Shown: positions 1 through 64,000 of the stretch, in pieces
Position numbering within the stretch: position 1 is the first letter of the stretch
Layout of the letters: every line of letters starts with the position of its first letter
Assembly (NCBI GenBank): GCA_964057225.1
Contig: OZ059895.1
Span: forward strand, 17,918,001 to 17,982,000
Reading direction: 5' to 3'
DNA length: 64,000 nucleotides
DNA from: Auanema rhodensis
Taxonomy: Eukaryota; Animalia; Nematoda
The notes under the pieces: model-generated
The model's input: the letters and a program-made list of their open reading frames with translations, nothing else
What the model was told of the DNA's origin: nothing
The model's database searches: none
Translations under genes and position numbers: made by a program

Positions 1-428
1 AAAGGTCGGTGGTTCAATCCCGCCTGGAGGCATTTTTTTTCTTTCTGAACACCTCAGTTTGAAGAAATAACATCTGTAAATCAATTCAGAATTACCCTCA
101 ACTGCTGAGCTTCGCCTCGTTCCTTTTTCTATTTGTTTTATATTGTTCATCCACAAGCAGTGACTGTATAGAAATATTTTTATTCCTTATTGTAGCCTCT
201 ATAGCTCAGTGGCAGAGCGTTGGTCTTGTAAACCAAAGGTCGGTGGTGCAATCACGCCTGGAGGCATTTTTTTTCTTTCTGAACACCTCAGTTTGAAGAA
301 ATAACATCTGTAAATCAATTCAAAACTACCCTCAACTGCTGAGCTTCGCCTCGTTCCTGTTTCTATTTGTTTCATATTGTTCATCCACAAACAGTGACTG
401 TATAGAAATAGTTTTCTTTCTTATTGTA

Positions 429-500
429 GCCTCTATAGCTCAGTGGCAGAGCGTTGGTCTTGTAAACCAAAGGTCGGTGGTTCAATCCCGCCTGGAGGCA
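429..500 (+). tRNA. trnT-UGU: tRNA-Thr(TGT), representative canonical copy
   Basis: GCCTCTATAGCTCAGTGGCAGAGCGTTGGTCTTGTAAACCAAAGGTCGGTGGTTCAATCCCGCCTGGAGGCA folds as a cloverleaf: acceptor GCCTCTA/TGGAGGC, D-stem GCTC/GAGC, anticodon stem TTGGT/ACCAA with loop CT-TGT-AA, T-arm GGTGG-TTCAATC-CCGCC. No intron and no encoded CCA. Confidence 0.97.
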
Positions 501-508
501 TTTTTTTT
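501..508 (+). terminator. RNA polymerase III oligo(T) terminator (one after each tRNA; representative)
   Basis: T7-T8 run immediately after the discriminator A in most units; T5 variants in others. Confidence 0.85.
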
Positions 509-3425
509 CTTTCTGAACACCTCAGTTTGAAGAAATAACATCTGTAAATCAATTCAGAATTACCCTCAACTGCTGAGCTTCGCCTCGTTCTTGTTTCTAT
601 TTGTTTCCTATTGCTCATCCACAAACAGTGACTGTATAGAAATATTTTTCTATCTTATTGTAGCCTCTATAGCTCAGTGGCAGAGCGTTGGTCTTGTAAA
701 CCAAAGGTCGGTGGTTCAATCCCGCCTGGAGGCATTTTTTTTCTTTCTGAACACCTCAGTTTGAAGAAATAACATCTGTAAATCAATTCAGAATTACCCT
801 CAACTGCTGAGCTTCGCCTCGTTCTTGTTTCTATTTGTTTCATATTGTTCATCCACAAACAGTGACTGTATAGAAATATTTTTCTATCTTATTGTAGCCT
901 CTATAGCTCAGTGGCAGAGCGTTGGTCTTGTAAACCAAAGGTCGGTGGTTCAATCCCGCCTGGAGGCATTTTTTTTCTTTCTGAACACCTCAGTTTGAAG
1001 AAATAACATCTGTAAATCAATTCAGAATTACCCTCAACTGCTGAGCTTCGCCTCGTTCCTTTTTCTATTTGTTTTATATTGTTCATCCACAAGCAGTGAC
1101 TGTATAGAAATATTTTTCTATCTTATTGTAGCCTCTATAGCTCAGTGGCAGAGCGTTGGTCTTGTAAACCAAAGGTCGGTGGTTCAATCCCGCCTGGAGG
1201 CATTTTTTTTCTTTCTGAACACCTCAGTTTGAAGAAATAACATCTGTAAATCAATTCATAATTACCCTCAACTGCTGAGCTTCGCCTCGTTCTTGTTTCT
1301 ATTTGTTTCATATTGTTCATCCACAAACAGTGACTGTATAGAAATATTTTTCTATCTTATTGTAGCCTCTATAGCTCAGTGGCAGAGCGTTGGTCTTGTA
1401 AACCAAAGGTCGGTGGTTCAATCCCGCCTGGAGGCATTTTTTTCTTTCTGAACACCTCAGTTTGAAGAAATAACATCTGTAAATCAATTCAGAATTACCC
1501 TCACCTGCTGAGCTTCGCCTCGTTCTTGTTTATATTTGTTTCATATTGTTCATCCACAAACAGTGACTGTATAGAAATATTTTTCTATCTTATTGTAGCC
1601 TCTATAGCCTAGTGGCAGAGCGTTGGTCTTGTAAACCAAAGGTCGGTGGTTCAATCCCGCCTGGAGGCATTTTTTTTCTTTCTGAACACCTCAGTTTGAA
1701 GAAATAACATCTGTAAATCAATTCAGAATTACCCTCAACTGCTGAGCTTCGCCTCGTTCCTTTTTCTATTTGTTTTATATTGTTCATCCACAAGCAGTGA
1801 CTGTATAGAAATATTTTTCTATCTTATTGTAGCCTCTATAGCTCAGTGGCAGAGCGTTGGTCTTGTAAACCAAAGGTCGGTGGTTCAATCCCGCCTGGAG
1901 GCATTTTTTTTCTTTCTGAACACCTCAGTTTGAAGAAATAACATCTGTAAATCAATTCATAATTACCCTCAACTGCTGAGCTTCGCCTCGTTCTTGTTTC
2001 TATTTGTTTCATATTGTTCATCCACAAACAGTGACTGTATAGAAATATTTTTCTATCTTATTGTAGCCTCTATAGCTCAGTGGCAGAGCGTTGGTCTTGT
2101 AAACCAAAGGTCGGTGGTTCAATCCCGCCTGGAGGCATTTTTTTCTTTCTGAACACCTCAGTTTGAAGAAATAACATCTGTAAATCAATTCAGAATTACC
2201 CTCACCTGCTGAGCTTCGCCTCGTTCTTGTTTATATTTGTTTCATATTGTTCATCCACAAACAGTGACTGTATAGAAATATTTCTCTATCTTATTGTAGC
2301 CTCTATAGCTCAGTGGCAGAGCGTTGGTCTTGTAAACCAAAGGTCGGTGGTTCAATCCCGCCTGGAGGCATTTTTTTTCTTTCTGAACACCTCAGTTTGA
2401 AGAAATAACATCTGTAAATCAATTCATAATTACCCTCAACTGCTGAGCTTCGCCTCGTTCTTGTTTCTATTTGTTTCATATTGTTCATCCACAAACAGTG
2501 ACTGTATAGAAATATTTTTCTATCTTATTGTAGCCTCTATAGCTCAGTGGCAGAGCGTTGGTCTTGTAAACCAAAGGTCGGTGGTTCAATCCCGCCTGGA
2601 GGCATTTTTTTTCTTTCTGAACACCTCAGTTTGAAGAAATAACATCTGTAAATCAATTCAAAATTACCCTCAACTGCTGAGCTTCGCCTCGTTCCTGTTC
2701 CTATTCGTTTCATATTGTTCATCCACAAACAGTGACTGTATAGAAATATTTTTCTATCTTATTGTAGCCTCTATAGCCTAGTGGCAGAGCGTTGGTCTTG
2801 TAAACCAAAGGTCGGTGGTTCAATCCCGCCTGGAGGCATTTTTTTTCTTTCTGAACACCTCAGTTTGAAGAAATAACATCTGTAAATCAATTCAGAATTA
2901 CCCTCAACTGCTGAGCTTCGCCTCGTTCTTGTTTCTATTTGTTTCATATTGTTCATCCACAAACAGTGACTGTATAGAAATATTTTTCTATCTTATTGTA
3001 GCCTCTATAGCTCAGTGGCAGAGCGTTGGTCTTGTAAACCAAAGGTCGGTGGTTCAATCCCGCCTGGAGGCATTTTTTTTCTTTCTGAACACCTCAGTTT
3101 GAAGAAATAACATCTGTAAATCAATTCAAAATTACCCTCAACTGCTGAGCTTCGCCTCGTTCCTGTTCCTATTCGTTTCATATTGTTCATCCACAAACAG
3201 TGACTGTATAGAAATATTTTTCTATCTTATTGTAGCCTCTATAGCCTAGTGGCAGAGCGTTGGTCTTGTAAACCAAAGGTCGGTGGTTCAATCCCGCCTG
3301 GAGGCATTTTTTTTCTTTCTGAACACCTCAGTTTGAAGAAATAACATCTGTAAATCAATTCAGAATTACCCTCAACTGCTGAGCTTCGCCTCGTTCTTGT
3401 TTCTATTTGTTTCCTATTGCTCATC

Positions 3426-3770
3426 CGTTCCGTTATGCTCCTGCGTCGATAATATAAACCATTGTAGTTTATACTATGACGCGCATAGTATTCCTTGGTG
3501 TAGCGGTAAGGAATAAAGAGCATAAGGTCAATCATAAGATAAAAGAGAGAAAGATTTATTAGCATGAAACTACAACAATAATATACAAAGATAAAGATAC
3601 AATACAATAAGATAAAGATAAGTATAAAGACTAAACTACAAGCCGTCCATGAGCTTGCTAAGAGGCGAACTCCCGACCAAGGGAACGAGGGAAGGCGGAG
3701 CCATTCCTCGGTCCTCTGGTCGTCTGGCTCTAACCCTTCAGCTACATATATGGGGAGTCCGAATGGAACG
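3426..3770 (-). mobile_element. Solo LTR (345 bp) with CGTTCC...GGAACG inverted ends and 4-bp CATC target-site duplication
   Basis: CATC at 3422-3425 and 3771-3774. The sister unit at about 5876 shows the empty site with the same spacer variants. AATAAA on the minus strand (3555-3560). A near-identical copy at 13629-13972 abuts a purine tract. Confidence 0.8.
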
Positions 3771-6700
3771 CATCCACAAACAGTGACTGTATAGAAATAT
3801 TTTTCTATCTTGTTGTAGCCTCTATAGCTCAGTGGCAGAGCGTTGGTCTTGTAAACCAAAGGTCGGTGGTTCAATCCCGCCTGGAGGCATTTTTTTTCTT
3901 TCTGAACACCTCAGTTTGAAGAAATAACATCTGTAAATCAATTCAGAATTACCCTCAACTGCTGAGCTTCGCCTCGTTCTTGTTTCTATTTGTTTCATAT
4001 TGTTCATCCACAAACAGTGATTGTATAGAAATATTTTTGTATCTTATTGTAGCCTCTATAGCTCAGTGGCAGAGCGTTGGTCTTGTAAACCAAAGGTCGG
4101 TGGTTCAATCCCGCCTGGAGGCATTTTTCTTCTTTCTGAACACCTCAGTTTGAAGAAATAACATCAGTAAATCAATTCAAAATTACCCTCAACTGCTGAG
4201 CTTCGCCTCGTTCTTGTTTCTATTTGTTTCATATTGTTCATCCACAAACAGTGACTGTATAGAAATATTTTTCTATCTTATTGTAGCCTCTATAGCTCAG
4301 TGGCAGAGCGTTGGTCTTGTAAACCAAAGGTCGGTGGTTCAATCCCGCCTGGAGGCATTTTTTTTCTTTCTGAACACCTCAGTTTGAAGAAATAACATCT
4401 GTAAATCAATTCAGAATTACCCTCAACTGCTGAGCTTCGCCTCGTTCCTTTTTCTATTTGTTTTATATTGTTCATCCACAAGCAGTGACTGTATAGAAAT
4501 ATTTTTATTCCTTATTGTAGCCTCTATAGCTCAGTGGCAGAGCGTTGGTCTTGTAAACCAAAGGTCGGTGGTGCAATCACGCCTGGAGGCATTTTTTTTC
4601 TTTCTGAACACCTCAGTTTGAAGAAATAACATCTGTAAATCAATTCAAAACTACCCTCAACTGCTGAGCTTCGCCTCGTTCCTGTTTCTATTTGTTTCAT
4701 ATTGTTCATCCACAAACAGTGACTGTATAGAAATACTTTTCTTTCTTATTGTAGCCTCTATAGCTCAGTGGCAGAGCGTTGGTCTTGTAAACCAAAGGTC
4801 GGTGGTTCAATCCCGCCTGGAGGCATTTTTTTCTTTCTGAACACCTCAGTTTGAAGAAATAACATCTGTAAATCAATTCAGAATTACCCTCAACTGCTGA
4901 GCTTCGCCTCGTTCCTTTTTCTATTTGTTTTATATTGTTCATCCACAAGCAGTGACTGTATAGAAATATTTTTCTATCTTATTGTAGCCTCTATAGCTCA
5001 GTGGCAGAGCGTTGGTCTTGTAAACCAAAGGTCGGTGGTTCAATCCCGCCTGGAGGCATTTTTTTTCTTTCTGAACACCTCAGTTTGAAGAAATAACATC
5101 TGTAAATCAATTCATAATTACCCTCAACTGCTGAGCTTCGCCTCGTTCTTGTTTCTATTTGTTTCATATTGTTCATCCACAAACAGTGACTGTATAGAAA
5201 TATTTTTCTATCTTATTGTAGCCTCTATAGCCTAGTGGCAGAGCGTTGGTCTTGTAAACCAAAGGTCGGTGGTTCAATCCCGCCTGGAGGCATTTTTTTT
5301 CTTTCTGAACACCTCAGTTTGAAGAAATAACATCTGTAAATCAATTCAGAATTACCCTCAACTGCTGAGCTTCGCCTCGTTCTTGTTTCTATTTGTTTCA
5401 TATTGTTCATCCACAAACAGTGACTGTATAGAAATATTTTTCTATCTTATTGTAGCCTCTATAGCTCAGTGGCAGAGCGTTGGTCTTGTAAACCAAAGGT
5501 CGGTGGTTCAATCCCGCCTGGAGGCATTTTTTTTCTTTCTGAACACCTCAGTTTGAAGAAATAACATCTGTAAATCAATTCAAAATTACCCTCAACTGCT
5601 GAGCTTCGCCTCGTTCCTGTTCCTATTCGTTTCATATTGTTCATCCACAAACAGTGACTGTATAGAAATATTTTTCTATCTTATTGTAGCCTCTATAGCC
5701 TAGTGGCAGAGCGTTGGTCTTGTAAACCAAAGGTCGGTGGTTCAATCCCGCCTGGAGGCATTTTTTTTCTTTCTGAACACCTCAGTTTGAAGAAATAACA
5801 TCTGTAAATCAATTCAGAATTACCCTCAACTGCTGAGCTTCGCCTCGTTCTTGTTTCTATTTGTTTCCTATTGCTCATCCACAAACAGTGACTGTATAGA
5901 AATATTTTTCTATCTTGTTGTAGCCTCTATAGCTCAGTGGCAGAGCGTTGGTCTTGTAAACCAAAGGTCGGTGGTTCAATCCCGCCTGGAGGCATTTTTT
6001 TTCTTTCTGAACACCTCAGTTTGAAGAAATAACATCTGTAAATCAATTCAGAATTACCCTCAACTGCTGAGCTTCGCCTCGTTCTTGTTTCTATTTGTTT
6101 CATATTGTTCATCCACAAACAGTGATTGTATAGAAATATTTTTGTATCTTATTGTAGCCTCTATAGCTCAGTGGCAGAGCGTTGGTCTTGTAAACCAAAG
6201 GTCGGTGGTTCAATCCCGCCTGGAGGCATTTTTCTTCTTTCTGAACACCTCAGTTTGAAGAAATAACATCAGTAAATCAATTCAAAATTACCCTCAACTG
6301 CTGAGCTTCGCCTCGTTCTTGTTTCTATTTGTTTCATATTGTTCATCCACAAACAGTGACTGTATAGAAATATTTTTCTATCTTATTGTAGCCTCTATAG
6401 CTCAGTGGCAGAGCGTTGGTCTTGTAAACCAAAGGTCGGTGGTTCAATCCCGCCTGGAGGCATTTTTTTTCTTTCTGAACACCTCAGTTTGAAGAAATAA
6501 CATCTGTAAATCAATTCAGAATTACCCTCAACTGCTGAGCTTCGCCTCGTTCCTTTTTCTATTTGTTTTATATTGTTCATCCACAAGCAGTGACTGTATA
6601 GAAATATTTTTATTCCTTATTGTAGCCTCTATAGCTCAGTGGCAGAGCGTTGGTCTTGTAAACCAAAGGTCGGTGGTGCAATCACGCCTGGAGGCATTTT

Positions 6701-9700
6701 TTTTCTTTCTGAACACCTCAGTTTGAAGAAATAACATCTGTAAATCAATTCAAAACTACCCTCAACTGCTGAGCTTCGCCTCGTTCCTGTTTCTATTTGT
6801 TTCATATTGTTCATCCACAAACAGTGACTGTATAGAAATACTTTTCTTTCTTATTGTAGCCTCTATAGCTCAGTGGCAGAGCGTTGGTCTTGTAAACCAA
6901 AGGTCGGTGGTTCAATCCCGCCTGGAGGCATTTTTTTCTTTCTGAACACCTCAGTTTGAAGAAATAACATCTGTAAATCAATTCAGAATTACCCTCAACT
7001 GCTGAGCTTCGCCTCGTTCCTTTTTCTATTTGTTTTATATTGTTCATCCACAAGCAGTGACTGTATAGAAATATTTTTCTATCTTATTGTAGCCTCTATA
7101 GCTCAGTGGCAGAGCGTTGGTCTTGTAAACCAAAGGTCGGTGGTTCAATCCCGCCTGGAGGCATTTTTTTTCTTTCTGAACACCTCAGTTTGAAGAAATA
7201 ACATCTGTAAATCAATTCATAATTACCCTCAACTGCTGAGCTTCGCCTCGTTCTTGTTTCTATTTGTTTCATATTGTTCATCCACAAACAGTGACTGTAT
7301 AGAAATATTTTTCTATCTTATTGTAGCCTCTATAGCTCAGTGGCAGAGCGTTGGTCTTGTAAACCAAAGGTCGGTGGTTCAATCCCGCCTGGAGGCATTT
7401 TTTTCTTTCTGAACACCTCAGTTTGAAGAAATAACATCTGTAAATCAATTCAGAATTACCCTCACCTGCTGAGCTTCGCCTCGTTCTTGTTTATATTTGT
7501 TTCATATTGTTCATCCACAAACAGTGACTGTATAGAAATATTTCTCTATCTTATTGTAGCCTCTATAGCTCAGTGGCAGAGCGTTGGTCTTGTAAACCAA
7601 AGGTCGGTGGTTCAATCCCGCCTGGAGGCATTTTTTTTCTTTCTGAACACCTCAGTTTGAAGAAATAACATCTGTAAATCAATTCATAATTACCCTCAAC
7701 TGCTGAGCTTCGCCTCGTTCTTGTTTCTATTTGTTTCATATTGTTCATCCACAAACAGTGACTGTATAGAAATATTTTTCTATCTTATTGTAGCCTCTAT
7801 AGCTCAGTGGCAGAGCGTTGGTCTTGTAAACCAAAGGTCGGTGGTTCAATCCCGCCTGGAGGCATTTTTTTTCTTTCTGAACACCTCAGTTTGAAGAAAT
7901 AACATCTGTAAATCAATTCAAAATTACCCTCAACTGCTGAGCTTCGCCTCGTTCCTGTTCCTATTTGTTTCATATTGTTCATCCACAAACAGTGACTGTA
8001 TAGAAATATTTTTCTATCTTATTGTAGCCTCTATAGCCTAGTGGCAGAGCGTTGGTCTTGTAAACCAAAGGTCGGTGGTTCAATCCCGCCTGGAGGCATT
8101 TTTTTTCTTTCTGAACACCTCAGTTTGAAGAAATAACATCTGTAAATCAATTCAGAATTACCCTCAACTGCTGAGCTTCGCCTCGTTCTTGTTTCTATTT
8201 GTTTCCTATTGCTCATCCACAAACAGTGACTGTATAGAAATATTTTTCTATCTTGTTGTAGCCTCTATAGCTCAGTGGCAGAGCGTTGGTCTTGTAAACC
8301 AAAGGTCGGTGGTTCAATCCCGCCTGGAGGCATTTTTTTTCTTTCTGAACACCTCAGTTTGAAGAAATAACATCTGTAAATCAATTCAGAATTACCCTCA
8401 ACTGCTGAGCTTCGCCTCGTTCTTGTTTCTATTTGTTTCATATTGTTCATCCACAAACAGTGATTGTATAGAAATATTTTTGTATCTTATTGTAGCCTCT
8501 ATAGCTCAGTGGCAGAGCGTTGGTCTTGTAAACCAAAGGTCGGTGGTTCAATCCCGCCTGGAGGCATTTTTCTTCTTTCTGAACACCTCAGTTTGAAGAA
8601 ATAACATCAGTAAATCAATTCAAAATTACCCTCAACTGCTGAGCTTCGCCTCGTTCTTGTTTCTATTTGTTTCATATTGTTCATCCACAAACAGTGACTG
8701 TATAGAAATATTTTTCTATCTTATTGTAGCCTCTATAGCTCAGTGGCAGAGCGTTGGTCTTGTAGACCAAAGGTTGGTGGTTCAATCCCGCCTGGAGGCA
8801 TTTTTTTTCTTTCTGAACACCTCAGTTTGAAGAAATAACATCTGTAAATCAATTCAGAATTACCCTCAACTGCTGAGCTTCGCCTCGTTCCTTTTTCTAT
8901 TTGTTTTATATTGTTCATCCACAAGCAGTGACTGTATAGAAATATTTTTCTATCTTATTGTAGCCTCTATAGCTCAGTGGCAGAGCGTTGGTCTTGTAAA
9001 CCAAAGGTCGGTGGTTCAATCCCGCCTGGAGGCATTTTTTTTCTTTCTGAACACCTCAGTTTGAAGAAATAACATCTGTAAATCAATTCAAAACTACCCT
9101 CAACTGCTGAGCTTCGCCTCGTTCCTGTTTCTATTAGTTTCATATTGTTCATCCACAAACAGTGACTGTATAGAAATATTTTTCTATCTTATTGTAGCCT
9201 CTATAGCTCAGTGGCAGAGCGTTGGTCTTGTAAACCAAAGGTCGGTGGTTCAATCCCGCTTGGAGGCATTTTTTTTCTTTCTGAACACCTCAGTTTGAAG
9301 AAATAACATCTGTAAATCAATTCAGAATTACCCTCAACTGCTGAGCTTCGCCTCGTTCCTTTTTCTATTTGTTTTATATTGTTCATCCACAAGCAGTGAC
9401 TGTATAGAAATATTTTTCTGTCTTATTGTAGCCTCTATAGCTCAGTGGCAGAGCGTTGGTCTTGTAAACCAAAGGTCGGTGGTTCAATCCCGCCTGGAGG
9501 CATTTTTTTTCTTTCTGAACACCTCAGTTTGAAGAAATAACATCTGTAAATCAATTCAGAATTACCCTCAACTGCTGAGCTTCGCCTCGTTCTTGTTTCT
9601 ATTTGTTTCCTATTGCTCATCCACAAACAGTGACTGTATAGAAATATTTTTCTATCTTGTTGTAGCCTCTATAGCTCAGTGGCAGAGCGTTGGTCTTGTA

Positions 9701-12700
9701 AACCAAAGGTCGGTGGTTCGATCCCGCCTGGAGGCATTTTTTTCTTTCTGAACACCTCAGTTTGAAGAAATAACATCTGTAAATCAATTCAGAATTACCC
9801 TCAACTGCTGAGCTTCGCCTCGTTCTTGTTTCTATTTGTTTCCTATTGCTCATCCACAAACAGTGACTGTATAGAAATATTTTTCTATCTTGTTGTAGCC
9901 TCTATAGCTCAGTGGCAGAGCGTTGGTCTTGTAAACCAAAGGTCGGTGGTTCGATCCCGCCTGGAGGCATTTTTTTCTTTCTGAACACCTCAGTTTGAAG
10001 AAATAACATCTGTAAATCAATTCAGAATTACCCTCAACTGCTGAGCTTCGCCTCGTTCTTGTTTCTATTTGTTTCATATTGTTCATCCACAAACAGTGAT
10101 TGTATAGAAATATTTTTCTATCTTATTGTAGCCTCTATAGCTCAGTGGCAGAGCGTTGGTCTTGTAAACCAAAGGTCGGTGGTTCAATCCCGCCTGGAGG
10201 CATTTTTCTTCTTTCTGAACACCTCAGTTTGAAGAAATAACATCAGTAAATCAATTCAAAATTACCCTCAACTGCTGAGCTTCGCCTCGTTCTTGTTTCT
10301 ATTTGTTTCATATTGTTCATCCACAAACAGTGACTGTATAGAAATATTTTTCTATCTTATTGTAGCCTCTATAGCTCAGTGGCAGAGCGTTGGTCTTGTA
10401 AACCAAAGGTCGGTGGTTCAATCCCGCCTGGAGGCATTTTTTTTCTTTCTGAACACCTCAGTTTGAAGAAATAACATCTGTAAATCAATTCAGAATTACC
10501 CTCAACTGCTGAGCTTCGCCTCGTTCCTTTTTCTATTTGTTTTATATTGTTCATCCACAAGCAGTGACTGTATAGAAATATTTTTCTATCTTATTGTAGC
10601 CTCTATAGCTCAGTGGCAGAGCGTTGGTCTTGTAAACCAAAGGTCGGTGGTTCAATCCCGCCTGGAGGCATTTTTTTTCTTTCTGAACACCTCAGTTTGA
10701 AGAAATAACATCTGTAAATCAATTCAAAACTACCCTCAACTGCTGAGCTTCGCCTCGTTCCTGTTTCTATTTGTTTCATATTGTTCATCCACAAACAGTG
10801 ACTGTATAGAAATATTTTTCTATCTTATTGTAGCCTCTATAGCTCAGTGGCAGAGCGTTGGTCTTGTAAACCAAAGGTCGGTGGTTCAATCCCGCCTGGA
10901 GGCATTTTTTTTCTTTCTGAACACCTCAGTTTGAAGAAATAACATCTGTAAATCAATTCAGAATTACCCTCAACTGCTGAGCTTCGCCTCGTTCCTTTTT
11001 CTATTTGTTTTATATTGTTCATCCACAAGCAGTGACTGTATAGAAATATTTTTATTTCTTATTGTAGCCTCTATAGCTCAGTGGCAGAGCGTTGGTCTTG
11101 TAAACCAAAGGTCGGTGGTTCAATCCCGCCTGGAGGCATTTTTTTTCTTTCTGAACACCTCAGTTTGAAGAAATAACATCTGTAAATCAATTCATAATTA
11201 CCCTCAACTGCTGAGCTTCGCCTCGTTCTTGTTTCTATTTGTTTCATATTGTTCATCCACAAACAGTGACTGTATAGAAATATTTTTTTATCTTATTGTA
11301 CCCTCTATAGCTCAGTGGCAGAGCGTTGGTCTTGTAAACCAAAGGTCGGTGGTTCAATCCCGCCTGGAGGCATTTTTTTTCTTTCTGAACACCTCAGTTT
11401 GAAGAAATAACATCTGTAAATCAATTCAGAATTACCCTCAACTGCTGAGCTTCGCCTCGTTCCTTTTTCTATTTGTTTTATATTGTTCATCCACAAGCAG
11501 TGACTGTATAGAAATATTTTTCTATCTTATTGTAGCCTCTATAGCTCAGTGGCAGAGCGTTGGTCTTGTAAACCAAAGGTCGGTGGTTCAATCCCGCCTG
11601 GAGGCATTTTTTTTCTTTCTGAACACCTCAGTTTGAAGAAATAACATCTGTAAATCAATTCAAAACTACCCTCAACTGCTGAGCTTCGCCTCGTTCCTGT
11701 TTCTATTTGTTTCATATTGTTCATCCACAAACAGTGACTGTATAGAAATATTTTTCTATCTTATTGTAGCCTCTATAGCTCAGTGGCAGAGCGTTGGTCT
11801 TGTAAACCAAAGGTCGGTGGTTCAATCCCGCCTGGAGGCATTTTTTTTCTTTCTGAACACCTCAGTTTGAAGAAATAACATCTGTAAATCAATTCAGAAT
11901 TACCCTCAACTGCTGAGCTTCGCCTCGTTCCTTTTTCTATTTGTTTTATATTGTTCATCCACAAGCAGTGACTGTATAGAAATATTTTTATTTCTTATTG
12001 TAGCCTCTATAGCTCAGTGGCAGAGCGTTGGTCTTGTAAACCAAAGGTCGGTGGTTCAATCCCGCCTGGAGGCATTTTTTTTCTTTCTGAACACCTCAGT
12101 TTGAAGAAATAACATCTGTAAATCAATTCATAATTACCCTCAACTGCTGAGCTTCGCCTCGTTCTTGTTTCTATTTGTTTCATATTGTTCATCCACAAAC
12201 AGTGACTGTATAGAAATATTTTTTTATCTTATTGTAGCCTCTATAGCTCAGTGGCAGAGCGTTGGTCTTGTAAACCAAAGGTCGGTGGTTCAATCCCGCC
12301 CGGAGGCATTTTTTTTCTTTCTGAACACCTCAGTTTGAAGAAATAACATCTGTAAATCAATTCAAAATTACCTTCAACTGCTGAGCTTCGCCTCGTTCCT
12401 TTTTCTATTTGTTTTATATTGTTCATCCACAAACAGTGACTGTATAGAAATATTTTTCTATCTTATTGTAGCCTCTATAGCTCAGTGGCAGAGCGTTGGT
12501 CTTGTAAACCAAAGGTCGGTGGTGCAATCCCGCCTGGAGGCATTTTTTTTCTTTCTGAACACCTCAGTTTAAAGAAATAACAACTGTAAATCAATTCAGA
12601 ATTACCCTCAACTGCTGATCTTCGCCTCGTTTTTGTTTCTATTTGTTTCATATTGCTCATCCACAAACAGTGACTGTATAGAAATATTTTTCTATCTTAT

Positions 12701-13406
12701 TGTAGCCTCTATAGCTCAGTGGCAGAGCGTTGGTCTTGTAAACCAAAGGTCGGTGGTGCAATCCCGCCTGGAGGCATTTTTTTTCTTTCTGAACACCTCA
12801 GTTTGAAGAAATAACAACTGTAAATCAATTCAGAATTACCCTCAACTGCTGATCTTCGCCTCGTTCTTGTTTCTATTTGTTTCATATTGTTCATCCACAA
12901 ACAGTGACTGTATAGAAATATTTTTCTATCTTATTGTAGCCTCTATAGCTCAGTGGCAGAGCGTTGGTCTTGTAAACCAAAGGTCGGTGGTGCAATCCCG
13001 CCTGGAGGCATTTTTTTTCTTTCTGAACACCTCAGTTTGAAGAAATAACAACTGTAAATCAATTCAGAATTACCCTCAACTGCTGATCTTCGCCTCGTTT
13101 TTGTTTCTATTTGTTTCATATTGCTCATCCACAAACAGTGACTGTATAGAAATATTTTTCCATCTTATTGTAGCCTCTATAGCTCAGTGGCAGAGCGTTG
13201 GTCTTGTAAACCAAAGGTCGGTGGTGCAATCCCGCCTGGAGGCATTTTTTTTCTTTCTGAACACCTCAGTTTGAAGAAATAACAATTGTAAATCAATTCA
13301 GAATTACCCTCAACTGCTGATCTTCGCCTCGTTCCTTTTTCTATTTGTTTCATATTGTTCATCCACAAACAGTGACTGTATAGAAATATTTTTCTTTCTT
13401 ATTGTA

Positions 13407-13461
13407 GCCTCTATAGCTCAGTGGCAGAGCGTTGGTCTTGTAAACCAAAGGTCGGTGGTTC
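13407..13461 (+). pseudogene. tRNA-Thr copy with a 30-bp deletion removing the 3' T-arm, acceptor strand and terminator
   Basis: GGTGGTTC joins directly to TGAACACC (TTC microhomology); unit length is 204 instead of 234. Confidence 0.9.
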
Positions 13462-13610
13462 TGAACACCTCAGTTTGAAGAAATAACATCTGTAAATCAA
13501 TTCAAAATTACCCTCAACTGCTGAGCTTCGCCTCGTTCTTGTTTCTATTCGTTTCATATTGTTCATCCACAAACAGTGACTGTATAGAAATATTTTTCTA
13601 TCTTATTGTA

Positions 13611-13628
13611 GCCTCTATAGCTCAGTGG
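13611..13628 (+). pseudogene. tRNA-Thr 5' fragment interrupted in the D-loop by the LTR element
   Basis: GCCTCTATAGCTCAGTGG is followed directly by CGTTCCGTTATG. Confidence 0.85.
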
Positions 13629-15900
13629 CGTTCCGTTATGCTCCTGCGTCGATAATATAAACCATTGTAGTTTATACCATGACGCGAATAGTATTCCTTG
13701 GTGTAGCGGTAGGAATACAGAGCATAAGGTCAATCATAAGATAAAAGAGAGAAAGATTTATTGGCATGAAACTACAACAATAATATACAAAGATAAAGAT
13801 ACAATACAATAAGATAAATATAAGTATAAAGACTAAACTACAAGCCGTCCATGAGCTTGCTAAGAGGCGAACTCCCGACCAAGGGAACGAGGGAAGGCGG
13901 AGCCATTCCTCGGTCCTCTGGTCGTCTGGCTCTAACCCTTCAGCTACATATATGGGGAGTCCGAATGGAACGTGCCCTTTTTCAAAGATTTTTCGCGTCC
14001 GCGCGATATAAAGTGTTTTTAGTGTATATGTAGCTGAGTTTTAGAGTCTAGGAGTTTACAAATAAAATTAAAAGTTTTAAAATCTACACGTAGAAAGATA
14101 TATAAATAATTTTAATAGGTTTCTTTATGGTATTAAGATAGAATTTGAATACAATAATAGGTTTTATGTTATTTTGTAACGGAGGATTAGAAAATAAATT
14201 TAGTCATTGTAGTACTGTAATAAAAAAAAATTCTTTGTTTCATGAATGTGTGATTTATGTGAGATAATAAGGAATTATTAAACATTTCCGTTACATGGTT
14301 ACTCGTATCCTAATGATGATGGGGATAATTTTATTTAATAATTTACTCGTCTCCATATGTCTCTCTGAATGAATCCTTGAGTACTAATGGAGGCTACCAC
14401 TCAGATGGGGTGTGGCTTAGGCGCCTGCCAATGTTCGTCTCTTCTTGGAGATACATATGGAGCTCAGTTTAGCGCAAAATATTATCTCTATCGGTCGTAT
14501 AGGATTACGGTAGTCATTTATTTCTATTATATTTTTGCTTATTCCTTGTTTTTAGTTGTTTACTCACTTAATCTCTCATCAAAAATTTTCTAATTCACCG
14601 TTACTTTCATTTTACAATTTACAGAAAAGAAAAGAATGTATATAAAGTTTTTTCTGTCGTCGGCTATGATGAAGTCCGGATCTTTGTCGGTGTCGTCAGA
14701 AAGTGAATATGTGCCTTCTCGGGGAGTATAGAATTTGTCGACTTGCGGCTTCGGCTTCTCGGCTGGTTGGTGCGGTTCTTCTATTTGAACACTGAGAAGT
14801 CGGGTGCGGCTTCGGGTACGACTTGCGACAGTAGCGTCACTGTTGATATCGGACGGTTAAAGGGCTGGGAAAGCCGATGAAAATCTTTTGGCCACCTTTG
14901 TAGGACATTTGGTTTGGAAAAACCGAGAATGGTGAGCTACGTGTGGGATGTTGACGTAAGGTGCCTAAGATTCTTTTAGATGTGTTTTGGGAGAGAGAGA
15001 TTCAGGAGCAGAAGAACAGTCGTGCTTCGCTGAGCAATGCGGAGGGTAAATGAGAAGGAGTTTTTCAAATCCTGGCCAGGAATCTGACTCCGCCAATCTA
15101 CCGTAAGCTTATTATAGTTAATGATGTTTATCTCTTCTCAAAAACTATTTTTATCCGCTCTTGCACTTTCCTCTAATTTTGTTTTCTTACTGTTCTAGAA
15201 TCTTTAAAAAAAACTTTATTCATGTCGTCCCCTTTGTACTTTTGCGGCCTTTGGACATTTATTTTAAGGTTAGAAACAAAAGAAAAGAGAAGAAAGAAAG
15301 AAAAAAATGGATTTCCAACGTTATAATCCCACTGGCATGACTTATGTCCTGTGGAAATTATACGAATCCATCGTTGAGTACGATGGAGAAGGAGTTTTGG
15401 CTTATAGGCCAAATCTTGATATAATTTTAATGGTTCGTGTATCACCATTTTATGTTTGATTACTTGATTACTTTAGTTTATCGAAGATCTCCAAATGTAT
15501 TATTTGGGGCAGGGCCATATAAACTTTGCCACCTTCGTAGATGTAGCTCCCGAAGTGGAGCTTGTTGGTCGAAGGTGCTAAGTTGATCTATGCGCTCATA
15601 TATATAATGGTAGGGCCGGTTTATTAACCGCACGTCCTTGGGCCTGGTACCAGGAAAAGAGTCATTTTTATTATTATTTATTATATAGATTATTGTTTAA
15701 AATCTATATTGTTTATGATGACTCATTATTTGGTTTGGAACTTAGGGTTTCGCGAGGTTTAGAATATAGTGAAGATTTAATTGCGAGCGAAACTCCTATG
15801 TTTCTTGCCTCTGAGTTTCGAACTCGGATGCAAATCAAATATGGGTATTGACTGAATAAAGTTTGTACTCTGTGTTTTTATTTTTGTGCACTATTGTGCA
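13629..15900 (-). mobile_element. Truncated LTR retrotransposon: 3' LTR (13629-13972), polypurine tract and about 1.9 kb of decayed internal sequence
   Basis: LTR differs from 3426-3770 by about 5 substitutions and 1 indel. The minus strand reads GAAAAAGGGCA immediately before the LTR (13973-13983). A stop-interrupted minus-strand frame runs about 15108-14590 (...ATVASRTRSRTRLLSVQIEEP...). No second LTR or TSD; array spacer resumes at 15901. No RT or integrase motif recognised. Confidence 0.7.
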
Positions 15901-15955
15901 ATATTGTTCATCCACAAGCAGTGACTGTATAGAAATATTTTTCTATCTTATTGTA

Positions 15956-18900
15956 GCCTCTATAGCTCAGTGGCAGAGCGTTGGTCTTGTAAACCAAAGG
16001 TCGGTGGTTCAATCCCGCCTGGAGGCATTTTTTTCTTTCTAAACACCTCAGTTTGAAGAAATAACATCTGTAAATCAATTCATAATTACCCTCAACTGCT
16101 GAGCTTCGCCTCGTTCTTGTTTCTATTTGTTTCATATTGTTCATCCACAAACAGTGACTGTATAGAAATATTTTTTTATCTTATTGTAGCCTCTACAGCT
16201 CAGTGGCAGAGCGTTGGTCTTGTAAACCAAAGGTCGGAGGTTAAATCCCGCCTGGAGGCATTTTTTTTCTTTCTGAACACCTCAGTTTGAAGAAATAACA
16301 TCTGTAAATCAATTCAAAATTACCCTCAACTGCTGAGCTTCGCCTCGTTCCTTTTTCTATTTGTTTTATATTGTTCATCCACAAGCAGTGACTGTATAGA
16401 AATATTTTTCTTTCTTATTGTAGCCTCTATAGCTCAGTGGCTGAGCGTTGGTCTTGTAAACCAAAGGTCGGTGGTTCAATCCCGCCTGGAGGCATTTTTT
16501 TTCTTTCTGAACACCTTGGTTTGAAGAAATAACATCTGTAAATCAATTCAGAATTACCCTCAACTGCTGAGCTTCGCCTCGTTCCTTTTTCTATTTGTTT
16601 TATATTGTTCATCCACAAGCAGTGACTGTATAGAAATATTTTTCTTTCTTATTGTAGCCTCTATAGCTCAGTGGCTGAGCGTTGGTCTTGTAAACCAAAG
16701 GTCGGTGGTTCAATCCCGCCTGGAGGCATTTTTTTTCTTTCTGAACACCTTGGTTTGAAGAAATAACATCTGTAAATCAATTCAGAATTACCCTCAACTG
16801 CTGAGCTTCGCCTCGTTCCTTTTTCTATTTGTTTTATATTGTTCATCCACAAGCAGTGACTGTATAGAAATATTTTTCTTTCTTATTGTAGCCTCTATAG
16901 CTCAGTGGCTGAGCGTTGGTCTTGTAAACCAAAGGTCGGTGGTTCAATCCCGCCTGGAGGCATTTTTTTTCTTTCTGAACACCTTGGTTTGAAGAAATAA
17001 CATCTGTAAATCAATTCAGAATTACCCTCAACTGCTGAGCTTCGCCTCGTTCCTTTTTCTATTTGTTTTATATTGTTCATCCACAAGCAGTGACTGTATA
17101 GAAATATTTTTCTTTCTTATTGTAGCCTCTATAGCTCAGTGGCTGAGCGTTGGTCTTGTAAACCAAAGGTCGGTGGTTCAATCCCGCCTGGAGGCATTTT
17201 TTTTCTTTCTGAACACCTTGGTTTGAAGAAATAACATCTGTAAATCAATTCAGAATTACCCTCAACTGCTGAGCTTCGCCTCGTTCTTGTTTCTATTTGT
17301 TTCATATTGTTCATCCACAAACAGTGACTGTATAGAAATATTTTTCTATCTTATTGTAGCCTCTATAGCTCAGTGGCAGAGCGTTGGTCTTGTAAACCAA
17401 AGGTCGGTGGTTCAATCCCGCCTGGAGGCATTTTTTTTCTTTCTGAACACCTCAGTTTGAAGAAATAACATCTGTAAATCAATTCAAAATTACCCTCAAC
17501 TGCTGAGCTTCGTCTCGTTCCTGTTTCTATTTGTTTCATATTGTTCATCCACAAACAGTGACTGTATAGAAATATTTTTCTTTCTTATTGTAGCCTCTAT
17601 AACTCAGTGGCAGAGCGTTGGTCTTGTAAACCAAAGGTCGGTGGTTCAATCCCGCCTGGAGGCATTTTTTTTCTTTCTGAACACCTCAGTTTGAAGAAAT
17701 AACATCTGTAAATCAATTCAGAATTACCCTCAACTGCTGAGCTTCGCCTCGTTCTTGTTTCTATTTGTTTCATATTGTTCATCCACAAACAGTGACTGTA
17801 TAGAAATATTTTTCTATCTTATTGTAGCCTCTATAGCTCAGTGGCAGAGCGTTGGTCTTGTAAACCAAAGGTCGGTGGTTCAATCCCGCCTGGAGGCATT
17901 TTTCTTCTTTCTGAACACCTCAGTTTGAAGAAATAACATCAGTAAATCAATTCAAAATTACCCTCAACTGCTGAGCTTCGCCTCGTTCCTGTTTCTATTT
18001 GTTTCATATTGTTCATCCACAAACAGTGACTGTATAGAAATATTTTTCTTTCTTATTGTAGCCTCTATAGCTCAGTGGCAGAGCGTTGGTCTTGTAAACC
18101 AAAGGTCGGTGGTTCAATCCCGCCTGGAGGCATTTTTTTTCTTTCTGAACACCTCAGTTTGAAGAAATAACATCTGCAAATCAATTCAAAATTACCCTCA
18201 ACTGCTGAGCTTCGGATCGTTGCTGTTTCTATTTGTTGCATATTGTTCATCCACAAACAGTGACTGTATAGAAATATTTTTCTTTCTTATTGTAGCCTCT
18301 ATAGCTCAGTGGCAGAGCGTTGGTCTTGTAAACCAAAGGTCGGAGGTTAAATCCCGCCTGGAGGCATTTTTTTTCTTTCTGAACACCTTAGTTTGAAGAA
18401 ATAACATCTGTAAATCAATTCAGAATTACCCTCAACTGCTGAGCTTCGCCTCGTTCCTTTTTCTATTTGTTTTATATTGTTCATCCACAAGCAGTGACTG
18501 TATAGAAATATTTTTATTTCTTATTGTAGCCTCTATAGCTCAGTGGCAGAGCGTTGGTCTTGTAAACCAAAGGTCGGTGGTTCAATCCCGCCTGGAGGCA
18601 ATTATTTTTCGTTCTGAGCACCTCAGTTTGAAGAAATAACATCTGTAAATCAATTCAGAATTACCCTCAACTGCTGAGCTTCGCCTCGTTCTTGTTTCTA
18701 TTTGTTTCATATTGTTCATCCACAAGCAGTGACTGTATAGAAATATTTTTCTTTCTTATTGTAGCCTCTATAGCTCAGTGGCAGAGCGTTGGTCTTGTAA
18801 ACCAAAGGTCGGTGGTTCAATCCCGCCTGGAGGCAATTATTTTTCGTTCTGAGCACCTCATTTTGAAGAAATAACATCTGTAAATCAATTCAGAATTACC

Positions 18901-21900
18901 CTCAACTGCTGAGCTTCGCCTCGTTCTTGTTTCTATTTGTTTCATATTGTTCATCCACAAACAGTGACTGTATAGAAATATTTTTTTATCTTATTGTAGC
19001 CTCTACAGCTCAGTGGCAGAGCGTTGGTCTTGTAAACCAAAGGTCGGAGGTTAAATCCCGCCTGGAGGCATTTTTTTTCTTTCTGAACACCTCAGTTTGA
19101 AGAAATAACATCTGTAAATCAATTCAAAATTACCCTCAACTGCTGAGCTTCGCCTCGTTCCTTTTTCTATTTGTTTTATATTGTTCATCCACAAGCAGTG
19201 ACTGTATAGAAATATTTTTCTTTCTTATTGTAGCCTCTATAGCTCAGTGGCTGAGCGTTGGTCTTGTAAACCAAAGGTCGGTGGTTCAATCCCGCCTGGA
19301 GGCATTTTTTTTCTTTCTGAACACCTTGGTTTGAAGAAATAACATCTGTAAATCAATTCAGAATTACCCTCAACTGCTGAGCTTCGCCTCGTTCCTTTTT
19401 CTATTTGTTTTATATTGTTCATCCACAAGCAGTGACTGTATAGAAATATTTTTCTTTCTTATTGTAGCCTCTATAGCTCAGTGGCTGAGCGTTGGTCTTG
19501 TAAACCAAAGGTCGGTGGTTCAATCCCGCCTGGAGGCATTTTTTTTCTTTCTGAACACCTTGGTTTGAAGAAATAACATCTGTAAATCAATTCAGAATTA
19601 CCCTCAACTGCTGAGCTTCGCCTCGTTCCTTTTTCTATTTGTTTTATATTGTTCATCCACAAGCAGTGACTGTATAGAAATATTTTTCTTTCTTATTGTA
19701 GCCTCTATAGCTCAGTGGCTGAGCGTTGGTCTTGTAAACCAAAGGTCGGTGGTTCAATCCCGCCTGGAGGCATTTTTTTTCTTTCTGAACACCTTGGTTT
19801 GAAGAAATAACATCTGTAAATCAATTCAGAATTACCCTCAACTGCTGAGCTTCGCCTCGTTCCTTTTTCTATTTGTTTTATATTGTTCATCCACAAGCAG
19901 TGACTGTATAGAAATATTTTTCTTTCTTATTGTAGCCTCTATAGCTCAGTGGCTGAGCGTTGGTCTTGTAAACCAAAGGTCGGTGGTTCAATCCCGCCTG
20001 GAGGCATTTTTTTTCTTTCTGAACACCTTGGTTTGAAGAAATAACATCTGTAAATCAATTCAGAATTACCCTCAACTGCTGAGCTTCGCCTCGTTCTTGT
20101 TTCTATTTGTTTCATATTGTTCATCCACAAACAGTGACTGTATAGAAATATTTTTCTATCTTATTGTAGCCTCTATAGCTCAGTGGCAGAGCGTTGGTCT
20201 TGTAAACCAAAGGTCGGTGGTTCAATCCCGCCTGGAGGCATTTTTTTTCTTTCTGAACACCTCAGTTTGAAGAAATAACATCTGTAAATCAATTCAAAAT
20301 TACCCTCAACTGCTGAGCTTCGTCTCGTTCCTGTTTCTATTTGTTTCATATTGTTCATCCACAAACAGTGACTGTATAGAAATATTTTTCTTTCTTATTG
20401 TAGCCTCTATAACTCAGTGGCAGAGCGTTGGTCTTGTAAACCAAAGGTCGGTGGTTCAATCCCGCCTGGAGGCATTTTTTTTCTTTCTGAACACCTTGGT
20501 TTGAAGAAATAACATCTGTAAATCAATTCAGAATTACCCTCAACTGCTGAGCTTCGCCTCGTTCCTTTTTCTATTTGTTTTATATTGTTCATCCACAAGC
20601 AGTGACTGTATAGAAATATTTTTCTTTCTTATTGTAGCCTCTATAGCTCAGTGGCTGAGCGTTGGTCTTGTAAACCAAAGGTCGGTGGTTCAATCCCGCC
20701 TGGAGGCATTTTTTTTCTTTCTGAACACCTCAGTTTGAAGAAATAACATCTGTAAATCAATTCAGAATTACCCTCAACTGCTGAGCTTCGCCTCGTTCTT
20801 GTTTCTATTTGTTTCATATTGTTCATCCACAAACAGTGACTGTATAGAAATATTTTTCTATCTTATTGTAGCCTCTATAGCTCAGTGGCAGAGCGTTGGT
20901 CTTGTAAACCAAAGGTCGGTGGTTCAATCCCGCCTGGAGGCATTTTTCTTCTTTCTGAACACCTCAGTTTGAAGAAATAACATCAGTAAATCAATTCAAA
21001 ATTACCCTCAACTGCTGAGCTTCGCCTCGTTCCTGTTTCTATTTGTTTCATATTGTTCATCCACAAACAGTGACTGTATAGAAATATTTTTCTTTCTTAT
21101 TGTAGCCTCTATAGCTCAGTGGCAGAGCGTTGGTCTTGTAAACCAAAGGTCGGTGGTTCAATCCCGCCTGGAGGCATTTTTTTTCTTTCTGAACACCTCA
21201 GTTTGAAGAAATAACATCTGCAAATCAATTCAAAATTACCCTCAACTGCTGAGCTTCGGATCGTTGCTGTTTCTATTTGTTGCATATTGTTCATCCACAA
21301 ACAGTGACTGTATAGAAATATTTTTCTTTCTTATTGTAGCCTCTATAGCTCAGTGGCAGAGCGTTGGTCTTGTAAACCAATGGTCGGAGGTTAAATCCCG
21401 ACTGGAGGCATTTTTTTTCTTTCTGAACACCTTAGTTTGAAGAAATAACATCTGTAAATCAATTCAGAATTACCCTCAACTGCTGAGCTTCGCCTCGTTC
21501 CTTTTTCTATTTGTTTTATATTGTTCATCCACAAGCAGTGACTGTATAGAAATATTTTTATTTCTTATTGTAGCCTCTATAGCTCAGTGGCAGAGCGTTG
21601 GTCTTGTAAACCAAAGGTCGGTGGTTCAATCCCGCCTGGAGGCAATTATTTTTCGTTCTGAGCACCTCAGTTTGAAGAAATAACATCTGTAAATCAATTC
21701 AGAATTACCCTCAACTGCTGAGCTTCGCCTCGTTCTTGTTTCTATTTGTTTCATATTGTTCATCCACAAGCAGTGACTGTATAGAAATATTTTTCTTTCT
21801 TATTGTAGCCTCTATAGCTCAGTGGCAGAGCGTTGGTCTTGTAAACCAAAGGTCGGTGGTTCAATCCCGCCTGGAGGCAATTATTTTTCGTTCTGAGCAC

Positions 21901-24900
21901 CTCATTTTGAAGAAATAACATCTGTAAATCAATTCAGAATTACCCTCAACTGCTGAGCTTCGCCTCGTTCTTGTTTCTATTTGTTTCATATTGTTCATCC
22001 ACAAACAGTGACTGTATAGAAATATTTTTTTATCTTATTGTAGCCTCTACAGCTCAGTGGCAGAGCGTTGGTCTTGTAAACCAAAGGTCGGAGGTTAAAT
22101 CCCGCCTGGAGGCATTTTTTTTCTTTCTGAACACCTCAGTTTGAAGAAATAACATCTGTAAATCAATTCAAAATTACCCTCAACTGCTGAGCTTCGCCTC
22201 GTTCCTTTTTCTATTTGTTTTATATTGTTCATCCACAAGCAGTGACTGTATAGAAATATTTTTCTTTCTTATTGTAGCCTCTATAGCTCAGTGGCTGAGC
22301 GTTGGTCTTGTAAACCAAAGGTCGGTGGTTCAATCCCGCCTGGAGGCATTTTTTTTCTTTCTGAACACCTTGGTTTGAAGAAATAACATCTGTAAATCAA
22401 TTCAGAATTACCCTCAACTGCTGAGCTTCGCCTCGTTCCTTTTTCTATTTGTTTTATATTGTTCATCCACAAGCAGTGACTGTATAGAAATATTTTTCTT
22501 ACTTATTGTAGCCTCTATAGCTCAGTGGCTGAGCGTTGGTCTTGTAAACCAAAGGTCGGTGGTTCAATCCCGCCTGGAGGCATTTTTTTTCTTTCTGAAC
22601 ACCTTGGTTTGAAGAAATAACATCTGTAAATCAATTCAGAATTACCCTCAACTGCTGAGCTTCGCCTCGTTCCTTTTTCTATTTGTTTTATATTGTTCAT
22701 CCACAAGCAGTGACTGTATAGAAATATTTTTCTTTCTTATTGTAGCCTCTATAGCTCAGTGGCTGAGCGTTGGTCTTGTAAACCAAAGGTCGGTGGTTCA
22801 ATCCCGCCTGGAGGCATTTTTTTTCTTTCTGAACACCTTGGTTTGAAGAAATAACATCTGTAAATCAATTCAGAATTACCCTCAACTGCTGAGCTTCGCC
22901 TCGTTCCTTTTTCTATTTGTTTTATATTGTTCATCCACAAGCAGTGACTGTATAGAAATATTTTTCTTTCTTATTGTAGCCTCTATAGCTCAGTGGCTGA
23001 GCGTTGGTCTTGTAAACCAAAGGTCGGTGGTTCAATCCCGCCTGGAGGCATTTTTTTTCTTTCTGAACACCTTGGTTTGAAGAAATAACATCTGTAAATC
23101 AATTCAGAATTACCCTCAACTGCTGAGCTTCGCCTCGTTCTTGTTTCTATTTGTTTCATATTGTTCATCCACAAACAGTGACTGTATAGAAATATTTTTC
23201 TATCTTATTGTAGCCTCTATAGCTCAGTGGCAGAGCGTTGGTCTTGTAAACCAAAGGTCGGTGGTTCAATCCCGCCTGGAGGCATTTTTTTTCTTTCTGA
23301 ACACCTCAGTTTGAAGAAATAACATCTGTAAATCAATTCAAAATTACCCTCAACTGCTGAGCTTCGTCTCGTTCCTGTTTCTATTTGTTTCATATTGTTC
23401 ATCCACAAACAGTGACTGTATAGAAATATTTTTCTTTCTTATTGTAGCCTCTATAACTCAGTGGCAGAGCGTTGGTCTTGTAAACCAAAGGTCGGTGGTT
23501 CAATCCCGCCTGGAGGCATTTTTTTTCTTTCTGAACACCTCAGTTTGAAGAAATAACATCTGTAAATCAATTCAGAATTACCCTCAACTGCTGAGCTTCG
23601 CCTCGTTCTTGTTTCTATTTGTTTCATATTGTTCATCCACAAACAGTGACTGTATAGAAATATTTTTCTATCTTATTGTAGCCTCTATAGCTCAGTGGCA
23701 GAGCGTTGGTCTTGTAAACCAAAGGTCGGTGGTTCAATCCCGCCTGGAGGCATTTTTCTTCTTTCTGAACACCTCAGTTTGAAGAAATAACATCAGTAAA
23801 TCAATTCAAAATTACCCTCAACTGCTGAGCTTCGCCTCGTTCCTGTTTCTATTTGTTTCATATTGTTCATCCACAAACAGTGACTGTATAGAAATATTTT
23901 TCTTTCTTATTGTAGCCTCTATAGCTCAGTGGCAGAGCGTTGGTCTTGTAAACCAAAGGTCGGTGGTTCAATCCCGCCTGGAGGCATTTTTTTTCTTTCT
24001 GAACACCTCAGTTTGAAGAAATAACATCTGCAAATCAATTCAAAATTACCCTCAACTGCTGAGCTTCGGATCGTTGCTGTTTCTATTTGTTGCATATTGT
24101 TCATCCACAAACAGTGACTGTATAGAAATATTTTTCTTTCTTATTGTAGCCTCTATAGCTCAGTGGCAGAGCGTTGGTCTTGTAAACCAAAGGTCGGAGG
24201 TTAAATCCCGCCTGGAGGCATTTTTTTTCTTTCTGAACACCTTAGTTTGAAGAAATAACATCTGTAAATCAATTCAGAATTACCCTCAACTGCTGAGCTT
24301 CGCCTCGTTCCTTTTTCTATTTGTTTTATATTGTTCATCCACAAGCAGTGACTGTATAGAAATATTTTTATTTCTTATTGTAGCCTCTATAGCTCAGTGG
24401 CAGAGCGTTGGTCTTGTAAACCAAAGGTCGGTGGTTCAATCCCGCCTGGAGGCAATTATTTTTCGTTCTGAGCACCTCAGTTTGAAGAAATAACATCTGT
24501 AAATCAATTCAGAATTACCCTCAACTGCTGAGCTTCGCCTCGTTCTTGTTTCTATTTGTTTCATATTGTTCATCCACAAGCAGTGACTGTATAGAAATAT
24601 TTTTCTTTCTTATTGTAGCCTCTATAGCTCAGTGGCAGAGCGTTGGTCTTGTAAACCAAAGGTCGGTGGTTCAATCCCGCCTGGAGGCAATTATTTTTCG
24701 TTCTGAGCACCTCATTTTGAAGAAATAACATCTATAAATCAATTCAGAATTACCCTCAACTGCTGAGCTTCGCCTCGTTCTTGTTTCTATTTGTTTCATA
24801 TTGTTCATCCACAAACAGTGACTGTATAGAAATATTTTTCTATCTTATTGTAGCCTCTATAGCTCAGTGGCAGAGCGTTGGTCTTGTAAACCAAAGGTCG

Positions 24901-27900
24901 GTGGTTCAATCCCGCCTGGAGGCAATTATTTTTCGTTCTGAGCACCTCAGTTTGAAGAAATAACATCTGTAAATCAATTCAGAATTACCCTCAACTGCTG
25001 AGCTTCGCCTCGTTCTTGTTTCTATTTGTTTCATATTGTTCATCCACAAGCAGTGACTGTATAGAAATATTTTTATTTCTTATTGTAGCCTCTATAGCTC
25101 AGTGGCAGAGCGTTGGTCTTGTAAACCAAAGGTCGGTGGTTCAATCCCGCCTGGAGGCAATTATTTTTCGTTCTGAGCACCTCAGTTTGAAGAAATAACA
25201 TCTGTAAATCAATTCAGAATTACCCTCAACTGCTGAGCTTCGCCTCGTTCCTTTTTCTATTTGTTTCATATTGTTCATCCACAAACAGTGACTGTATAGA
25301 AATATTTTTCTATCTTATTGTAGCCTCTATAGCTCAGTGGCAGAGCGTTGGTCTTGTAAACCAAAGGTCGGTGGTTCAATCCCGCCTGGAGGCATTTTTT
25401 TTCTTTCTGAACATCTCAGTTTGAAGAAATAACATCTGTAAATCAATTCAAAATTACCCTCAACTGCTGAGCTTCGCCTCGTTCCTTTTTCTATTTGTTG
25501 TATATTGTTCATCCACAAGCAGTGACTGTATAGAAATATTTTTCTTTATATTGTAGCCTCTATAGCTCAGTGGCAGAGCGTTGGTCTTGTAAACCAAAGG
25601 TCGGTGGTTCAATCCCGCCTGGAGGCAATTATTTTTCGTTCTGAGCACCTCAGTTTGAAGAAGTAACATCTGTAAATCAATTCAGAATTACCCTCAACTG
25701 CTGAGCTTCGCCTCGTTCTTGTTTCTATTTGTTTCATATTGTTCATCCACAAGCAGTGACTGTATAGAAATATTTTTATTTCTTATTGTAGCCTCTATAG
25801 CTCAGTGGCAGAGCGTTGGTCTTGTAAACCAAAGGTCGGTGGTTCAATCCCGCCTGGAGGCAATTATTTTTCGTTCTGAGCACCTCAGTTTGAAGAAATA
25901 ACATCTGTAAATCAATTCAGAATTACCCTCAACTGCTGAGCTTCGCCTCGTTCTTGTTTCTATTTGTTTCATATTGTTCATCCACAAACAGTGACTGTAT
26001 AGAAATATTTTTATTTCTTATTGTAGCCTCTATAGCTCAGTGGCAGAGCGTTGGTCTTGTAAACCAAAGGTCGGTGGTTCAATCCCGCCTGGAGGCAATT
26101 ATTTTTCGTTCTGAGCACCTCAGTTTGAAGAAATAACATCTGTAAATCAATTCAGAATTACCCTCAACTGCTGAGCTTCGCCTCGTTCTTGTTTCTATTT
26201 GTTTCATATTGTTCATCCACAAACAGTGACTGTATAGAAATATTTTTCTATCTTATTGTAGCCTCTATAGCTCAGTGGCAGAGCGTTGGTCTTGTAAACC
26301 AAAGGTCGGTGGTTCAATCCCGCCTGGAGGCATTTTTTTTCTTTCTGAACATCTCAGTTTGAAGAAATAACATCTGTAAATCAATTCAAAATTACCCTCA
26401 ACTGCTGAGCTTCGCCTCGTTCCTTTTTCTATTTGTTGTATATTGTTCATCCACAAGCAGTGACTGTATAGAAATATTTTTCTTTATATTGTAGCCTCTA
26501 TAGCTCAGTGGCAGAGCGTTGGTCTTGTAAACCAAAGATCGGTGGTTCAATCCCGCCTGGAGGCAATTATTTTTCGTTCTGAGCACCTCAGTTTGAAGAA
26601 ATAACATCTGTAAATCAATTCAGAATTACCCTCAACTGCTGAGCTTCGCCTCGTTCTTGTTTCTATTTGTTTCATATTGTTCATCCACAAACAGTGACTG
26701 TATAGAAATATTTTTTTTACTTGTTGTAGCCTCTATAGCTCAGTGGCAGAGCGTTGGTCTTGTAAACCAAAGGTCGGTGGTTCAATCCCGCCTAGAGGCA
26801 TTTTTTTTCTTTCTGAACACCTCAGTTTGAAGAAATAACATCTGTAAATCAATTCAAAATTACCCTCAACTGCTGAGCTTCGCCTCGTTCCTGTTTCTAT
26901 TTGTTTCATATTGTTCATCCACAAACAGTGACTGTATAGAAATATTTTTCTTTCTTATTGAAGCCTCTATAGCTCAGTGGCAGATCTTTGGTCTTGTAAA
27001 CCAAAGGTCGGTGGTTCAATCCCGCCTGGAGGCATTTTTTTTCTTTCTGAACACATCAGTTTGAAGAAATAACATCTGTAAATCAATTCAAAATTACCCT
27101 CAACTGCTGAGCTTCGCCTCGTTCTTGTTTCTATTTGTTTCATATTGTTCATCCACAAACAGTGACTGTATAGAAATATTTTTTTTTCTTATTGAAGCCT
27201 CTATAGCTCAGTGGCAGAGCGTTGGTCTTGTAAACCAAAGGTCGGTGGTTCAATCCCGCCTGGAGGCATTTTTTTTCTTTCTGAACACATCAGTTTGAAG
27301 AAATAACATCTGTAAATCAATTCAGAATTACCCTCAACTGCTGAGCTTCGCCTCGTTCCTGTTTCTATTTGTTTCATATTGTTCATCCACCAACAGTGAC
27401 TGTATAGAAATATTTTTCTTTCTTATTGTAGCCTCTATAGCTCAGTGGAAGAGCGTTGGTCTTGTAAACCAAAGGTCGGTGGTTCAATCCCGCCTGGAGG
27501 CATTTTTTTTCTTTCTGAACACCTCAGTTTGAAGAAATAACATCTGTAAATCAATTCAGAATTACCCTCAACTGCTGAGCTTCGCCTCGTTCTTGTTTCT
27601 ATTTGTTTCATATTGCTCATCCACAAACAGTGACTGTATAGAAATATTTTTCTATCTTATTGTAGCCTCTATAGCTCAGTGGAAGAGCGTTGGTCTTGTA
27701 AACCAAAGGTCGGTGGTTCAATCCCGCCTGGAGGCATTTTTTTTCTTTCTGAACACCTCAGTTTGAAGAAATAACATCTGTAAATCAATTCAGAATTACC
27801 TTCAACTGCTGAGCTTCGCCTCGTTCCTGTTTCTATTTGTTTCATATTGTTCATCCACAAACAGTGACTGTATAGAAATATTTTTCTATCTTATTGTAGC

Positions 27901-28204
27901 CTCTATAGCTCAGTGGAAGAGCGTTGGTCTTGTAAACCAAAGGTCGGTGGTTCAATCCCGCCTGGAGGCATTTTTTTTCTTTCTGAACACCTCAGTTTCA
28001 AGAAATAACATCTGTAAATCAATTCAAAATTACCTTCAACTGCTGAGCTTCGCCTCGTTGCTGTTTCTATTTGTTGCATATTGTTCATCCACAAACAGTG
28101 ACTGTATAGAAATATTTTTCTATCTTATTGTAGCCTCTATAGCTCAGTGGAAGAGCGTTGGTCTTGTAAACCAAAGGTCGGTGGTTCAATCCCGCCTGGA
28201 GGCA
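15956..28204 (+). tRNA. trnT-UGU: About 53 tandem full-length tRNA-Thr(TGT) genes (right block)
   Basis: Count from (28133-15956)/234. Same cloverleaf, with block-specific variants (GGCTGAGC D-loop, GGAGGTTAAATC T-arm, AATTATTTTT trailer). Confidence 0.93.
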
Positions 28205-28324
28205 TTTTTTTTCTTTCTGAACACCTCAGTTTGAAGAAATAACATCTGTAAATCAATTCAAAATTACCCTCAACTGCTGAGCTTCGCCTCGTTCCTGTTT
28301 CTATTTGTTTCATATTGTTCATCT

Positions 28325-31300
28325 CTAAACTCATATGGAAATACAGATTCTACACATCTGAGTACCCAACTGCAGATTTCTACTATTTGACTATATTTGA
28401 TGATCTTTGAGAAAATTGGACATTCACTGGGCACTCAGTGACTGGATACTGTACTTTTTTGTGAACAAATCTTATGGATAGGCTCGACATAAACCGATTT
28501 TCCGGAAGAAGCAGAAATCCCATCCTAAACTCATATGGAAATACAGATTCTACACATCTGAATACCCTACTGCAGATTTCTATTATTTGACTATATTTGA
28601 TGATCTTTGAGAAAAATAGACATTCACCGGGCACTCAGCGACTAGAGCCAGTACTTTTCTGTGAATAAATCTTGTGGATAGGCTCGACATAAACCGATTT
28701 TCCGGAAAAAGCAGAAATCCCATCCTAAACTCATATGGAAATACAGATTCTACACATCTGAATACCTAACTGCAGATTTCTATTATTTGACTATATTTGA
28801 TGATCTTTGAGAAAAATAGACATTCACCGGGCACTCAGCGACTAGAGCCAGTACTTTTCTGTGAATAAATCTTGTGGATAGGCTCGACATAAACCGATTT
28901 TCCGGAAAAAGCAGAAATCCCATCCTAAACTCATATGGAAATACAGATTCTACACATCTGAATACCCTACTGCAGATTTCTATTATTTGACTATATTTGA
29001 TGATCTTTGAGAAAAATAGACATTCACCGGGCACTCAGCGACTAGAGCCAGTACTTTTCTGTGAATAAATCTTGTGGATGGGCTCGACATAAACCGATTT
29101 TCCGGAAAAAGCAGAAATCCCATCCTAAACTCATATGGAAATACAGATTCTACACATCTGAATACCTAACTGCAGATTTCTACTATTTGACTATATTTGA
29201 TGATCTTTGAGAAAATTGGACATTCACTGGGCACTCAGTGACTGGATACTGTACTTTTTTGTGAACAAATCTTATGGATAGGCTCGACATAAACCGATTT
29301 TCCGGAAGAAGCAGAAATCCCATCCTAAACTCATATGGAAATACAGATTCTACACATCTGATTACCCAACTGCAGATTTCTATTATTTGACTATATTTGA
29401 TGATCTTTGAGAAAATTAGACATTCACTGGGCACTCAGTGACTGGATACTGTACTTTTTTGTGAACAAATCTTATGGATAGGGTCGACATAAACCGATTT
29501 TCCGGAAGAAGCAGAAATCCCATCCTAAACTCATATGGAAATACAGATTCTACACATCTGAATACCCAACTGCAGATTTCTATTATTTGACTATATTTGA
29601 TGATCTTTGAGAAAAATGGACATTCACCGGGCACACAGTGACTAGAGCCAGTACTTTTTTGTGTAAATCTTGTGGATAGGCTCGACATAAACCGATTTTC
29701 CGGAAGAAGCAGAAATCCCATCTTAAACTCATATGGAAATTCAGATGCTACACATCTGAATACCCAACTGCAGATTTCTATTATTTGACTATATTTGATG
29801 ATCTTTGAGAGAAATGGACATTCACCGGGCACTCAGTGACTAGAGCCAGTACTTTTTTGTGAATAAATCTTGTGGATAGGCTCGACATAAACCGATTTTC
29901 CGGAAGAAGCAGAAATCCCATCTTAAACTCATATGGAAATTCAGATGCTACACATCTGAATACCCAACTGCAGATTTCTACTATTCGACTATATTTGATG
30001 ATCTTTGAGAAACTTGGACATTCACCGGGCACTCAGTGACTAGAGCCAGTACTTTTTTGTGAATAAATCTTGTGGATAGGCTCGACATAAACCGATTTTC
30101 CGGAAGAAGCAGAAATCCCATCTTAAACTCATATGGAAATTCAGATGCTACACATCTGAATACCCAACTGCAGATTTCTACTATTCGACTATATTTGATG
30201 ATCTTTGAGAAAAATGGACATTCACCGGGCACACAGTGACTAGAGCCAGTACTTTTTTGTGTAAATCTTGTGGATAGGCTCGACATAAACCGATTTTCCG
30301 GAAGAAGCAGAAATCCCATCTTAAACTCATATGGAAATTCAGATGCTACACATCTGAATACCCAACTGCAGATTTCTACTATTTGACTATATTTGATGAT
30401 CTTTGAGAAAAATGGACATTCACCGGGCACACAGTGACTGGATACTGTACTTTTTTGTGAACAAATCTTTTGGACAGGCTCGACATAAACCGATTTTCCG
30501 GAAGAAGCAGAAATCCCATCTTAAACTCATATGGAAATTCAGATGCTACACATCTGAATACCCAACTGCAGATTTCTATTATTTGACTATATTTGATGAT
30601 CTTTGAGAAAAATGGACATTCACCGGGCACACAGTGACTGGATACTGTACTTTTTTGTGAACAAATCTTGTGGATAGGCTCGACACAAACCGATTTTCCG
30701 GAAAAAGCAGAAATCCCATCTTAAACTCATATGGAAATTCAGATGCTACACATCTGAATACCCAACTGCAGATTTCTATTATTTGACTATATTTGATGAT
30801 TTTTGAAAAAAATGGACATTCACCGGGCACACAGTCACTGGATACTGTGCTTTTTAGTGAACAAATCTTATGGACAGGCTCGACATAAACCGATTTTCCG
30901 GAAAAAGCAGAAATCCCATCCTAAACTCATATGGAAATACAGATTCTACACATCTGAATACCCAACTGCAGATTTCTATTATTTGACTATATTTGATGAT
31001 CTTTGAGAAAAATGGACATTCACCGGGCACACAGTCACTGGATACTTTGCTTTTTAGTGAACAAATCTTGTGGACAGGCTCGACATAAACCGATTTTCCG
31101 GAAAAAGCAGAAATCCCATCCTAAACTCAATTGGAAATTCAGATTCTACACATCTGAATACCCAACTGCAGATTTCTATTATTTGACTATATTTGATGAT
31201 CTTTGAGAAAAATGGACATTCACCGGGCACACAGTCACTGGATACTTTGCTTTTTAGTGAACAAATCTTATGGACAGGCTCGACATAAACCGATTTTCCG

Positions 31301-34300
31301 GAAGAAGCAGAAATCCCATCTTAAACTCATATGGAAATTCAGATGCTACACATCTGAATACCCAACTGCAGATTTCTACTATTCGACTATATTTGATGAT
31401 CTTTGAGAAAAATGGACATTCACCGGTCACACAGTGACTAGAGCCAGTACTTTTTTGTGTAAATCTTGTGGATAGGCTCGACATAAACCGATTTTCCGGA
31501 AGAAGCAGAAATCCCATCTTAAACTCATATGGAAATTCAGATGCTACACATCTGAATACCCAACTGCAGATTTCTACTATTTGACTATATTTGATGATCT
31601 TTGAGAAACTTGGACATTCACCGGGCACTCAGTGACTAGAGCCAGTACTTTTTTGTGAATAAATCTTGTGGATAGGCTCGACATAAACCGATTTTCCGGA
31701 AGAAGCAGAAATCCCATCTTAAACTCATATGGAAATTCAGATGCTACACATCTGAATACCCAACTGCAGATTTCTACTATTCGACTATATTTGATGATCT
31801 TTGAGAAACTTGGACATTCACCGGGCACTCAGTGACTAGAGCCAGTACTTTTTTGTGAATAAATCTTGTGGATAGGCTCGACATAAACCGATTTTCCGGA
31901 AGAAGCAGAAATCCCATCTTAAACTCATATGGAAATTCAGATGCTACACATCTGAATACCCAACTGCAGATTTCTACTATTCGACTATATTTGATGATCT
32001 TTGAGAAACTTGGACATTCACCGGGCACTCAGTGACTAGAGCCAGTACTTTTTTGTGAACAAATCTTGTGGATAGGCTCGACATAAACCGATTTTCCGGA
32101 AGAAGCAGAAATCCCATCTTAAACTCATATGGAAATTCAGATGCTACACATCTGAATACCCAACTGCAGATTTGTACTATTTGACTATATTTGATGATCT
32201 TTGAGAAAAATGGACATTCACCGGGCACACAGAGACTGGATACTGTACTTTTTAGTGAACAAATCTTATGGATAGGCTCGACATAAACCGATTTTACGGA
32301 AAAAGCAGAAATCCCATCCTAAACTCATATGGAAATACAGATTCTACACATCTGAATACCCAACTGCAGATTTCTATTATTTGACTATATTTGATGATCT
32401 TTGAGAAAAATGGACATTCACCGGGCACACAGTGACTGGATACTGTACTTTTTTGTGAACAAATCTTTTGGACAGGCTCGACATAAACCGATTTTCCGGA
32501 AGAAGCAGAAATCCCATCTTAAACTCATATGGAAATTCAGATGCTACACATCTGAATACCCAACTGCAGATTTCTATTATTTGACTATATTTGATGATCT
32601 TTGAGAAAAATGGACATTCACCGGGCACACAGTGACTGGATACTGTACTTTTTTGTGAACAAATCTTGTGGATAGGCTCGACACAAACCGATTTTCCGGA
32701 AAAAGCAGAAATCCCATCTTAAACTCATATGGAAATTCAGATGCTACACATCTGAATACCCAACTGCAGATTTCTATTATTTGACTATATTTGATGATTT
32801 TTGAAAAAAATGGACATTCACCGGGCACACAGTCACTGGATACTGTGCTTTTTAGTGAACAAATCTTATGGACAGGCTCGACATAAACCGATTTTCCGGA
32901 AAAAGCAGAAATCCCATCCTAAACTCATATGGAAATACAGATTCTACACATCTGAATACCCAACTGCAGATTTCTATTATTTGACTATATTTGATGATCT
33001 TTGAGAAAAATGGACATTCACCGGGCACACAGTCACTGGATACTTTGCTTTTTAGTGAACAAATCTTGTGGACAGGCTCGACATAAACCGATTTTCCGGA
33101 AAAAGCAGAAATCCCATCCTAAACTCAATTGGAAATTCAGATTCTACACATCTGAATACCCAACTGCAGATTTCTATTATTTGACTATATTTGATGATCT
33201 TTGAGAAAAATGGACATTCACCGGGCACACAGTCACTGGATACTTTGCTTTTTAGTGAACAAATCTTATGGACAGGCTCGACATAAACCGATTTTCCGGA
33301 AGAAGCAGAAATCCCATCCTAAACTCATATGGAAATACAGATTCTACACATCTGAATACCCAACTGCAGATTTGTACTATTTGACTATATTTGATGATCT
33401 TTGAGAAACTTGGACATTCACCGGGCACTCAGTGACTAGAGCCAGTACTTTTTTGTGAATAAATCTTGTGGATAGGCTCGACATAAACAGATTTTCCGGA
33501 AGAAGCAGAAATCCCATCTTAAACTCATATGGAAATTCAGATGCTACACATCTGAATACCCAACTGCAGATTTCTACTATTCGACTATATTTGATGATCT
33601 TTGAGAAACTTGGACATTCACCGGGCACTCAGTGACTAGAGCCAGTACTTTTTTGTGAATAAATCTTGTGGATAGGCTCGACATAAACCGATTTTCCGGA
33701 AGAAGCAGAAATCCCATCTTAAACTCATATGGAAATTCAGATGCTACACATCTGAATACCCAACTGCAGATTTGTACTATTTGACTATATTCGATGATCT
33801 TTGAGAAAAATGGACATTCACCGGGAACACAGAGACTGGATACTGTACTTTTTTGTGAACAAATCTTGTGGATAGGCTCGACACAAACCGATTTTCCGGA
33901 AAAAGCAGAAATCCCATCTTAAACTCATATGGAAATTCAGATGCTACACATCTGAATACCCAACTGCAGATTTCTATTATTTGACTATATTTGATGATCT
34001 TTGAGAAAAATGGACATTCACCGGGCACACAGTCACTGGATACTGTGCTTTTTAGTGAACAAATCTTATGGACAGGCTCGACATAAACCGATTTTCCGGA
34101 AAAAGCAGAAATCCCATCCTAAACTCACATGGAAATACAGATTCTACACATCTGAATACCCAACTGCAGATTTCTATTATTTGACTATATTTGATGATCT
34201 TTGAGAAAAATGGACATTCACCGGGCACACAGTGACTGGATACTGTACTTTTTTGTGAACAAATCTTTTGGACAGGCTCGACATAAACCGATTTTCCGGA

Positions 34301-37300
34301 AAAAGCAGAAATCCCATCTTAAACTCATATGGAAATTCAGATGCTACACATCTGAATACCCAACTGCAGATTTCTATTATTTGACTATATTTGATGATCT
34401 TTGAGAAAAATGGACATTCACCGGGCACTCAGTGACTAGAGCCAGTACTTTTTTGTGAATAAATCTTGTGGATAGGCTCGACACAAACCGATTTTCCGGA
34501 AAAAGCAGAAATCCCATCTTAAACTCATATGGAAATTCAGATGCTACACATCTGAATACCCAACTGCAGATTTCTATTATTTGACTATATTTGATGATCT
34601 TTGAGAAAAATGGACATTCACCGGGCACACAGTGACTGGATACTGTACTTTTTTGTGAACAAATCTTGTGGATAGGCTCGACACAAACCGATTTTCCGGA
34701 AAAAGCAGAAATCCCATCTTAAACTCATATGGAAATTCAGATGCTACACATCTGAATACCCAACTGCAGATTTCTATTATTTGACTATATTTGATGATCT
34801 TTGAGAAAAATGGACATTCACCGGGCACACAGTCACTGGATACTTTGCTTTTTAGTGAACAAATCTTGTGGACAGGCTCGACATAAACCGATTTTCCGGA
34901 AAAAGCAGAAATCCCATCCTAAACTCAATTGGAAATTCAGATGCTACACATCTGAATACCCAACTGCAGATTTCTATTATTTGACTATATTTGATGATCT
35001 TTGAGAAAAATGGACATTCACCGGGCACTCAGTGACTAGAGCCAGTACTTTTTTGTGAACAAATCTTGTGGATAGGCTCGACATAAACCGATTTTCCGGA
35101 AGAAGCAGAAATCCCATCTTAAACTCATATGGAAATTCAGATGCTACACATCTGAATACCCAACTGCAGATTTCTATTATTTGACTATATTTGATGATTT
35201 TTGAAAAAAATGGACATTCACCGGGCACACAGAGACTGGATACTGTACTTTTTAGTGAACAAATCTTATGGATAGGCTCGACATAAACCGATTTTACGGA
35301 AAAAGCAGAAATCCCATCCTAAACTCATATGGAAATACAGATTCTACACATCTGAATACCCAACTGCAGATTTCTATTATTTGACTATATTTGATGATCT
35401 TTGAGAAAAATGGACATTCACCGGGCACACAGTGACTGGATACTGTACTTTTTTGTGAACAAATCTTTTGGACAGGCTCGACATAAACCGATTTTCCGGA
35501 AGAAGCAGAAATCCCATCTTAAACTCATATGGAAATTCAGATGCTACACATCTGAATACCCAACTGCAGATTTCTATTATTTGACTATATTTGATGATCT
35601 TTGAGAAAAATGGACATTCACCGGGCACACAGTGACTGGATACTGTACTTTTTTGTGAACAAATCTTGTGGATAGGCTCGACACAAACCGATTTTCCGGA
35701 AAAAGCAGAAATCCCATCTTAAACTCATATGGAAATTCAGATGCTACACATCTGAATACCCAACTGCAGATTTCTATTATTTGACTATATTTGATGATTT
35801 TTGAAAAAAATGGACATTCACCGGGCACACAGTCACTGGATACTGTGCTTTTTAGTGAACAAATCTTATGGACAGGCTCGACATAAACCGATTTTCCGGA
35901 AAAAGCAGAAATCCCATCCTAAACTCATATGGAAATACAGATTCTACACATCTGAATACCCAACTGCAGATTTCTATTATTTGACTATATTTGATGATCT
36001 TTGAGAAAAATGGACATTCACCGGGCACACAGTCACTGGATACTTTGCTTTTTAGTGAACAAATCTTGTGGACAGGCTCGACATAAACCGATTTTCCGGA
36101 AAAAGCAGAAATCCCATCCTAAACTCAATTGGAAATTCAGATTCTACACATCTGAATACCCAACTGCAGATTTCTATTATTTGACTATATTTGATGATCT
36201 TTGAGAAAAATGGACATTCACCGGGCACACAGTCACTGGATACTTTGCTTTTTAGTGAACAAATCTTGTGGATAGGCTCGACATAAACCGATTTTCCGGA
36301 AGAAGCAGAAATCCCATCTTAAACTCATATGGAAATTCAGATGCTACACATCTGAATACCCAACTGCAGATTTCTACTATTTGACTATATTTGATGATCT
36401 TTGAGAAACTTGGACATTCACCGGGCACTCAGTGACTAGAGCCAGTACTTTTTTAGTGAACAAATCTTATGGACAGGCTCGACATAAACCGATTTTCCGG
36501 AAGAAGCAGAAATCCCATCTTAAACTCATATGGAAATTCAGATGCTACACATCTGAATACCCAACTGCAGATTTCTACTATTCGACTATATTTGATGATC
36601 TTTGAGAAAAATGGACATTCACCGGGCACACAGTCACTGGATACTTTGCTTTTTAGTGAACAAATCTTGTGGACAGGCTCGACATAAACCGATTTTCCGG
36701 AAAAAGCAGAAATCCCATCCTAAACTCAATTGGAAATTCAGATTCTACACATCTGAATACCCAACTGCAGATTTCTACTATTCGACTATATTTGATGATC
36801 TTTGAGAAAAATGGACATTCACCGGGCACACAGTCACTGGATACTTTGCTTTTTAGTGAACAAATCTTGTGGATAGGCTCGACATAAACCGATTTTCCGG
36901 AAGAAGCAGAAATCCCATCTTAAACTCATATGGAAATTCAGATGCTACACATCTGAATACCCAACTGCAGATTTCTACTATTTGACTATATTTGATGATC
37001 TTTGAGAAACTTGGACATTCACCGGGCACTCAGTGACTAGAGCCAGTACTTTTTTGTGAATAAATCTTGTGGATAGGCTCGACATAAACCGATTTTCCGG
37101 AAGAAGCAGAAATCCCATCTTAAACTCATATGGAAATTCAGATGCTACACATCTGAATACCCAACTGCAGATTTCTACTATTCGACTATATTTGATGATC
37201 TTTGAGAAACTTGGACATTCACCGGGCACTCAGTGACTAGAGCCAGTACTTTTTTGTGAATAAATCTTGTGGATAGGCTCGACATAAACCGATTTTCCGG

Positions 37301-40300
37301 AAGAAGCAGAAATCCCATCTTAAACTCATATGGAAATTCAGATGCTACACATCTGAATACCCAACTGCAGATTTCTACTATTCGACTATATTTGATGATC
37401 TTTGAGAAACTTGGACATTCACCGGGCACTCAGTGACTAGAGCCAGTACTTTTTTGTGAACAAATCTTGTGGATAGGCTCGACATAAACCGATTTTCCGG
37501 AAGAAGCAGAAATCCCATCTTAAACTCATATGGAAATTCAGATGCTACACATCTGAATACCCAACTGCAGATTTGTACTATTTGACTATATTTGATGATC
37601 TTTGAGAAAAATGGACATTCACCGGGCACACAGAGACTGGATACTGTACTTTTTAGTGAACAAATCTTATGGATAGGCTCGACATAAACCGATTTTACGG
37701 AAAAAGCAGAAATCCCATCCTAAACTCATATGGAAATACAGATTCTACACATCTGAATACCCAACTGCAGATTTCTATTATTTGACTATATTTGATGATC
37801 TTTGAGAAAAATGGACATTCACCGGGCACACAGTGACTGGATACTGTACTTTTTTGTGAACAAATCTTTTGGACAGGCTCGACATAAACCGATTTTCCGG
37901 AAGAAGCAGAAATCCCATCTTAAACTCATATGGAAATTCAGATGCTACACATCTGAATACCCAACTGCAGATTTCTATTATTTGACTATATTTGATGATC
38001 TTTGAGAAAAATGGACATTCACCGGGCACACAGTGACTGGATACTGTACTTTTTTGTGAACAAATCTTGTGGATAGGCTCGACACAAACCGATTTTCCGG
38101 AAAAAGCAGAAATCCCATCTTAAACTCATATGGAAATTCAGATGCTACACATCTGAATACCCAACTGCAGATTTCTATTATTTGACTATATTTGATGATT
38201 TTTGAAAAAAATGGACATTCACCGGGCACACAGTCACTGGATACTGTGCTTTTTAGTGAACAAATCTTATGGACAGGCTCGACATAAACCGATTTTCCGG
38301 AAAAAGCAGAAATCCCATCCTAAACTCATATGGAAATACAGATTCTACACATCTGAATACCCAACTGCAGATTTCTATTATTTGACTATATTTGATGATC
38401 TTTGAGAAAAATGGACATTCACCGGGCACACAGTCACTGGATACTTTGCTTTTTAGTGAACAAATCTTGTGGACAGGCTCGACATAAACCGATTTTCCGG
38501 AAAAAGCAGAAATCCCATCCTAAACTCAATTGGAAATTCAGATTCTACACATCTGAATACCCAACTGCAGATTTCTATTATTTGACTATATTTGATGATC
38601 TTTGAGAAAAATGGACATTCACCGGGCACACAGTCACTGGATACTTTGCTTTTTAGTGAACAAATCTTATGGACAGGCTCGACATAAACCGATTTTCCGG
38701 AAGAAGCAGAAATCCCATCCTAAACTCATATGGAAATACAGATTCTACACATCTGAATACCCAACTGCAGATTTGTACTATTTGACTATATTTGATGATC
38801 TTTGAGAAACTTGGACATTCACCGGGCACTCAGTGACTAGAGCCAGTACTTTTTTGTGAATAAATCTTGTGGATAGGCTCGACATAAACAGATTTTCCGG
38901 AAGAAGCAGAAATCCCATCTTAAACTCATATGGAAATTCAGATGCTACACATCTGAATACCCAACTGCAGATTTCTACTATTCGACTATATTTGATGATC
39001 TTTGAGAAACTTGGACATTCACCGGGCACTCAGTGACTAGAGCCAGTACTTTTTTGTGAATAAATCTTGTGGATAGGCTCGACATAAACCGATTTTCCGG
39101 AAGAAGCAGAAATCCCATCTTAAACTCATATGGAAATTCAGATGCTACACATCTGAATACCCAACTGCAGATTTGTACTATTTGACTATATTCGATGATC
39201 TTTGAGAAAAATGGACATTCACCGGGAACACAGAGACTGGATACTGTACTTTTTTGTGAACAAATCTTGTGGATAGGCTCGACACAAACCGATTTTCCGG
39301 AAAAAGCAGAAATCCCATCTTAAACTCATATGGAAATTCAGATGCTACACATCTGAATACCCAACTGCAGATTTCTATTATTTGACTATATTTGATGATC
39401 TTTGAGAAAAATGGACATTCACCGGGCACACAGTCACTGGATACTGTGCTTTTTAGTGAACAAATCTTATGGACAGGCTCGACATAAACCGATTTTCCGG
39501 AAAAAGCAGAAATCCCATCCTAAACTCACATGGAAATACAGATTCTACACATCTGAATACCCAACTGCAGATTTCTATTATTTGACTATATTTGATGATC
39601 TTTGAGAAAAATGGACATTCACCGGGCACACAGTGACTGGATACTGTACTTTTTTGTGAACAAATCTTTTGGACAGGCTCGACATAAACCGATTTTCCGG
39701 AAAAAGCAGAAATCCCATCTTAAACTCATATGGAAATTCAGATGCTACACATCTGAATACCCAACTGCAGATTTCTATTATTTGACTATATTTGATGATC
39801 TTTGAGAAAAATGGACATTCACCGGGCACTCAGTGACTAGAGCCAGTACTTTTTTGTGAATAAATCTTGTGGATAGGCTCGACACAAACCGATTTTCCGG
39901 AAAAAGCAGAAATCCCATCTTAAACTCATATGGAAATTCAGATGCTACACATCTGAATACCCAACTGCAGATTTCTATTATTTGACTATATTTGATGATC
40001 TTTGAGAAAAATGGACATTCACCGGGCACACAGTGACTGGATACTGTACTTTTTTGTGAACAAATCTTGTGGATAGGCTCGACACAAACCGATTTTCCGG
40101 AAAAAGCAGAAATCCCATCTTAAACTCATATGGAAATTCAGATGCTACACATCTGAATACCCAACTGCAGATTTCTATTATTTGACTATATTTGATGATC
40201 TTTGAGAAAAATGGACATTCACCGGGCACACAGTCACTGGATACTTTGCTTTTTAGTGAACAAATCTTGTGGACAGGCTCGACATAAACCGATTTTCCGG

Positions 40301-41509
40301 AAAAAGCAGAAATCCCATCCTAAACTCAATTGGAAATTCAGATGCTACACATCTGAATACCCAACTGCAGATTTCTATTATTTGACTATATTTGATGATC
40401 TTTGAGAAAAATGGACATTCACCGGGCACACAGTCACTGGATACTGTGCTTTTTAGTGAACAAATCTTATGGACAGGCTCGACATAAACCGATTTTCCGG
40501 AAAAAGCAGAAATCCCATCCTCAACTCACATGGAAATACAGATTCTACACATCTGAATACCCAACTGCAGATTTCTATTATTTGACTATATTTGATGATC
40601 TTTGAGAAAAATGGACATTCACCGGGCACACAGTCACTGGATACTTTGCTTTTTAGTGAACAAATCTTGTGGACAGGCTCGACATAAACCGATTTTCCGG
40701 AAAAAGCAGAAATCCCATCCTAAACTCAAATGGAAATTCAGATTCTACACATCTGAATATCCAACTGCAGATTTCTACTATTTGACTATATTTGATGATC
40801 TTTGAGAAAATTGGACATTCACCGGGCACTCAGTGACTAGAGCCAGTACTTTTTTGTGAACGAATCTTATGGATAGGCTCGACATAAACCGATTTTCCGG
40901 AAGAAGCAGAAATCCCATCTTAAACTCATATGGAAATTCAGATGCTACACATCTGAATACCCAACTGCAGATTCGTACTATTTGACTATATTTGATGATC
41001 TTTGAGAAAAATGGACATTCACCGGGCACACAGTGACTGGATACTTTACTTTTTTGTGAACAAATCTTGTGGATAGGCTCGACATAAACCGATTTTACGG
41101 AAAAAGCAGAAATCCCATCCTAAACTCATATGGAAATACAGATTCTACACATCTGAATACCCAACTGCAGATTTCTATTATTTGACTATATTTGATGATC
41201 TTTGAGAAAAATGAACATTCACCGGGCACACAGTGACTGGATACTGTACTTTTTTGTGAATAAATCTTGTCGATAGGCTCGACATAAACCGATTTTCCGG
41301 AAAAAGCAGAAATCCCATCCTAAACTCAAATGGAAATTCAGATGCTACACATCTGAATACCCAACTGCAGATTCGTACTATTTGACTATATTTGATGATC
41401 TTTGAGAAAAATGGACATTCACCGGGCACACAGTGACTGGATACTTTACTTTTTTGTGAACAAATCTTGTGGATAGGCTCGACATAAACCGATTTTACGG
41501 AAGAAGCAG
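28325..41509. repeat. 200-bp satellite array, about 66 copies
   Basis: Period 200 (a few 198, one 201). Unit approx. CTAAACTCATATGGAAAT...CACATCTGAATACCCAACTGCAGATTTC...CAGTGACTG...TTTTCCGGAA...AATCCCATC. Confidence 0.98.
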
Positions 41510-41566
41510 TGGCAGAGCGTTGGTCTTGTAAACCAAAGGTCGGTGATTCAATCCCGCCTGGAGGCA
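41507..41566 (+). pseudogene. 5'-truncated tRNA-Thr at the satellite junction
   Basis: Lacks the 5' acceptor strand and most of the 5' D-stem; GGTGATTC change in the T-stem. Confidence 0.85.
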
Positions 41567-41728
41567 TTTTTTTTCTTTCTGAGCACCTCAGTTTGAAGAA
41601 ATAACATCTGTAAATCAATTCAGAATTACCCTCAACTGCTGAGCTTCGCCTCGTTCTTGTTTCTATTTGTTTCATATTGCTCATCCACAAACAGTGACTG
41701 TATAGAAATATTTTTCTTTCTTATTGTA

Positions 41729-41800
41729 GCCTCTATAGCTCAGTGGCAGAGCGTTGGTCTTGTAAACCAAAGGTCGGTGGTTCAATCCCGCCTGGAGGCA
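41729..41800 (+). tRNA. trnT-UGU: tRNA-Thr(TGT)
   Basis: Canonical 72-nt sequence followed by TTATTTTT. Confidence 0.93.
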
Positions 41801-41960
41801 TTATTTTTCTTTCTGAACACCTCAGTTTGAAGAAATAACATCTGTAAATCAATTCAGAATTACCCTCAACTGCTGAGCTTCGCCTCGTTCCTCTTTGTAT
41901 TTGTTTCATATTGTTCATCCACAAACAGTTATTGTATAAAAATTTTTTTCTTTCTTATTG

Positions 41961-42025
41961 TAGCTCAGTGGCAGAGCGTTGGTCTTGTAAACCAAAGGTC
42001 GGTGATTCAATCCCGCCTGGAGGCA
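41961..42025 (+). pseudogene. tRNA-Thr with a 9-bp deletion of the 5' acceptor strand
   Basis: TTGTAGCTCAG instead of TTGTAGCCTCTATAGCTCAG (deletion between TAGC repeats); also GGTGATTC. Confidence 0.85.
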
Positions 42026-42188
42026 AGTATTTTTCTTTCTAAACACCTCAGTTTGAAGAAATAACATCTGTAAATCAATTCATAATTACCCTCAACTGCT
42101 GAGCTTCGCCTCGTTCTTGTTTCTATTTGTTTCATATTGCTCATCCACAAGCAGTGACTGTATAGAAATATTTTTCTATCTTATTGTA

Positions 42189-42260
42189 GCCTCTATAGCT
42201 CAGTGGCAGAGCGTTGGTCTTGTAAACCAAAGGTCGGTGGTTCAATCCCGCCTGGAGGCA
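42189..42260 (+). tRNA. trnT-UGU: tRNA-Thr(TGT), last copy of the array
   Basis: Canonical 72-nt sequence followed by T8. Confidence 0.93.
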
Positions 42261-45200
42261 TTTTTTTTCTTTCTGAACACCTCAGTTTGAAGAAATAACA
42301 TCTGTAAATCAATTTAGAATTACACTCAACTGCTGAGCTTTGCCTCGTTCCTTTTCCAACTTTGTGCCGTTTTGTTTTTTCTGTTTTATGTTTTTCATCC
42401 ACAAGCTGCAAAGGATGTGTTTTTTTTTCAAACTTCAATGATTTTGGCAGAAGTTAATGTTTAAAACACTTGTACTTTGTGAATAGTGTTTTTTGTTCTG
42501 TTATTGTTTTGTATTAACAAATTTTATCGGTATTTTTCTAGAATATATGTTGATAGATTGTTGTTTAACTTCAATAGTTGAACATGAATCCAAATTGTTT
42601 TTTTATAACCAGAGTGATTTGAAAGGTTCAATACTAGGTCATGTGTATTTGCATATTTGATGTTGAGTATTTCAGGTGAGACTGCTATTAGAGCAGAGTT
42701 TGCCAGCTGAAGAATTGAAGAGAGTTTGGATGAAAAAGAAAAAAAGATGCAATGATTAGTATAGATCGTAATACTCTCTCGAGATGCCTATATCTGTATA
42801 TACACATTGTTCTGTTGCGGTCATTCTTGGTTAAAGAAGAAGAGAAAAGGAAAAAAACTACATGCAGATTTGTTTGTCTTAGATAACAACTAATATTCTT
42901 ATATGACACTCCGTACATAGGTCAGCAGCACATCATCAGCACTACTTCGCTAATTGTCGGATCTAATTGTACTGAGTATGAACTGTTGTATTGATGGTTA
43001 ATATAGATAGAATAGTTATATTGACGATTATACAGGATGTTATAACGGAAATACCTATATGTTATAAATGTATGATGATCTACATATATGTTCTCTTATG
43101 ATATCTGGTACTTGTTAGATCTTTAGCATAGGATAATCATTATGTGAAAAATGTATTTAAAAAAAGATAGTTGGGATTCGTAGATGTGTAGAGGCTGAAT
43201 AACACGGTTTTCGAATTTTTCCAAAATCAGCTGTAATAGCTACTAACATATGAGTATTTTCTAATATTCAAATCAATTGGCATTGAACTTGGAAGATGTA
43301 TTTTGATATCGAGAAGTTTTCATAACTTTGGTAATATTTTTTAAATTTTATTCTCGATATTTTGGTTTCTCGTCTCCCTAACTATACCATCAAGTGCATA
43401 TACTATAGAGACTCTTATTAGGATATCTATCATACTTCTTAAGTAAATTACCGTATTCATTGGAAGACTGTTTGAGATTATGAGCAATCACCTCATCCAG
43501 GCCATCCAAGTATTTTTTTCTGTGTCTATCCATTTGAATGCATGCGATTAACCTAGCTGAATGACAGCAGAGTGAATACAAACAATGGACTTGTAGAGCT
43601 GATTGGAGGGGAGGGGTTCTCAGAGATTTTTGAATACGAGAGAAAGAAAGAGAGGGTAACAGAGAAAGAGAGAAATAAAAAAAGAAAGAAAGAGAGAAGC
43701 AGAGAGGGAGAAGAGAGTCGGCGGACATGCTTCATGGAAAGAAGTCCCTAAGGACGGTCTTTGTCTGTATCATCTCTCTCAAATCTTTACGATCCATATA
43801 GATAGATGAACTATTTTTTTTTTGAATTTTCATGATGACAGAAGGTCTATACAAAGTACCGATGAATAAATTTTGACAGTGTGATACGATTGAATGAATA
43901 TAAATTATGTTTCTTTTAGATATGGGTACTATGAATAGATTGCATTATGTGGTGATGATTGTCTCATAAACGTCATGAGTACCAGCTGTAAGTTTTCAAT
44001 AAGGCTTCAACTTGACTTGAACTATCATTTACATATGAAACAATTGAAAATGATGATGTGATTACATACAAAACTGATGATGAAGCGCAAAGCAAGGCAG
44101 TATGATACCATAGATATTCGTAGCGACAGATGAATGCAATCGATGTAGGATATGCAAACCTTTTCGCGGATCCTAATCTAATTGTTGTACTTGATATCAT
44201 CATCTCAAACATTTGTTGCTAATTGCTATTGAGAAGCATTTAATCGGAATCTCTTTTCATGGGCCGCTCTAATCATCTTAAGCTTAACTGTCTATGTATA
44301 TCTGTTCAAGAATACCGTAATCGAATTAATATTTTTTGTCTTTCCGACAGCATTAAGAACTGTATTCAAGAGTGAAGCGTGAGGCGGTGCAAGCCTTTTG
44401 GCGCAAACATCTGTTCCATTCAGCAGGCATAGTGGCGATTAGATACAAAAATTCAACGGAAAAGTAAACTTAATATCTTTTGAGTAGTAATGAGTTTTAC
44501 TATTTGACATAGATATCAAAACTATTCAGCTTTTTCTAATTATTACGGCTGCGATTGGAAGAGTAATGATCGTAAAGCGCTTACTCAGGTTGCCACATTA
44601 AAGCGGCATATTACCAAGACGGTATTAGGTTACAGGTTATGCCGGTCTCTTGTATTCCTTGCTGTTACGGTTATTGGAATAAATATATGGATAAAGATGA
44701 ACAAAAAAGAAGAATAAGAAGATGAAAAATAAGAACAGAAGGGCTTTTGAAGCAAGCGAATGGCTAGGAATTTCAAACACAGACTAAGTTCAATCTATTA
44801 GCATGCTATTTGAAATGTGTTCTTTTCACATAAAATTTCTTATCAGTCATGCTATATATTAGTTTTTATGTTCAATCTCAATAAAAGAAAACAAGTGAAG
44901 CACAATTGCTATGACGAATTAAATGTTTTATCCTAAATCTATAATTATAATTACACTGAATTCATGAAATTATTATTTTTTTAAATTATAACTGTTAAAA
45001 ATCTTTTCATTATCTTGTTGTTCTATATTTGAAAGTATGTATGTATTAATATGTTTCATTTAGACTTTTCATTATTCCTCTAATTATTCGTTTTTTAATT
45101 CAAAATCATTCAAAATATTTTTCAATATGTATATATATAAAATAATAATTGTATTGTACTGTTATTTCAACGAAAAACGTATGTTAACATGTGTAGGACA

Positions 45201-45827
45201 TGACAGATTCATGACGTAATCAGAACATTAAGCAGTAGTTAACTGCTCTAGGGTCAGGATTGTTCCAGAAATAAGACTGCATATAGACGTGCCAATGCTA
45301 TGAGAGAAAACACAAAAAAGATCTGAGATCCCGATGCTAGTCACCTGTTGCCTAATGACCGCAGTTGACCCCAATGAAAGAGCACATAGATGACAAGCGG
45401 CTTGGGGTCGCAGGAGAAGGAAGATGACGAGGGCGTGGTCCCTACAATGTGTGAGTGGGGTCACCAGCGGTCATTCCGTCATATAGCACAATTGGTCACA
45501 CAGACAATCTGCTTAGTCGTCTGAAGTGTAGACAGTTCAGCTTTATCTTATCTGCTAGCTCTCTTATTCCATGTTGGCTAATGATGAATATATCGCTTGA
45601 AGAAAAAAATATCAGTCTTCGTACTTTGTGAAAATTCAGATTCTCATATTCAAATCTAAATGCATCATCTGATACCTGTTTCTGATAATTCACCCCAAAA
45701 CGTGATTATTAGTTTTTTTCTACTTTTTCTTACTTTATTTAGTGTTACTAGCTGTAGTGTTGTTAGCCCAACTTGCTTTGTGATATCTCCGAACATTCGA
45801 ACATTCAGAATTATTTTTTATTCTTAG

Positions 45828-47723
45828 ATGGATTTGCATAATGCTCTTGCTGCCTTGATTAGGCCTGTTGCTCTGCCTGGTCTTCAGCCAGCTTCTGTTC
45901 TTCCTTTTCCTTCTTCATTACTAGCACTAAGCCATCTTGATCAGGCCATGCTTCCAATGGCAGCTGTCCCACAACTTGATTCGGTGTTAACTCCTAAAAA
46001 GGTAAGAACATACAACCCAGTTTAATTTTTGATAATTTACCCATCTGTTTTCAGTCACGACTTGATGATAGTCCAGTCAGTAGTCATAGTAGTACCATAT
46101 CCTCAACTCAGGTGAGACAGTATTTTTCCCGTTTTTTATCCAAAATTTTCAATTTTTAGATGTCCAGTCCGTCTTCATTGTCACCACGTCGAAAAATTCC
46201 ACAGCCGATTCCTATGGAAAAGAAGGTCAGTTCAGTTTTTTTTTTCAATCTTGTCACATCCATTAGGGATTTAATAGAATAGTATGCATATGTATATATC
46301 TCGATTATCTGATTCGTACCATTTCAATCATATTCCAACTTTCTATCGTCAATCCCCACGTTATCATGAGTATCTATGCTAATCGCAAGAGTATGTTATG
46401 CTCATGACATGACCAACTTGAACTATTATATAGTCAGTTAGCCTGATGTATAATATAATAGTTAATCTTTTGATTGCATTATATTATTGGTATAATACAA
46501 ATTGAAATGAACGTTTACTATATTCTAACCAGTAACAGTATGTCGAGTTCATCCTCTTCTTATTCTCCTCACCGTCAGGCGGCTACATTTACAATTCGCC
46601 AGTCAGTACTGACCGACAAGGGGAATTCTATCCTTTTGCCTATTTTATAGAATTATATCGGTGTTATTTAATAATCGTAATAGACATTACTACAATTTTG
46701 ATGATAAGATGACGACGAGAAGCAAACAGCTGACTTATAGAACCTATCGTATCTGAAAGATACTTAAAGGGGTTAGGAGAGTGAGACAGCAGGAGAGAGA
46801 ACGGTGCAGAATGAAACTTTTTCTTCTGGTATATATTCTATGCAATAACTATCTGCCACAAAGACAATGGACAGAAATATCTCGAGAGAAGTAGAACGAG
46901 CAGAACTAAAAGACATAGAGAAAGAAAGAGCAGAAAAGAGCATGAGATAGAGAGAGAAAGGTTGCCCCGGTGGGTAGTCGCTTTAACTAGGCAGACCATC
47001 ACGACAGTAGCATTGACCAGTTGTCTGTTGCAACAGACGTAGATAAACCATCTCGTAATATGAGACGACTATGAAGTCGAGATTAAGAGAAAGGCAACGT
47101 CATCAGATGGTAGGAATAGTTACAGTCGGTATTGTAATTTTTTTTTCACATTAAAGAGTTAACAGCAGTCGAACATTTGCAAAGTTTATTCAATTCTAAG
47201 ATATACATATATACAGGTGCATATATTGCTACTTTTCTCTTTTCAATTTTTTTTCAATTTATCTTACAATTTCTATACCGGTGCCAATCAATAATTTATA
47301 ATTTATAATAATTTATACTAACTATATTAGTACTTGCTCCAGTTAACCAACCTCAACAATTTCAGGATGATGCTTATTATGAGCGTCGCCGTAAGAACAA
47401 TGATGCCGCTAAACGGTCAAGAGATGCTCGACGACACAAAGAGGATCAAACCGCTCGTAGAGCTCAGCAATTAGAGCAAGAAAATGCCCAACTACGAGGA
47501 CAGGTAATGTGATTTAAAACATAAAGCATATATGTTATACGAGACATCTAATACAAATTTCCTTTTTCAGCTAACACTTCTGAAATCTGAACTAACCAAT
47601 ATCCAGTTGCTCATGTTGTCTGCTCGAACGAACAACGCCAATAATCTGATGAACAAAATATCAGATCTTTCACCAAAAATCAAAACAGAAGAGCCAAACA
47701 ATACAGACTCAATTGAAGTATAA
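45828..47723 (+). CDS. ces-2: PAR-family bZIP transcription factor, CES-2-like, 195 aa; exons 45828-46001, 46055-46111, 46160-46225, 47366-47503, 47571-47723
   Basis: All introns are GT-AG, phase 0, and the frame is open. Basic region KKDDAYYERRRKNNDAAKRSRDARRHKEDQTARRAQQLEQENAQLRGQLTLLKSEL matches the PAR-bZIP/CES-2 pattern as I recall it. The ATG directly follows a TTCTTAG acceptor (trans-splice site or an upstream exon). Confidence 0.88.
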
Positions 47724-48841
47724 ATGTGATATTGATATTCAATATCATTTTTGCTCCTTTTTATTTCTCATATTTTGATTTATTTTTCTGCCAAAAAATC
47801 CCGACACTCTCAGCACCACTTCTCCCTTCCCTCACGTTCACAGCCATCTTACTATCACACGCGGTACTTTTATATTTGTTCCTTCAGATCACATCTCTTT
47901 CGGTATTCAGTTTTCTTCTTGTTTTTTAATTTTAATAATGAAAACCTTGTTTCCAAATCTCTGCGAGTCCAACATAAGCTTCAGTCATGTGTACATATGC
48001 ATCTTGTTTAATTATTATTATTATAACAATATTATTTTTATTGTCACCCGTTTATCTTCAATTTATATTTTACAATAACGGGTAATTATATTTGAAAAAC
48101 AAAAAATAAATAATTTTCAAATTTTTGATCTACATTCCTTTCATAAAAAATATTAAAAACAACAAAATAACACTTGAATATTTTCTCCTTCTCCGAATTA
48201 CCAATTCATAAATAATGTTTAATATCAAGTTCACATAATTTTTTTAAATTTGAAAAATATTTGAAATAAAAATGGTTGATAATCTCCAAATACAAGAACC
48301 ATGAGAACAAGAGAAAATCATATAACATATTCGATAGTTCTTGAAATGTGATTAACAATCGGTTGAATAAAGTAAAATTTAGAACTACTGGAACAATCAT
48401 AAAGCAGTCTGAAGATTTCACAAGTTCGCAGTTTCATAACAGTTTTAAAGAAATACAAGGAAAATAAATAAAACAACATTGAAATATTTTTTGTTTGTTT
48501 TTTATTACTAAGGGGGGGGGAGGAGGGAGACACGATAACCGTAACCACCTAAATATATATATATATATATGTATTTTTAAATTTAATTAAAATAAAGAAA
48601 TACATTATAATAAATGTTATTAACTATATTTAACAGTTAAGCTATGTACACGAATGATGCATATGCATAAATAATAAAGCATGGAAATTTAATATTTGAG
48701 ATAATAGAAGTAATGATGCAATATTTCTTTGTTAAATTTAATGTTAGTGAAACATAGATAGATTTCCAAATAATAATATCATAATAAGATTAATATGACT
48801 TAAATCATTCTCTGTTTCACAAATTAAAATCTACTGTTTGA

Positions 48842-49415
48842 TCATGATGTTGTATAATCAATTTCGGGCATTTTCGATGGTATTTCATATAATGTATTAT
48901 CAACAGGATCTCCTCTAACTTTTCTCCTACAAAAATACACAATTCTAATTGAAAAAATATATATGTTAACTTATAGTTACCTTTTATTATTTTCTTCATG
49001 TACTATGCTCTCAGTTTCTATAATATGTTTCTCAAATGCATTTCGTTAATGCAGCTTTACTTACTTTTTGTATAATCATTCCATGATTCTGGTACACTTG
49101 TTTCACTTTTTTTTGTTTCCAGCTAACAAATAATATAAATTTTTAAATGTTTTTTAATTTTAATCATACCATTGTTATCGTTTTATCAACTGTTTCGTCA
49201 AATTGTGCATCCGTTTCTGTTGACATTGGGTCGTAGTGTAACGATATTTCATCACCATTATTTTCTTCGTGTTTTTCCTTAGCCATCTTTAATATATAAT
49301 ATTATTATATATATTATAGTTTATAATTTATAAATAAACCATAATAATTTACATATTGTATATTAATCTTTTTTGGTGTCTCTTGTTGAGTGTAGCGACC
49401 TAAAGCACATCCCAT
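48842..49415 (-). CDS. Small hypothetical protein, 119 aa, MGC N-terminus; exons 49415-49353, 49286-49170, 49122-49065, 49017-48981, 48926-48842
   Basis: Four GT-AG introns of 66, 47, 47 and 54 nt give one open frame: MGCALGRYTQQETPKKINIQY...RRKVRGDPVDNTLYEIPSKMPEIDYTTS*. TTTTCAG acceptor lies 15 nt upstream of the ATG. Confidence 0.72.
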
Positions 49416-50391
49416 TACAGACCGGTTCACTGAAAATATATATTTGAAATGAAAATGTCTACCGTCAATCAATAAAACAGAATATTCAAACTTAATCTAA
49501 TTAAGTTGAAATACAAGTTTAATTTTATTCAGAGTTTCATTATTTTCTTTGTGTTATATTTCTTACTGTGGAATGCGAAAACATTTCGTTACCGTAGTCT
49601 CAAATAAGATATTCACGCCCACTTTTAGAACATACTGTAAATCTATCAGGTATCTTTAAGGCTCATAAATTATGTCAAATTTTTAAATTTAGATGTTATA
49701 TTTGAATCTCTGTGTATTCAAATATAACATCTGAATCTTTGAATTATGATTAAATGTATAACAACTAAGTGTCTGATCGTAATAATAACTCAGCATAAGA
49801 ATAAATATATACTTAAGTCTGTGAAATTTTATTTAACCTTATTCAGTTTACTATGTCAAGAATCCTCGCTTCTAGGAGAAATATTTATCGTTGAAGCTTC
49901 TTTTAACAGGCAGTTGCAAAGTTAAGTTCCTGAGTTGATTAGATATTCATTGAATGCTTCTTTACCATATCAGTTTTATTTTTTCAATTAATCCTGTCAA
50001 GGAAACTCTAGACATTTTCATTATTTTATAAATTACTGTTTCAATCCCTGTTCTAAACTTATATATAACTTATTTGCCAGATGGATATGTGTTTTAGTGA
50101 TTTCTGGAATGTTAGTTTCTGATTGTTTTTGAAACTGAAAGAAAAACAATACATATCAATAGTCAAATGAAACTTTATACATACTGCTATTGGAGTTTGC
50201 AACTGGATGGCAAAACATATAGTCTTAGCTATGGTATAGTAGCAAAAATGGACATTTTCAAAAACATATTTTATTAATTGAAATAGTTATTGTGTGTAAT
50301 TAGTGTAATTTTAGTTACCAAACGTTTATTTAATTAGTAAGCAGCATATCCTTACTTACAACATGCCAACATTGTTTGAAACTCCTGGTGC

Positions 50392-51258
50392 TTACTTTTT
50401 GCCGTAAGGTCCACCAAATCCTCCGTATGGAGCACCGTATCCTCCATATGGAGCACCGTATCCACCGTATGGAGCACTGTATCCTCCGTATGGAGCACCG
50501 TATCCTCCGTAAGGAGCGCCGTATCCTCCACCAAATCCTCCGTAGTTTCCATTGAATCCACCATAGCTGCCACCATATCCACCTGGTCCAAAGCCAAATG
50601 GCTCATAATTGGCGTTGGCGTAGTTAGGAACTCCGAATGGTGGTGGATAGCTCACACCATGTTCATACCCGAAATTACCACTACCACCCAATTTACTTGC
50701 GGCACTGTTGATTGCTCCTCCGGCGGCATTAGCAGCACCATTGATAGCTCCTCCAGCTAAGTTGGCAGCTCCGTTAACAGCTCCTCCGGCGGCATTAGCA
50801 GCACCATTGATAGCTCCTCCAGCAAAATTGGCAGCACCATTTATCATATTGCTAGCTGCATGAGCAACAGTATCGATGAATCCTCCTGCACTATCAGCAG
50901 CATCGTCAACAATTTCCTGAGCTTTTGTTTTTCCGCTGTCTTCTTTTTGTTTTTTCTCTACGTCAGTTTTTTCATCCTAAAAAATTTTAAATTACTAGTT
51001 TTCCTATCAAAGTATTTATCATTTTTATTGAACATCCGCATAAATTTAACTCTAAGAAAAGGGTTTGTATGAAGGCGGAAGAAGGTTTTAATCGAGTTTA
51101 AAGTATAGATCATATAATCATTGAAATATCTATCTAACTCCGTAAGTAGCAAAGGAATTAGTCGGAAATGAAAATATATTAAATGAACTTACTTTTCCGT
51201 GTGCCAATACCATAAGTGCACTAAGCATAATAGCAATATAATGATGTCTTTTCAACAT
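50392..51258 (-). CDS. Secreted Gly/Ala/Asn- and Gly/Tyr/Pro-repeat protein (gene A), 216 aa; exons 51258-51193, 50976-50392
   Basis: Signal-like exon MLKRHHYIAIMLSALMVLAHGK, phase-0 GTAAGT...TTTTAG intron, charged spacer, 11-aa GGAINGAANxA repeats, then YGAPYGG repeats. Confidence 0.85.
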
Positions 51259-51316
51259 TTGTACAAGTTTTTGAGGCTCCAATAAGAGTCTACGCACGAC
51301 TAGATTCATTTTAGAC

Positions 51317-51338
51317 TTTTATAGATAAAGTCTTATCA
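51317..51338 (-). promoter_or_regulatory. GATA site plus TATA box of gene A
   Basis: Minus strand TGATAAGACTTTATCTATAAAA. Confidence 0.55.
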
Positions 51339-54003
51339 TTAGTTCAACGTAATAGCATGTTTGCATCTCTTGCTAAGTTTTTTTCTTTTGTTTTTCAAAT
51401 GGTCAAATAGTCAATACAACAGTATTGATTTGTATTAATCATAGTAAACACCTGTATATTCAGATGTTGTTTGTTACTTCTAAAGTCCACTTTCCTCCTT
51501 TCCGCAATATTGGTAGCTTTTATGAGCTTAAACTGTTCGAATTTTATGAACATGCTTAGTAAATATTTCCGGAAACTAACAATAAAATCTGTTTTTTTTA
51601 TTTGCAATGAAAAAATATCGTAAAAAAGTTGACAGTGTATAATATTTTTGGTTAGCATACTATTGTAAAGAAAATTATTCCAAATAATTTATTAAAAAAA
51701 AAAAGAAGAAAATTTAAAATCAGATAATAATTGGAATTATGCATATTAAATATTATATTAAAGTTAAATATGAATATAATTAAGATTTCTAGCTTGTAAT
51801 AATACGATAAAAGTTAAAATAATTAACTATAAAACTATACATTGAAAGAAAATTTCAAAATGTATAACTACATTTAAGCATATAAATGCAAAATTTCAAA
51901 ATTGTTTTTAAACAAAATATGAAATGATGACAAAGCTGAAAAAAATAGGTAATATAATTGATTAAAGTTTTAACACGACCTGTCACTATACCACCACCAA
52001 CTAATCAGTTTATAGCATATGTGTGTTGATTGAAAAAAAAATTATTTATCAACTGAAGAAACGTATAATTTTTATTTTTTTGATTGTAATATATTATCAG
52101 TATCAGTAGTTAACATTAATCCCTTCCGCATTTCTTTTTTGATGATTTATGATTTATACATTGTGTTTTATCATTTTTTTGAAGATTCTGTGACTAATTA
52201 TTTTGAATATTATTATTCTTTCCAATTTCCATATGTTTATATTTACAGTTTGATGTTTTTTTTATATTACAATGTATTTCAAACAAAATCAAAGAAGTGT
52301 TTTGTTTAATATTGAAAAGTATAATCAAATATTATACTTATGAGTATATTTTATTATTTATTAAACTTAATATTTGTTTTTTACTTTTCTTTTTTTGCTT
52401 AATTGATTGCGATTGTCTAGACAAAAAGAATGTTCTTTGATTTTATTTATTATGTTTTTGTAAGTACTTTAGTATTTTTTCGTTTTTAAAGATTAATGCC
52501 TATAGTTTTAATCAAAATTAACAAACAAGAACCAAAGCTAAAAGTTGAAGTACAAATGAAACTGTAAGAATAAAGCTTCATCATCTTAAATGTAAGGTTA
52601 GATTTTGAAATTAACCAAAGGCATTATAATAATTTTGTTTCTCCCTTTTACATAGATATGTGGAAATCTTGTGTCAACTCATTTTGGTAATATTCAATTT
52701 GTCATATGATTTTTTATATATTGTTATATCAGTATTACCTATACCTAACATAAAATATTTATTAAGATGTTTATTTTTATATTTTTTTTTAATTTAAATA
52801 AACTTTGTATTATAACATTTATATATGAACTACTTTATACATATTCACATGTTTTTTTAAAATTACTTATAATTTAAATATTTCAATATAAGAATACTAA
52901 ATGAAAAATTTGAAACAATGTGCTAGAGAACTGAACATGAAAAATATTTTTAAAGTCTTAGCATTAATATTGTGAAAGTTATGATCAAGGTTATTGATAT
53001 ACTATATGAATTTTATTAATTTGTTCTGGTGAAATGACAACACAAGCTGATATTCAAAATTAAAAATGGTTTTAAAGCTTTTTTTGCCTTCAAACACTTT
53101 TTAAGTTGGTATGTTACGAGTTGTATCTCATATGTGATGAATATATAGTTTATATATTAATCAAATATTTATAATTTAGTAATAATTTAATATTATTTTT
53201 AAAAAAAATATTATATTTAGATTTAGAACGGCATTCTAATTATTTTAATTTTATCAAACACAAGACAAGATGAAGCAGAAGTAACTGACAAATTACTAAC
53301 TTTGTACTTTGTTGAAGAAAAATATGTTCAACTTTAAAATGAATAATAACATAAATCGTTTTGAATTGAAGGAGTTTATGTCTTGCTTGTCATCTTATAT
53401 ACTCGGCCTTATCTGTGATAAATTTATAATGCATTATAATAGTTTATAACATATACATAAATAAATACATATTTATATGTTTTTCTTTCATATTTTTGAT
53501 TTTTTTATTATTTAACACTTCAATAAACAGTGTAACTATAGTTCAATAAAAAAATGTCTAATTACGATATAGCTTTGACGTGTTAAAAGTTTCATATCAA
53601 CTAATTAATTATTTTAAATATTGTTAGGAACTTTTAAAGTTTTATATTTATAATTTATTAATAATAATTATAAATAACAACATTCTAAATATTATAATTT
53701 GGTTAATAATCTAGCATTCAAGTTCATTTTATATTTTAGATTAACAATATGGATCTATTCTACCTTCCACTGTAATTGCTTCACCGAAATGAAGCTTTTC
53801 TGACGCTTCTTCTGATCCTTATAAACTAATAAACAAAAAATAGAAAACAAAATAGTTTTATAAACCTTCACACATTTATATTTAACTTTAGCACGTTTTA
53901 GATAAAAAATATATTTATGGCCTTACTACATCAACTTCACAAATCTAATAAAAATTAAAAAATACATTAAGGCTTAGTTAAGTATGTATTTGAAAGTAAT
54001 TAT

Positions 54004-54028
54004 AGATAAGCAGTTGTATATAAACTGA
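54004..54028 (+). promoter_or_regulatory. GATA site plus TATA box of gene B
   Basis: AGATAAGCAGTTGTATATAAACTGA; the 16-mer GTTGTATATAAACTGA recurs upstream of gene C. Confidence 0.65.
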
Positions 54029-54076
54029 TGCTGTCAAATAAGATCATAGAAGATTTTACTTCTTCGAGTCCTCATC

Positions 54077-55098
54077 ATGAGACACACATGTCGGCGAATC
54101 GCAATGCTTTGCGTCGTTCTTGGAATAGCTTCAGCTAATAGTGTAAGTTGATCAACTCTTTAGATTTATTATTCATTTTATTGTTGTAGGCTGGCAGAGG
54201 TCGAATTCTTGATAGAAATCCTGTTGTTGGAAATGCTGGAGTTGATGAGGACCCCCGTATCCTTGGGGCTTTTCTCGGACCACAAGGCATCCGTAATGTC
54301 ATGGAATCTGTTGGAGGGCTTCTTGACGGTGTTGTTGGAGGATTTATAGGAAAACCACGAGCTCTTGAGGATCCTCGCATTCTTGATGCTCTTTTTGCTC
54401 CACAAGGATTTGAAAATGTATTGTCGACAGTTGGAGGGCTTATTGATGATGCCATCGGGCAAGTCGAGCTTGGTGGTTTGAAAACACAAGGCATTCTTTC
54501 GAATACTGGAGCTCTTGCCGATAACGTTGTAGGACACATAGGATCCGTCGTTGGAAATCTTTTGACACCACATAAACAAGCTAGGCTTCTGGGACTCGGA
54601 AATTTGGTTCGCCCCGAAATAAATTCTGCTCAAGGTTTAGTAGGCAACGTTGGAAATAATGTCGGTAATATGATTGGAGGAGGACTGGGACATCAATCAT
54701 TTATTCCCCAGATGGGACAAAACCTGATTGGAGATGGATTAAATAGACCATTTACAAGTCATATTGGTACATTTATTGGAGGTGGACTAAGCCGGCCATC
54801 TTCAAGCCATATTGGTACATTTATTGGAGGAGGACTTAACCGACCATATCCTACCAATGTTGGTACTTTCATTGGAGGAGGACTGCCCAATATTCCCAAG
54901 ATGGAGCCACTTCCCCTTGGTATTCCTCAAACATCCGCTGAAGTTGTAGTTGAGAAAAATGTTCTTAAAGAACAAGCAATGGAACAGATTCGTGAAGCCG
55001 AGGCAGAAGCTGACGCTGTAGTTGAAGCAGTCATGGAAGCCGAAGCTGACGCCGAGGCTACCGTTGATGCCGTAGCTGAGGCTGAAGGCCTTATGTAG
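54077..55098 (+). CDS. Secreted Gly-rich repeat protein with acidic Glu/Ala tail (gene B), 324 aa; exons 54077-54142, 54190-55098
   Basis: Signal-like exon MRHTCRRIAMLCVVLGIASANS, 47-nt phase-0 intron, in frame with the 265-aa ORF; TATA box at 54017-54024. Confidence 0.87.
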
Positions 55099-55649
55099 GC
55101 TAATTGCCTAAATGCTAATTGTGATTGGAATATTTTCATTATCACTGTTTGTATACATTGTGCCTTTTCTACAATAAATGCTTCTGATTCATAACTGTAA
55201 ACATTGTTAATTCATACATGAAAAGAAAAGAATCATATTATTAAATTGACTGATATGTGTGTGCTAGCGATTTCAGCTGAATTACTGCATGATGGTGTAT
55301 ATTCTAAGAATGTCTTCATTTTTTGGTCATTGAAAGCTTGAACGTATAACGTCTAAACTTGCTATATGTTTCAAAATTGCTTGCCATCCTAACGTGACCT
55401 TTCACGCAAATGCATACCATCCCAACGTGACCTTTCACGCGAAATGCTCATTTGAACTTCTAATACTTACTACAGTTAAACCTGAGGATGTTCAATCTGA
55501 ATTTGAAGAAGATTACTTCAACGTTTTTTTTAGAAAAAAAACATCAACACAAAATGGAAAGTTTCAGCTTTGAACAATGAACAATGAACAATTTAATAAT
55601 TTCATTATTCAAAGCCAAACAGAAAGAGGGGAAGGATTGATAAAAAAAA

Positions 55650-55722
55650 TAGAGAGAGAGAGAGAGCGAGAGAGACAAAGATAGAGAGAAAGAGAGAGAG
55701 AGAAAGGGAGAAGGAGAGATAG
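55650..55722. repeat. GA-rich microsatellite
   Basis: Imperfect (AG)n tract; a similar purine tract lies at about 43638-43717. Confidence 0.75.
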
Positions 55723-56105
55723 AGGTAATTTTTATACTTAACTAAAATACCTCCGCTAGTCATTGTCTCAATCAGACTCAAGTAACGTATAGGCAATAAA
55801 TAATGATAAATAATATCAATCTAAAGTAAATACAGCTTTTTTAAATTATTTACCGAAAAGCTAAGTTTCAGGCATGTTTTTAATTATGAATGAAGCAAAG
55901 TGTAACCCATTATCGGCTTCAAAAAATTATTCTATTTTATATATATATGTATATGTTCATTCTTGCACAAAATATTATAATAAGTATACATATACTAAAA
56001 AGTTTTTTAAGCTGTAAATTATTCATTTGGAAAAATTATTCTTGAAATATACAAATACAGAAAGAAAGGAATATCATATTTTCAAATTCAAAATTTAGCG
56101 TTTAT

Positions 56106-57021
56106 CTATAAACGACTTTCTGCTTCTGCTTCAACTTCAGCTTCTGGTTCGACATCAACTTCTGCTTCAACGTTAATTTCTGCGTCTGCTTGTGCATCTG
56201 CACCTGCATCTACATCTGGTTCTGGTTCTGCTTCTGGTTCTGCTTCTGGTTCTGGTTCTGCTTCTGCTTCTGCTTCTGCTTCTGCTTCTGCTTCAGCGTT
56301 AATTTCTGCTTCTGCTTCTGCTTCTGCTTCCACTTCTAGTGCAACTTCAGCTTCTAATTCATTCTCAGCTTCAATTAAATATTCGGCTTCTGCTTCAGCT
56401 TCGAGTAAATACTCGGCTTCAGCTTCTGCTTCAAGTAAGTATTCTGCTTCTGCTTCAGCTTCTAGTAAATACTCGGCTTCAGCTTCAGCTTCAAGTAAGT
56501 ATTCGGCCTCTGCTTCAGCTTCAAGCAAATATTCAGCCTCAGTAAGGTCTCCAACAGTGGCTTCCAGGTTGGCCTTTTCTTGAAGAATAGCTTCATATAA
56601 CGCGGGATCTACAACAATTATGTTTGGATGAGCGGGCCTCAAAAGCCCAGCCAGAAGTCCGGCCATGTTACCGTATGAACCTCCGATAGATCCTCCCGAA
56701 GATGCACCAAGTCCCAAAGATCCAAGAAGTCCCAAAGATCCACCAAGACCCAAAGCTGCTCCCAAAGAGCCACCCGCAGATCCACCTGCGGATCCACCGG
56801 CGGATCCACCTGCGGATCCACCGGCAGATCCACCCGCAGATCCTCCCAGAGATCCGCCAAGGGATCCACCTAAACTGAGAGAGAGAATACGAGCTCGATC
56901 AGCCTAAATTCGTTTGATATATAAGAATAAAAAAGAAAAAAGGACAACTTACGCTAGCTGCCAGGGCAACTGAGAAGATGACGGAAAAGATCAAAATTCG
57001 TTGAGAGGTATGTTTCATCAT
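56106..57021 (-). CDS. Secreted GGSA-repeat / EAEAEYLL-repeat acidic protein (gene C), 288 aa; exons 57021-56953, 56903-56106
   Basis: Signal-like exon MMKHTSQRILIFSVIFSVALAAS, 49-nt phase-0 intron, then ADRARILSLSLGGSLGG(SAGG)n in frame with the 219-aa ORF. Confidence 0.87.
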
Positions 57022-57065
57022 GTTAAGCTGAAAAATACAAACTTCGGTGCTCATATTCTGCTACT

Positions 57066-57092
57066 TCAGTTTATATACAACGGCTGTTATCT
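57066..57092 (-). promoter_or_regulatory. GATA site plus TATA box of gene C
   Basis: Minus strand AGATAACAGCCGTTGTATATAAACTGA, 45 nt upstream of the ATG. Confidence 0.65.
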
Positions 57093-58589
57093 GCATAATC
57101 TGTTTGATCTACATATCAATCTGAATTAATGAAAACAAAAAAAAACAATGTTTTCATTTCATATCAAGCTGCTATGAACAACAATAACCTCAAGGAGTAA
57201 AGCTTCTTTCAAATATTCATTCAACTGACCACTACAAGAAGCTCTAATGTAACATATAATGTTTGAAATTATTCTAGGATGAGTAGTATATGTGTTGTTT
57301 ATATTAACTATAGTTATTCATGAAATAGTGTTGATGATTTGCTCTTAAAGTTTCGACCATAGTATGCGTACTATGGACAATATGAGTAAAGACCCTTATA
57401 TTGAAGCACCTAATACACTATAATATTACATTCTATATTTTTGTTTGTTTTAAAAGTTCTGATTTTCAATATAAAATTAAGAGTACTAACTATATATTTT
57501 TACATGAATTAATTATTATATGAATGGAAGGAAGTATCGTTTTTGGTTTTTTTTGTTTCTTTTTTTTACTTTGTTTACATAACTAGATATAAGTATAGAG
57601 CAACAACAACATACTTTGAAACTGTGATTGTTTGAAAAAACGATTTAATTCCTTGTTCGTTTTTTTTCAATACGTCATACATATAATAGTAAAGTTTATT
57701 CTGATGAGGAAGTATTAATCAGATTATATTTTCAAGCGGTTTTTACTTAATTATTTTGAATATAATCATTACAGTTGAATATTATTTTAAATATTTCTCT
57801 TATAATCTTATACAATGAAAAAAAAAGTTTAATTTTAAAAAAATGTATTTCAACAAGATCATAGGGTTAACAACGTAGCGTTAAGTGAAGTATCATCATA
57901 TTAAACAAGTATTATCTAATTGTATTCCCCTTCAATTTAATTTTCTTCCTGTGCTGATTTCATCATATGATCAAAAAAAATCGCAGTTACTTCATACGAG
58001 TGAAAGAGTTCAAACTTGGATTAACAAAATGAAATATAGAAACAGCCAAGAGGAAAATACTCTGATATTACCTAGTATATTAAGTATTTATAATAAAAAT
58101 ATACATTTATATATTAATATATTTATATATATTTACTATATATACTACTAATTATCAGTATGAACTATGAAACTTGAGTCAAACATCAGATTATAACTGG
58201 AATATGGAATATATTTAGTTTAAGCAACTGTTCTGGGTTCCTAATTTTATTTTTAAAATTGCTCATTTATCTAATAATACTGATTACAATCATGTCCTGA
58301 TATATCGTTTCATTAAATGTTTCTGTGCTGACTGGATCTGATTGTTCACATTTTCATGTCGTTGCTTCATTCAACACGTATAAACATAGAATAAATAAAG
58401 TAAACTATTTATTTGCTTCATCCTCTAGTCTCATAACAGTATTTCTTTGAGTTACTTCTTTTGTCTACGTGTTTGTACCAAACGATATTTCAACACAGCA
58501 GATAAAATATATAAGTTTTATTTTTATTTGAATACATCACATCAGTGTTATGTACAGACAATGGAATCACTTGAATGTTTCAAATATTT

Positions 58590-59883
58590 TTAGAATCCGA
58601 GGACTGGGATTGTTAAACCACCGAAACCTCCAGCGGCTCCTCCAATCATACCTCCAGCAGTCATTTGAGCTCCGTTAACCATTCCTCCGGCGGCTCCAGC
58701 GGCTCCTCCAACCATACCTCCAGCAGCCATTTGAGCTCCGTTAACCATTCCTCCGGCGGCTCCAGCGGCTCCACCGACTACTCCACTGGCGGCCATATGA
58801 GCTCCGTTAACCATTCCTCCGGCGGCACCGGCTGCTCCACCAACTACTCCAGTGGCGGCCATGTGAGCTCCGTTAACCATTCCTCCGGCGGCTCCAGCGG
58901 CTCCACCGACTACTCCACTGGCGGCCATATGAGCTCCGTTAACCATTCCTCCGGCGGCTCCAGCTGCTCCGTTGACTACACCAGTGGCGGCCATGTGAGC
59001 TCCGTTAACCATTCCTCCAGCGGCTCCAGCAGCTCCATTGACAACTCCAGTAGCGGCCATATGAGCTCCGTTGACAATTCCTCCGGCGGCTCCAGCGGCT
59101 CCATTGACAATTCCTCCGGCAGCTCCAGCGGCTCCATTGACAATTCCTCCGGCGGCTCCAGCAGCTCCGTTTACAATTCCAGAGGCGGCTCCAGCGGCTC
59201 CGTTAACGATTCCTTGGGCAGCTTGTGCTAATCCTCCGATAATAGATCCTAATCCAAGATGAGCTCCCTTGACAATTCCTCCGGCGGCTCCAGCAGCTCC
59301 GTTGACAATTCCTCCGGCGGCTCCAGCAGCTCCGTTAACCACTCCGCTAGCGGCCATGTGAGCTCCATTGACCATTCCTCCGGCTGCGGTAGCAGCTCCG
59401 TTGACCATTCCTCCGGCAGCAGTAGCAGCTCCGTTGACCATTCCTCCGGCGGCTCCAGCAGCTCCGTTAACCATTCCGCTAGCGGCCATGTGAGCTCCAT
59501 TGACCATTCCTCCGGCGGCTCCAGCAGCTCCATTGACCATTCCTCCGGCTGCTCCAGCGGCTCCTCCAACCATTCCGGATGCCGCCATATGAGCTCCGTT
59601 GACCATTCCTCCGGCGGCTCCAGCGGCTCCTCCAACCATTCCTCCGGCGGCTCCAGCGGCTCCGTTAACCATTCCTCCAGCTGCACCTCCGCCTAACATT
59701 CCACCAAGCCCGAGAAGTGAGAGGAATCGAGCTCTTTTGATGAGCTCTACTTCTTGGCGAGAGGCATATCTAGCCTGAACATAGAAAAAATATGTTATTG
59801 AGGGTTATTGATACTTATATTACCTCAGTGGCTACAACAGCCATAATAAGAGCAAGTGCCAAGAGCAGGTGGCGACGGAACAT
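58590..59883 (-). CDS. Secreted Gly/Ala/Met-rich 11-mer repeat protein (gene D1), 414 aa; exons 59883-59824, 59774-58590
   Basis: Signal-like exon MFRRHLLLALALIMAVVATE, 49-nt phase-0 intron, ARYASRQEVELIKRARFLSLLGLGG, then about 30 GGMVNGAAGAA-type repeats, ending PVLGF*. Confidence 0.88.
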
Positions 59884-59930
59884 TTTGGTAAGTGACCAAA
59901 GAAATAATACTTATTTCCATTTTGGTCTCC

Positions 59931-59952
59931 TTATATATTTTGAACGTTATCA
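59931..59952 (-). promoter_or_regulatory. GATA site plus TATA box of gene D1 (copy at 62823-62844 for D2)
   Basis: Minus strand TGATAACGTTCAAAATATATAA. Confidence 0.55.
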
Positions 59953-60481
59953 CTGATTAGTTTTAATCCTGTTTATTGTACCTATTTGCTGATGAAATGT
60001 TTTTGCTTATTTAGGCCCTGCTTTCCGATTTTCTGATAATGTGACTTTGGTACTTCCTTGTCATTGTGTTAGGAGGTAGCGTTCTCACCTTCTACTATGC
60101 ACTGTAAGCAGAGAGACAAACTGATAACTCATAATCAGCTTAATGAATTACTGAAGTTTTTCACATATCAAATAACTCCATTGTATATGTTATATTTATT
60201 TTTTTATGTAAATTTTCTAAACCGCTGTTCCTTTAATTTAAAATGTTGTGAATCTTATTCAATCATGAAATAATTTAATGATGAGCATAAAAACCAGCGT
60301 ATTCGACTGTTCAACATAATTTACAATTTATTTTATGTATAGGATATCTCTCTAAACTTGTGAAATAAAGTAGTTGTGTTGGTACTTAAGTGCTCACACA
60401 CACGCGCATTATATAAGTTTTATTTTTATTTGAATACATCACATCAGTTCTATGTACAGTCTATGGACTGATATAAATATT

Positions 60482-60616
60482 TCAATTTTTATATTCGAAT
60501 CCTAGGGCTGAGGGGGTTAAACCACCGAATCAGAAAGCAGTACCAGCTATCATTACGCTCATGAGATCGGAGGCTACAGCGGCTCCATTGACAGCTGCTG
60601 AGCCAGCCATGTTAGC
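60482..60616 (-). pseudogene. Relic of the 3' end of a gene-D paralogue
   Basis: Minus strand reads ANMAGSAAVNGAAVASDLMSVMIAGTAF*FGGLTPSALGFEYKN* (compare FGGLTIPVLGF*). Adjacent 60410-60460 matches the gene D 3' UTR. Cut off at the duplication breakpoint 60617. Confidence 0.7.
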
Positions 60617-61481
60617 TATATTTCCAAGCGGTTTTTACTTAATTATTTTGAATATAATCATTACAGTTGAATATTATTTTAAATATTTCTCTTATAATCT
60701 TATACAATGAAAAAAAAAGTTTAATTTTAAAAAAATGTATTTCAACAAGATCATAGGGTTAACAACGTAGCGTTAAGTGAAGTATCATCATATTAAACAA
60801 GTATTATCTAATTGTATTCCCCTTCAATTTAATTTTCTTCCTGTGCTGATTTCATCATATGATCAAAAAAAATCGCAGTTACTTCATACGAGTGAAAGAG
60901 TTCAAACTTGGATTAACAAAATGAAATATAGAAACAGCCAAGAGGAAAATACTCTGATATTACCTAGTATATTAAGTATTTATAATAAAAATATACATTT
61001 ATATATTAATATATTTATATATATTTACTATATATACTACTAATTATCAGTATGAACTATGAAACTTGAGTCAAACATCAGATTATAACTGGAATATGGA
61101 ATATATTTAGTTTAAGCAACTGTTCTGGGTTCCTAATTTTATTTTTAAAATTGCTCATTTATCTAATAATACTGATTACAATCATGTCCTGATATATCGT
61201 TTCATTAAATGTTTCTGTGCTGACTGGATCTGATTGTTCACATTTTCATGTCGTTGCTTCATTCAACACGTATAAACATAGAATAAATAAAGTAAACTAT
61301 TTATTTGCTTCATCCTCTAGTCTCATAACAGTATTTCTTTGAGTTACTTCTTTTGTCTACGTGTTTGTACCAAACGATATTTCAACACAGCAGATAAAAT
61401 ATATAAGTTTTATTTTTATTTGAATACATCACATCAGTGTTATGTACAGACAATGGAATCACTTGAATGTTTCAAATATTT

Positions 61482-62775
61482 TTAGAATCCGAGGACTGGG
61501 ATTGTTAAACCACCGAAACCTCCAGCGGCTCCTCCAATCATACCTCCAGCAGTCATTTGAGCTCCGTTAACCATTCCTCCGGCGGCTCCAGCGGCTCCTC
61601 CAACCATACCTCCAGCAGCCATTTGAGCTCCGTTAACCATTCCTCCGGCGGCTCCAGCGGCTCCACCGACTACTCCACTGGCGGCCATATGAGCTCCGTT
61701 AACCATTCCTCCGGCGGCACCGGCTGCTCCACCAACTACTCCAGTGGCGGCCATGTGAGCTCCGTTAACCATTCCTCCGGCGGCTCCAGCGGCTCCACCG
61801 ACTACTCCACTGGCGGCCATATGAGCTCCGTTAACCATTCCTCCGGCGGCTCCAGCTGCTCCGTTGACTACACCAGTGGCGGCCATGTGAGCTCCGTTAA
61901 CCATTCCTCCGGCGGCTCCAGCAGCTCCATTGACAACTCCAGTAGCGGCCATATGAGCTCCGTTGACAATTCCTCCGGCGGCTCCAGCGGCTCCATTGAC
62001 AATTCCTCCGGCAGCTCCAGCGGCTCCATTGACAATTCCTCCGGCGGCTCCAGCAGCTCCGTTTACAATTCCAGAGGCGGCTCCAGCGGCTCCGTTAACG
62101 ATTCCTTGGGCAGCTTGTGCTAATCCTCCGATAATAGATCCTAATCCAAGATGAGCTCCCTTGACAATTCCTCCGGCGGCTCCAGCAGCTCCGTTGACAA
62201 TTCCTCCGGCGGCTCCAGCAGCTCCGTTAACCACTCCGCTAGCGGCCATGTGAGCTCCATTGACCATTCCTCCGGCTGCGGTAGCAGCTCCGTTGACCAT
62301 TCCTCCGGCAGCAGTAGCAGCTCCGTTGACCATTCCTCCGGCGGCTCCAGCAGCTCCGTTAACCATTCCGCTAGCGGCCATGTGAGCTCCATTGACCATT
62401 CCTCCGGCGGCTCCAGCAGCTCCATTGACCATTCCTCCGGCTGCTCCAGCGGCTCCTCCAACCATTCCGGATGCCGCCATATGAGCTCCGTTGACCATTC
62501 CTCCGGCGGCTCCAGCGGCTCCTCCAACCATTCCTCCGGCGGCTCCAGCGGCTCCGTTAACCATTCCTCCAGCTGCACCTCCGCCTAACATTCCACCAAG
62601 CCCGAGAAGTGAGAGGAATCGAGCTCTTTTGATGAGCTCTACTTCTTGGCGAGAGGCATATCTAGCCTGAACATAGAAAAAATATGTTATTGAGGGTTAT
62701 TGATACTTATATTACCTCAGTGGCTACAACAGCCATAATAAGAGCAAGTGCCAAGAGCAGGTGGCGACGGAACAT
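61482..62775 (-). CDS. Second copy of the 11-mer repeat protein (gene D2), 414 aa; exons 62775-62716, 62666-61482
   Basis: Offset 2892 from D1; identical translated protein. Confidence 0.86.
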
Positions 62776-63718
62776 TTTGGTAAGTGACCAAAGAAATAAT
62801 ACTTATTTCCATTTTGGTCTCCTTATATATTTTGAACGTTATCACTGATTAGTTTTAATCCTGTTTATTGTACCTATTTGCTGATGAAATGTTTTTGCTT
62901 TAGTGATACTTCCTGTGGCTCTCTTAATTGTGTTCCATAGGTTCATTCAAACTCACATTCTTTACCAACAATACAGTATGGGCTTCACATTTATTCATCG
63001 CAACGATTGTATAAATCCCAAAAATAAAACATATCTGCGACCTGAATGTACAACTTGTATAAGCTTTGTTCAAAAATCGTAATACAATTACGTGAGCTCT
63101 GCCTAAATTGGACTTCATCACATTATGTAATTCATTGAATAAATATTTCTCCAGTTAACTAATGCTTGTAAGCTTTGTACTAAGTTCAGTTGGGATTTTG
63201 GAAAAAATAGTTTTTATTGGAGTGTATTTTTTGGCGGAAACTTGAATGAGTACTTCAAAACATTAATTTATTCATCCTTAATCAATTCTAACTGATTCCG
63301 TAAACAAATTACCTTTCAAATTCTTCTCAATTACAAGTTAGCTACTTAACAATTCGTATTTCTTCCTTATCGTGTTGGGAGGTAGCGTTCTCACCTTCTA
63401 CTATGCACTGTAAGCAGAGAGACAAACTGATAACTCATAATCAGCTTAATGAATTACTGAAGTTTTTCACATATCAAATAACTCCATTGTATATGTTATA
63501 TTTATTTTTTTATGTAAATTTTCTAAACCGCTGTTCCTTTAATTTAAAATGTTGTGAATCTTATTCAATCATGAAATAATTTAATGATGAGCATGCTGTT
63601 AGAAAAATAATTTAAAAAACTTAAATAAATAAAATAAGATTTATTTTTCATGTTACATTCATATTGTAATTTATGTACAGAAAAATATTGGTATCAAAGA
63701 AAGGGGTTTGTTATTTTC

Positions 63719-64000
63719 TTAGAATCCGAGAGAAGCGGATCCTTTACCACCGGCTCCAGCCTTAACTCCAACTCCGACTCCAACTCCAACATCTGCCTTG
63801 ATTGATCCAATACCTTTAAGGACATTACCAAGTCCATTAACAACTCCAGCTGTTCCTTTAAGGGCGCCTGCAACAGCTCCTCCAACTCCAGCTCCAATGC
63901 CTCCAACAACATTGCCAGCACCGTCAACTACTCCTTTAACAGCTCCGCCAACTCCAGCACCAACACCTCCGAGAAGGCCACCAACAACGTTGATTGCTCC
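63719..64000 (-). CDS. C-terminal 93 aa of another Gly/Val/Ala-rich family member (gene E), partial at the window edge
   Basis: Open frame GAINVVGGLLGGVGAGVGGAVKGVVDGAGNVVGG...KAGAGGKGSASLGF*. Ends LGF* like gene D and shares TATGTACAG in the 3' flank. The ORF track shows the wrong frame here. Confidence 0.8.
   Translation of the reverse strand, partial: GAINVVGGLLGGVGAGVGGAVKGVVDGAGNVVGGIGAGVGGAVAGALKGTAGVVNGLGNVLKGIGSIKADVGVGVGVGVKAGAGGKGSASLGF

Follow-up and report, generated by a model that had tools for sequence, protein, structure and literature searches.

A locus of secreted, cysteine-free repeat-protein genes under one GATA-TATA core promoter type in Auanema rhodense: a candidate extracellular material

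A single locus of about 52 kb on contig C3 of Auanema rhodense (17.968-18.021 Mb) was found to carry about 23 genes of six types, namely A, B, C, two D, two E and 16 tandem F genes, all six types having the same GATA-TATA core promoter. In the reading that we favour, to which a probability of roughly 0.55 was assigned, this is a taxon-restricted locus whose co-expressed, secreted, Cys-free and block-copolymer-like products form an elastomer-like matrix, as a component of the cuticle or of some other apical layer outside the cell. The view is gaining ground that the extracellular matrices of nematodes are made of taxon-restricted, disordered, phase-separating proteins, and few cases tie such genes to a common regulatory logic. 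With its six divergent gene types, one promoter type and about 23 copies, the locus constitutes a compact and testable system, and genome editing works in A. rhodense, a small free-living roundworm. It could shed light on the assembly of a novel extracellular material and on the origin and amplification of orphan genes for structural proteins.

Extent of the locus and gene models

The analysed stretch of DNA (the window, 64 kb) truncates the locus, and the remainder was followed on contig C3. Genes A, B, C, D1 and D2, a partial E and a relic had been placed by the initial annotation in a cluster of 14 kb; all were confirmed in position by translation, with signal exon, phase-0 GT-AG intron and Cys-free repeat exon, and the extent had to be revised to about 52 kb and about 23 genes. 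The introns of A, B, C and D are all of phase 0 with GT-AG ends; that of A measures 216 nt, those of the other three types 47-49 nt. They follow signal exons of 20-23 codons, the signal peptides being assigned by eye. A layout of one signal exon and one repeat exon, as first described, holds for A, B, C and D but not for E, which has three exons and an additional phase-1 intron.

Gene A lies on the reverse strand, with a 22-codon signal peptide in exon 1 (51193..51258), the 216-nt intron, and exon 2 (50392..50976; 194 codons plus stop) encoding a charged N-terminus, five NGAA 11-mers, a Gly/Tyr tail in which YGAP occurs four times and YSAP once, and a GKK end. The same architecture was found in the 16 tandem F genes. 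Gene B, present as a single copy in the genome, lies on the forward strand, with a 22-codon signal peptide in exon 1 (54077..54142), a 47-nt intron and 302 codons plus stop in exon 2 (54190..55098), where two DPRIL...PQG...VGGL units, three HIGTFIGGGL repeats and a Glu/Ala helical tail are encoded. Gene C, on the reverse strand, has a 23-codon signal peptide in exon 1 (56953..57021), a 49-nt intron and 265 codons plus stop in exon 2 (56106..56903), with the motif RARILSLSLGG, GGS(A/L) repeats and 10-residue EAEYLLEAEA repeats.

The two D genes are contained in tandem duplication units of 2,284 bp each that are 99.91% identical, both on the reverse strand: unit 1 (57725..60008) holds D1 with its promoter and 3' flank, and unit 2 (60617..62900) holds D2. 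In D1, a 20-codon signal peptide (exon 1, 59824..59883) and a 49-nt phase-0 intron are followed by exon 2 (58590..59774; 394 codons plus stop), whose product starts with ARY and contains KRARFLSLLGLGG, about 30 NGAA 11-mers with Met and His, a central GLGSIIGGLAQAA and an LGF end. The protein of D2 (exon 1, 62716..62775; exon 2, 61482..62666; reverse strand) is identical to that of D1. The relic at 60497..60622 (reverse strand) proved real: it is the decayed remnant of a D-type C-terminus (NGAA, FGGLT..LGF), is interrupted by a stop codon and adjoins the duplication boundary. Gene E1 enters the window with its stop and last 93 codons (3' end of exon 3, 63719..64000, reverse strand; LGF end) and extends to C3:17,984,991, with a 20-codon signal exon, a 696-codon exon 2, a 70-nt phase-1 intron and a 333-codon exon 3; each of the two three-exon E genes has a product of roughly 1,000 aa. 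The copy numbers of F (16), D (two) and E (two) represent dosage amplification, and every gene copy keeps an intact reading frame along with its splice sites, signal exon and promoter module.

Core promoter, kinship and processing motifs

The core promoter common to the six gene types consists of a GATA site, a spacer of 6-8 nt and a TATA box, located 46-60 nt before the ATG. In gene A (51317..51337, reverse strand) it reads GATAAG, 8 nt, TATAAAA, with the ATG about 60 nt further on; the corresponding modules lie at 54005..54023 (forward) for B and, on the reverse strand, at 57071..57091 for C, 59931..59951 for D1 and 62823..62843 for D2. One further module at 53395..53413 (reverse strand), similar to the promoter of E and with no ORF behind it, is probably the relic of a lost cluster member. 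Six matches to the module were observed in the window against 0.09 expected, and 25 in 123 kb, every one within the cluster; genome-wide there were 174 matches, 24 of them in the 52 kb of the locus, and the reversed-pattern control gave 172. The module is nearly confined to the locus. Because it is common to the six gene types and has this distribution, it argues for co-regulation of the cluster genes, as the initial annotation had supposed.

No such module was found in three vitellogenin and 20 cuticle-collagen promoters, which carry a TATA box alone at a similar distance. By this comparison the module points neither to gut (vitellogenin) nor to epidermis (collagen), as a proximal GATA site occurs in neither promoter set; a GATA site by itself points to no particular tissue.

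Descent of all genes from a single ancestor had been suggested. Judged from alignment A1, genes A, D and F are clearly one family, and E is tied to D through exon 1 and the upstream (promoter) sequence. B resembles C in the Glu/Ala tail only and C resembles D in a 12-residue N-terminal motif only; gene structure, promoter type and short motifs are all that links these two to the cluster. Purifying selection acts on the diverged paralogues D and F (dN/dS 0.34-0.37 at dS 0.45-1.1 for D, F0 and F1, approximate values from a repeat alignment). Of the Gly codons of D and F, 88% are GGA, a preference close to that of actin, and codon bias is weak in A, B and C.

Processing by a proprotein convertase had been put forward as a common step, on the basis of R-x-R motifs just after the signal peptide. 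The strings GRGRILD, DRARILSL and KRARFLSLL were all found in the translations of B, C and D, respectively, but the placement of the last was inaccurate, the RAR of D lying 17 residues into exon 2. Proprotein convertases follow the rule (K/R)-Xn-(K/R), with n = 0, 2, 4 or 6, which R-x-R does not fit. Only D (KRAR) and F0 (R-x4-R) conform to it; R-x-R is what B and C carry, A and E lack any such motif, EAK occupies the motif position in 15 of the 16 F genes, and the RIL of B is a degenerate copy of its internal DPRIL repeat. Convertase processing is accordingly not supported as a step common to the set.

Composition, searches for relatives and likeness to known materials

All exon-2 products (194-696 aa) are free of Cys. 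Gly accounts for 27-39% of residues in A, D, E exon 2 and F and for 13-17% in B and C, Ala for up to 29%, and Glu for 22% in C; A and F1 contain 18-22 Tyr, E exon 3 and F0 contain 18-19 His, and the pI of A, B and C is 4.1-5.0. Repeat periods are 10, 11 and 12 residues, or 30, 60 and 66 nt. Glu/Ala tails in B and C, 11-residue NGAA repeats in A and D, and LGF ends in D and E were all present as first reported. Traits of cuticle collagens were absent, with no Pfam match (Col_cuticle_N included), no conserved Cys clusters, there being no Cys in any exon 2, and no Pro-rich Gly-X-Y runs; the sole G-x-x run, five triplets without Pro in C, is a chance occurrence, in agreement with the earlier description of the mature region.

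Homology searches were all queried with single exons. In Pfam, no recognisable domain was found in any exon product; sub-threshold matches were C to PF05887 (a trypanosome acidic repeat protein), which is compositional (22.9 bits; cut-off 100), and two others with E about 0.4-0.9. No match was obtained with B (whole, and residues 1-235) or the E acidic domain in a word-index protein search, no usable match with B or the E acidic domain in the ESM Atlas, no match with B, D or E in a PDB sequence search, none with B in a metagenome scan, and none in the collection by exact look-up of exon and ORF products. Two HMMER matches of B among 1.84 billion representatives (E about 1e-5) were rejected as unrelated repeat proteins, and remote matches of C and D on other contigs of the same genome as unrelated mucin-like, SR-like or Gln/Ala-rich proteins that have no promoter module. 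The proposal of a lineage-restricted cluster of secreted low-complexity proteins is supported by the large-database searches, which covered B and the E acidic domain.

Elastin, lamprin, abductin and the Gly/His-rich jaw and beak proteins are elastomeric or hardened Gly-rich biomaterials. Their Gly-rich repeats with Val, Pro or Tyr may be compared with GVPGVIYGG in F, their Gly/Met repeats with D and their Gly/His repeats with E exon 3, in composition and motif only. Insect resilin (pro-resilin) is secreted, disordered and rich in Gly, with repeated YGAP; this motif characterises its A repeat and supplies the Tyr that is cross-linked as dityrosine (PMC3233583); the tail of gene A is similar in motif only, and no resilin chitin-binding domain (Rebers-Riddiford type) was found in the Pfam search at E <= 1. 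Since another phylum is concerned, the resemblance to resilin is convergent composition at most, and the analogy with resilin, elastin and abductin generally is one of composition, not homology. Resilin-like, elastin-like and Gly/His motifs without Cys may be of interest for biomaterials research.

Nematode-only families of secreted low-complexity proteins exist in nematode extracellular matrices (PMC9629831). By their description, the IDPA, IDPB, IDPC, APPG, NSPB and FIPR families of the C. elegans pharyngeal cuticle are like the cluster in being nematode-only, multigene and disordered, with signal peptides and biased composition; they are expressed together in waves and are thought to build a flexible cuticle (PMC9629831). 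The cluster proteins are much larger than NSPB and FIPR, and the Auanema set differs from these families in its 11-residue NGAA unit, its single locus and its one GATA-TATA promoter type. Ala/Gly-rich tandem-repeat proteins thought to be dityrosine-linked are likewise known from nematode matrices (PMC10802564). Among them, epicuticlins and CUT-2 of the insoluble nematode cuticle are secreted and carry Tyr motifs for which dityrosine formation is proposed or shown, some being strongly acidic; epicuticlin repeats are 49-51 aa long with YGDE and (S/A)GYR (PMC10802564), whereas the unit of the Auanema cluster is 10-12 aa, and neither motif was found in a scan of A, B, C, D, E exon 2, F0 and F1.

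Proposed matrix and alternative readings

In the elastomer-like matrix that we propose, a GATA factor would turn on the whole set in one cell type, with epidermis, pharyngeal or buccal lining, gut and reproductive tract as candidate tissues, and the signal peptides would route the products to the secretory path. The Gly/Ala 11-mer blocks of A, D, F and E would provide flexible hydrophobic bulk, and the tails rich in Tyr, with YGAP in A and GGSYGG in F, would be joined by dityrosine cross-links through the extracellular peroxidase system of nematode cuticle formation. Gly/His blocks (E exon 3, F0 and D) might serve in metal binding or as a pH switch, and the Glu/Ala helices and acidic Tyr-rich domain of B, C and E might confer solubility in transit or bind cations. 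More tentatively, and with the odds against it, the set may be viewed as a 'materials locus', in which one GATA-driven promoter type co-expresses six kinds of Cys-free block protein (Gly/Ala 11-mer, resilin-like Tyr tail, Gly/His metal-binding block, polyanionic Glu/Ala helix) for a multi-component elastomer or hardened lining, e.g. of mouth, pharynx, spicules or eggshell, that would be Auanema-specific and undescribed in nematodes. The uses first proposed for the products (coat, glue, plug or eggshell) are guesses.

The promoter and the Gly/Tyr-rich tails of A and F also bear on an unlikely alternative, in which the products would be inducible epithelial defence proteins, analogous but not homologous to the nlp-29/cnc clusters of C. 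elegans, i.e. GATA-factor-driven, Gly/Tyr-rich epidermal antimicrobial peptides. Those clusters are documented as tandem arrays with secreted Gly/Tyr-rich products, GATA sites and a requirement for ELT-3 (PMC2453101), a likeness to the Auanema cluster in organisation only; moreover, gene A ends in Gly and two Lys, resembling a peptide-processing end, and copy-number expansion is typical of defence genes. The nlp-29/cnc products, however, are short cationic peptides or their precursors, of less than 100 aa, whereas the Auanema proteins are long (216 to about 1,050 aa) block proteins, neutral or acidic, whose mass is mostly uncharged Gly/Ala repeat or polyanionic Glu/Ala; their Tyr-rich tails have no internal basic cleavage sites, and a dN/dS of about 0.35 indicates constraint, not diversifying selection.

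Structure prediction with AlphaFold gave no confident fold (mean pLDDT 43 for B and 49 for D), with a long helix over residues 52-173 of D (pLDDT about 70). Periodicity of 11 residues is typical of lipid-binding and desiccation-related helices. The units of D, F and A keep strictly to this length, and each contains one Asn and two hydrophobic residues. The repeats could therefore be hendecad amphipathic helices that coat a lipid layer (epicuticle, eggshell permeability barrier) or protect against drying, as a film and not as cross-linked bulk. This was judged improbable, as about 31% Gly is ill suited to stable helices, model confidence for D is low overall, and the charges seen in the 11-mers of apolipoproteins and LEA proteins are missing from the repeats.

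Orphan genes of low complexity may be recent and have little functional importance. That the genes here are largely idle by-products of unstable repeat DNA beside large tandem arrays, as B and the E acidic domain without homologues, the relics and orphan promoters, the highly repeat-prone surroundings (a 107-copy tRNA array and satellite) and several frames open across the repeat regions might suggest, was likewise considered improbable in view of the intact gene structure and promoter module of each copy, the retention of the module and a dN/dS of about 0.35 among types diverged to dS 1.1, and the codon bias of D and F. The locus itself lies at least 1 Mb inside non-satellite DNA and is for this reason probably retained in somatic cells.

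Gene structures and extent of the locus

The window carries eukaryotic, AT-rich DNA whose introns are short and of the GT-AG type, and five complete genes (A, B, C and the near-identical pair D1 and D2) were confirmed within 50,392-62,900 by translating the proposed exons. In A-D the first exon has 20-23 codons and encodes a putative signal peptide, in which basic residues are followed by a run of 10 or more hydrophobic residues and then by small ones; a phase-0 intron, of 47-49 nt except in A, where it has 216 nt, separates this exon from a single long repeat exon. AATAAA signals lie 3' of the stop codons in A, B and D, and D1 and D2 fall within 2,284-bp units of 99.91% identity. Translation bore out the strings quoted in the initial annotation, namely a Glu/Ala tail in both B and C, NGAA repeats of 11 residues in A as well as D, and LGF at the ends of D and E, and its relic at 60,497-60,622 is a D-type tail carrying an internal stop. 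Gene C ends in Ser-Arg-Leu (56,106-56,114), which fits a peroxisomal targeting tripeptide and, given the N-terminal signal peptide, is probably a chance match.

The 14 kb originally allotted to the cluster proved too small: a genome search with A and D, which returned a run of additional copies immediately past the window end, and a further 60 kb read beyond that end brought it to about 23 genes in about 52 kb. E is a three-exon gene present in two copies (E1 and E2). Its exon 1 has 20 codons, 12 of them the same as in D; exon 2 (696 codons in E1) combines Gly/Ala/Leu repeats with a Gly/His/Lys repeat and a non-repetitive, acidic, Tyr-rich domain of about 190 residues; and, after a phase-1 intron of 70 nt, exon 3 (333 codons in E1, 436 in E2) encodes GGIGG repeats, a Gly/His/Glu block, which has expanded in E2, and a Gly/Val block with the LGF end. 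Past the E genes come 16 F genes on the plus strand, F0 followed by 15 units spaced about 2.0 kb apart, each consisting of a putative signal exon of 16 codons, a phase-0 intron of 42 nt and one further exon running from an ARY...FLS motif through NGAA 11-mers to a Gly/Tyr tail, as in gene A. In the own-genome search B and C were single copy, and loci matching C and D on other contigs were rejected as family members, being unrelated low-complexity proteins; the family is thus confined to one locus. A 226-bp non-coding segment, present between cluster genes in three copies of 99% identity (window 60,063-60,288 and 63,369-63,594; C3:17,985,751-17,985,976, C3 being contig OZ059895.1), marks the segmental duplications behind the stretch of the locus that carries D and E.

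A common GATA-TATA promoter

The strongest new evidence is a common promoter. In every gene type GATAAG or GATAAC is followed after 6-8 nt by TATATAA (TATAAAA in A), and this module lies 46-60 nt upstream of the ATG. The pattern occurred 6 times in the window against 0.09 expected, and all 25 occurrences in the 123 kb read were within the cluster; a stricter pattern gave 174 matches genome-wide against 172 with a reversed control, 24 of the 174 in the 52 kb of the cluster. Two cluster matches are orphans: one at window 53,395-53,413 has no ORF behind it, and one beyond the window, between E1 and E2 (C3:17,985,205-17,985,225), is an exact copy of the D promoter lacking D exon 1 and came along in the duplication (1.5 kb, 98% identity) from which E2 arose.

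Vitellogenin promoters of the same genome have TGTCAAT at the proximal position, with GATA sites farther upstream; seven near-identical vitellogenin genes lie at C4:14.54-14.74 Mb, and all three promoters read showed TGTCAAT, 9 nt, TATATAA and an ATG about 55 nt on. This TGTCAAT is the C. elegans VPE1 box, at a fixed position beside the TATA box. Among 20 cuticle-collagen promoters about half carried TATATAAG 25-75 nt upstream of the ATG and none a proximal GATA site. As neither promoter class has a proximal GATA, the module is specific to the locus. It points to a GATA factor as a common regulator of the genes, without revealing the tissue.

Our best reading, with a probability of about 0.55, is that the genes encode co-expressed secreted block proteins whose assembly outside the cell would give an elastomer-like matrix. 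Defence proteins under GATA control, as in the nlp-29 and cnc clusters (PMC2453101), are an unlikely alternative, as the size and charge of the products speak against them.

Composition, predicted structure and database searches

All cluster products are free of Cys and, as first described, no exon-2 product has collagen-type repeats. D is nearly uncharged, with 31% Gly, 29% Ala and 7% Met; F and A have Gly/Ala blocks and then Tyr-rich tails, with GGSYGG and GVPGVIYGG repeats in F and four YGAP and one YSAP in A. E combines a neutral Gly/Ala block and a Gly/His block with the acidic Tyr-rich domain, C has 22% Glu, and B has a C-terminal Glu/Ala tail. The YGAP motif is that of the resilin A repeat, and in resilin the cross-links are dityrosine (PMC3233583). 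The proposed matrix would be an analogue of Ala/Gly-rich nematode cuticle proteins cross-linked through Tyr (PMC10802564) and of the nematode-only disordered families of pharyngeal cuticle (PMC9629831), without demonstrable relatedness to either. Membership of the epicuticlins, collagens, resilins or antimicrobial peptides was rejected, each missing at least one defining feature tested.

AlphaFold gave no confident fold for B or D (mean pLDDT 43 and 49); the Glu/Ala tail of B was the sole confident helix (pLDDT about 80-88), and the 11-mers of D were modelled as a long helix at pLDDT about 70. A helical coat on a surface or lipid, built on the 11-residue period, is somewhat less probable still than a defence function.

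All searches used the products of single exons. Pfam contained no domain matching any cluster product. B, the least repetitive protein, had no match by word search in a collection that lacks B itself, and hence the species annotation, and perhaps close Auanema relatives. With B, HMMER run in full against 1.84 billion representatives returned two matches only, both unrelated repeat proteins, and the PDB, the ESM Atlas and a metagenome scan returned none. The acidic domain of E was unmatched by word search and in the ESM Atlas, as was the whole of E exon 2 in the PDB. For A, D and F, isolation refers only to Pfam, the PDB (D only) and the own-genome search.

Relationships, processing motifs and chromosomal setting

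Descent of the whole cluster from one ancestor was initially proposed. Alignment A1, of the family's proteins, spans the length of A, D and F; D and F have in common GLGSIIGGLAQAA as a central interruption and, N-terminally, the motif ARY...(R/K)FLS. E is tied to D by its exon 1, by an ARY start and an LGF end, and by similar sequence upstream. C and D overlap in a 12-residue motif only (RAR, I or F, LSL..LGG), past which BLAST found no similarity, and B and C in the Glu/Ala tail only; a single ancestor for all six gene types is therefore possible, no more. Between D, F0 and F1, dS was 0.45-1.1 and dN/dS 0.34-0.37 (approximate, as repeats were aligned), so the frame is constrained and the family not merely recent; that these are mostly idle orphan genes appears the least probable reading. 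GGA makes up 88% of Gly codons in D and F, as in actin, with a lower bias in B, C and A.

Proprotein convertases cleave after (K/R)-Xn-(K/R), where n is 0, 2, 4 or 6. This rule fits D (KRAR) and F0 (R-x4-R) only, so that cleavage at R-x-R is not supported as a common feature: at this position 15 F genes have EAK, B and C have R-x-R, and A and E lack such a site. GRGRIL in B is a further copy of its own internal DPRIL repeat. A single basic residue followed by (F/I)LS(L/M), conserved across C, D and F, could be a candidate monobasic cleavage or docking motif.

A 2026 preprint on Auanema rhodense reports a germline assembly of 180.9 Mb with about 19,500 tRNA genes (19,554), in arrays of the kind seen here. 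It also reports that somatic cells eliminate satellite-rich DNA. Sampling of C3 showed ordinary non-satellite DNA at 17.85-19.0 Mb and a 176-bp satellite from 19.5 Mb on, placing the locus 1 Mb or more within gene-rich DNA; from this position it is probably retained in somatic cells. Isolated tandem-repeat blocks of 192-bp and 264-bp units, distinct from that satellite, lie amid ordinary DNA at C3:17,700,001-17,703,000 and 18,300,001-18,303,000. In the window, 107 intact tRNA-Thr(UGU) genes are arranged head-to-tail in 234-bp units (1-28,323 and 41,507-42,356, with a break at about 13.5-15.9 kb), and nested in this array is a 200-bp satellite of 66 copies with 95% identity (28,320-41,509).
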